The notes under the pieces are model-generated. The model saw only the letters and a list, made by a program, of their open reading frames with translations, had not been told where the DNA came from and ran no database searches. The position numbers were made by a program, and so were the translations under genes. Positions 1-64,000 of a DNA stretch of 64,000 nt are shown piece by piece. The DNA is from Vairimorpha necatrix (Eukaryota), in the NCBI GenBank assembly GCA_036630325.1, contig CP142729.1, positions 930,001 through 994,000 of the forward strand, read 5' to 3'. Position 1 is the stretch's first letter. Each line of letters begins with the position of its first letter.

Positions 1-810
1 CAGATTGTCGATTCGGTAGCAATTCAAGAACAACTTCTCTACAGTTACCTTCTACTATGCCGCCTATAATCCATTGAATTCCAGACATGGAATTCAAAGT
101 TGAAGAAGGATTAGATACAATTACCCCGTTGCATATGGCGGTTTCATCAAATTGTACACAAACAGAAGTTCCTCATATTTGGTAGCTATCATCGCTTTTA
201 GAAGCAATGACTTCCATCACTGTATCCTTGATTTTAATATATGAATATTCACATATTTTGCAAAGATCTATTGCTTGGTAAGTAGTATAATTTAATACCC
301 AGCCATAGAATGTTCTAAGAATTTTGTGAAATTGAACGCTTATCCCTTTAAACATCGTACCATTTTTAAGTGAGCTCTTCGAACTACACTTTTTATTAAC
401 ACAACGATAAGCTTTACCGTCAATTTGGCCGGAACATCCATTAATGTTCATAAGAACAGTTCGTTCTGATGTCGAACAATGTCTGCAAGCAATCGATCTT
501 TTTAGAAGACCATTATCTAAAAAAATCAATTGCTGCTTCATTGTGCCTAAAGCACGCATCTTCGCAGATATTTAGCTCCCGAATAGCTTCCTTTAAATTT
601 CTTATTAAGGATTAAAAAATTAAAATTTTTTAACCCCTTAATGAGGAATCTGAAGGAGGCATTTAAAAATTCTCAAATCGACAAAAAATACCTTAACTTC
701 ATTTTCTTGCCCCCCTCAAAAAAAAAATGTTTAGATTTGAAAAATAACACGTTTTTGTATCTTTTTATGTATGTTTTTTTTTAGGGGGGGCAAGAAAATG
801 AAGTAGCGCC
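1..810 (-). mobile_element. Merlin (IS1595/ISXO2-like) DNA transposon, decayed, truncated by window start
   Basis: ORF 173-559 has CxxC...CxxxxC N-terminus; the reading continues after a stop as GTSVCVQFDETAICNG (DET motif). Terminus GGCGCTACTTCATTTTCTTGCCCCCC ends at 810, with an internal inverted copy at ~696-715. Homology to the right arm stops exactly here (61264). Confidence 0.85.
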
Positions 811-1054
811 ATTTTTAGTATCTGTTAAGAATCCTATGTGTCAAATATATCATTTTTATGATTCATTTGACAACTTTAAAGTACAGATCATATTCATACT
901 GTTAAATATTAGTAAAACAATTTTTTGAATTTACTTTGTGATGGAGATCATTACAACACATTTTTTTGCAATAATTAATTTCGAGTATACTCTTTCTAGA
1001 AAATATTTACCATAGAAACTTTCTTTTATTTATAAAAAACATTTTTGACTCCAC

Positions 1055-1477
1055 ATGTCATTTGAGAAAGACAAATTTTTGATGAATAATAGTTCTGACT
1101 TAAACTCTTCTGCGGACTCCGAACTCAAAAATTTGAATCTTTTTTCTTTTTACAAAAAAAACGAGCCGGCTCTTACATGGAAAGAAGAAAGAGTTATTGA
1201 TAATCTAGTTGTAATGTCCAACATTACAACTGAAAATTTGTATAGCAATTTTTCCGGTATTCCAAGTTGCGAGTTTATCAATGACAAGTTACAATTTCTT
1301 GATTGTAACAGTCCTGTTGACTCTTATATAATACAAATGTATATTTATTGTGGAGTAATAGACGACTTCTCAATACTCATGAAACTGAAAAATAGTTTTG
1401 AGGATGAAGTAATAAGCACATTTGAGAAGAATGTACTAGATACGTATTATAAAAGACTAAGAGAAGTAGGGTTGTAG
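1055..1477 (+). CDS. Hypothetical protein (140 aa), possibly the 5' part of a longer decayed gene
   Basis: Open ATG-to-stop ORF, kept in both arms with 2 aa differences; coding-like sequence with stops continues to ~1800; no recognised domain. Confidence 0.5.
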   Translation: MSFEKDKFLMNNSSDLNSSADSELKNLNLFSFYKKNEPALTWKEERVIDNLVVMSNITTENLYSNFSGIPSCEFINDKLQFLDCNSPVDSYIIQMYIYCGVIDDFSILMKLKNSFEDEVISTFEKNVLDTYYKRLREVGL

Positions 1478-1883
1478 ACAAAAGAAGTAAGAAAGGCGGT
1501 GAGATACCACATATAATGAGAAATCTAATGTAAGAAAGAGAAACAAGTGGGAATAGGATTGCACATTTTGCAAATCAAAGCTTACAAGTTTGAATGGTTT
1601 AAATTATCATACTAACTATTACTCGGAAGAGAAACAAAAAATGGTGAAGCCATTTAAGTGTCCTATAGATGATTTTCATAAGAAATAAAAAATTAAGAAT
1701 GGCTTCTACTATTATTTTACGCATAGACTTATGGCGGATGCGGAAGATCTTGAAAAGCTTTTTATCAAAGTAAGACTAGAGAATGAGAAATATGAAGAAA
1801 ATTAATAAAAAATATTGTACTTTAAAATTTATATGCCAAATGGAAGCCTGTATTTCTTATATTCAAAAAAGCGTATTTGCTAT

Positions 1884-4800
1884 TGTGGTATTATCCACAT
1901 GTCAAGAAAATCAATTTTTCTAATAAAAACTTTTTCTAGAAAAATGAATTTTCTAGAATTTTATTTTTTATTTTTTATGACTGTTTATTTTTGAAAAAAA
2001 GGGCATGAGCTACAAGAAGTAAAGTCATCAGCAAAGCAATGACTGGTCACAAACAAAGACCAATACAGGCCAAAAGAGCCTTTAATATACAATTATTTAG
2101 ATATGATTTTAAACTAGGCAAAGTCCCCAGTGATAACATCAAGTTGAATTCAACGAATTAAACGTTAACAGTAACCCAGGAAACATTATAGAAGATGGGT
2201 ATACTGAATTCGAAAAGAACAAAATAGATAACACTTTAAAGTGTAAAGAAAAAATATTAAAAATATACGATATCAAAACTCAGTTCACAATTAAACAACT
2301 TCTAAGTTTGAAGAATTAGGAAAACAAAAAAAGGGAAAGATGAACAAATGGCCATATATACTTTTCATGCAATTACGATGAAAGAAAAGAAGCTCTTACA
2401 TGTAACTCGTATTTAGTTCTTAGAAAAAGGCTATTAGATATAGTTTATCCGCCTGAGCGAAAGAGACAAGACATCAGGTATTTAGATGCTATTAATCAAG
2501 CCACTTATAGTACCATTAAAAGTATGAGGAGATTGTAAGAGAAAGACTTTTAGCATATAATTATTACAATAGTCTCACTAAGAAGGAGACCTAAGATAAA
2601 AAAGAAGAATTATTTTTAAAGGAATTGAGCAATTTCACGCATTTGGAATTAACGCGTTTGAATATGATTAATAGATTTATAAATGAAATTTATGAATATC
2701 TAATTCAAGTTGAAAACGAATTTATAATAAACATGATTCAAAAGCTAAATCAAATGATTCGAACTATAACTCAGAAGCTTGTAACTTAAATGAGAAGAAG
2801 TGGTGTAGTTTTCATAAGAGTAACTTTTCCCACAAAAAGAATCATTGCTACTTGCAAAAAAAATAAAAATAATCAAAGACAAGAAAGTAATTATAAACCT
2901 GACGAAAATATGATTAATAAATTAAGAAAAAAAAAAATAATTGAAGATGTTATAGTGGAAGTAACAATGAATAACTAAAAGGTTGAGATTCAAGTAGACA
3001 GCGGATCAAAAAATATTATATTAATAAAGAAGAAGTGAATCAACTGAAATTACAAGCCGTCGAAGGCCAAAGGCTAAAACTATTTTAAACAATACAACCT
3101 TAGAATGCGATAAAAAGGTTAATGTAGAATTATTCAAAAGGATAGGGCCTTTAACACTAGCTTTTACGTATTAGAACAGGCTTCTGTTAACTTCATCCTG
3201 GGCAACGATTTCTTCCACAATGTTAACGCGAAAGTTGACTATCAAGCAGGAGTGGTAGAAATCGATAAGATATTATTAGAAATTCAAGGAATGGAGGAAG
3301 AAGTTGGAGAACGACTAGATAAATATTTAGGAAATAAGTCGGGGAAAGTTAGCGAAGATGAAAAGTTAAATAAATTTGTTGTCTCTGTCGTAGCCGATCA
3401 AATACTGACCAATCATATTTTACAAATAAACAGATTTGATTGGCTACAAAAAGTATTTAAAAACATTTATGAAAGAGGGGATGGAAAATTCTAATAAAAC
3501 GTTTGACATGGCGACAACGACAAACAATGTCGAATGCTTCACAGGAGAAGCAGGTGAGGATGTAAATGTCTGGCCGAGAGACATAATGTTGGTAAGGGAA
3601 GTTTCTAAATGGACCATTGATCAATTCAAAGCGGCATTGGTGAGCAAGCTCGGGGGAAGCATTATCATGGGCTTCCCAGACATTAGGCGGAAAAATGGAG
3701 ACAGTCAGCTTAGAGGAGATACTTCACTTAATGAAGAAAAGATTTGGAATATATAAAAACAACGATATAACACTAAGCAGGTTCCTCTCAATAACGGTCC
3801 CAGAGACGAGAGAAGATTACTCGCAGATGCTACAGGAAGCTACTGTAATATATGAGAGATCTCTTATAAATTTTGAAGCTTGGTGCCAAATGGTCATAAT
3901 AAATTACCAATGGAGATAAAAGCGCTGCTATACCAGACAGCAACTACAGTCCAGACGTGGCAAGGATTCATACAAAAGGCCGAGGAGATATCGTGGATTC
4001 CATATCCCGATAAGATGTTAGCTAGGACTAAACTACACGACAACGCGGGCAGAGAACCCCAACTAATTTTTACAAAGAAAAAGGATTTAAAAGAAGCACA
4101 ATCCACGAAAACCACTGCGACATAATAATAAACGGTGCACACTCCACGGGGAATGTAATCATTCCACAAGAGACTACAAGACGTTAACCATAATACTCAA
4201 TAGAGAAAGAAACAACTTGAAGAGAAAAAATATAAATGCTGTGGAACAATACGAAAGTGACGAGAAAGACCATGACGATAAAGAAATTGAATTTTTTTTA
4301 CACCATGTACAAAATAGTTTTAACCCGTTTTTTGTGGAAAGCCGTCTCTACAATAAAAATACGAAAGTACTACTAGACACTGGGGCCGATGTTTCGAAAA
4401 AATTACAATGACATTCCACAGGAAGAACGTAATAAAATTATTAGATATAATGGTGTAGTAAAAGATATAGGAAAAGAAATATTAAAAATAGAAGGCTAAC
4501 TATAAGACTCTATAATCGAAATAATGGAAAAGGCGTGATCTTCTCCCCCTTAATAATCAAAGACATAAAAATGCTATAATAGGAGCAAATGTGATATGCG
4601 ACAATAAAAATTTGATCTTAGATATTCTAAATGCACCAAAATATAGAATCAACCAAATGTCGAACTTCGCATGTGATTTAGAAGAGAATAAAATTTTGAA
4701 AGAGTATGAAGACGTCTTCAAAACAGAAATTAGCGACTTTAACCCCTGCACTGCAGGTAGTCATCGTATGCAGACGAACAGTACAAAGATAATTTGCCAA

Positions 4801-7800
4801 AGGAACGGAAGAATACCAGTATAACAAGAAGAGGCCGTAAATGAAGAAATCAAAAAACTCCTAGAACTTGGAATTTTAAGGGAAAGCAGAAGTCCCTGGT
4901 GTAGCAGAATACTGATGGTACCGAAGTCTGACAAAACTTGGAGAATGTGCGTAGACTATAGAGGTCTGAATAGCATAACAGTAAAGGACGCATACATGAC
5001 ACCTAGAATCGATGAGATTTTTGACAGTCTATCAACTGCAACTATTTTTACAATACTGTACGCGACTAGTGGATTCATCGAATTCCTTTACAAGAAGAAG
5101 ACAAGGGAAAGACAGCATTTTCTTATAGGGAAAAGAATACGAATTTAATCGTATGCCGTTCGGACTATGTAACGCCCCAGCAACATTTCAAAGGGCAATG
5201 GACAATATATTCAGGAAAGAAAACCATAATTTTGTGATCCCATACTTAGACGATATTATAATATATTCAAAAAACAAGATAGAACATAAGAAACATGTGA
5301 GAATAGTATTGGGGAAAATAAGAACGAGAAATCTATCGCTTAATAAGAAAAAGTGTTAATTTTTTAGATCGGAAACAAAGATTTTGGGGAACGTCATTGG
5401 AAACGGAAAAATAAAGGTAGACGAATTGTGCATTAAGGATATACAAGCGTACCCAATTCCTGCCACCATAAAGGAATTAAGGAGTTTTCTAGGAATGGCC
5501 AACTATTGCAGGGATTTTGTGACAAAGAAGGCAGAAATTACGGGACCCTTGTATGATGTACTTAAGGGCGAAAAACAGACATCTAGTAAAAAAATTAAAC
5601 TTACTGACAAGCAACTCGATACGTTTAAACCGGTTAAAAAAGTACTAATCCAAAATACAATACGTACACAGCAAAAATTTAAAGCTCCATTCATTCTGGT
5701 TACTGACGCATCTGAAACGGGAATAAGAGCAGTGCTGCTGCAAAAGAACAAAGGTGGAGCTGAAAAAATGATAGCCGCCTTTAGCAAAAGACTGGATAAT
5801 TGTCAGAAGAATTATTCAGTTACCGACAGAGAACTTCTTGGCTTAGCTAAAGGAATAGAACATTTAGACATTACCTTTTGGGAAGCAAATTTACGCTAAG
5901 AACAGACCACAAAGCCTTAATCTATCCATGGACAGTGAAGGATTCAACTAGTAGGATTCTCAGATAAGCTCTCAAATTGGAATACGACTTCGAATTGGAG
6001 TATATAGAAGGAGAGCATAAGATTGCTGATGGTTTTAGTAGAATTCACCAAGAATGTGAAACGCGTAACATTGATTTACATCAGTTATCGAATAATAACA
6101 TCAACTACATACTAGAGGAGTATCATAAAATATCAGGGCATGGGACATCAAATACCATGAAATTTATGATTTCACAGGCACATAAGTGGAAAACAATGCA
6201 CCAGGACATATCGAAATTCGTAAGCAATTGCAAAACACGTCTACTCTCAAGATATCAACGCGTGAAGACAAAGAACAAAGTAATACTTTCAGAAAGACCC
6301 AATCAGCTGTGGGGATTTGAACTGCTTGGGAAACTTTCTGACAACAGTGGAAGCGGATAATATTTGTGGCGATCGATCACTACTCTAAATGAATAGAAAC
6401 CAAGATCATACGAAGCAAAAACAGCTGTGAAATATATAGGGCGATCGAAGAATTAATCATTAGTAAGCATGGGATACCCGAAAGAATCTTGACAGACAAC
6501 GGCTTAAAGTTTAACAACAGCGTAGTACAAGCATTAGGTTCGAAGTATAATATATTATGGGGATTTTGTTCGCCATACCATCACCAGACTACAGATTGGT
6601 AGAGGGGGTCATACAAACATTTACGAACAAAATTAGAAAATTAGCAAACTATGACGAAATTGGCTGGGGAAAAGTTGTCAAAGAAGCTACATTGGCAGTG
6701 CATTTATCGTTTAACCGATCAATAGGAACATTGCCGTACATTCTAAAAAATGGTCAGCAAATAACAACAGCGATAGATGAGAGAATAAAAGTTACCCCTA
6801 AGACCTATACGAAGCAAGAACTTATACGGAAGAAGGACTTAAACTTTAAAAAATACGGCAAATAATCGTTAAAGGAAAAAAAGATATAAAGCAAAAGTTT
6901 AAAATAGGAGAAGATATTTTAGTTTACAGAGATTACCCAGGAAGTGGAAAATTAGAAGCTAAATGGTAACCTGGTTATATTATTGTCAAAATTTTAAGTG
7001 AAGACGCATTTCTTGTCAAAAGGAAAAATTCAGCAGGCGAATTGAGAGTTAACATAAGTCATATTAAGAAGGACACGTCGAAGACTGATTGAGGGGGTGT
7101 CATAGCCGATCAAAAACTGACCAATTATATTCTTACAAATGGACGGATTTGATTGGCTACAAAAAGTATTTAAAAACATTTCCGAAAGAGGGTATGGAAA
7201 ATTCTAATAAAACGTTTGACAGTCTCTACAGACAAAATAACAAAAGTTCAATTAAAGATGAAAATATAGTTAGAAATTTGACAGCTCACTACAAGAAAAG
7301 AAGAAATCTAGGAAAAGTTCTTTAAAAGAGAACGAAAACAAGAGTCTAATAAAAGAGACTAAGCGCCCTAAGAAAGTGTCTACTCTGTCTTCTGATAAAA
7401 ATGTAGAGAAGAAGTCTAAGAATGATTCTAATAATTCCTTACATGATAAAGTTTTGTCTCTAAGTTCCAGTATAAATGATTTCTATAAATTAGATCTGAA
7501 GTCGAATATTCTTGAAAGCTTGGATATTAAGCAGGAAAATGATTCTATAAAAATGCCTTCATTCAGTACACAGATAGAAGTGTCAAGGATTTATCATATG
7601 AGATCATCAAGAGAGAAGTGCCTTATAAATTATTTGAGTATTATGAGAATTTATACGATCCTATGCGAAGACCAAAATCATATAAATATACTTATAGTGC
7701 AACCACTATACAGTTAGCTAAAGTGAGAGATTTCTGCCGAGAACGCTTATTTAATCCTGATAAGGTTGGATGAAATTTACAAAATTTCGAAGAATTGAAG

Positions 7801-8149
7801 CGGTTAGTAAGAAAGGATATTGGGCCAGGTTAAAGGGGAATAAACGTTGGAGCCACATTAAAAATCTAAAGTTCCAGGAGAGACAGACTGTGGCATTATA
7901 CACATGTTAAGAATATCATTTTTTTCTGATAAAAACTTTTTCTAGAAAAAATGAATTTTCTAGAATTTTATTTTTTCTAAATGTTTTTTTTGAAAAGAAA
8001 AGCATGAGCTACAAGAAGAAAAGTCATCAATCAGCAAAGCAATGACAGGTCACAAACAAACAAAAACCAATACAGGCCAAAAGAGCCTTTAATAAACAAT
8101 TATTTAGAAATGTTTTTCAAACTGGGTAAAGTCTTCAGTAATAACGTCA
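1884..8149 (+). mobile_element. Outer Ty3/gypsy-type LTR element (gag-protease remnant, no RT), hosting a nested element
   Basis: LTRs 1884-2141 and 7889-8149 (TG...CA), TSD GCTAT. Protease motifs VDSGS (~2993) and FILGNDF (~3192); integrase-tail-like end at ~7750-7875. Confidence 0.85.
3386..7221 (+). mobile_element. Ty3/gypsy LTR retrotransposon (gag-PR-RT-RH-IN), frameshifted
   Basis: LTRs 3386-3508 and 7098-7221, TSD GTCTC, PBS TGGCGACAACG, PPT GAGGGGG. Motifs LLDTGA, WRMCVDYR, MPFGLCNAPATFQ, YLDDI, VTDAS and integrase. Confidence 0.95.
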
Positions 8150-8509
8150 GCTATTACGAAAAAAAAAATACTTTTGATATTAATGAGTCATAAACAATTT
8201 TATTTGTTCAATAATTTAGTGTAATTTTTTTTCTAAAACTATTACTAAATGAGCTCATTGTGCGATAATAAAAATTTAAATGATCTTAAGAATTTATGGG
8301 GGTTCATGGACTAAAAAAAGACTATATTAAAAAATATATTCGTTTTGAATGAAGAATTAAAAAATCGTAGTAAAAACCAAAGAAAAAAAAATCAGAAACG
8401 TATAAAGAGATTGTGATTTAAAGCATTGCCAATTGCTAATGTGTGAAATAATTGCCCTATTAAAAAATTCGTCTCATCCCTCTAAAAAAGTTATTAAACA
8501 GACATTTAA

Positions 8510-11500
8510 GTCTAATATCAGCATTAGTGTAAAAAAGGGGTCAAAATTTTAAATAAATTGTCCATTTTCTAAAAAAAAGAAAGAATGAGAAAACTTCAAA
8601 AAAAAAAACTAACTTGTATTAAATGTTATATTCTGTAATATGGTTGACCCCAATTTATGATAAATAAAGACATGGCGAACACAAGAAACAAAAAGTCGGC
8701 GCGTGAGGACTGTGGTCAGGTGATCAGAACGATACGGAATGAGTTTAGTATTATTATGTATGGATTGAGATTGATTGAACAGGAAGGGATTGAATTAGAA
8801 GATATTTATAGTTTAGGTTCAGAGGATTTGAGAAATTTTATGGTAGAATATGTGAGGAAGGAGGACGGAATTGAGAAAATGAAGAAAATTTTAGATGAGA
8901 TGTATAGAGTAGAGGAAGAGCAGAGAGGAGAGAAAGAGATGTTGAAGGAGATGGCGGAGAGAATCGTCAGAGAGGTAAGAGGAGAGATTGAACAGCAGAG
9001 GCGTTAGGCTGTGAGAAGAAGAGTTATAAGATTTTATGAGTGTCAGAGAATGGGACATAAGAGTGATAGATGTTATTACAAATATAAAGGAAAAGAAAAT
9101 AAAAAGGAGTGCAATGCAGTCTACGAAGATGATAGTAGTGTTAGTGAGCGGAGTGGATATAGGACGACAGCAGCCGCGAAGAGGCAAAAGAAGCCTACAA
9201 GTAGAGAACTTAAAAAAAGAAAAAATGAAGTTGAGGCAGCTGAAAGCGTTTTAGTACTTGAAGAACTGAAGACAAAATATAGGAAAGTGTTTAGTTCAGA
9301 AGACGAGGTTATAGAATATTTTCGATTAAGAAATGTAAGATAAAAACACAGGAGGGTGCTAAAATAGTGGAAAAAGGACAGTGCATACCTCAAGCATTAA
9401 TGGAGGATACTGGAAATTTTATTAAAGGACTGGAAAAGAGGAAGGTAATAAGAAGGAGGAATTCGGAATGGAGAAATCCAATAAGAGCGTTACAGAAAGC
9501 CAGATGGCGGAATAAGGCTATTGAGTAATCTGATGGCCTTGAATGATTTGGTTGAAAAGGATCCTTATTAGTTAGTTAATATAAGAGACATAATTAGGAA
9601 TACACAGGGTTCAAAATATTTTACGGTAATTGACTTTGAGGAAGCATTTTATAATATTGAGATCGACGAGGCAGATAAACATAAAACTTCATTTGAATTT
9701 AACAGAAGGGTCTATGAATGGAATAGTATGGTTATAAGATACAAGAACTCCCCGCAGATTTTACAAAAAATATTGAATAATCTGTTTGAGAGACACTTGG
9801 GAAAAGGAATAGAAGTGTATATGGATGATATTGTTATACATGCAGCGACGAGAGAGGAGCACGATATATTGTTAGGAGAAGCACTTAGGAAGTTGGAAGA
9901 TAATAAGATGATGATTAATATTAATAAGGTACAGTTATGCTTGAAGGAGGTAAAGCTATTGGGGGTTACACTGAATGGTTTAGAGATAACACCGTCTGAA
10001 AGAAAACAAAACGAAACGTTAGAATTCCCAAAGCCATAAAACGTGTCAGAAGTAAGGAGATTTTTAGGATTAACAGGATGGTTCAGAAGCTTTATAAAAA
10101 ATTATGCGGATTTAACGGTACATTTGACCGACAGTTTGAAGGGTAAAAACGAATGGAAATGAACACAAAATATGAAAGATGAATTTGTTAAGTTATAAGG
10201 AAAGGTTAAGACTTTGGGAAAGTTGAAGATAATAAATTATGAAAAGGAGTTTTTATTTAGAACAGATGCGTCAAACATAGGAATGGGCGCGGTAGTAATG
10301 CAAAAGAATGCCGAAGAGGAGTGGGTGCCGGTACAGTGGGCTTCGAAAAAGGTTACTCCCACGGAATCAAGATACGGAATAAGCGAGAAAAAGATGTATG
10401 CGGTCTACTGGGGAATCAAAAAGTTCGAATATGAATTAAGAGGTCACAAATAAAAAGTTGAAACAGACCATAAAGCTTTGATAGAAATCAGGAGAAAGCC
10501 ACAATTCGATAATAATAGGATTATAGGCGGATAGAGAAAGATTCAAGAGTTCGATGTTGCAATTGAGTACATGAAGCCAGATATAATGGTAGTGGCCGAT
10601 GCGTTAAGTAGAGCGCCCGTTGAAGAGACTGAGAAAGAGAAAATGATAAAGAAAAGAACAGTGAAATAAATTGAAGGAAAAGAGAAGAAACATACAGTAT
10701 ATGAAGATGGAAAGGAATACTGGGTCTTTGATAGTGGTATAAGAGCAAAGATACCAAAGGAGGAAAATAGGGCAAAGTTAATAATGGATTATTACGAAAA
10801 TGGAGGTCATAGTAGTGTTGGAAGTGTTTATTATGCGATGAAGAAGCTTTACTTTTGGTTAGGGATGAAGTCAGAGATTTATAATGAGTTTTTGAAGTGT
10901 GAAAAATATCAAATTTATAATAGGAAAATGTCGGGCGGATGTGATTTTATTAGTACCAGTAGATATTTAGAGAAAGTAGCTTTGATATGATCGAATTTCG
11001 CGACAAATGTAGGTACGTTTTGATTGGTGTTGATTACCTTACTAGACTAATTTTGGGAATGAGCATGAAGGAAAAAAAGGCTCAGAATGTTGCTTGGTTT
11101 ATAGAAAGTTTATGTAGGAACGGAAACCGACCAGAGGAAATAATAACCGATAATGGCAAGGAATTTGTTAACGAGGATCTTAGGATATTATGTAGAAGAT
11201 TAGATAATGCTCGCAGACAGATAAGCGTAGAAAGCCACCATAGTAATGGACGTGTAGAGAGAGTAATAGGAACATTATTAGAAGCTATTTTGAAAATGAA
11301 AGGCGATGATTTTGACGATAAGGTTATGAAAGCGATTGATATGTATAATAATAGTTACCACAGTGGGATAGATTATACAACGAAAGAGGCAGTTTTGGAT
11401 ACTAGTGGAAAAGATATGATAGAAAATGGTCCTGAAGGAAGAACAAGTAAGAAGTTTGTTAAAAAGAAGAGAGAAAAGTTTTACAGGAATCAGCAAGTAC

Positions 11501-12674
11501 GAGTAGCGAAAAAAGAAAATTTGAAGGGATGTACTGAATATGAAAAAGGACGATTTCTGGAGAGGGAAAAATTTACGCGATTTGTGGAGGAGATTCTTAT
11601 ATTGTACGATTGGAAACAGGACGGCTGGTGAAGAAAAGACATTATGATTTAAAAGGGGGTTTAAGTAAGTATGAGACTAACCGTCTTGGAGGGGGATGTT
11701 ATATTCTGTAATATGATTGACCCCAATTTATGATAAATAAAGACATTAAATAAAAAATGTAATTAATAAAATTTAAATATATATAAATTAAAAATATAAT
11801 ATTAATAATACTTTAAAAGTTTCCTGGCTCTCATTTTTTTAATCATATATAGAGTTAATAAATTTCGGCAAGTTCGTATGTCTACACACATTGGATAGAG
11901 AGGCCTCAAGGGGTCTTAATATTTTTTGATGATGTTTATATGAACATCTGTAACTCTGTTTATATGTTCGACTATGATTTACAGTTATAAGGTCCGCATA
12001 ATAATGTCTTAAAGTATATATGCCTTCCATATAACCGAATGGATGACATATAGAGATTTACCCATTTAAGCACGATGGAAAATAATGTATCTTTGTTTCT
12101 TTTATTATTTATTACGAGGACTATCTCCTTTGCCTTGGTTTTTTTACAATTCCGAAACACCAAACCCCCTTAACAAGCCTCACCCTACGATATTTAATTT
12201 TGACGATTTTACTCTCATCTTTCTCTACTATAAAAAATTTCTCTTTTATCCGTTTTATTATATATATACGCTTCTCATGAATTTTTAATTTATATAACTT
12301 CTATGGAAAACTTAAGTTTTGTATGTTACTTTCCGATAATCTTAAATATTAATTATTTTTATTTCTAAAATCCAGAAATTTACTATTTATAACAAAAGTA
12401 AATATTCTGCTTAATTGTATGCAAATACAGTATGATTCCAAATTGAAAATCTATGTTTTACATTTTGCAGCCTTACACCTCGAGGGCGGTTTCATTTGAT
12501 ACTCTTCTTTACCAACCTCATTTTATACTTTTCTGGTAGTATTTTTTGTTTGCTATATATATATATAAAAGTTTTGATTTCCTCATTGCTTAACTTCCCT
12601 TGCTTTTTTTAAAAAAGGGCAATTTTTTAAAAATCTTGACTCCCTATTTTTTTACACTAATTCTGATATTGGAC
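8510..12674 (-). mobile_element. Inverted-repeat-bounded Merlin remnant interrupted by a Ty3 element
   Basis: ~55-bp inverted repeats at 8510-8565 and 12617-12674. Minus-strand fragments WCFGIV, RNKDTLFSIV, WKAY and TVNHS at ~11890-12180 are ISXO2-type. No clear TSD. Confidence 0.6.
8624..11745 (+). mobile_element. Ty3/gypsy LTR retrotransposon with 49-bp LTRs, decayed
   Basis: LTRs 8624-8672 and 11697-11745, TSD TTAAA, PBS TGGCGAACAC, PPT GGAGGGGGA. CCHC knuckle, YMDDI, RTDAS, integrase TDNGKEF/NGRVER. Confidence 0.95.
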
Positions 12675-12749
12675 ATAATTAATTACTGAACACTTTTGTA
12701 AAAATAAAGAAGTGGCACGAGGAATACAAAATTTTTTTTCTATATTGAC

Positions 12750-13530
12750 AACGTCTGTTGCGCCAAAAAATCTACTAAAAATTTATTGATACGATCATGA
12801 TTTGATCCAAGGCCTTTTCTATAATCGTATCTTAAGTATAAACTATAATTTTCAATCTTATTTGTATCTCCACCTTCGTTGTTTTCAAATTCTTCCTATG
12901 ATTTACTATTTTATGCTTTAATCCAAAATTATCCACGGCTTTAGTGTATGATGTATTTCCATAGTAACAACAATAGTTCACATAAGTATGCGTTTTTAAA
13001 CTCTACTTTCAAAGTTTCGTGTTTTCCGTTATGAATTAATGTAACATAAATTTCGTTCAATCACCTCTTCGACTCCTCCAAGTATCAATTGTATTTTAGT
13101 AGTATCGTCTTCTATGAAGACAGATTGACAATTACCAAGCCATTTAATATGATAGTTTCAGCGACTTTAACCCGTATATTTTCTTCCTATATTTTTTTCT
13201 TTCAAGAAGTCTTGCTTAGAATATCCAAAAATTATTTTTTAAATTAAATATATGTTGACTCGGCTATTTTGAAGATAAATACTAGCTTGATAGTTTAAGT
13301 AAGAAAAGGCCCGCAGATAAACCTTTCAGAATCTTCTAAAATTTGATGGCCAATTTATAATCAAGTGTTATTTCTTAATTTGCTTTTTTTCTAAATTTTT
13401 ACAATACATATAAGAATTTTCTCTTCATTAAGAAAGGAATTATAGCACGGACATGTTACCTAAACATGAATATAAATACATAAGCTGTTAAGTATTATTA
13501 CATCTAAATTTATTTGAAAGTCTATTGCAA
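12750..13530 (-). pseudogene. Merlin transposase remnant
   Basis: Fragments ILGGVE, SYTKAVDNFGLKHKIVNH and TNKIEN (TDGY is clearer in the mirror copy at ~46438); many stops. Confidence 0.7.
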
Positions 13531-13594
13531 AATCATTATCTTGAAATATAGGATTCTGTTGAGCCCAGTTTCCTCCCTTTCTAAAATTCTTGCA

Positions 13595-14345
13595 GGTAAC
13601 CTTAGCCCAGTGGTCGATGGCGATGCTTGAATAGAGCATGGCTTGATTTGATACTTATGGGCACCAAAACGATTCTCTTTCTATGATGCAATGGAAAAAC
13701 TCAGACGATGTAAATGCCAACGATGAAAATAAGTTGATTCATGTGACTTAGTGTGTCCAGCCACAAAGGGATTAGCATCTAGTGTATAAACGCACTTCAA
13801 AGCCTAAAAACAGAAATCCACCACATGTGTTGACTTAATGATACATAAAAGTATCTAATGGGTACGGCATAGTTAAGGGCTATGGTTTGTGCACTCTAGA
13901 GTAAGATCCTAGAGCTAACTAAGAGACTAGACGAAGTAAGGCATAGAAGGGTTTGTAGTTTCCTATACTAATATTTTGAAGCACGGTGGCCGTAACTAGT
14001 GTACGTTTCGAATCAAAGAAGCCCAATAAAAAATGCTAAGCTATTGATGTGGCGGTGTAAGCAGTCGTATATGCGATACAGATGATTGTAGAGACCATTG
14101 AGATAGTACAATGATGTCTCTTCTCAAGATTTTAAACTCATGGCCGTTAAGTAGATCTGCTGCGAAATCGTTTTGACGAAATTTATGGCGATATTTAAAA
14201 TGTTCTCTTGGTTTAAAATCCATGAAAACGGAGTAGCATCCTGCACTGATGTCTTTTATGATAAATTATTTTTAGTAAGAATTCAACTGAATCTGTTGAA
14301 TAAGGACCACACCCAAATACTTAAACCCCTATCCTTACTTGCAAA
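13595..14345 (+). ncRNA. tRNA-headed structured RNA module, copy C1 (unidentified family)
   Basis: 13595-13666 folds as a degenerate tRNA (GGTAACC...GGGCACC-A, D-loop AGTGG, ATGCT/AGCAT stem). The body has multiple stops in the frames read and hairpins shared with four other copies. Confidence 0.6.
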
Positions 14346-15057
14346 GTCAAAAAAAATTAACAAATATTAATACGAAGAAAGATTAAATTTTAATTCTACC
14401 TAAGAACCGAATTGATCTATACTTATATTAATAAAAATGTAACGTGCTTGAAACATTGGTCCAAGATATAAAAAAAACGCCTATTCGTAACTATACTCGT
14501 AACTCTGGATATTTGAGGTCAAAAAAAAAGAATTAGTTTAAATTTCAACAGATTAATTAGTTTAATTTTTTAATCTAAAAATTCCCAATCGACTTTTTAA
14601 ACCCTCATAATAAAAGGATTTTATTAAAAATTTACATTACTGAAAATGAGTTTTATGTTTATTTGTTTATATGTTTTAAAGAGTTGTACTTTGACGGGAA
14701 AAGTTTAAAATATGAATGTTTGATTTTTACAAAAAGAAATACAATATGAATAGATGTAAATTGAGGGATGAATTTTTGATAAAATTCAAAAAATATGTGT
14801 TAAACAATTTCAAATCGATTTTAAAATACTTGATTTTTTTATATCGATAAATGTTCCCAAAATCAATAGGGTTTTCTCATGTATCTTTCAATTGGATAGA
14901 CTAGCGTCTTGTTGAATATATACAAAAAATGCGTAGAATTCTACTTTGTCTCTATTATATGATTTAATCGACATCTTTAAGTGATTTTTGAACTAAAGAG
15001 TTATATTATTTATCTGTCAAACACATTCATGGATTTTTTAAAAAACATTTTATTTTA

Positions 15058-16560
15058 ACCCCCGCTTTTCGATTGGAAAAGGACAAAATAAAATTATTGC
15101 TATAAATTTAAAACATAGACTATCAACCATAGTATTGGTTAATAAGTACCAAATATTCATAAAGACTCCTTTAGGACCGGCCTTCTATTTTGAAGGAAGT
15201 CAATTACTCACAAATGGAAGTGGCACTCTAAAAAAAGTAAGAAGGTTCGAAGCCATAAAAATAAGATATATCTTAACATACGGGAGTCCACTAAATGTTG
15301 TAATGAAGCATTATTGGTCAATCCCAAGAACATAAATCCTCTCTACGTTCTTGGGAAATGCTTCTTGCAACAGGACAATTTAGAATTAACAAAAGAGATA
15401 GTAGATAAAATTAGATCCGTGGACCCGAAACAAATATGTGCCACTATTTTAGAAGGGCATATTTTGTAAAAGACGGGTCAGGACGTAGAAGCCTACGATA
15501 ATTTTTTATCATATTTGAATACATCGTCGTGTGATGTATTCCTCTTCTACGGTCTAGATTAATTTACGATCTTTTAAAAAACTTTTTTTTGTCCTGGAGT
15601 GGTTTACCCTGGTCCTATCTGCTGACGTGAAACTTCCGAAAGTACTCGAAATTATGTACAGAATAGGGATCTGTTACAAAAGAGGGGAAATTCACAGATG
15701 CGCTTTGAGTTTTCAAATTTATAGAATCGTTCGTAAAGTTTGATTTATTTAACGACGATGTCAACCTTCAGATTGCGCATATTATGAGATCGCCGAGAAC
15801 ACAGAAATGTGTTCCAAGATCTCGTAAAAAATAAATGTTACCAGCAATCAGAATATTCTTGCTACTAGATCGCACAAGTGGCACAATATTAAAGAAAAAA
15901 TCCCGAAGCAATATAATTTATTTTTGAGCTATTATTGTTATTTTTCTCTAATTTGCTTCAACATCCGCGCACTCTATCTGGCCACACCACCCTCTAGCTT
16001 ATCTACTATGTTTTTAGTTCGAGATCCTCCTTCGCCGAGTCCCTGCCGGTGCTTAAAGCAGATGCTCTTTAGTGTCTTATTTATAAATCTCATTTGGATG
16101 CAAGCTTCGGTACTATTTGATAGGCCGATGACATGTATATAATTGCTATGGTATTTTGTCATAATTGCGGCCCATGTTGTGACGTATGGTAAAAAACTGA
16201 CGCAATAAAAAATATTTACAAATGTAATAACGAGCCAGTTTCCATCTAACTCTCCTTTAAGATTGTTTTGAAGAATTTAAGTATTGCAATTGTGATCTCT
16301 AAAACGAAGTTTTTGATCCACATATACTTTACATTGTAGTAAGAGTTATGGCTGAAGAAGTTTAGTATGAAGAAGCGCGTAATATTTATTTGCTCTGTTT
16401 TGACCTAGATCCCGCTTTGTATTTATCTTACAATTTGACAGATGGTCTGAAGAATTTTGAAATAAACAGCTATGAACTAGCTCAAAAACTGTTTTAACTG
16501 GACCTTATTAAAAAGATAACTGTAAAGAGACTCTTAATAAAAAAATGTAGATTATATAAT
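15058..16560 (+). pseudogene. TPR-repeat protein pseudogene, Ssn6/Cyc8-like, copy T1
   Basis: Fragments EALLVNPKNINPLYVLGKCF, EIMYRIGICYK and VNLQIAHI resemble Cyc8/Ssn6/UTX-type TPRs; stops, frameshifts and a retro-insertion. Confidence 0.7.
15901..16197 (-). mobile_element. 5'-truncated non-LTR retrotransposon (RLE type) 3' fragment inserted in T1
   Basis: Reads PYVTTWAAIMTKYH...EACIQMRFINKTLKSICF, an RLE C-terminus pattern; absent from TPR copy T2 at ~35790. Confidence 0.7.
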
Positions 16561-16600
16561 TTCAAAAAAAAAATCGTTTTTTAATGGTAATACTTCTAAA

Positions 16601-17362
16601 GGTGCGCTTAGGCCAGAGGTATAATGTGATGCTTCAATTGAGCAATAGCTGCTCGAATGAAAGAAGCACCAAAATTGTTTCGATTTTCTATGATGCAGTT
16701 GAAACAACTCAGACAATGAAAATGTTTACGATAATCATTAAGTTGATTCAATGAAAATCATGTGTGTCTAACCACAAAGGGAATTAGCATATAGAGTAGA
16801 ACCGCAGTTCAAGGCCAGAAACATATCACTTTCGTGGCGACCAAATGATACATAAAAATATCTGTTGGGTACGGCCTACTTGGAGCCTATGGCTGGTACA
16901 CTCTAGGGTGCAATTCAAGAGCTAACTAAGATGTTGGTCGACGAGGAAATAAAGGGTCTCGTGGATCATATTCCGCAAGATTTTGTAACACCTTGGCTGA
17001 AACTAGTGGAAGCCGGTGGTCGATGTAGCACAATAAAAAATGTTGGGCTTTTGATGTGGCGAATCAAGGAGCCGTGTGTGCATATAGATAAAGTAGACCT
17101 TTAGGCTAATATGATGATGTCTTTTTTCGGGGAATGGTATTAAAACAATGTCGATTAAGTATATCTGTTATGAGTTCACTGTTGACGCGATTTAGGGCAT
17201 AGATGGTGTAATATTTTTTGAGATAAAGTTTACTGTACATGCCGGACCTTGCCTCTTGGCAAGTAATATGGTGTAAGTTTTTGTGAAAAAGACTTCAAAG
17301 TATCAGTTGGTCCAATATAAGATAACAAAATAGCTTGGCCTGGTCCTTAAGTTAGTTATCCT
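16601..17362 (+). ncRNA. tRNA-headed structured RNA module, copy C2
   Basis: GGTGC...GCACC-A acceptor (16601-16671), GCTCGAAT T-loop-like motif; body collinear with C1 but strongly diverged. Confidence 0.55.
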
Positions 17363-19374
17363 GGCGCTACATAAAAATTCGTACCCCCCCCTAAAAAAAT
17401 TACATTGACCAATTAAATTTATATAAAAAAAATATTTTTAACCCTTAAAATTATATTTAAAACAATATTTTTAAAATAGTAATTTACAAAAGTTAAAATA
17501 TTTAAAAAAACAGTTTAAACATATTATTAAGTTCAAAAATTTAATTACTTTAACATAGAAAAAATATCAATTATTTTTACGCAGGCCAATTTGACTGTAA
17601 ATGGTTTGAATATTCTATATTTTCTTTTTTCCATTTAAACTCATCTAACCAACATTTAAGGTACCCGGGGGTTCGTCCCGGTTTTAGGGGTTAAAAAAAT
17701 ATAAAAAACGAACTTTTATATTTTTTTAATTTTTACCCCTATGACCGGAACAAAAAGGATAATCAAAAGCAACAGAAATATGGATCAAATTATAGATGAA
17801 AATCAATATATTTACGAGAAAAAAAGAATCAAAAACACTACTATAAAGTGGCGATGCATTGTACGAAGCTGTAATGCCAAAGCCACTAGTGGTATTGTTT
17901 ACTTCAATAATCTCGAATCCTTTACTATTTCTTCGGCTCATAATCATGAACCAAATCCTGAACTGGTCTGTAAGAAGAATAAAATAGATAAAATGAAACG
18001 GGAAATTATCTCTTCAAAGATTCTCTTAGAAACATTTTTTTTTCTGACTTCTGAGGAGCTGGGGAAGAAACAATCCCGCAATGGGCCCTATTGAGCCTAT
18101 TACAAGGATATTAAGGAATGCTCGGATGAATTCCTTTAATCCAAAACCATACGCCAACCAAAAATTGGGTTTATGTGCTGATTTATTAATCAGTCATACA
18201 GGCGAACAATGGTATCGATATGTGCCTGAAAATTACGGGAGTGACGAACCCAATGACAGTATAATTATTATTTATACAGATTCGGCCATAAAAATAGGCT
18301 CTATATGACATGTGGGCGATGGATGGGACCTTTACGGTGGTTCCAATTCCCTATTTCCAATTTTACACAATTAGTTTTATCCGTAATGCGCATGTATTCC
18401 CGATAATATTTGCAATTTTGAAAGATAAAAGTTTTGAAACCTATTGTTTTTTGTTTTAAATGTTAAAGAAAAGGTTTCCAGAGCTCAACCCAGGGTTGAT
18501 AAAAACTGATTGAAGAAGGCTGCGCTAAGAGCATTTTCTAGATTTTTCCTGGATTGTCAAATTTCAGGTTGTCTTTTTCACTTAGTTCAGGCTATTGATA
18601 GGCGTGTTAAAAGTTCAGGACTTTCTTCTGTTTACACATGTTCACCTATGGTGAAAAAGTTTGTTTTGTCTCTTACGGCACTTGCATATGTTGAATATGA
18701 CGAAATATTGTCTACTTTTTTGGAACTAAAACAAGACAGAAATTTTACGGAATGCTTGATTAAGTTATATTCCTATTTCTTTACAAATTATATTGATTTA
18801 GGATGCCGATTTCGGCCAAATTAGTAACACGCGCGAATAAAATGGATATATATTTTCCATGAAGGAATAATGCAATTGAAGGTTGGTATAATACCTTTAA
18901 AACCACATTTGGTACTAGTCGCTACAGTTTTTATCAATTAGTGAGCAAGTTAAAGGATGAAGAAGATATAGTTAGATTCAAGATATTCCATCAAACAGTT
19001 TTAAATCATGTTTTTGAACGTAAACAAGAATACATTGATAAAAAGATTTAAATAGCTAATTTTTTGAATAAAACTGTGGATGAAGGGTATGGTGCATATT
19101 TTGTCTTTGAAATTATTAAAGTTTCATTTTTATTTTTTTTTCTGAAAGTTTGTCCCGGTCACCGTTTTTTAAATACTTTTTGTAGCCAATTAAATCTGTC
19201 CATTTGTAAAAAGATGATTATCAGTATTTGATCGGCCAATCTGAAATCATTCAATTATGATAATCATACGCTCTCTTTCATTATAATTTATGAACTTTGT
19301 AGGTTATATTAAATAATAAATCTATTGTAGATAATTTTTTTTATGGAGGGGTGGGAGTAAAATGAAGTAGCGCC
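17363..19374 (+). mobile_element. Mutator/MULE-type transposon (FLYWCH-like + MULE domain), frameshifted
   Basis: WRC...CNA...HNH zinc finger, WAMDGTF, GCLFHLVQA, NNAIEGW. Imperfect TIRs GGCGCTAC...C-run/A-run at both ends; no TSD seen. Confidence 0.85.
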
Positions 19375-20254
19375 GAAATATTAATTTTCAAAGTTTTATT
19401 AATTCATTACGCGGCCCTAAATAAACGATAAACAATTTATTTATAAACTTAAAATTGACATCTGTCAAATACTCTGGCAATTATTGGATGACCATTTTAG
19501 ACTAAATTTACGTGGATACCTTTATTTCGAATTATCAGACTAAAAGTAACGGAAACCGACTTGTTGATGTTAAACAATAGGCAGCAAAAAAAGAAAATAA
19601 ATATCTATTCATAAATTAGTTCTATTAATTTATCTATTATACAATAGATTGTACATACGGGTTGCATTATGATGTGTGATATAATTTTGAACCTAATAGC
19701 CGCTTTAGAAACATGTATAGTTGTTTTGTATAGATTTTAACCATTATATATGATCATATTCTAAAAAAAATAACATAAAACCATTGTACTACTTCATTTC
19801 TTGTTTGACTTCTTTATCGTAATATTTAATATATGAATCTAAAATTTTTGTTATAGTTTAATTTGATCATGAATTATTAATTTTTTTAGTAATCATAATA
19901 CAAATTTTGTTCAATATATTGTGGTATTATGATTACCGCAAACCATTTGGTATAGTTCGGAGCAATATCCCGTTCACGGAAATATTCAAGGGTAAAAATT
20001 AAAAAAAACATTATACTGATTGGTGAATCAGAAAATAGAACAAATAAATGATCCCTTTAATGACTGCCCAAATTTTGTCTCAATCTTTTTAGAGGTAAAT
20101 CTTGAGACAATAAAATGAAAAACGAGAAAGTAACAAGGTTTTAAGTACTTTACCAAGCAACCTTAGACCTCTTCTACTTTAATCTTGTAAAATTATTACA
20201 TTATCATCTTCTTTGCATAATTTTACTACAAAATATATATCTATTTTTTAAAGC

Positions 20255-20550
20255 AATTATTAGTTTATTTTTTTCAATTTATCTTTAATGCCGCGCACTC
20301 TATCTTGTCACACCACTTCAAACTATCTCTACTATGTTCTTTGTTTCATATTCTCACTTGGCAAGTCTCTACCATGATTAAAAGTTAATGCTCTCTGATG
20401 TCTTCTTTATAACTCTCATTTGATTGTGCTCTTTGTTACTTGTTGATAGAGCGATGGTATTAACATAATTGCTGTGATAATCGTCACAATTCCCTTTCAT
20501 GTCATGACATAGGGTATAAATCAAACTTGCATTTGTACATTGGGCCCATT
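20255..20550 (-). mobile_element. Non-LTR (RLE) retrotransposon 3' fragment, solo copy
   Basis: Homologous to 15901-16197; reads MYKC.../FIPYVMT*KGIV; may extend to ~20680. Confidence 0.65.
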
Positions 20551-21039
20551 TTTTTTAATATACTGCAGTGTGGAAGTTACAACATGAACTTCTGCAACTG
20601 TAAGTTTAAAAAGATAATGTCTTATAATATTAACGTTGTTGTACAAATAAGGTCTAATAAGTACTTCCTCTTAAATTTTAGATTTTAGAAATCATTTCTT
20701 CGCATACTTATATGTATCATTTTTCTGTAGCAGTTCGTGTATGAATTCTCTATGCATGATGTCAAATTTAATTTAAAAAAGGTCTGTGCAATTAAAAGCA
20801 TATATATGTATTTTATATAGAACATCTGAGTTACCTTCTTCAGCTAGTTTTTCGTTCTCACGTTCTTGTTTACGATTTTCGCTATTAATCAGATCTAGAA
20901 TACCCGTGATTCAGACTCGTCCATTTTGTTCCTATAAACTATCAAACATTAAAGAGAATGATGTCGGATTTGTAGTAGAGTGTCATAAATTATTATTTGA
21001 CTAGGTAACTTCTTAACGTACCTTAGTACTTTGGCCTAA

Positions 21040-21830
21040 AATATTTCCCCTCCCCTAAGAGTAGATACAATCATCCCCCTATTGTTAATTCATAGTTCTT
21101 TCCCTTCTTGTATTTTTGGACATGTTCATCTGCCACTTAAGTGTCTTATTTTATATTTCTGATAAAACAACGTGTACTTAATATATAGATTCTCTGTCGT
21201 TGTCAGAATAAAGTATATCACAAGGACTAAATGTGTTTACAATGTTTCGAAGGCGTTCCACATCAATACCTATTTTATTAAACAGTAGTACACCCAATAA
21301 AATTTGATAAAAGAATCTATAATCTTCAAACCCTTTATAATTCTTCATTTAGATCGTGATTTAGTCAAGGATTTATCAAGTCTGCAGCATATCTTTCATT
21401 TGCATATTTCTACAACTGGTTTAGTTACTAGATTTCTCTTCGATTGACATATATCACAGCTATTCAATACCCTCTGATATCTTTTTTGGTTTCGTTGTAG
21501 AATTTTATTTGCAATAATGGAAACAATCTGTTTCGTCTCTAATGCCCAGTTAGATGTGGTTTGATAATATATAATCAGTTTTGAAGCGGTGCTCGTTGGT
21601 GGTATAAATTCTAAACGATCTATATATACTTATTTTAAATCTCACCTTGGGCTTTGTAATTCGATTATTATAATCCACAAATAGGATTTTTTTGCTTTGC
21701 CTTAAAACCGCTCTTTCATGTTTTTTACCAAACTTCTTAGAACAGTTCATTCTGTAAATAGACAAATACTTAATGGCTTTCACTGTTATTCAATTTTATT
21801 ATACACCTTGAAATTTAAAGATTTTTTATA
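21040..21830 (-). pseudogene. Highly decayed LTR-retrotransposon RH/integrase remnant
   Basis: LFNKIGIDV-like integrase fragment and PPT-like AGGGGAGGGG at ~21046-21056; no LTR pair found. Confidence 0.35.
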
Positions 21831-23923
21831 TGCAAATTTCAAGTAAATACTACGATTTTTTGAAATATTTTTTACCCTTTTCATACGTTTTTCAACGGGA
21901 TACGCTCCTAACGGATATATTTTTTGCCCTTTCTATATAAGAAGTTTTATAGGGAACCCCTTTAAACGATGACACAAATTATTTTTTATGTTTATTTTTT
22001 TGAAAATAGATCATTGACCAATCTATTCCAAAAATTATTTATTATTTTAATTTTAAGGCATATAAAACTGAAATAGAGACATAAGAAGAAAAAATGCCAA
22101 ATAATATAAATTTAAATAATTTTTTACACCCCATAACAATTCAATATGAGAGAACATAACAGAAACATTTGTAACTATTACCACTGGGATACCCCACCAA
22201 AGAATAGCAGGACTCTATGGTAGATTCATTGCCTCACTTATATGGCGCGTAGCCATTACATATAAATAAAACAATTTAATTTCATTGATTTTTATTTGCT
22301 CAGGGATAGCTCCTCTGGATTTCGTCGTATATTTCCATTGTATTTTATGAAGAGCATTATGCATGATCATTTTTTTATAGTGTAGAATTTCTCTTTAATA
22401 CTCTCCCTCATAAAAATACAGATTTATACATTTATATCGATTTCTTTAAAAAGAAAACCTTACGAGAAGTATTAAAACGTATCTTATCAAATTCTGCCTT
22501 GAAAACAAATTGTGTTTTTGTGTATATAAATTATAAGCCCACTTCTATTCATTATGAAGAGATTTATGTCTAAATACAACCAGTTTTACCTCCACCCACC
22601 AAAAAAAGAGAAGAAGCAGAAGAATGATTACATACCCACATTAGATCATATATTATTTGTATAATTAAATTGACATCATAGAATCATTTGAAACTGATTA
22701 ACAATGACTATTCTAATATTATTTTTAATTCTGAAAACTGCGAGGCACTTTAGAGAAAGAAAGCATATGCTATTAAATTGAGGACATATTGTGATGTGCT
22801 TTACACAACATAATTATTTATCTTTACCTTAACCTAAAATTGTCTAATAATGATACTTAAACAAAATCAATCTATACAATATTAGGAATATAATTATCAT
22901 AAAACGTAAAGATCAAGGAAACACCATAAATATCTGTTAATATATTATACATACTAATCGATAAAAAAGTAGAACAATTCAAATGAATATAATTTTAGTT
23001 TCAACTAAAACCTTTGCCGCCACTATTTTCAAAAAAAAAGCGTTAATATTTCTAAAATTTGAGTATATATGTTGAAAGAATAGTATACAGATAATTTTTC
23101 GATTTTTTACATTAAATAAATGCATGAATATTAAATCAAAGAATTATTACATATTTAAATAATGTATAATGTTTTTTGATTTGCTACATATTTTGAACTT
23201 TTTATATTGATATTGTTATTTTTATTGTCTGTTAATGCGTTGCTGTGTATTTTTTCATTAAATTGAACAGTTATACTTGTGATTGTTGTTATTTGAACCT
23301 GATAAAAAATAACACAACCCCGATGACTTTGATACAAAAAACCTTATTCAAGTTTATAAATTCGTTAAAACATCACATTAAACAAAGTGATAATATTTAA
23401 GTCTTGGAGTTTAGAGAAATCACAATAAAATTATGATGAATTTATTGTTTACTGGCTTGCACCTTTTTTATAACATTTGACATGTTGATGCTTTTTAAAA
23501 ACAATATAAAAAGTACGAAACATATAGTTTGTTTTTGTATGTATTTTGTCGTTAAAAATATGTTTCTATATATTAGTTACGATTATATAGTTAAATTTCT
23601 CGAGCTATACATATTACCTCGGAAGTTAAATAATGTAATGCTTTTTTTTAAAAGTACTATCATAATTTGAAGAATTGCTACGAAGTTTGTATTGTTAATT
23701 TTTTTTACAAACAAACAAAATTAATATATTTATATGATAAATCATTAAACAACGATCAGAAAAACAAACATATTGTTAATATAAACAATTTAAAAATTTA
23801 AATATTAATTAATTAAATTCAAAAAATTAGTTATTTTAACATAAAGAGTAATTATTTAATTAACAATTTTGTTTAATCTGATTTTTTTTAATGATAATTT
23901 AGTATTTAAATTCATTTTTATTA

Positions 23924-24271
23924 ATGGGTATGAAATATTCAAAAAACGAAGATGAAAAATATGTAGAAGCTTTGTTTGGTCTGTTGAGGATGCGTAGGGA
24001 TAAAAAAGTTTATCCTAAAAAACTGTATTTTACACGAATGCAACTTTTTGTTTTGAAAAAAATTTTTAGGTTGTCGGTTTATCCTTCTAAGGATTTAAAA
24101 AATGACATCGCATCGATACTAAATTTAAGCACTTGTTCGATTGATGACTGGTTTGTAAATGAGCGAAAATTGAGTTTACGACCTTCTACAACGAATAAAT
24201 TATATGCAGTAGTTACGCCCAGGAAACTACTTCAAATATACAATGATGCATTGTATATTTATTTGCAATAG
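23924..24271 (+). CDS. Homeodomain protein (115 aa)
   Basis: FTRMQLFVLKKIF...YPS...IASILNL...IDDWFVNER fits homeodomain helices including WFxNxR; intact ORF. Confidence 0.85.
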   Translation: MGMKYSKNEDEKYVEALFGLLRMRRDKKVYPKKLYFTRMQLFVLKKIFRLSVYPSKDLKNDIASILNLSTCSIDDWFVNERKLSLRPSTTNKLYAVVTPRKLLQIYNDALYIYLQ

Positions 24272-24774
24272 AACGTAAGAATTTTGCTAGTATACATAAA
24301 CTTTTTTTCCGATCTGAAATCTTCATATAATCTTTTTGCACCTTTCATAAAAAAATAAATCCTTTGTTTGTGTTTACTTTAAAGCATCCTTTATATTGCA
24401 TAACACAAAAATAAAAAAAAATGTAAATAATTTATAAAAGCCAATAGGGACTGAAGATTTTCCATAAGTCCAAGAAGAATGTTTTGAACTAATGTTTTTA
24501 TTATTCTTCAAACTCTTCTGGGTATGATTTTCTTTTATATTTATAGGCGGGAAAATATTATATATTTTCCCTCCATAAACATAGTTGGGAGAAGGAAAAG
24601 AATACTTATAGAATCGTATTCTCTGAGCTTTAGGTCAGTCTCAGGACCTATAAAGATCTGTTCACTTGGTAGCCAATTTAGCCAGATGTTTTTTATTTTA
24701 ATTTTTTTAGTAATGTTATATTATGTAAAATGTTTTTTATAAGGAATTTATATCAATTCTATAAACTAAGCGAT

Positions 24775-25580
24775 AGATATTATGCGACTGTATTTGTATT
24801 ATGCCCTTAGATCATAGTGCTTCATTTATTAGTCACACATTATTGAATTCTATTAATTAGGATGCATCGAAATCATACAATAATATTGCAAGCATATCAA
24901 TCTTATTACATGTATTTTTCAAAACAAACTTTTGTTTTGCAGCTTATAAATATTTGATGCCAACAAACATTTGACGATCTCAATTTTATGATTTGAATTA
25001 CTGTTAAAATAGTAATCGCACCACCATGGCGTACACACGAGTCACCGATGGTATCTGTTATTGTTTTTAAGGTAAGGTTTCGTCGATGTTTCTCAAAATT
25101 ATTAAAATAGCTTTTGACCTAACCAGCTGTGCCATATTTGAACAAATAAAATTTAATTTAATTAATTTAATTATTTTTTTGTTTGCGTCGCATTAGATAT
25201 TCCTATTAGAGAGGTTTTCTGGATATAGAAAATTTTTTATTCTCGAGTTTGAAAGAATCGTTGATTAATACTTTGTCTCATGATGTCGTGATGTCATGAC
25301 GAAGATTGGCTCGGTCGAATAATGTATTTTCAAAAAAATAAAAAAACAGTTACATTTTCAATAGCGCAGATTTTAACATATTTTTTTATAGTTTTTTCTA
25401 TTTTAAAGTTGATATAAAAATAATATATATTATAAGTAGTTTTATTAAGTCTAAACTTGATACCGCATTTATCGGGCGTTCACTTTCGAAATCATTTGAT
25501 AATGGTTTAATCAATTTATCTACAACACAAATACTTCTATATTATACTTTCTTGTGCGCTCTTATCTGGAAAGCTCTACA
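24775..25580. repeat. Diverged dispersed repeat, direct copy at ~63140-64000
   Basis: Shared blocks TTAGATCATAGT...TTATTAGTC.CACATTATTGAA, TCTCATGAT, GGTCGAATAAT and ATTATACTTTCTTGTGC. Confidence 0.75.
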
Positions 25581-25617
25581 CTATTTCTGACTATAAAAAG
25601 ACTCAGTTCCTTAAATT

Positions 25618-26811
25618 GGCGCAACGGTCTGAGCCCGGACTTTCCTTATTTTTATTACGTACTGAATCCGGGCACAGACCATAAAGTGGAGAAATATTTA
25701 TACGAAGAATATCCCCAAGAGTCAAAATTTCACGGATTTGTTTATATTTCATTTGGATTCGCATTTCTTACATTAAACTTTTTTATTTTTTAGATGATTT
25801 TTTCAAAAATATTCTACCCTTATGGCATGTCTGGACCACTTGACAGTAGGTCAAAATCTTCCAAGATTCACATGAGGCAATATATTGGCTAATGGATGAA
25901 AATCTACTAAAAACAGCCATATAATGTACAAATGGATCTTTTATAATGGTATTAATTTCGGGATTTATGTACAAAGCCGCCACCAGTTTAAGTGTAGGGG
26001 AAAGAAGGGATGTAAAACATTAATGGGAGTTTTTCATAAAACTTCATTTTTTTTCCGAATACCTATACATATTTATATGTATATTCCGGATATATCTACT
26101 GAAAAACAGTCTACACTAAACCTCAACAAAAATTCACGTGTTTAAGCTTCCAGTGTCTTTTAGGGTTAAAAAAATTATATGAAGCACTGAAAAAAGGAAG
26201 TATCAAACACCAAAAAATAGGGGTTTGAAAAAGTGACTAAAGCCGATGAAACGGTTATTGTAAAGGGGAAATTTGCAAATCAAATAAAAAAGATATGACA
26301 CAGCCCGAAACTGTACATGGTTGGTAGGTACAATAAACGAGCAAACGCAAGAATTGAGAATCGAGATAAAACCTAACCGGACTATCCATGCGATGATTCA
26401 GTTTTTCAAAAAATACATAAAAAAACGAAACGACTTGCATAATTGACATCGTAAAACTTATCCCGCAGCAGTAGAATCATTAACGATTATCATCGCATTG
26501 TAGTATACGATTGCGACTATAAAAACGAAGCAGGAGAGACCACAAATTTAATAGAGGGAGTCTGGTCACGACTTAAATCTAATATAATAGCTAGAAAAGA
26601 GAATAAAGAAAAACCAACTCAGATTTATTGGAGGAATTTAAATAAAGAAGAAGGTGCGCAATATATAAAAATATGAATAGTTGGGGAGAGAATTTCATTG
26701 AAATTATCAAAGTTTCCTCAGAATAAAATGCTTTTATTATTATTGTAGTTTCGTTTCTCTCTAAAGTTCCCCCGAGGAGAGAAAAAAAGTCCGGCCTCGG
26801 ACCGTTGCGCC
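25618..26811 (+). mobile_element. Merlin DNA transposon, decayed
   Basis: TIRs GGCGCAACGGTC(T/C)GAG(C/G)CCGGACTTT; flanks CCTTAAATT/CCTTAATTT. Fragments ADETVI, TWLVGTI, PNRT and TNLIEGVWSRLK. Confidence 0.9.
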
Positions 26812-27052
26812 CCTTAATTTAACCAATTTTTCTCGGATTCATTAAGCCAACCATGCCTCTTCCAAGATCTATTTGTCGCAAAAATCGACCCATTACACAA
26901 AAATTTAATTGTAAGTCTGCCATTTTAAACACTTTTTAATTCAAGAGCCACTGTGGCGTTTTATGTCTATAAATATTTTTTCAAAAAAATCCCATTTTTG
27001 AAAAGTCAAGGCGGCATAAATGATTAAAAAATAAATCACTTTTAAAAAAATT

Positions 27053-27670
27053 GGTACATGATTGTTTGGAACCCTCTTTGAAAAATTCAAAAAAAGGGCA
27101 AAATAAAAAAAATTAATAAAAAAGAGACTTTCGATTTATTTAAAATAATAAAAGAAGAAGATTTATCCGTTGATTAAAGAAAATTTGGAAGGCCCAGATG
27201 AACTGTAAAAATACTCATAGTGTTCGTCTTGGTTTATTCAATGTATGGATAGAATATCTCTTATAGAAATGAGCTAAAACCAACTAAATTATTTGGTATT
27301 ATGACTCAGAATCGCAAGGGGTTACACCATTGATGAGGTGATTCATAATACTGTGTCCATCCCTTTGCTTGTTTAATGTGGCCTCGTATGCTACCCATTG
27401 GTTAGAGATCATAATAGAAACAGGTTATACATTATATTGTATTGCCTTAAGGAAATAGCAATATTTCTACTAGTTACAGAAACGAGCAAAGCGCACGCCG
27501 ATTCTGAATCAGATGTTTTCAAAATAATTTTTTTTTGTTTTCCATGTATAAATACATTTCATTTTTAAAAGACTCATCTGCCTCAACAAATATTGTTTTT
27601 GACAATTTTGCCATTTTTTTAAAAGAGGGTCCTTTAAAATTTCAAAGCGGGTTACAAACGGCCATCTACC
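27053..27670. mobile_element. TIR-bounded non-autonomous element (Merlin-like ends)
   Basis: GGTACATGATTGTTTGGAACCCTCTTTGAAA versus reverse-complement end GGTAGATGGCCGTTTGTAACCCGCTTTGAAA; AAAAATT on both flanks. Confidence 0.55.
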
Positions 27671-27719
27671 AAAAATTCATATAATCTTATTAATATATTA
27701 GGAAACAGTCTTGTTATGG

Positions 27720-28430
27720 ACCTTGCTGAAGTCTCGTTTTTACTTCAATATAATTTTCTTTAATAGTGTGAATATGGGAGCTATTAAGATATTTACAAAC
27801 TATAGTTTATGATTAACAGTTTTATGCTCGGCCGAATTTTCTTTGAATATAGTTTGAGATGGAAAGAGTCATTGTGTATTATTGATTCACAGTAAGTACT
27901 ATTTTTGTTTAATCCTTTAAGAATAGATTTTCTATTTTCACTGAAATCATTTTTGATCTTCTATGTGCAATTCTTTAACCACTCAAAAAATTTAGGCATC
28001 TAGACACGGCGTCATCTGTGGTATAAACTTGAAGAAATTGTCTTTCATCTATTTATAAATTATCCCCGAAATGCTATTTTACAAGATAATTATAAACTGA
28101 TTTTCCTCATTAAAATATTATTTTTTGATTATTTGTCTTATACATTTATGATCAATATTGAGTAATTCTGATTCAGCGGCCTGTTTAACTTTCCAAGACC
28201 ATACTTTATTTTCTAACAAAATATCTAAAATACTTCGTATTGTAATTTAATGGGTGTCTTTTGATAATGACACTTTGATTCTCCGAGCTTTCCAAACAAC
28301 TATAGCTACAAAATTATTTTTTGTAGTTTTTTTTGTTTCAGCATCGCATTTTGGACACTTCACAGTCTTCTTTACATTTGCCATTATTTAATTGTTCATG
28401 AGCTTTATCTCTCGACATTTCATCTTTGGG
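27720..28430 (-). pseudogene. Merlin transposase remnant
   Basis: Fragments VKCPKCD, IHNDSF and EHKTVNH; CCCC motif before a putative ATG. Confidence 0.55.
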
Positions 28431-28869
28431 GAAAAAATGACAAATTTACTTTAATGCCTTTTTTGACCACGAAGGTCCAAAAACTTAATAACCTTTATGT
28501 GTAACATATATATTAATATAATAACGAAATAAATATATCGCGCGATAACAAGAAAAGGTCTAGAGGCTAATCCAACTTCCTAATTAGTTATAGAATATTA
28601 CGTGAAGTTTTTTTCGCAAGCGATGAAAAAGTATAATTAAATTAGCAATATAATAACAAATAAATTTTGTTTGTATGCTACGAAAACATTAAACTATAAA
28701 GAACTAAATACATTTTATGTGTATAGACAATTTAAGTTCGAACGACATAAAAATACTTAAACAGCTATTTGAAAACATAATCTTTATATTGCACATCACA
28801 ACAAATAAGTATGAAAAATTAGAGGTGAAATTTCGCAGAATTGACCTCCATGAGATCTAATGAATATAA

Positions 28870-31800
28870 TGTTATATATTCTAACATTTCCGAACCCCCA
28901 ATTATGGAAAATAAATACATGGGTTCGATACTAAATCGTGAGTTAACAAGTGTTGGCTGTGGCCAAGAGGCCATAAAAATTCTGCAGGATTATGAGAACA
29001 TGTTAAAGAAATCTGAGTTATTGAGTGTAAAAGCGATGAAGATTTGAAGAAAATTATTTTTGAAAAGGGAAGTTTAGAGCTGAAAATTTTTATGGTTATG
29101 AATATAAGTTTAGAGGATCATCATGACATGATAGGAATACAACTAAAAGAGATTGTAAAAGATTATGAAGATGGAGAAGGGAGATTTAGAATGATTGAAG
29201 AGGTCACAAAGAATTTGACAAAAGGTATATATACAGAGTAGATAGTGCGTAGGAGACGGCATGTGAGGTCTATGAGATGTTTTTATTGTGAAAGTGTAGG
29301 ACAATAAAGTAATAGATGTTATAATAGATACAGAGAGGAGAGGAATAAACAAGAATGTGAGAAGATATATCAAGAGGACAGTAGCAGCAGCGATGAAAGA
29401 TATTAGGAATACTTGGGCCGTAAAAAACGAAAGAAACAGATAGAGGATAGGTTGGATCACTATGGGAACAAACTAGAAAAGTAGAAGAGATCAAGAAGAG
29501 AAATTACGAGACGACAGCATTTAAAGGGTCAACTTTAGAAGATGTTAATAAGAAATTTAAAACCGTTATTGATGAAAAATAAGGAAAGAATTAAATATCG
29601 TAGAATAGAGAAATATGAAATAAAGACCGAAGCATAAAAAAGTCGTGCAGAAGGGACAGATGATTCCTCAAGCGCATAAAATGATCTATTTTAACACATA
29701 GAGGATTTAGAAGAAAGAAATGTGATTAAAAGATCAACTTCTGAATGGAGGAATCCGATAAAGGCTATAATTAAGCCGAATGGTAGCATACGTTTAGTCA
29801 GTAATCTTATTGCACTAGACGATTTAGTAGAAAAGGATCATATGAGCTATGCAACATCAGGGATATTATTAGGTTTACGCAAGTCATGAAGATTATGAGC
29901 GTTATTGACCTTAAAGAAGCCTTTATGGGTGTTGAGATAGAAGAAGCTTATAAGCACAAGACCGCGTTTGAGTTAATAAGAAAGTATACGAGTGGAACAG
30001 CATGGTCATGGGGTTTGAAAATTCGCCACAGATCATGCAAAAGATTATGAATAAGATTTTTGAAAAATATTTGGGAAGAGGTATAGAAGTTTACATGGAT
30101 GATATTGTGATACACGCCAAGACTAGAGAAGAACACGACAGATTGTTTTTAGAGACAATGACGCTGTTAGAAGAGAATAACATGAGATTAAACTCGAAGA
30201 AGATATAGCATTGTCAATCAGAAGTTAAATTATTGGGAGTAACATTGAATGGAAAGGATATGATGCCATTTGAGATGAAAAAGAATGAGGCATTAGAGTT
30301 ACCCAGAGCCACAAAATGTAATAGACGTAAGTAGATTTTTTAGGATTAAGTGTTAATTCACAGGATTTATAGAAGAAACGATTCACATGACAGATTGCCG
30401 AAGAGGGAAAAACAAAAGTTAACATTGGACTGAGGAGTTGGATATTGAATTTGAGAATATAAAAAAAGTGCTCAAGAAAAAGGGAAATTGAGGATTGTTA
30501 ATTACGAGAAAGAATTTTATTAAGAACGAATGCGAGTAATATTGGTATGGGAGCTGTATAAATGCAGAAAAATTAAAAAGAAAAATGGGTGCTTCTTTGT
30601 TATGCGATCGGACACCAAGACCCCCCTTGTAAAGGAAAAAAATATGAAAAAACGGTAAAAAATATATAAATTTGATTTAATTATGTAAATTATATAATAA
30701 ATCAACATAACAGTCTTAAAACTCTTCTAAATTGTCCCCTCTACAAAACTTTTCCTAAATATAAATTCATTGAGCCATAAATCAATTTCATTACGCTTAA
30801 CTCCATGTTCTTTGGTCATTTCAGATTTTAGCTGCGACCATACATTCTCAATGTTATTGGTATGAGTACCATCTGTAGATTTAAACCCGATAGAGTGGTT
30901 TACTACCTTATGTTCAAGACAAAGATTTCGTGCTACACTTGGATAACTCGGATGACCATCACTATGTAAAAATCGAACCAACGCCTATTTTACCTTCTAG
31001 AGCAGCTGTTAAACACTCGACTTTCCTATTATCCACCACTGTAATGTAAAAGTTCGTAGGATTAGATGCTTCTACTATACCTAGTATTCAAACAGTATCA
31101 AGGATTATATCATCAAACTTGTTGGATTTCGTTTTTTACCTCTTCTACAAATTACAGACTCATCAACTTGGACAATTTTTCCTGATCCACCAATAATAAG
31201 CATCTTTGATTTTGTTTTTAAAATTTCTCTAATTCTTTTTTTTTTGCATCGGAAACTGTTGATGAAGAAACTCCTAGTTTTGCCTCTAAAGTAAAATAAC
31301 TACTCCTACACAAAATTAAAAATATTAATTCACAAAAATTATATAAAGGTAACTTGCTTCCTTTGTTAACTGATATTTTAGCACTGCAATTATTATTAGA
31401 ACAACTGTAACCACTCTTTTAACCTCTCTCTCCTTATATAATACAACATTAAAATCTCATTGCATTTAAAGCACGTCTTTTGCTCTTTCGAGACTTCTAA
31501 CTCAAGTAATATGTTTAAACAGTCGTCACAACCATAGAAAAGCCTTTGTATTGCCTTTATTTTGATTTTCGTGCTTTTATTTGATATGCGATCAGAAATT
31601 TTAAAGTCACTATTTTCCATTTTTAGGGGTCAGAATTTTTTTTAAAAAAAATCTGATCGCATACCAAAGAAGCTCCGAAAAATGAGTGCCTGTATAAAGG
31701 GCATCAAGAAAATTTACTCCGACTATATCTAGATACGAAATTGGCGAGAAAGAGATATATGCTGTATTTTGGGGCAAAATGAAATTTGAGTATGAACTAA

Positions 31801-33111
31801 GAGGAAGAAGGTTTAAAGTTAAAACTGATCATAAGGCTTTCGCAGAAATAAGGAGAAAGCCATGTTTTAATAATAATGGAATTAACAGTAATAAGAGATG
31901 ATTCAAGTGTTCGATTTTGAGATTGAATATAGGCAACCCGACCAGATGGTTGTTGCGATGCATTGAGCAGAATCCATGAGGAAAATGAACCGAAGAGAGA
32001 AATGATAAGACGAAGAGCAGAGAAACAGATAGCGGGAAAATGGTTAAAGCACGTTGAGAAGGTCGGGGACAAAGAGTACTGGAATTTTGATTCTGGTCGT
32101 AGGGCGGAATGCCCGCATTAGGTGATAGGTTAGAGTTCATGAAGAGGTCCCACGAAGAACAGACCTACAGAAAACTAGGAAGTGTTTATTATGCTATAAA
32201 ATTTAACTATTATTGAACGGTAAATGAAGAATATATAAAGATTATGATAAAAAAATGTGATGAGTGCCAAAAATACAATCGAAAAAATCAGGGGGATGAG
32301 ATTTAATTGCAACAAGTAGATACCTAGAAAAGGTGGCAATGGATTTAAACGATTATAGAGATTTGGGGAAATTCGTTTTAGTGTTATTGATTACTATACA
32401 AGAGTCGCATGGGGTTGAGTGTTGAAAGATAAGCGTGCTAGCTCGTTAACTGGATATATAGAATATTTGTGTGGAAATGTCAAAAGACCAGAAGAAATCA
32501 TATCTGACAAGAAAAGAGAATTTGCAAATGAGGAATTTAGAGAGTTATTCAGAAAGTTGGATATAACCTACAAGAATATCAGTATTGAATCACATAGAAG
32601 AAATGTAAGAGTTGGAAGCGTCATAGGTACGTTAAGAAAATCTGTTTTAAAAATGAATCCCAAAAATAGCTTTAAAATAAGAGTTATGAAGGCACATAAG
32701 ATATGTAATAATAGTTACCATGAAGGTCTAAGATGCACACTATTTATGGCAGTTAAAGATAAACGGGCAATGTAATACCGAGAAATGGACCAGAAAATGA
32801 TTATAGCAAGCGATTAAAAAATATGTAGAGAAAAGTTCGTCGAAGGGCGGAGAGTGCAAGTTACAAAGAAAGAAAATTTAAAAGGGTGCAATAAGTATAA
32901 AAAGGGTTATTTGGGGATATCAGGATTATCAAAATTGTGTGTCCTTGGGATTCTTATATAGTGAAATTAATGAATGGACGATTAGTAAAAAGAGGCATTA
33001 TGACCTAAAAGATCTGCTTAGAGTTGATGATGACATAGGATACTAACCATCTTGGAGAGAGGATGTTACATATTCTTATATTCTGAACCCAAATTACAAA
33101 AAATAAATACA
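28870..33111 (+). mobile_element. Ty3/gypsy element with ~49-bp LTRs (relative of 8624-11745), decayed, interrupted by Merlin
   Basis: LTRs 28870-28919 and 33064-33111, PPT GGAGAGAGGA, MGFENSPQ/YMDDI, integrase. TSD not clearly matched. Confidence 0.9.
30588..31676 (-). mobile_element. Merlin DNA transposon inserted in Ty3 RNase H
   Basis: TIRs GGTGCTTCTTTGTTATGCGATC, perfect 8-bp TSD GAAAAATG; VQVDES, HSDGHPSY, VNHS, HTNNIENVWSQLK. Confidence 0.95.
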
Positions 33112-33699
33112 ATTATTATACCACACTTGTGATTTCCCCCTTAATTTGTCTATGATAAAAAATTAGGCTTAATGTCCTAAATCGTTTTATACGGCATAAT
33201 TATTTCAGCTACTCTTATTTTTACATCCAAGTACTCAATCACCTCCTACGCAGAGTGATTCTATATTTTCCCACATGTTATCATTTCTTAATTAAACACC
33301 AGTTGTAGATGTGTGAAAAACAATTTTCATAGCCACCTCGCAATGGTCGTTTGGAGAGTTCTATCATAACAAGTAGCCATATTTTGACTGACTTTTTTTT
33401 CTGATCATTATATGCATCTTAACTGTTCTCTGAGAGAATAGTTTTATCTTGTAAAGTACATCATTGTCATCTTCTCTTTGCTTGTTAGATGAAAAAAAAT
33501 TTCTTTCGATGTTGAATACAGTAAATGAGAATAGACAACCGTGGTAGATATATTTTGTAAATACTATATACAAGAAGATCAAATAAGATTTATTACTCCC
33601 TATAAGGATATACAGATCGAAAGGGTGCTTATTTTATAGTTTTACACACCAAAATGAAAAAAAAAATTTGATAAACGTAGAATCAGATAGAATAGTTTA

Positions 33700-34200
33700 G
33701 TTATTTAAAATGTAAAAATAGATTGATCAGATTTATGACATTTGATACTGTGATTTGAAGCATCATGTCAATGGAAGAAAAACGATTCAAAAAAACTTTA
33801 TAATGACATGAAACTTGAAGCTATGGTGATAAAGCAACATTTATTACTGATCAACAGATTATAACAGGAGAAAGGCAAGATACAGCAATTCGAAAATGAA
33901 TTAAAAATTTTAGATGTGCCAGAAATACAATCGAAAGACGCGTGACGAAATTTTTTTATGCGTAGAATAGGATCAGCAAAAAAAAAGTGATTGACTTAAT
34001 TTATCCAAAGCCAAAGAGGGTTGACTTAAGGCAATTGATCATAAGTCAAATCGAAAACATTAAGAGTTGTTAGCGAAGAAGGTACAAGTATAGTAAATTT
34101 TACAAATATTTGTGCAATATGTAAGCTGGCTGAAATACTATCAAATATCTACAGAGAGTGTAACCCGACAGTTGGGATAAAAATTTAATTTTAATCATTA
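33700..34200 (+). pseudogene. Possible gag remnant
   Basis: KKVIDLIYPK resembles KRLLDIVYPP of the outer LTR element (~2425); heavily decayed. Confidence 0.3.
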
Positions 34201-34887
34201 AACAAATTTTTAAGTTTTAGGTTATATTACAAGAGTAAATCAGAAATAGCTGCAAGCTAAACAATAAATAGTGTGTTCAAAGATTTCGTATTATTAATAC
34301 CATTTCTTTTTTTCTTTATCAAATTGCACTCCTTGAAAATTGTCCATAAGGCTTTTTATTTACTTTATTTTTTTATCAATGATTCTCAATCTTTACCTTG
34401 ATGTTATCATTAGTTGAGATTCAACAACAATTCCCTTGGAAGACTAGTTAAGAAGACCTTTAAGTCCAGGATAATCGCTATTCATTAAGATGTCGCATGT
34501 GTATATAACTAAAATTTAATACATTAGGCTAAATTGAATCTTATTATCTCGTAGGTAGAATCCTCGAGACATGCCAAAAGCAACAAAAAAAAATTTTAAG
34601 TTTATTTTTTTTACCCTACAAGGTAGAGGCAAGAAAACCTTACATGGGGACCAAAGGAATACAGGCATGATTCTTATCAAACTAGTACTGTATGATTCTT
34701 ACTCACTAAAACTCATTCCATACAACAACAGGGCTGGAAACTCCGCCGTATTCATTCTACTTTGCTCCAGAAACACTTTCCATTTATACCACATATCTTG
34801 TTTAGAAGGAAAACATAACGATTAATATAATCGACGTGTTTTAATGCCCCCCCCCCCCCAAAAAAAAAAAAAAAACGTTATTATTTT

Positions 34888-35389
34888 AGCTCATTGGTCT
34901 ACGGTCATCTGTATGCACACAAGGATCCTTACACTGCCACATCTTCAGCCCGACATTTACAATGCCCTGCGTTGGTCATCAGTTCCCTACTAGTTTTGGC
35001 CATCTTGTTACAGAATATTATAAAATTTTACCTGACCTTTTATTGTACCCACCTCGTCTACTTTATTAGTTTTCTCTAGGACCTACCCATAGCGTCTACC
35101 GCCACAGTCTTCAACTGTTTCGTACCCATCAGAATCTTAATTGTATCATTTGGTTACCACGAGGGTAATACTGTTTTGGCCTTGAGGTGCGTTTCTACGC
35201 TAGATGTATATCCCTTTGTGGTTGTACACACATAAATTCTATTAAATCAACTTTAATATTATCGTGACATTTTTATAGTCTGAGTTGTTCCAACTACATT
35301 ATAGAAGTTAAAACAATTTTGAACTCCTGAAATTCAAACTCAGCCATTGCTTAGAAAAAGCATCGACTTTGAACACTGGGCAGGGCTCC
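34888..35389 (-). ncRNA. tRNA-headed structured RNA module, copy C3 (3'-truncated)
   Basis: Head 35320-35389 has T-arm CTGAG-TTTGAAT-TTCAG; body collinear with C1/C2; ends next to a C-run/A-run. Confidence 0.55.
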
Positions 35390-35429
35390 TTTTCAATTAT
35401 TACATTAAAGAACTGGTTACTTTAAAATT

Positions 35430-36650
35430 TAAAAATCTACAGATCTTAAATTTGTTAAACCTATTTCAGTTAGCTTCTAAATGTGCGCCCCTTGAACCGG
35501 TTTCTGAGATGGTTAATAGCAGTTGTTTCATTATTTTCCACACCTACTGTCAAATCTGTAGGTAGATAGAAAAAGAGGCTAGGCGATAACATTTCAAATA
35601 AAAATTCAAGTGCATACTCATGCTTCCCTTCCTCAGTCATCACTCTTCCTACAATATAAAGTATATATGGATCATAGACTTCGCTTTAAAGGTCACAATT
35701 ACAATACTCTAATTCCTTCAAGATGCATTTTAAAGAGAGTTTGATGACAACTGTCTCGTTATGACATTTGTAAATATTTTTTATTGCGTCATTATTTTTT
35801 CTTTAATATCGTGCCACTTGTAAGATCTAGCAGCAAGAATATTCTGCTTGCTGGGAACCATAGATTTTTTTGAGATCTTTGAACACATCTATGTGTTCTC
35901 GGTGATCTCATATATATGCGCAATCTGAAGGTTGACACCATCATTTAAAGAATCAAACTTTACTAATGGTCCTAAAATTTTGAAAACTCCGAGCGCATCT
36001 GTAAATTTTCTCTCCTTTTTGTAACAGATCCCTATTCTGTACATAATTTCGAGTACTTTCGGGAGTTCCACGTCGGCAGATAGGATTAGGATAAACCACT
36101 CCGGGACAAAACAAAGTTTTTTAAAAGATCGTAATTAATCGTAAACCCTAGAAGAGGAATACATCATACTACGATGTATTTAATATGATAAAAAATTATC
36201 GTAGGCTTCTACGATCTAACCCGTCTTTTACAAAATGTGCCCTTCTAAAATAGTGGCACATATCTGTTTCGGGTCCACGGATCTAATTTTATCTACTATC
36301 TCTTTTGTCAATTCTAAATTGTCCTGTTGCAAGAAGCATTTCCCAAGAACGTAGAGAGAATTTATGTTCTTGGGATTGACCAATAATGCTTCATTACAAC
36401 ATTTAGTGGACTCCCGTATGTTAAGATATATCTTATTTTTATGGCTTCGAACCTTCTTACTTTTTTCAAGGTTTTCGAATGCCATCTCCATTTGTAAGTA
36501 ATTGGCTTGCTTCGTAATACAAAACCTGTGTTAAAGGCGTCTTTATATATATTTGGTACTTATTAACCAGTACTTATTTTGGTAATTTTCTTTTTGGGCA
36601 TTTTAGTTCAATTGTTGTATTTTGTCCTTTTCCAATCGAAAAGCAGGGGC
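35430..36650 (-). pseudogene. TPR (Ssn6/Cyc8-like) pseudogene, copy T2, without the retro-insertion
   Basis: ORFs 36228-36491 and 35889-36071; homologous to T1 and T3. Confidence 0.7.
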
Positions 36651-37316
36651 TAAAAAAAAGATATTTTTTAGAAAGTTCATTGATGTGTTTGACAGATCAA
36701 AAGTATTACTCTTTAGTCAAAAAAATCTTTCAAAGATGTCGGTTAAATTATCTAAATAGAAACAACGTAGGATTCAACACATTTTTTGTATATATTCAAG
36801 AAGTCGCTAGTCTATCCAATTGAAAGATACATGAGAAAAACCAATTGATTTTGGGAACAAAAATCTGATATAAAAAAATCAATTATGCAAAAATAAACTT
36901 GTTTAAAATTTATTTTATGAATTTTATTATAAAGTCTTCCCGAAATTTACATCTATTCATATTGTATTTTCTTTTTGTAAAAACCATACATTCATATTTT
37001 AAATTTCTCCTGTCTGAGTGCGACTCTCTAAAACATATAAACAAATAAACATAAAACTCGTTTTTAGTAATGTTAATTTTTGTCAAATTTCAAATAAAAT
37101 TCTTTTATTAAGAGGGTATTATTCAATGGGTATGTCTAAGGAGAAAAGGTAAATAATCAATATGTTGAAGTTTAAACAAATTGCTTTTTCTTTGTACTTT
37201 AATTTTATAGAATCAATAATATAATTACGAACAATAATTCCTTTTTATTGAACAAAAGCTTCAAGCACATTGGATTTTTATCAATATAAGTAAATGATCA
37301 GGGCGGTTTTTATGTA

Positions 37317-40300
37317 TGTGGTATGTACTCTTCTGGAATATTTATTCTTAATTATTGTACCCCTTAATTTATGATAAATGTTTACAGACAATAATTTGGC
37401 GACAACGAATGGAAATTTGTTTGGGATAAAGTTTTATGAGAGGACAGAAGATGATCCTGATACTTTTTTGAAGACTTTAAGATGTTATGAAGGGGTATAA
37501 TAAGTAGAGAAGTCAGCTCTTATTTGGGTTTTGGGGGCTGCCCTAAGAGGGGAAGCGGAACTATGGGTTAAGACAGTTTCATTTGAGTGTTTATTTGAGG
37601 AGCTGCTTAGTTAATTTTTTGTGAGATTTAAGGGGAAACGTCGGCGTGAGATCAATTAAGGAAATTGTTTGGACAAAATTTCAAGGAGGTCTATTATGAG
37701 TTATTTGGACAAGATGAATGGGTTGTCGCAACGTGCCGGAACACCAGAGGATGTTCTGGGAACGTTTGTGATCAACGGATTATTAGAGAATATAGGAAAT
37801 AGTATCATGTTAAATTTTCCGAAAAGTTGTCGTGGTCGTACATATATAATATTTGTAGTGGGATACAGTGGCAGAAGATAAAAGCTGAGGGTATGTCACC
37901 CAATGTCTATAAGTTGATGCAGTTAAGAATGCAAAGTTTGCGTCTAAATTATGATATATAGGGACGCCAGAGACGGGAAGGTAAGATGTTTCTATTACGG
38001 TAAGTTGGGTCATTTCAAGAGACAATGTTTTAATCTGCAGAAGAAAATTGCATCCATTATGGAATCTGGCACGGAGAGGAATGAGGAAAAGGAAGCGGAA
38101 GATAGTTTTAATAAAAGCAATATAGTTTATGCTACTTCTATGAAAGCTGATGTGTTTGCATTAGACTCGTTCCCGATAGTTCATATAAAAGGGAGAAAAC
38201 AGTTATAAAGCATTGTTAGATTCGGGTTCTGCGGTAAATGTAATTTGTAGAGAAAAATACAAGAAAAAATTAACTTTATGGGTACTGATGTGGTTTTAAA
38301 GTCGGCAGGAGAAGATAAAATGGGTGTTTTAAATAATGTTAGGTTGTCCTTCTGGTGGAATGATACATAGTTTACAGAAGAATTTATTGTTGTTACCAAA
38401 ATAGGTTATGAAATAATTTTGGAAAGACCGTTTTGAAGAAGGAACAAACTGACATTATCATGGAAGAAGGGATTTGAGGTCTTCAGTATTGATGTGTGTA
38501 TAAATAAGTTAGGAGAACATTATTAACACATGAAATGCTGCTCCAGTTGTGACGCCGATATATAGGAATTGTATGTCATTAGAGGACTATATAAAGAAGA
38601 AAATTATAGAGTATTTAAAACAGGAAATTATTAAACCCCCCAAGAGTTCATGGATGAGTCCGGTGGTAATGATTTAGAAGAAAGAAGTGGGTTGGAGAAT
38701 GTGTATAGATTATAGGAGATTTAATGATGTTACAGTGTCAGACACTTATCCCATGCCAAGGATCGATGAGTTGATAGATCAGTAAACGAAGCTCGGTTTT
38801 TTGCAAAGTTGGATGCTTTATTGGGGTATCATCAAATTAAAATGAGTGAGAAAGATGTAGAGAATACGGCATTAATGTAGAGAAGGTTTTTTGAAGTTTT
38901 TAAGAATGCCATTTAGATTAAAATTGGGCCGGCAACATTCCAGCGAGCAATGAATAATGTATTAAGAGAGTTTATTGGTAAATGTGTGATTGTGTACATG
39001 GATGATATTTTAATTTACAGTCAGAATAAGGAAGCGCACTTAGTGCATTGAAAGGAAGTGTTAACATTATTAGATGAGGCTGATTTGAATTTAAATGCGT
39101 CAAAATGTGAATACAGAAAATAAGAGCTAAAGATTGTAAGAGTAACAGTGGGAAGAATGGGATTAGAATTAATGATGATAGGATTAAGAAAATTGTAGAT
39201 ATGCCTCTGCCCACGTCAAGGAAAAATTTGGAATCGTTTTTGGGATTAATTAATTAATGCGTCAATTTTTGAGAAATGTATTTGAGCACAGAGTATTTAT
39301 ATGGTTTACTGAAGAAGGGAAATGAAGGGAAGTTTTTGACGATTGAGTATGATGAGAAATACAAGAGATCAATAGATGCGCTTTAGAAGTTGGGGAAACA
39401 ATATGGTTGGAGTTGGCCAGAAGGAGAGGGGAATTCATTTTAGACACGGACGCTCTGGTGTTAGGGAGAAAGGCGATTTTATCACAGATACAGGATGGAG
39501 AAGAGAAAATTGTATTAGGTTTTTTAGTAAGGTTCATTCAAAACCGGAAAGGAACTATTCTGCTCTAGAAAAGAATTGTTGGCTGTAAATAAGGCATTAA
39601 CAGATTTAACACCGCATTTATTTGGGAAAGTTTGAGCTACGAACGAATCAACAAGGATTGTTTCGGTTGTTTTCGTCCCGAAATATGAAGGGAAGATTAT
39701 CATGATGGTCATTATTATTACAAGAATATGATTTTGGAATAAAACACATTATAGTGGAGAAAATCCAGCGGATGTATAAAGTAGAACTGCTTGTGTTGAT
39801 GCAGTATTAGAGGATAAGGAAGTGTCAGTGGAAGAGGTTCTTAAGAAACATGAGATGTTAGCACATGGTTCAGCAAAGACGCTTGTTATGTTTTGAAAGG
39901 TGATCAAAGAGAGGTAGCAGAAACCCAGGTTCGAGATATACTTAAGAATTATAAGATTTGTCATTAGATAAGCGTTCTGAAGTTTAAAAAGTCAAATTAT
40001 AGTATTTAATCATTAGATTCTTTTAAATTCTGGGAGATTATATAGTTGGTCAATTAAGATTAAATTCAGAAGGAAACAAGTTTATTTTAACAATGATAGA
40101 TCATTGGACAAATATGGCTGAGTGTGTAAGGGAGAAGTCAAAAGATATGGGAGTTATTGTTGAACCAATTGAACGATAGATATAGAAAAAATATGGCATA
40201 CCTTAAAAGATTTTGTCGAGTAACGATAAGGAGTTCAAGAATAGAACGACGGAGGCACGGGCCAATAAGCATGGATTTAAATGGGTTTTTATATCCTTAT

Positions 40301-40817
40301 TCTCTGAAAACTACAGGTTTGGTAGAGACATTTAATGGTACGTTTTTAGGAAGTTGAGGAAATTGTGTAGATTCGGTTAGTTTGATTAGAAAGCAGCCAG
40401 AAAAAGCAAGACATTGATATTTAAGTTCATATCATAGGATCATAAAGTGTACACCATTAGAAAAAAGCATGATGAAACAGGAAGAGAACTTGCTGGTGCA
40501 ATCGAAGGCAAACAAAACTTTAGCTAAAGAAAGCAGGTTTATGGATTGGTGTCTAAACTTAAGGTGGGGATTTTGTTGTGTTTAATGATAAGTCAGTAAG
40601 TAGGGATAAATAAGATCCAAAATATACTCGTAAGGGGGAAATTCTGGAGAAAATGTTTGAGTCAGCTAGACTGAAATTAAATGATGGAGGAGTAGTTGTT
40701 TCAAATAAAGACCGTTAGGATTTTTTTGTAAGAGGGAAAATGAAGTATGCACTCTTCTGTAATATTTATTCCTTATTATTTATTTCCTCAATTTATAATA
40801 AATGTATACAGACAATA
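37317..40817 (+). mobile_element. Ty3/gypsy LTR retrotransposon with 77-bp LTRs, decayed
   Basis: LTRs 37317-37393 and 40741-40817, TSD ATGTA (empty site at ~45002), PBS TGGCGACAACG, PPT AGAGGGAAAA. Knuckle remnant, LDSGS, WRMCIDYR, YMDDI. Confidence 0.9.
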
Positions 40818-40867
40818 ATGTAGACTTAAAATTTGATCTTTGTTCGTATAAATATTTGTTTTTTTTT

Positions 40868-41616
40868 CCTTGCAAGTAAGGCGTAGGATCATAGGTATTT
40901 CGCGTGATCCTTATCCAACTGATGCAATAAGATTTTATCTCACTATAATTTACCAAAAAAGTTATCGGTGTAGGTCGCCACGCCGTATTCATGGATTTGG
41001 AACAAGAAAATATTTTTAAAATATACCTTAAATCGCGTCGAAAGTGATTTCACAGCAGATATACTTAACGGCCATGAGTTTATGAACCCGAGGAGAGACA
41101 TCATTGTACCAACTAAAAGTCTTTACAATCATCTTTTTGCATATACGGCTCTATACACCGCCGCATCAATGGCTCAGCATTTTTTATTGGACTGCGTTGA
41201 CCAAAGTCTTCCACTAGTTTCTTCCAAAGTGTTACAAAAAATTGTATTATAAGGTTCTCTAGACCTTATATTGCCCAATTTCATCTAATCCCTTGTAGCT
41301 CTAGATTTTTACTCTAGAGTGTATTGGCCGTAAGTCCAAATAGCTCGTATCAATCATGCACTTTTATGTAATAATTAGTCAACAACGGTGCTAATGTTTC
41401 TGGCCTTGAAGTACGTCTCTACTCTATATGTTACTTCTCTCTTGGCTGGACACATACAAGTTTCATTGAATAAAATTGATGATTGTCGAAAATATTAAAG
41501 GCGTCTGAAATGTTTCAACTGCATCATAGAAAAGAGAAACAATTTCGGTGCCCCCGGGATTCAAACCAAGACAATTTTAAATAAAGCATCACATTATAGT
41601 ACTGCCTAAGCGTACC
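40868..41616 (-). ncRNA. tRNA-headed structured RNA module, copy C4
   Basis: Head 41546-41616 ends GGTTTGAATCCCGGGGGCACC. Perfect hairpins at 41249-41269 and 41299-41319; long-range helices CGGTGTA/TACACCG and GCCGTAT/ATACGGC. Confidence 0.6.
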
Positions 41617-41659
41617 TTTAGAATTATTACCATTAAAAAACGATTTACTTTAGAAAATT

Positions 41660-43170
41660 ATATAATCTACAGTTTTTTATTTAGAGCCTCTTTACAATTA
41701 GTTTATTAATAAGCTCCAGGAGAAACAGTTTCTGAGTTAGTTCATAGCTGTATATTCCAAAATTCTTCAGACACTCTGTCAAATTGTAAGATATATACAA
41801 GGCTGGATCTAGGTCAAAACAGAGCAAATAAATATTACGCGCTTCTTCATACAAAACTTCTTCAGCAATAACTCTTACTACAATATAAAGTATATATGGA
41901 TCAAAAATTCATTTATAAGATCACAATTGCAACGTTCCAATTTATCAAAATAATCTAAAAGGAGAGTTAGATGGCAACTGGTCGTTATTACATTTTAAAT
42001 ATTTTTTATTGCGTCAGTTTATTTACCATACGTCATAACATAAGCCGAAATTGTGACAAAATACCAGAGCAATTATATTAGTGTTATCAGCCTATCAACT
42101 AGTACCGAAGCTTACATCCAAATGAGATTTATAAATAAGACAACAGAGAGTATCTCCTTTGAAACCGGCAGGACTCGGGAAGGAGGATCTCGAACTAAAA
42201 ACATAGTAGAGGAGCTAGAAGGTGGTGTAACCAGATAGAGTACGCGGCAGTTGAGGCAAATTAGATAAAAAACCACCTTAATAGCTTAATAAATAAATTA
42301 TATTGCTTCGAGATTTTTTCTTTAAGATTGAGCTAGTTGTTTAATCTAACAGAAAGAATTATTTTGCTTGCTATGAATCATAAATTTATTTGAGATCTTT
42401 GAACACATTTCTGTGTTCTCTGTGATCTCATAGATATGCGCAATCTGAAGGTTGACATCATTTTTATAAAAATCAAACTTTACTAAGTGTCCTAAAAATT
42501 TGAAAACTCCAAGCGCATCTGTGAATTTTCTCTCCTTTTTGTAACAGATCCCTATTCTGTACATAATTTCAAAACTTTCTGGAGTCTCACAACGGCAGAT
42601 AGAATTAGGATAAACTACTCCGGGACAAAACAAAGTTTTTTTAAAGATCGTAAATTAATCCTAGACCGTAGAAGAGGAATACATCATATGACGATGTATT
42701 TAAATACGATAAAAAATTATCGTAGGCTTCTACGTCCTGACCCGTCTTTAACAAAATATGCCCTTCTAAAATAGTGGCACATATTTGTTTCGGGTCCACG
42801 GATCTAATTTTATCTACTATCTCTTTTGGTTAATTCTAAATTGTCCTGTTGCAAGAAGCATTTCCCAAAAACGTAGAGAGGATTTATGTTCTTGGGATTG
42901 ACCAATAATGCTTCATTACAACATTTAGTGGACTCCCGTATATTAAGATATATCTTGTTTTTTTTTGGATTTAAACCTTCTTACTTTTTTCAAGGTTTTC
43001 GAATGCCATTCCCATTTGTAAGTAATTGGCTTCCATCATATAGAAGGCGATCCCCTAGGAGTCTTTATGAACATTTGGTATTTATTAACCAGTACTATGG
43101 TGAATAGTCGTCGTTTGTAAAATTTATAGCAATTATTTGATTTTGTCCTTTTCCAATCGAAAAGCAGGGG
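41660..43170 (-). pseudogene. TPR (Ssn6/Cyc8-like) pseudogene, copy T3
   Basis: ORF 42346-42633 EIMYRIGICYKKERKFTDALGVF...LQIAHIYE; mirror of T1. Confidence 0.7.
42017..42313 (+). mobile_element. Non-LTR (RLE) 3' fragment in T3
   Basis: ORF 42053-42238 TKYQ...EAYIQMRFINKTTESISFE; same insertion site as in T1. Confidence 0.7.
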
Positions 43171-43399
43171 TTAAAAAAAAATTATTTTTTAGAAAGTTCA
43201 TTGATGTGTTTGACAGATAAATAATATTACTCTTTAGTCAAAAAATCGTTTAGAGATGTCGGTTAAATTATCTAAATAGAAACAACGTAGGATTCCACGC
43301 ATTTTTTGTATATATTCAACAAGTCGCTAGTCTATCCAATTGAAAGATACTGTAGAAACCCAATTGATTTTGGGAACAATACTCTGATATAAAAAAATC

Positions 43400-44551
43400 G
43401 GTGCATCTTTAGTAACGTGCCGGAAGGTAACACCCCCTTACAGACAAAAATTTAACAAAATTTTGAAAAAAATATGAAAACGATATAAAAATGCTTATTT
43501 AATTCAGTAGTTTAGATAAAAGATCAACAAACCCCTTATAGAAGTCTCCCATATCATCTTTTCGAAGTATAAATTTCCTATACATAAATTCATCGAGCCA
43601 TGTATCTATCTCCGACCGTTTTACTCCATGTTCTTTGGTCATTTCAGACTTAAGTTAGACCATACGTTCTCAATATTATTTGTATGAATACCATCAGGAG
43701 ATAAAAAACCTATAGAATGATTAATAACTTGATAACTTAGACATAAATTTTCTGCCACCCCGGAATAACTAGGATGACCATCGCTATGTAAAACCGAACC
43801 TACACCAATTCTTCCCTCTAGAGCAGCAGTAAGGCACTCAATGGTTCTATTCTCTACCCTCTAGAGCAGCAGTAAGGCACTCAATGGTTCTATTCTCTAC
43901 CCTCGTAATGTAGAAGTTTGAAGGATTTTGAGCATCTATTATGCCCAAAATCCAAACGGTGTCCCTTATAAAGTCGTCCGAAGAGGTAGGAGATCTTATT
44001 TTACCCCCCTCTGCATATAACAGACTCATCTACTTGAACGACTTGCCCGGGTCCTCCGATTATAATTCTATTCTTTAGTATATATTTATAGATCTTTCGG
44101 AGGCTGCTTTTTACGGCAGAGATTGTAGCTGTTGAAACGCCTAATTTTGCTATCAACTGAAAGTAAGAATATCTGCATAATATTCCAAATACAAGGTCAC
44201 AGAATGTTTGAAGAGGGACCTTGCATCCTTATTACTAGCCAGCCTCGCACTGCATTTGTAGTTCGAACAGCGATATGCTACTCTTGTAACGATTTCTTCC
44301 TTGACAGGACCCAATCTCATGTTACATCCACATTTGGAACATGATTTTTGCTCCTTCAGCACTTCTAAGTCAATTAAAGCTTCTAAACTGGCGTCAACGT
44401 TATGGAAAAGCCTTTGTATATACACAAGTTTCATTTTTGTGCTTTTCTTTAGTAACGTGCCGGAGTTTTCTAAATCGACGTTTTTCATTTTAGGGGTAAA
44501 AAGTATTTTTTTTAAAAAAACAAAATCCGGGCACGTTACTAAAGATGCACC
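43400..44551 (-). mobile_element. Merlin DNA transposon, right-arm specific
   Basis: TIRs GGTGCATCTTTAGTAACGTGCC, perfect TSD AAAAAATC; VQVDES, WILGII, HSDGHPSY, TNNIENVWS. Internal 43-bp tandem duplication at 43814-43903. Empty sites at ~14832 and ~36872. Confidence 0.95.
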
Positions 44552-45056
44552 AAAAAATCAAGTATGTAAAAAGAAACTTGAAATTGTTTAACACATATTT
44601 TTTGTATTTTATTATAAGTCAACCTTAAATTTACATCTATTCATGTTGTATTTCTTTTTGTAAAAATCATACATCCATATTTTAAACTTCTCCTGTCTGA
44701 TTGCAACTCTTTATAACATATGAACAAATAAACATAAAACTCGTTTTTAGCAATATTAATTTTTGTCAAATTTCAAATAAAATCCTTTTATTAAGGAGTT
44801 TAAATAGTCGACTGGGTATTTTTAAGAATAAAAAAGTTAACTAATTAATCTGTTGAAATTTAAACTAATTCTTTTTTTTTTGACCTCAAATATCCAGAGT
44901 TACGAGTATAGTTACGAATAGGCGTTCTTTTCTTATCTTGGACCAATGTTTCAAGCACGTTACATTTTTATCAATATAACTAAATGATCAATTCAGTTTT
45001 TATGTAGACTTAAAATTTGATCTTCGTTCGTATTAATATTTGTTAATTTTTTTAAC

Positions 45057-45811
45057 TTTGCGAGTAAGGCGTAGGGATCATAGGTATTTGAGTTTTATCC
45101 TTATCAAACAGATTTAGTAAGATTCTTACTCACTATAATTTGTCATAAAAGGCATCAGTGCAAATTGTTAAGCCGTATACATGGATTTTAGACAAAGAGA
45201 ACATTTTAAATATATGCATCAAATCTCGTCAAGGACGATTTCGCAGCAGATATACTTAACGGCCATGAGTGTAATAGCTTGAGAAGAGACATCATTGTAT
45301 TATCTCAATGGTCTCTACATAATCTTTATCGCATATACGACTCCTTACACCGCCACATCATTAACTCTGCATTTTTTATTGGACTGCTTTGATTCGAAAC
45401 GTACACTAGTTACGGCCACCGTGCTTCAGAATATTAGTATAGGAAACTATTAAACCATCTATCGACTTACTTCGTCTAGTCTTTAGTGAGCTCTAGGATC
45501 CCACTCTAGAGTGCGTCAATATTAGCCCTTAACTATGCCGTACCCATCAGATACTTTTATGTATCATTAAGTCACCACATGTGGTGGGATCCTGTTTTAG
45601 GTCTTCAGGTGCGTTTATACACTAGATGATAATCCCTTTGTGACTGGACACACTAAGTCGCATGAAAAAACTTAATGATCATCGTTGTCATTTTTATCGT
45701 CTGAGTTTTTCCATTGCATCATAGAAAGAGAATCGTTTTGGTGCCCCTAAGTATCAAATCAAGCCATTGCTAAATTCAAGCATCGCCATCGACCACTGGG
45801 CTAAGGTTGCC
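45057..45811 (-). ncRNA. tRNA-headed structured RNA module, copy C5 (mirror of C1)
   Basis: Head 45739-45811; helix GAGTCGTATAT/GTATACGGCTT; hairpin CACCA-CATG-TGGTG at 45573-45586. Confidence 0.6.
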
Positions 45812-45879
45812 CGCAAGAATCTCAGAAGGGGAGGAAACTGGGCTCAACAGAATCCTATATTTCAAGATAATGATTTTGC

Positions 45880-46640
45880 AATAGACTTTCGAATAAATTT
45901 AGATGAAATAATGCCCAACAGCTTATGTACTTAAATTCATGTTTAGGTAACATGTCCGTGCTATAATTATTTTCTCAATTTATGAGAAAAAGAACATATG
46001 TATTGAAAAATTCAAAAAAAATAATAATTAAGAAAAACACTTGATTATAGATTAACCATCAAATTTTAGAAGATTCTGGAAGGTTTTTTTGCGTGTATTT
46101 TCTTACTTAAACTATCAAGCTAGTTTATATCTTCAAAATAGCCGAGTCAACATATATTTAAAAAAAAATAATTTTTGGATATTCTAAGCAAGACTTCTTG
46201 AAAATAAAAAATATAGGAAGAAAATATACGTGTTAAAGTCGCTGAAACTATCATATTAAATGGCTTGGTAATTGTCAATCTGTCTTCATAGAAGACGATA
46301 CTACTAAAATACAATTGATACTTGGAGGAGTCGAAGAGGTGATTGAACGAAATTTATGTTACATTAATTCCTAACGGAAAACACGAAACTTTGCAAGTAG
46401 AGTTTAAAAACGCATACTTATGTGAACTATTATTGTTACTGATGGATATACATCATACACCAAAGCCGTGGATAATTTTGGATTAAAGCATAAAATAGTA
46501 AATCATAGGAGGGATTGAAAACAACGAAGGTGGAGATACAAATAAGATTGAAAATTATAGTTTATACTTAAGATACGATTATAGAAAAAGCCTTGGATCA
46601 AATCATGATCGTATCAATAAATTTTTAGAAGATTTTTTGG
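45880..46640 (+). pseudogene. Merlin transposase remnant (mirror of 12750-13530)
   Basis: TDGYTSYTKAVDNFGLKHKIVNH, TNKIEN. Confidence 0.7.
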
Positions 46641-46728
46641 CGCAACAGACGTTGTCAATATAGAAAAAAAAATTTGTATTCCTCGTGCCCCTTCTTTATT
46701 TTTACAAAAGTGTTCAGTAATTAATTAT

Positions 46729-49700
46729 GTCCAATATCAGAATTAGTGTAAAAAATAGGGGTCAAAATTTAAAAAATTGCCCTTTTTAAAAAAAAGCAAG
46801 GGAAGTTAAGCAATGAGGAAATCAAAACTTATATATATATTTTAGCAAACAAACAATACTACCAGAAAAGTATAAAATGAGGTTGGAAAGAAGAGTATCA
46901 AATGAAACCGCCCTTGAGGTGTAAGGCTGCAAAATGTAAAACATAGATTTTTAATTTGGAATCATACTGTATTTGCATACAATTAAGCAGAATATTTACT
47001 TTTGTTATAAATAGTAAATTTCTGGATTTTAGAAATAAAAATAATCAATATATTAAGAATTTCGGAAAGTAACATACAAAACTTAAGTTTTCCCTAGAAG
47101 TTATATAAATTAAAAATTCATGAGAAGCGTATATATAATATAAAGCGGATAAAAGAGAAATTTTTTATAGTAGAGAAAGATGAGAGTAAAATCGTCAAAA
47201 TTAAATATCGTAGGGTGAGGCTTGTTAATGGGGTTTGGTGTTTCGGAATTGTAAAAAAAACCGAAGCAAAGGAGATAGTCCTCGTAATAAATAATAAAAG
47301 AAACAAAGATACATTGTTTTCCATCGTGCTTAAACGGGTAAATCTCTATATGTCATCCATTCGGTTATATGGAAGGCATATATAACTTTAAGAAATTATT
47401 ATGCGGACCTTATAACTGTAAATCACAGTCGAACATTTAAACAGAGAGACAGATGTCCATACAAACATCATCAAAGAATATTAAGACCCCTTGAGGCCTC
47501 TCTATCCAATGTGTGTAGACATACGAACTTGCCGAAATTTATTAACTCTATATATGATTAAAAAAATGAGAGCCAGAACACTTTTAAAGTATTATTAATA
47601 TTATATTTTTAATTTATATATATATTTAAATTTTATTCATTACATTTTATATTTAATGTCTTTATTTATCATAAATTGGGGTCAATAATATTACAGAATA
47701 TAACATCCCCCTCCAAGACGGTTAGTCTCATACTTACTCAAACCCCCCTTTAAATCATAATGTCTTTTCTTCACCAGCCGTCCTGTTTCCAATCGTACAA
47801 TATAAGAATCACCTCCACAAATCGCGTAAATTTTTCCCTTCTCCATAAATCGTCCTTTTCATATTTAGTACATCCCTTCAAATTTTCTTTTTTCGCTACT
47901 CGTACTTTCTGATTCCTGTAAAACTTTTCTCTCTTCCATTTAACAAACTTCTTACTGTATCTTCCTTCGGGACCATTTTCTATCATATCTTTTCCACTAG
48001 TATCCAAAACTGCCTCTTTCGTTGTATAATCTATCCCACTGTGGTAACTATTATTATACATATCAATCGCTTTCATAACCTTATCGTCAAAATCATCGCC
48101 TTTCATTTTCAAAATAGCTTCTCTCAATGTTCCTATTACTCTCTCTACACGTCCATTACTATGGTGGCTTTCTATGCTTATCTTCCTGTGAGCAATATCT
48201 AATCTTCTACATAATATCCTAAGATCCTCGTTAACAAATTCCTTGCCATTATCGGTTATTATTTCCTCTGGTCGGTTTCCGTTCCTACATAAACTTTCTA
48301 TAAACCAAGCAACATTCTGAGCTTTTTTTTCCTTCATGCTCATTCCCAAAATTAGTCTAGTATGGTAATCAAACCAATCAAAACGTACCCACATTCGTCG
48401 CGAAATTCAATCAAATCAAAAGCTACTTTCTCTAAATATCTACTGGTACTAATAAAATCACATACGCCCGACATCTTCTTATTATAAATTTGACATCTTT
48501 CACACTTAAATAACTCATTAAAAATCACTGACTTCATACCTTACCAATAGTAAAGCTTCTTCATCGCATAATAAACACTTCCAACACTACTATGACCTCC
48601 ATTTTCGTAATATTCCATTATTAACTTTGCCCCATTTTCATTCTTTGGTATCTCTGCTCTTATACCACTATCAAAGACCTAGTTTTCCGTTTAATCATCA
48701 TATACTGTATGTTTCTTCTCTTTTCCTTCAATTTATTTCACTGTTCTTTTCTTTATCATTTTCTCTTTCTCAGTCTCTTCAACGGGCGCTCTACTTAACG
48801 CATCGGCCACTACCATTATATCTGGCTTCATGTACTCAATTGCAACATCGAACTCTTGAATCTTTCTCTATCCGCCTATAATCCTATTATTATCGAATTG
48901 TGGCTTTCTCCTGATTTCTATCAAAGCTTTATGGTCTGTTTCAACTTTTTATTTGTGACCTCTTAATTCATATTCGAACTTTTTGATTCCCCAGTAGACC
49001 GCATACATCTTTTTCTCGCTTATTCCGTATCTTGATTCCGTGGGAGTAACCTTTTTCGAAGCCCACTGTACCGGCACCCACTCCTCTTCGGCATTCTTTT
49101 GCATTACTACCGCGCCCATTCCTATGTTTGACGCATCTGTTCTAAATAAAAACTCCTTTTCATAATTTATTATCTTCAACTTTCCCAAAGTCTTAACCTT
49201 TCCTTATAACTTAACAAATTCATCTTTCATATTTTGTGTTCATTTCCATTCGTTTTTACCCTTCAAACTGTCGGTCAAATGTACCGTTAAATACGCATAA
49301 TTTTTTATAAAGCTTCTGAACCATCCTGTTAATCCTAAAAATCTCCTTACTTCTGACACGTTTTATGGCTTTGGGAATTCTAACGTTTCGTTTTGTTTTC
49401 TTTCAGACGGTGTTATCTCTAAACCATTCAGTGTAACCCCCAATAGCTTTACCTCCTTCAAGCATAACTGTACCTTATTAATATTAATCATCATCTTATT
49501 ATCTTCCAACTTCCTAAGTGCTTCTCCTAACAATATATCGTGCTCCTCTCTCGTCGCTGCATGTATAACAATATCATCCATATACACTTCTATTCCTTTT
49601 CCCAAGTGTCTCTCAAACAATTTATTCAATATTTTTTGTAAAATCTGCGGGGAGTTCTTGTATCTTATAACCATACTATTCCATTCATAGACCCTTCTGT

Positions 49701-50841
49701 TAAATTCAAATGAAGTTTTATGTTTATCTGCCTCGTCGATCTCAATATTATAAAATGCTTCCTCAAAGTCAATTACCGTAAAATATTTTGAACCCTGTGT
49801 ATTCCTAATTATGTCTCTTATATTAACTAACTAATAAGGATCCTTTTCAACCAAATCATTCAAGGCCATCAGATTACTCAATAGCCTTATTCCGCCATCT
49901 GGCTTTCTGTAACGCTCTTATTGGATTTCTCCATTCCGAATTCCTCCTTCTTATTACCTTCCTCTTTTCCAGTCCTTTAATAAAATTTCCAGTATCCTCC
50001 ATTAATGCTTGAGGTATGCACTGTCCTTTTTCCACTACTTTAGCACCCTCTTGTGTTTTTATCTTACATTTCTCAATCGAAAATATTCTATAACCTCGTC
50101 TCCCGAACTAAACACTTTCCTATATTTTGTCTTCAGTTCTTCAAGTCCTAAAACGCTTCCAGCTGCCTCAACTTCATTTTTTCTTTTTGAAAGTTCTCTA
50201 CTTGTAAACTTCTTTTGCCTCTTCGCGGCTGCTGTCGTCCTATATCCACTCCGCTCACTAACACTACTATCATCCTCATAGACTTCATTGCACTCCTTTT
50301 TATTTTCTTTTCCTTTATATTTGTAATAACATCTATCACTCTTATGTCCCATTCTCTGACACTCATAACATCTATAACTCTTATTCTCACAGCCCAACCC
50401 CTCTGCTGTTCAATCTCTCCTCTCTGCTCTTTCTCTACTCTCTACATCTCTTCTAAAATTTTCTCAATTTTCTCAATTCCGTCCTCCTTCCTCACATATT
50501 CTACCATAAAATTTCTCAAATCCTCTATACCCAAACTATAAATATCTTCTAATTCAATCCCTTCCTGTTCAATCAATCTCAATCCATACATAATAATACT
50601 AAACTCATTCCGTATCGTTCTGATCACCTGACCACAGTCCTCACGCGCCGACTTTTTGTTTCTTGTGTTCGCCATGTCTTTATTTATCATAAATTGGGGT
50701 CAATCATATTACAGAATATAACATTTAATACAAGTTAGTTTTTTTTTTTTTGAAGTTTTCTCATTCTTTCTTTTTTTTAGAAAAGGGACAATTTATTTAA
50801 AATTTTGACCCCTTTTTTTTACACTAATGCTGATATTAGAC
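46729..50841 (+). mobile_element. Mirror of the inverted-repeat-bounded Merlin remnant
   Basis: Reverse complement of 8510-12674. Confidence 0.6.
47657..50723 (-). mobile_element. Ty3/gypsy element with 49-bp LTRs (mirror of 8624-11745)
   Basis: LTRs 47657-47705 and 50675-50723, same TSD; ~50-bp deletion in gag between AGAGGAGAG repeats. Confidence 0.95.
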
Positions 50842-52131
50842 TTAATTTCTGTTTAATAACTTTTTTAGAGGGATGAGACGAATTTTTTAATAGGGGCAAT
50901 TATTTCACACATTAGCAATTGGCAATGCTTTAAATCACAATCTCTTTATACGTTTCTGATTTTTTTTTTCTTTGGTTTTTTACTACAATTTTTTAATTCT
51001 TCATTCAAAACGAATATATTTTTTAATATAGTCTTTTTTTAGTCCATGAACCCCCATAAATTCTTAAGATCATTTAAATTTTTATTATCGCACAATGAGC
51101 TCATTTAGTAATAGTTTTAGAAAAAAAATTACACGAAATTATTGAACATATAAAATTGTTTATGACTCATTAATATCAAAAGTATTTTTTTTTCGTAATA
51201 GCTGACGTTATTACCGAAGACTTTACCCAGTTTAAAATACATTTCTAAATAATTGTTTATTAAAGGCTCTTTTGGCCTGTATTGGTTTTTGTTTGTTTGT
51301 GACCCGTCATTGCTTTGCTGATTGATGACTTTTCTTCTTGTAGCTCATGCTTTTCTTTTCAAAAATAAACATTTATAAAAAATAAAATTCTAGAAAATTC
51401 ATTTTTTCTAGAAAAAGTTTTTATCAGAAAAAATGATTTTCTTAACATGTGGATAATGCCACAGTCTGTCTCTCCTAGAACTTTAGATTTTTAATGTGGC
51501 TCCAACGTTTATTCCCCTTTAACCTGGCCCAATATCCTTTCTTACTAACCGCTTCAATTCTTCGAAATTTTGTAAATTTACATCCAACCTTATCAGGATT
51601 AAATAAGCGTTCTCGGCAGAAATCTCTCACTTTAGCTAACTGTATAGTGGTTGTACTATAAGGATATTTATATGATATTGGTCTTCGCATAGGATCGTAT
51701 AAATTCTCATAATACTCAAATAATTTATAAGGCACCTTTCTCTTGATGATCTCATATGATAAATCCTTGATACTTCTATCTGTGTACTGAATGAAGGCAT
51801 TTTTATAGAATCATTTTCCTGCTTAATATCCAAGACTTTAAGAATATTCGACTTCAGATCTAATTTATAGAAATCATTTATACTGGAACTTAGAGACAAA
51901 ACTTTATCATGTAAGGAATTATTAGAATCATTCTTAGACTTCTTCTCTACATTTTACTCAGAAGACAGAGTAGACACTTTCTTAGGGCGCTTAGTCTCTT
52001 TTATTAGACTCTTGTTTTCATTCTCTTTTAAAGAACTTTTCCTAGATTTCTTCTTTTCTTGTAGTGAGCTGTCAAATTTCTAACTATATTTTCATCTTTA
52101 ATTGAACTTTTGTTATTTTGTTTGTAGAGAC

Positions 52132-55100
52132 TGTCAAATGTTTTATTAGAATTTTCCATCCCCTCTTTCGAAAATGTTTTTAAATACTTTTTGTAGCCAA
52201 TCAAATCCGTCCATTTGTAAGAATATAATTGGTCAGTTTTTGATCGGCTATGACGCCCCCTCAATCAGTCTTCGACGTGTCCTTCTTAATATGACTTATG
52301 TTAACTCTCAATTCGCCTGCTGAATTTTTCCTTTTGACAAGAAATGCGTCTTCACTTAAAATTTTGACAATAATATAACCAGGTTACCATTTAGCTTCTA
52401 ATTTTCCACTTCCTGGGTAATCTCTGTAAACTAAAATATCTTCTCCTATTTTAAACTTTTGCTTTATATCTTTTTTTCCTTTAACGATTATTTGCCGTAT
52501 TTTTTAAAGTTTAAGTCCTTCTTCCGTATAAGTTCTTGCTTCGTATAGGTCTTAGGGGTAACTTTTATTCTCTCATCTATCGCTGTTGTTATTTGCTGAC
52601 CATTTTTTAGAATGTACGGCAATGTTCCTATTGATCGGTTAAACGATAAATGCACTGCCAATGTAGCTTCTTTGACAACTTTTCCCCAGCCAATTTCGTC
52701 ATAGTTTGCTAATTTTCTAATTTTGTTCGTAAATGTTTGTATGACCCCCTCTACCAATCTGTAGTCTGGTGATGGTATGGCGAACAAAATCCCCATAATA
52801 TATTATACTTCGAACCTAATGCTTGTACTACGCTGTTGTTAAACTTTAAGCCGTTGTCTGTCAAGATTCTTTCGGGTATCCCATGCTTACTAATGATTAA
52901 TTCTTCGATCGCCCTATATATTTCACAGCTGTTTTTGCTTCGTATGATCTTGGTTTCTATTCATTTAGAGTAGTGATCGATCGCCACAAATATTATCCGC
53001 TTCCACTGTTGTCAGAAAGTTTCCCAAGCAGTTCAAATCCCCACAGCTGATTGGGTCTTTCTGAAAGTATTACTTTGTTCTTTGTCTTCACGCGTTGATA
53101 TCCCGAACGAAGACATGTTTTGCAATTGCTTACGAATTTCGAAATGTCTTGGTGCATTGTTTTCCACTTATGTGCCTGTGAAATCATAAATTTCATGGTA
53201 TTTGATGTCCCATGCCCTGATAGTTTATGGTACTCCTCTAGTATGTCGTTGATGTTATTATTCGATAACTGATGTAAATCAATGTTACATGTTTCACACT
53301 CTTGGTGAAATCTACCAAGCCATCAGCAATGTTATGCTCTCCTTTTATATACTCCAATTCGAAGTCGTATTCCGCCAATTTGAGTGCCCATCTGAGAATC
53401 CTACTAGTTGGATCCTTCACTGTCCATAGATAGATTAAGGCTTTGTGGTCTGTTCTGAGCGTAAATTTGCTTCCCAAAAGGTAATGTCTAAAATGTTCTA
53501 TTCCTTTAACCAAGCCAAGAAGTTCTTTATCGGTAACTGAATAATTCTTCTGACAATTATCTAGTCTTTTGCTAAAGGCGGCTATCATTTTTTCAGCTCC
53601 ACCTTTGTTCTTTTGCAGCAGCACTGCTCTTATTCCCGTTTCAGATGCGTCAGTAACCAGAATGAATGGAGCTTTAAATTTTTGCTGTGTACGTATTGTA
53701 TTTTGGATTAGTACTTTTTTAACGGGTTTAAACGTATCGAGTTGCTTGTCAGTAAGTTTAATTTTTTTACTAGATGTCTGTTTTTCGCCCTTAAGTACAT
53801 CATACAAGGGTCCCGTAATTTCTGCCTTCTTTGTCACAAAATCCCTGCAATAGTTGGCCATTCCTAGAAAACTCCTTAATTCCTTTATGGTGGCAGGAAT
53901 TGGGTACGCTTGTATATCCTTAATGCACAATTCGTCTACCTTTATTTTTCCGTTTCCAATGACGTTCCCCAAAATCTTTGTTTCCGATCTAAAAAATTAA
54001 CACTTTTTCTTATTAAGCGATAGATTTCTCGTTCTTATTTTCCCCAATACTATTCTCACATGTTTCTTATGTTCTATCTTGTTTTTTGAATATATTATAA
54101 TATCGTCTAAGTATGGGATCACAAAATTATGGTTTTCTTTCCTGAATATATTGTCCATTGCCCTTTGAAATGTTGCTGGGGCGTTACATAGTCCGAACGG
54201 CATACGATTAAATTCGTATTCTTTTCCCTATAAGAAAATGCTGTCTTTCCCTTGTCTTCTTCTTGTAAAGGAATTCGATGAATCCACTAGTCGCGTACAG
54301 TATTGTAAAAATAGTTGCAGTTGATAGACTGTCAAAAATCTCATCGATTCTAGGTGTCATGTATGCGTCCTTTACTGTTATGCTATTCAGACCTCTATAG
54401 TCTACGCCAGAGGTGGGCAAATACTTTAAAGCTGTGGGCCAAATGAATTTTTTAAAATGTCTCCCGGGCCGGAGGACTATTTCGGCTTTGCTTTACACAA
54501 GCGGAAATTTCGGATAAGTTTTTTCCCTGCCCATTTTTAACAAAAATATTAAGTATCATTTCAATTAGAATAAAATATATCAAGTACCTTTTAAGGAAAT
54601 ATTATTATAAATAAATGGATATTAGATAAACCACACAATTAAAGGTTTTATTTTGTTACATTTTAATGTCTTAACGATATTAATTATTTTATATTGACAC
54701 ATGGTTATTACAATTTAACATTTATATTGCATCTCTAAATATAATAGTAAAAAAATTCAAAAAAGAAAAAAAAACATCAAATGTTAAAATAAATATTTAA
54801 TGTTAATGCGAAACGTGAAATGTCGAATGTTCATCCGACATTATTTGTTCAAAATTAGGTTCTAAATCACTTGTAGCAATTCTTAATACCGAGTGTAGAT
54901 TTTCGTCAATAATTTGTGATCGATACTTATTTTTCGTGGAAACCATTAAAGAAAAGGTTTTTATACAAATATAAGTCGAACTAAATAAAACGAGACATTT
55001 CTGAGCATAGTTCAAAAAATGTTTGAAATGTTCATTATTTAACGCGCCATAGAAAGCACTCAATTCGTTTGAGTGAAAATTTTCTTTTAGTAAATTATTT

Positions 55101-58100
55101 GATTGTAAGTCAATTAGTTCTAGTTGAATTTCAACAGGAGCTTCTTGCACGTCGAAATTGAAAGGATGGCCAATTAATGATAAAGGTTTTTCAATATCTT
55201 TGAAATCTTCTTTGGAATTCAGAATGCAGGTCTTGTGTTATTGCACTATATTTAAAAAAATCTGTATTTTTTAATGATTCTCGCCGTGCTTGCAATGAGG
55301 GGAAATGATTTAATAATTTATTATTAAAGTTTTCAGCAAATAAATTAAGTTTTGTCATAAATGCTTTGACGTTTGAGTGCATATTGAAAGCGAATTGGTT
55401 TTTACCTTGTAGATTTATATTAAGTTCAATCAAATATTTTACTATATCTACTGAAAACGAGAAATCGTTTAGCCAAGCCTCATTTTGCAATTCAGGAAAA
55501 TCTTGTAGTTTTTCTTTTATCGACAAGAATGATACTATTTCATCAAGCAAATATTGAAATCTATGTAAAACTTTACCAATGCTAAGCCATCTCACTTCAG
55601 TGTAATAGGGAATTTCGTAGTAGTCACTTTCAATTTCTTTCAAAAATTCAAGAAACTGTCGATGATTTAAGGCATGTTTTCGGATAAAATTTACAATTTT
55701 GGTCACAACAGTAACGACGTGATTCAATTTCAAAACTTTTCTGCATAGCATTTCTTGGTGAATAATGCAGTGCAAAAATAATATATCGTGTTCTGGTTGT
55801 AACTTTTTTACTTTGTCGCGAATTCGTTTAAGTAAGCCTATATTTTCCCCCGTTAAACTAGGACAGCCATCCGTAGTGACGCTTACTATTTTATTCCAAG
55901 TTAAACTAACTTTAACTAAACACTCTTCAACAGCGAGAAAAGGTCTTTACCAGTAGTTGTATTTTTCATTGGATGCACACTAAGAAGTTCCTCGCTAATT
56001 TCACATTTCCTATTAATGCCGCGAATAAATATTAATAATTGACTTGTATCATTAATATCGCAGGACTCATCTAAAGCCAGAGAACAATAGGTAAAATCAG
56101 CAATTTTTCTGCTTAGCTGGTCAAGTAAGTTTCCTGAAATATTTTCAATTCGGCGTACTATTGTTCTTCTCGAAAGGCTTAGATTTTCAAAATAAGTTTC
56201 TTTTCAGGACAACATATCTCCGACACTTGTACCATGCATTGTTTAACAAATTCTGCTTCTAAAAACGCTTACAGAACTTATCAATTTTGTGTGCGACAGC
56301 ATAACTTGCTTTTGTAGTAGATTTTACAATATTAATTCGTTTGGTAAAAATTTTTTGTTGCTGATTCAAGTTTTTTGTTAAGTTTTCAGCTATGTTTTAA
56401 AGTTCTTGTAGAGAAAGAGATGCATATTTTGGATGTTTTGTTGTAAAATGCCTGCTTAAATTGTATTCTTTGAAAACAGCAATTGTTTCCTGACAAACTA
56501 AACAAATTGCTTTCTTATTAATGTTTGTAAAAAGATATTTTACCGTCCAATCTTCATTGAAGTTTCTGCATTCCAAATCAACTTTTCTTTTTTTTAGTTT
56601 CTCTCATTTTAAAAGGGCTATAAAAAAATAAGTTAAATAAAAACAATAAAAAAACACCAAAGTTTTAAAAATTTACTTACAAAAAGTCCACTTTTTCAAT
56701 TTTATATATGCAAACCAATGGTAGATTCGAACTAAAAAAGAGTATGCGATCAGAATAAAATAATAATTAACAATACCTGGGCTGCGATCTATCGTCCCCC
56801 AAACATTGAGAGGCTGAGAGGAGTGCAGCATATGTCATCCACACATGCATTTTAAACCTAGCGCGATCTAATTTGTGTTCGATGAAAACCCTGCCACGAG
56901 AGCGATTGTCGCGAGCGACCCGCATCGTTCACACTAGTGTAATCAGCCTAACGCTTATTTTATTTCGCCTATTATATATACAGTTCGCATATTAATAATG
57001 TTTATGTCAATAAAATCTAATAAAGTGCTTTAAAAAATTGCGTTAGAATTTTTAAACGGGCCGGATAAAATTAGCAAAAGGGCCGGATCCGGCCCGCGGG
57101 CCGGCTTTTGCCCACCTCTGGTCTACGCACATTCTCCAAGTTTTGTCAGACTTCGGTACCATCAGTATTCTGCTACACCAGGGACTTCTGCTTTCCCTTA
57201 AAATTCCAAGTTCTAGGAGTTTGTTGATTTCTTCATTTACGGCCTCATCTTGTTATACTGGTATTCTTCCGTTCCTTTGGCAAATTATCTTTGTACTGTT
57301 CGTCTGCATACGATGACTACCTGCAGTGCAGGGGTTAAAGTCGCTAATTTCTGTTTTGAAGACGTCTTCATACCCTTTCAAAATTTTATTCTCTTCTAAA
57401 TCACATGCGAAGTTCAACATTTGGTTGATTCTATATTTTGGTGCATTTAGAATATCTAAAATCAGTTTTTTATTGTCGCATATTACATTTGCTCAAATTA
57501 TAACATATTTTATGTCTTTGATTATTAAGGGGGAGAAGATCGCGCCTTTTCCATTATTTCGATTATAGAGTCTTTTAGTTAGCCTTCTATTTTTAATATT
57601 TCTTTTCCCATATCTTTACTACACCATTATATCTAATAATTTTATTACGTTCTTCCTGTGGAATATCATTGTAATTTTTTCGAAACATCGGCCCCAGTGT
57701 CTAGTAGTACTTTCGTATTTTTATTGTAGAGACGGCTTTCCACAAAAAACGGGTTAAAACTATTTTGTACATGGTGTAAAAAAAATTCAATTTCTTTATC
57801 GTCATGGTCTTTCTCGTCACTTTCGTATTGTTCCACAGCATTTATATTTTTTCTCTTCAAGTTGTTTCTTTCTCTATTGAGTATTATGGTTAACGTCTTG
57901 TAGTCTCTTGTGGAATGATTACATTCCCCGTGGAGTGTGCACCGTTTATTATTATGTCGCAGTGGTTTTCGTGGATTGTGCTTCTTTTAAATCCTTTTTC
58001 TTTGTAAAAATTAGTTGGGGCTCTCTGCCCGCGTTGTCGTGTAGTTTAGTCCTAGCTAACATCTTATCGGGATATGGAATCCACGATATCTCCTCGGCCT

Positions 58101-58690
58101 TTTGTATGAATCCTTGCCACGTCTGGACTGTAGTTGCTGTCTGGTATAGCAGCGCTTTTATCTCCATTGGTAATTTATTATGACCATTTGGCACCAAGCG
58201 TCAAAATTTATAAGAGATCTCTCATATATTACAGTAGCTTCCTGTAGCATCTGCGAGTAATCTTCTCTCGTCTCTGGGACCGTTATTGAGAGGAACCTGC
58301 TTAGTGTTATATCGTTGTTTTTATATATTCCAAATCTTTTCTTCATTAAGTGAAGTATCTCCTCTAAGCTGACTGTCTCCATTTTTCCGCCTAATGTCTG
58401 GGAAGCCCATGATAATGCTTCCCCGAGCTTGCTCACCAATGCCGCTTTGAATTGATCAATGGTCCATTTAGAAACTTCCCTTACCAACATTATGTCTCTC
58501 GGCCAGACATTTACATCCTCACCTGCTTCTCCTGTGAAGCATTCGACATTGTTTGTCGTTGTCGCCATGTCAAACGTTTTATTAGAATTTTCCATCCCCT
58601 CTTTCATAAATGTTTTTAAATACTTTTTGTAGCCAATCAAATCTGTTTATTTGTAAAATATGATTGGTCAGTTTTTGATCGGCTACGACA
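52132..58690 (-). mobile_element. Ty3/gypsy element (mirror of 3386-7221), interrupted by hAT
   Basis: LTRs 52132-52255 and 58568-58690, TSD GAGAC on the plus strand. Confidence 0.95.
54408..57120 (-). mobile_element. hAT DNA transposon, Charlie/Buster/SPIN (GTF2IRD2-like) type; frameshifted transposase 54803-56607
   Basis: TIRs CAGAGGTGGGCAAA, perfect 8-bp TSD GTCTACGC, subterminal GGGCCG repeats. Motifs LALDESCD, TTDGCPS, HCIIHQE, EVRWLS, FSSTYIC..FS. Empty site at 4949-4956. Confidence 0.95.
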
Positions 58691-60597
58691 GAGACAACAA
58701 ATTTATTTAACTTTTCATCTTCGCTAACTTTCCCCGACTTATTTCCTAAATATTTATCTAGTCGTTCTCCAACTTCTTCCTCCATTCCTTGAATTTCTAA
58801 TAATATCTTATCGATTTCTACCACTCCTGCTTGATAGTCAACTTTCGCGTTAACATTGTGGAAGAAATCGTTGCCCAGGATGAAGTTAACAGAAGCCTGT
58901 TCTAATACGTAAAAGCTAGTGTTAAAGGCCCTATCCTTTTGAATAATTCTACATTAACCTTTTTATCGCATTCTAAGGTTGTATTGTTTAAAATAGTTTT
59001 AGCCTTTGGCCTTCGACGGCTTGTAATTTCAGTTGATTCACTTCTTCTTTATTAATATAATATTTTTTGATCCGCTGTCTACTTGAATCTCAACCTTTTA
59101 GTTATTCATTGTTACTTCCACTATAACATCTTCAATTATTTTTTTTTTCTTAATTTATTAATCATATTTTCGTCAGGTTTATAATTACTTTCTTGTCTTT
59201 GATTATTTTTATTTTTTTTGCAAGTAGCAATGATTCTTTTTGTGGGAAAAGTTACTCTTATGAAAACTACACCACTTCTTCTCATTTAAGTTACAAGCTT
59301 CTGAGTTATAGTTCGAATCATTTGATTTAGCTTTTGAATCATGTTTATTATAAATTCGTTTTCAACTTGAATTAGATATTCATAAATTTCATTTATAAAT
59401 CTATTAATCATATTCAAACGCGTTAATTCCAAATGCGTGAAATTGCTCAATTCCTTTAAAAATAATTCTTATTTTTTATTTTAGGTCTCCTTCTTAGTGA
59501 GACTATTGTAGTAATTATATGCTAAAAGTCTTTCTCTTACAATCTCCTCATACTTTTAATGGTACTATAATTGGCTTGATTAATAGCATCTAAATACCTG
59601 ATGCCTTGTCTCTTTCGCTCAGGCGGATAAACTATATCTAATAGCCTTTTTCTAAGAACTAAATACGAGTTACATGTAAGAGCTTCTTTTCTTTCATCGT
59701 AATTGCATGAAAAGTATATATGGCCATTTGTTCATCTTTCCCTTTTTTTGTTTTCCTAATTCTTCAAACTTAGAAGTTGTTTAATTGTGAACTGAGTTTT
59801 GATATCGTATATTTTTAATATTTTTTCTTTACACTTTAAAGTGTTATCTATTTTGTTCTTTTCGAATTCAGTATACCCATCTTCTATAATGTTTCCTGGG
59901 TTACTGTTAACGTTTAACTCGTTGAATTCAACTTGATGTTATCACTGGGGACTTTGCCTAGTTTAAAATACATTTCTAAATAATTGTATATTAAAGGCTC
60001 TTTTGGCCTGTATTGGTCTTTGTTTGTGACCAGTCATTGCTTTGCTGATGACTTTACTTCTTGTAGCTCATGCCCTTTTTTCAAAAATAAACAGTCATAA
60101 AAAATAAAAAATAAAATTCTAGAAAATTCATTTTTCTAGAAAAAGTTTTTATTAGAAAAATTGATTTTCTTGACATGTGGATAATACCACAATAGCAAAT
60201 ACGCTTTTTTGAATATAAGAAATACAGGCTTCCATTTGGCATATAAATTTTAAAGTACAATATTTTTTATTAATTTTCTTCATATTTCTCATTCTCTAGT
60301 CTTACTTTGATAAAAAGCTTTTCAAGATCTTCCGCATCCGCCATAAGTCTATGCGTAAAATAATAGTAGAAGCCATTCTTAATTTTTTATTTCTTATGAA
60401 AATCATCTATAGGACACTTAAATGGCTTCACCATTTTTTGTTTCTCTTCCGAGTAATAGTTAGTATGATAATTTAAACCATTCAAACTTGTAAGCTTTGA
60501 TTTGCAAAATGTGCAATCCTATTCCCACTTGTTTCTCTTTCTTACATTAGATTTCTCATTATATGTGGTATCTCACCGCCTTTCTTACTTCTTTTGT

Positions 60598-61020
60598 CTA
60601 CAACCCTACTTCTCTTAGTCTTTTATAATACGTATCTAGTACATTCTTCTCAAATGTGCTTATTACTTCATCCTCAAAACTATTTTTCAGTTTCATGAGT
60701 ATTGAGAAGTCGTCTATTACTCCACAATAAATATACATTTGTATTATATAAGAGTCAACAGGACTGTTACAATCAAGAAATTGTAACTTGTCATTGATAA
60801 ACTCGCAACTTGGAATACAGGAAAAATTGCTATACAAATTTTCAGTTGTAATGTTGGACATTACAACTAGATTATCAATAGCTCTTTCTTCTTTCCATGT
60901 AAGAGCCGGCTCGTTTTTTTTGTAAAAAGAAAAAAGATTCAAATTTTTGAGTTCGGAGTCCGCAGAAGAGTTTAAGTCAGAACTATTATTCATCAAAAAT
61001 TTGTCTTTCTCAAATGACAT
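60598..61020 (-). CDS. Hypothetical protein (mirror of 1055-1477)
   Basis: Intact 140-aa ORF. Confidence 0.5.
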   Translation of the reverse strand: MSFEKDKFLMNNSSDLNSSADSELKNLNLFSFYKKNEPALTWKEERAIDNLVVMSNITTENLYSNFSCIPSCEFINDKLQFLDCNSPVDSYIIQMYIYCGVIDDFSILMKLKNSFEDEVISTFEKNVLDTYYKRLREVGL

Positions 61021-61719
61021 GTGGAGTCAAAAATGTTTTTTATAAATAAAAGAAAGTTTCTATGGTAAATATTTTCTAGAAAGAGTATACTCGAAATTAA
61101 TTATTGCAAAAAAATGTGTTGTAATGACCTCCATCACAAAGTAAATTCAAAAAATTGTTTTACTAATATTTAACAGTATGAATATGATCTGTACTTTAAA
61201 GTTGTCAAATGAATCATAAAAATGATATATTTGACACATAGGATTCTTAACAGATACTAAAAATTATGAAAATATCATTGTATTGTTCATTTTGTTGAAA
61301 GATTTTTGTTTTTTTTTGTTGATTAAAGTATCAAATAGAACTCTTGTGACGTTTACACACGTCACAATTAATTATTCGAAAGGTCTAAAAATAAAAATAC
61401 TTTTTATATTATTTTGTTAATTCACATATAATACTATTAAGTTACAATTATGAATATATGTTCCACAGGAAAATGTAATACATGAATACACCAAAATGTT
61501 TAATCAAATAAACAATGATCATATAGTCTTCTCTCTTGGTAATAATGTAAATGTTTTAGCAATGAATGTTGTATAATTATGTATAAATTAATATTGATCT
61601 TAATGATAATATTAAATTTGTTTACTATAAATTTAGAACAAAATATAAAACTGTAAAATTTGATCAAATTTTTTAGTAATATTTTGCATATAAACGTTTG
61701 GGAGCTGGGATCTAGAATA

Positions 61720-62652
61720 TCCCCCTCTGAGGGTGTTCACTTTATTTTTTCGAACCCCAAAATCGAAGTGCAAAAAAAAAGAGGAGCAAAACAAGGACAA
61801 AAATTACTAAGCACTTATGACATTAAAAACAAATAATAAATATATATTTATGTAACAATTATATTTAATACAAGTTTTTACAATAATATAAACTAATAAG
61901 CATTCTTTGCCCTTCTGATTTTTTAGAATTGGGGACCAAAACGCCCTTCTCTGAGTGTGTTCACTTTATTTATTATAACCCCCAAAACGAAGTGCAAAAT
62001 AAAGGAGAAGCAATCATTAGCACCTAAAATACTTGCATCTTTAGACAGTAGAAATACCAAATAAATATATATTTGTATGCGAAATTTAATTTAAAAAAGT
62101 ATATAACCATAAACCTATATAATTCTAAATAACTTAACATATTTTAAATTAAATTTTTTGATTTAACAATCTATATAGTTCTTTGAACATTTATTTAATT
62201 TTTCTTATATAAACGTTATTTATATTTTTCATTGTTGGTTTATTGTAAAAAAAGATTTTCTGAAAAAATCTATTTTATAATAAACCAACAATGAAAAAAA
62301 TGAAAATATATTGCGGGCAAAAAAGAAACAATACCATAAATGATTATTATTGTTGAAAAGAGTGAATGAGACTGAACGAAATTGCAGATTTATTTAAGAA
62401 CCTTTTCTTTTATAATGTGTCTGAAAACAATGGTTTGTGATAACCATGTCGGATTGGACAAACTTGTACTGAAACAGTTTGGTATGTGATGAATAAAAAT
62501 GATTGTTAAATAGAGTTACAACAATTATAACTAAATCTGGAATAAACATTTGTATCTATGCATATATATTTGTTGTTTTAAATGTCATAAGTGCTTAGTA
62601 ATTTTTGTCCCTTTCTTGCTCCTCTTTTTTTTGCATTTCAATTTTGGGGTTT
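61720..62652. repeat. Foldback-like structure of long inverted and direct repeats
   Basis: ~61753-61850 is inverted at ~62560-62652; 61723-61790 is repeated directly at ~61945-62012; internal palindrome at 62227-62298. Confidence 0.65.
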
Positions 62653-63139
62653 TAAAAAAATCTAAGCGCTTCAAAAGGATGGAGGTCTAATGTATCCTTC
62701 ACCAAAAATCTTCATATCATCTTATTACAAAAATTCCAAAAAAAAAAAACAAATACATTGTTGTTTTACTAAAAAAAATCTTTTTTTATTGCTGTGGTAT
62801 CCATCACTAAGAAGAGTTTTGATGATGTTTTGTTTTTTTATGTTTTTATTCTTTCTTTCCATTCTTTCCTATTCTTTTCTAGATAAAATATTTAAATAAA
62901 TGTTGGAGGGAAACTGGACGAAATTGGAGGAGAAGATTTTAAAAATATAATTTATGATATTTGGTATATCATAATTGTACAACGAAAATATTAAAACAAT
63001 TACATAATCCTTAAAATCCCTTTTAAAACCAGATGTTTTTTATTTAGATTTTTTAGTAATGTTATATAATAAATATTTCGATTATGATTAATTTATATCA
63101 AAACAAAGTCATGATTTAAATTAACGAAAGATCTCTTAC

Positions 63140-64000
63140 AACTGTATTCGTATTATGTCTTTAGATCATAGTACTTTAATTTATTAGTCCCACATTATTG
63201 AACATTATTATATAGGAATCAATTAAACAATCCATACAATATAAAAAACATATCAATCTTATTAACAAAAACTTTTTAAAACCAATAACTTTTTCGTATC
63301 CGAAACTCATTTAATTCTCACAAACAAACTTTTGTTGGATTCAACTTTTTAATCTTATTTCATTTTTACCTAAAGATTTTTAAAATTTTACCTTATATGT
63401 AAAATAGTAAACGCCCATTTAAGCGTAGACAAAGTCACTGAAAATATCTGTAATTGTATATATTAAGTCTCTGTCGATGGTTCTCAAATTTTTTGTTGTT
63501 GATTTTGACATAACCAGTTGTGCTATATTTAAGCAATTATGATTAAATTAAGTTTAATGCATTTTATTAAGGTTACAGCCACGAGGATATTCTTATGGGA
63601 AGAGTTATTTTAACATGATGATCTTTCTTGGTCTTGAGTTCTAATAAATGGTTGTTAAGTCCTTTATCTCATGATATCGTGGTTGTTATGACCGAAAATA
63701 ACCCGGTCGAATAATCAATTTTTAAAAACAAAAAAAAAACGATAAAATGAAATAAGGAGTTATATTTTAAATTTACAGCTTTCAACATATTTTTTCCTAT
63801 TTCCTAAAAGTTTTTCTTCTTAGGATTGATATAATTAATATATTCTCAATAAGTAGTTTTATGTTCAAGTTTAGATTTTGATACAGAAATTGTCGTTTAC
63901 ACTGCCGACAGTCATTTGACAATCGTTCAACCAAATTTATCTACGGCTTAATTCGATGAAATTATACTTTCTTGTGCATTCTTAGTTGGATAACTCTGAT
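63140..64000. repeat. Diverged copy of 24775-25580
   Basis: Collinear shared blocks; runs off the window end. Confidence 0.75.

Follow-up and report, generated by a model that had tools for sequence, protein, structure and literature searches.

Five stretches of about 750 nt in a genome segment of Vairimorpha necatrix, each starting with a tRNA-like unit and continuing into a long collinear body, raise the question of whether they are genes for a large structured RNA or members of a repeat family. An earlier note on this DNA favored an unrecognized non-coding RNA or an unusually structured SINE that had been under structural selection while diversifying, and it based this on helices in which base changes appeared to compensate each other. 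We examined the five stretches (C1 to C5) in the window, by which we mean the whole 64-kb stretch of DNA analyzed, and in public runs. Our results make it likely that they are old, inactive copies of one multi-copy non-coding family, a decayed tRNA-derived retroposon of the SINE type.

Five collinear copies in a duplicated region

The five copies that had been reported to start at 13595 (+), 16601 (+), 35389 (-), 41616 (-) and 45811 (-) were all recovered with MAFFT, blastn and nhmmer (Table 1). Their collinearity over ~750 nt was likewise confirmed, with a mean column identity of 76% in the MAFFT alignment and copy lengths of 747-762 nt. An nhmmer profile built from the five copies returned exactly the same five in the 64 kb at E<=1 and none further. 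Pairwise identity is star-like, with 88% between C1 and C5 and 60-70% for the remaining pairs (63-70% for C1 against C2, C3 and C4, the value for C1 and C2 being 64%). With C1 as the blastn query, C5 matched at 87% and C4 at 72% over 702 nt, and C2 (70%) and C3 (72%) matched over shorter parts. The mosaic nature of C4 extends beyond the element itself: its 5' flank and first ~600 nt follow C2, while its last ~150 nt and 3' flank follow C1/C5. An A-run of 7-9 nt is found at the 3' end of four of the five copies (C1, C3, C4 and C5). At the other end, ~14 nt directly upstream of the head (TAAnAnTTCTnnAG) are common to C1/C5 and C2-C4, either because the unit begins before the tRNA-like part or because all five copies go back to a single ancestral locus. 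Exact-pattern scans of metagenome contigs for further copies gave 0 matches. Two matches in prokaryote genome contigs were rejected as chance matches of 21-25 nt in bacterial MAGs, where the similarity ends with the matched letters.

Table 1. Positions of the copies, their motifs and cores, and the surrounding duplicated features in the window
Feature	Position	Strand	Remarks
Copy C1	13595..14356	+	Head ~13595-13668, then body, A8 run at 14349-14356; blastn, nhmmer
Copy C2	16601..17347	+	Strongly diverged 3' fifth; MAFFT, nhmmer
Copy C3	34629..35389	-	Body with T16 run, then a run of ~10 G
Copy C4	40870..41616	-	Mosaic of C2-like and C1/C5-like parts
Copy C5	45057..45811	-	Palindrome partner of C1
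A-box-like motif TAGCCCAGTGG	13603..13613	+	In C1 head; twin at 45793-45803 (-) in C5
B-box-like motif GGTTTGAATCC	41557..41567	-	C4 head positions 50-60; one mismatch to the consensus
C1 core	13668..14168	+	Depth 104-315 (X1), 3717-6369 (X2)
C2 core	16674-16840	+	Depth 310 (X1), 15037 (X2)
Inverted duplication, left arm	811..17201		Partner runs from 61264 down to 41022; identity falls inward, 96-100%, then 90%, then 83%
TPR "general transcriptional corepressor" pseudogene	15245..16536	+	aa 14-348 of a 412-aa protein; ends just upstream of C2
TPR-corepressor pseudogene, sister copy	35533-36491	-	Upstream of C3
TPR-corepressor pseudogene, sister copy	41702-43015	-	Upstream of C4

The body of the unit had been described as non-coding, and this is borne out in every copy by the 8-24 stop codons found in all six frames. 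The longest open stretch, of 92 codons, is not common to the copies, and there is no conserved ORF.

The window is AT-rich (24-36% G+C in 2-kb steps), and the remains of mobile elements abound in it. They include Gypsy-type gag, RT, RNase H and integrase ORFs, a FLYWCH ORF and a FAM200/GTF2IRD2-like hAT transposase, relatives of whose ORF are scattered over animals; there is no LINE in the window. The window also holds a large inverted duplication, whose palindrome arms at 811-13640 and 45768-61264 are 96-100% complementary. The homology continues inward, with 12500-14839 matching 46897-44552 at 90%, 14832-17201 matching 43399-41022 at 83%, and 14397-17127 matching 37316-34868 at 72-83%. Because of this inward-running homology, C1 and C5 can be recognized as partners of each other, and C2, C3 and C4 as each lying in one copy of one duplicated unit. 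The five copies are partners in tandem and inverted segmental duplications and hence no independent witnesses, so that very few independent comparisons can be made among them, which counts against a reading as structured-RNA genes.

The duplicated unit that holds C2, C3 and C4 includes a pseudogene of a TPR corepressor, whose copies consist of frameshifted pieces with an amino-acid identity of 52-92%; for one TPR ORF, an annotated protein of Vairimorpha necatrix matches at 94% identity. C2, C3 and C4 start ~65-145 nt past the last detectable pseudogene residue (aa 321-348 of 412). A search downstream of C2, C3 and C4 for the C-terminal 65-90 residues that the pseudogene lacks gave noise-level matches only. 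We also sought a paralogous empty site, lacking the element, and detected none; the similarity of 15910-16195 to 20232-20520 was considered as such a site and rejected, since the match is a different repeat. One could suppose from this arrangement that the five stretches are not mobile and are simply the 3' flank of a locally amplified pseudogene unit. The fact that C2, C3 and C4 begin at the same place past the pseudogene agrees with this, and local duplication accounts for all five copies. However, the pseudogene is absent upstream of C1 and C5, and the depth data presented below make it very unlikely that the stretches are only a pseudogene flank.

Covariation, folding and conservation of the copies

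That the five stretches are functional genes for a structured ncRNA of ~750 nt, with a tRNA-like leader serving Pol III and RNase Z and with helices kept by compensation, appears extremely improbable from the tests that we performed. Helices can indeed be drawn at similar places in several copies, and in the outer long-range helix (columns 471-477 with 678-684) 82.9% of the cells are paired. However, when the five helices of the earlier note were scored at fixed columns, they proved to be at chance level for covariation, with a score of 0.200 against 0.193 in shuffled alignments (reached by 209/500). Pairing was found in 75.0% of the cells against 72.7 ± 1.7% after shuffling (66/500 reach this value), and two-sided change in 5 pairs against 3.2 (65/500). 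Several of the sequence pairs that had been offered as covarying at aligned positions do not line up or do not pair throughout: the registers of TTACC/GGTAA and CACCA/TGGTG differ between copies, as do those of ATAAGGT/ACCTTAT and ATAAAA/TTTTAT, and C2 and C4 have lost the pairing of the ATAGT/GCTAT hairpin.

A consensus structure chosen by program instead of by eye led to the same result. RNAalifold gave -46.1 kcal/mol over 785 columns, with an unfavorable covariation term of +6.08 and no cloverleaf recovered. As a null, 100 alignments were column-shuffled within conservation classes, and the structure was then refitted to each of them. Against this shuffle-refit null of -38.3 ± 5.1, the consensus energy is not significant (z = -1.54; 8/100 as low), and the same holds for the number of pairs with compensatory change, 23 observed against 19.7 ± 4.9 (29/100 as high). 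The percentage of paired cells is not above the null, and the SCI of the five-copy alignment is 0.26. The antisense strand folds at -35.9 kcal/mol, inside the null, and the slightly better value of the sense strand is a point in favor of RNA genes. C1 alone folds no better than its dinucleotide shuffles (z = -0.91). A further point in favor could be seen in the RNAalifold structure when it is set against per-pair shuffles, none of which reach it (0/500). We rejected this test as circular because the structure had been optimized on the same five sequences.

Among 12 windows of 120 columns, one stood above its shuffles, that of columns 241-360 (z = -2.9; 1/100; SCI 0.44), and this is a point in favor of a conserved fold. 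It consists of two short palindromic hairpins in which the variation is mostly pair-breaking and not compensating, and they resemble inverted repeats that belong to the family consensus and were inherited with it. A search of Rfam had been proposed as a check of the structured-RNA claim, and nothing in the window reached a gathering score. At E<=10, the 4.2 kb with C1 and C2 gave six weak matches on both strands, the only one on the sense strand within a copy being to tmRNA in the body of C1, at 7.7 bits against a gathering score of 47.

Conservation between duplication partners was no more indicative of function. Identity between C2 and C3 is 68-72% in the 300 nt directly upstream and 56-75% in the element. 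For C2 and C4 the values are 81-99% in the upstream spacer and 46-78% in the element, and for C1 and C5 in 150-nt windows the element is at 79-95% and the flanks at 84-99%. Well-conserved patches fall in the pseudogene part, outside the element (for example, 15267-15490 at 98.7%). The element is conserved no better than its own flanks and shows no sign of purifying selection.

Taken together, covariation is at the level of column-shuffled alignments, consensus energy and the stability of C1 are ordinary, and conservation does not exceed that of the flanks, and neither the covarying helices nor the large ncRNA under structural selection can be upheld. Selecting helices by eye would produce apparent compensatory changes of this kind in any alignment at ~65% identity, and the five stretches are not a new class of structured RNA. 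Dicistronic tRNA-snoRNA and tRNA-5S units and long RNAs with tRNA-like ends are single or few conserved genes that give a processed functional product. The family in the window resembles them in that a longer non-coding sequence bears a tRNA-like unit at one of its ends, but it differs in being multi-copy and decaying, in lacking a conserved structure and in giving Rfam matches at noise level only.

The tRNA-like head and family members in public runs

The description of the head as tRNA-shaped is partly correct. It is supported by an A-box motif in C1 and C5, a near B-box in C4 and an anticodon-like stem that the head has retained, but not by tRNA detectors or by a cloverleaf fold. ARAGORN found 0 tRNAs in the window with default settings; with thresholds at 80% it made 23 calls that included none of the five heads, and at 75% the heads of C1 and C2 were absent among the first 39 of 78 calls listed. 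The Rfam tRNA model at E<=10 gave no match in the 4.2 kb with C1 and C2, in the 96-nt head of C1 or in the 92-nt head of C4. A cloverleaf is the minimum-energy fold in 0/5 heads, and this loss of the cloverleaf is another argument against functional RNA genes. For three of the five heads the fold is modestly more stable than that of shuffled sequences (z = -2.2 to -3.1), and the anticodon-like stem accounts for most of this.

The A-box consensus TRGCNNAGTGG is matched exactly at head positions 9-19 in C1 and C5 only, which makes 2 matches in the window against 0.18 expected, the two being duplicates of each other. For the B-box with one mismatch there are 5 matches in the window against 4.1 expected, which is not significant alone.

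Family members outside the window were more informative in this respect. In public runs there are contigs with matches to the element on either side and, in between (13638 to 16667), letters that include a canonical T-arm (GGGTTCGATTCCC enclosed by a 5-bp stem). In these contigs the 5-bp stem around TTCGATT is followed by an acceptor-like end, and the two replace the decayed 3' half of the head. The letters of this T-arm are found in none of the five window copies. The T-arm in these members suggests a tRNA origin of the family, and it is the strongest point for it.

Four public runs were found, none of them recorded as RNA, and two of these (X1 and X2) contain parts of 13400-17500, with 0.33 and 0.20 of the sampled words, respectively. 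Word depth was taken from run contigs placed on 13000-18000. It is ~5-30 in the flanks, the pseudogene part included, and far higher in the cores of C1 and C2 (Table 1), which corresponds to a core/flank ratio of 10-30x in X1 and ~200-1,500x in X2, contig depth not being the same as copy number. Well-supported variant sites in the core are each present on 6-8 different contigs, most of the placed contigs are only 85-95% like the window, and contigs diverge from the window sequence at the element edge. Because of these variant contigs, and because the T-arm letters are foreign to the window, we conclude that there are more and better-preserved members of the family elsewhere. The enrichment differs ~40-fold between X1 and X2, and another organism in the sample, such as the host, may contribute to the core depth.

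These data bear on two of the readings discussed above. Variant contigs at tens to thousands of times the single-copy depth are typical of a mobile element and argue against RNA genes. The flank of an amplified pseudogene is also difficult to reconcile with a core depth that is 10-1,500x that of the flanks, pseudogene part included, in both runs, with T-arm letters that occur in other copies and are absent from the window, and with contigs that leave the window sequence at the edge of the element.

Element class and significance

In SINEBase, SINEs are described as elements of <1 kb with at least 100 copies, built of a tRNA-like head, a body and a tail (PMC3531059), and a head is expected to share 60% or more of its letters with a tRNA across 60 nt or more (PMC3531059). 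The 175 families listed there measure 75-662 nt without the tail, with a mean of 253 (PMC3531059; Vassetzky & Kramerov 2013), and a body of unknown origin is given as the commonest pattern, found in 41% of the families (PMC3531059). Measured against this description, the window family is a short (<1 kb) non-coding repeat. It shares with these SINEs the order of head, body and tail, A- and B-box motifs at tRNA positions, a non-coding body of this commonest pattern and the presence of multiple copies. It differs from them in its length of ~750 nt, which exceeds that of any of the 175 families, in the T4+ runs in its body, and in heads that in the window are too decayed to score as tRNA. A tRNA-derived 5' head, a long body and a 3' A-run over ~750 nt are probably the build of a tRNA-derived SINE as SINEBase describes it. 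Of the unusually structured SINE that had been offered as an alternative, the SINE part is supported by the multi-copy core, the T-arm in other copies, the non-coding body and the short 3' A-run, while the structural selection is not.

It is also conceivable, if rather unlikely, that the family belongs to another class of repeat with a tRNA-derived piece, such as a solo or non-autonomous LTR, a DNA-transposon derivative or a fragment of a composite element. We retain this alternative because marks of retroposition were not found, because of the internal T4+ runs and because the length goes beyond that of the SINEBase families. No convincing target-site duplications and no terminal inverted or terminal direct repeats were found around C1 and C5, and no poly(A) tail of convincing length was found. 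T4+ runs are present inside the body in 5/5 copies, one of them near position 380 in 4/5, where Pol III would be expected to terminate, short of the full 750 nt. Moreover, 750 nt is long for a SINE and typical of an LTR, C1 and C2 form a direct repeat with a spacing of 3 kb, and "unknown" repeats are given as 14% of the Nosema bombycis genome (PMC3614468). However, the lack of terminal repeats, inverted or direct, at C1 and C5 and in their surroundings speaks against these classes, and TG..CA ends are not common to the copies, those of C2-C4 being different. C1 and C2 are not the two LTRs of one element since they are 64% identical within a duplicated unit. In addition, the A-box at +9-19, the B-box at ~+50-60 and, in other copies, the T-arm stand at the positions they have in tRNA genes and at the 5' end of the unit.

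For the SINE-like retroposon that we favor, a mechanism can be proposed for the active members. These would be transcribed by Pol III from the head, and the transcript would be reverse-transcribed at new sites by the enzyme of a partner LINE. Of the steps that define a SINE in the narrow sense, we infer transcription by Pol III, retroposition through a LINE and the duplication of target sites. For the window itself, the data show one insertion, or two at most, where a TPR-corepressor gene copy has its 3' end. Tandem duplication and a large inverted duplication then copied it along with its flanks, and patchy gene conversion followed. The copies have since drifted neutrally to 60-70% identity, and this drift has erased the cloverleaf and left "compensatory" changes only at chance level.

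The one informative protein match, that of the TPR ORF, and the composition of the window agree with a microsporidian of the Nosema/Vairimorpha type; two other protein look-ups pointed no further than to a eukaryote. For Nosema species, families of LINEs have been reported (PMC4202319, Table 1). For the close relative Nosema bombycis, the genome paper reports 6.45% hAT together with Gypsy elements, and in addition Dong-R4 LINEs and segmental duplications, the latter as 942 pairs (PMC3614468), so that this genome and the window are both rich in hAT, Gypsy and segmental duplications. Its repeat Table 2 has a SINE row of 28,669 bp, or 0.18% of the genome, which stems from automated classification and goes without further description there (Pan et al. 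2013, PMC3614468). As this row is a table entry only, any likeness to the window family is one of name and not of compared sequence. A 2014 survey of 19 microsporidian genomes lists LINEs, LTR elements and four superfamilies of DNA transposons and never mentions SINEs in its main text (PMC4202319), and no mention of them was found either in the Vairimorpha necatrix genome report, which describes 28.3% G+C, 50% repeats, tetraploidy and many MULE-domain proteins (PMC10759460). Our search, which covered the literature, found no description of a microsporidian SINE family of this kind, and short sequence words from the core led in the literature to unrelated primers and constructs only.

Lepidoptera are the hosts of Vairimorpha necatrix, and an exchange with the host deserves consideration. 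Lepidopteran SINEs such as PxSE1-3 and SfSE1 have a tRNA head, A and B boxes and thousands of copies, with lengths of 263-339 nt and (GT)n or (ATGT)n tails, and horizontal movement between host and parasite (baculovirus) is documented for them (PMC8010984). Compared by description only, they resemble the window family in the tRNA-like head and differ from it in length and tails. Exchange with the insect host is possible for the SINE-like family, as it seems to have occurred for the neighboring hAT element, and could explain the ~40-fold difference in depth between X1 and X2.

In conclusion, the five stretches belong to an ordinary repeat in decay, probably a long SINE-like family that derives from a tRNA and resides in a microsporidian, and for the question of structured RNAs the locus is of little importance. 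Since SINEs are hardly documented in microsporidia, it is of modest side interest for research on mobile elements. It is possible, although we regard it as doubtful, that this is the first characterized SINE family of Microsporidia, a tRNA-derived retroposon of ~750 nt with hundreds to thousands of copies in a genome of the Nosema/Vairimorpha type. If that is true, a long tRNA-derived family would make up a visible share of a small genome and deserve a proper description, and the family could be used as a marker for transfer between host and parasite.

Corepressor pseudogenes in the duplicated blocks

Each of the duplicated blocks around C2, C3 and C4, three copies of the roughly 750-nt SINE-like repeat family C1 to C5, carries a TPR corepressor pseudogene upstream of its repeat copy (see table). 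The N-terminal part of the pseudogene shares 92% identity with the annotated protein and is 98% identical among the copies (15267-15490), whereas identity is 52 to 79% elsewhere, a pattern that looks like recent gene conversion with the functional gene as the donor. The B-box consensus of the internal Pol III promoter of tRNA-type genes (GGTTCGAAGCC) was matched exactly at 15244-15254 (+) and 36443-36453 (-), but both matches fall within the coding part of the pseudogene and are therefore probably due to chance.

Features in the window (window positions)
Feature	Positions	Strand	Description
TPR "general transcriptional corepressor" pseudogene	15245-16536	+	frameshifted copy of 412-aa protein
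TPR "general transcriptional corepressor" pseudogene	35533-36491	-	frameshifted copy of 412-aa protein
TPR "general transcriptional corepressor" pseudogene	41702-43015	-	frameshifted copy of 412-aa protein
Second repeat	15910-16195; 20232-20520		two window copies, 71% identical; unrelated to C1-C5
Homeodomain ORF	23903-24271	+	intron-less; Pfam PF00046, E = 4.7e-9
Gypsy-like unit	8623-11746		compact, 3.1 kb; ORFs for gag, RT and integrase
Insert between C3 and C4 units	37337-40811		3.4 kb; flanked by a related repeat pair (65%)
hAT-type insertion	54408-57120		2,713 nt; right palindrome arm

The second repeat within the first pseudogene is a separate mobile-element insertion. The C3 unit lacks it and shows an indel of about 260 nt at the corresponding place. 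Sequencing run X2 has raised depth over the repeat (861 in bin 16006-16172, a word depth of contigs and not a copy number). Inside C3 itself (around 34850-34875, - strand), a run of 16 T is followed directly by about 10 G, while in the other copies this place holds no more than a short TC-rich stretch such as TCTTCTC; the run may be a homopolymer expansion or an assembly artefact.

History of the palindrome

Identity between the arms of the large inverted duplication (811-17201 against 61264-41022) drops stepwise inward, from 96-100% to 90%, 83% and finally about 70%, which suggests an old duplication whose outer part was homogenised more recently. Sequence searches run on the window did not find a partner arm for the central part (about 17.3-34.6 kb). 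The homeodomain ORF sits in this part, between the duplicated blocks.

Mobile elements in and between the arms

A pair of direct repeats, 51 nt long and 98% identical, flanks the Gypsy-like unit. The wider spacing of the C3 and C4 units is accounted for by the insert that separates them. The hAT-type insertion bears terminal inverted repeats (CAGAGGTGGGCAAA... / ...TTTGCCCACCTCTG) and an 8-bp target duplication, GTCTACGC, at 54400-54407 and 57121-57128. At 4949-4956 in the left arm, the target site is intact and unfilled, and the arms are otherwise 96 to 99% identical; the element therefore inserted when the palindrome already existed. The ORF for its transposase (55191-55946) shares 85 to 87% amino acid identity with proteins annotated in a flea and an acanthocephalan, a similarity that hints at horizontal transfer.
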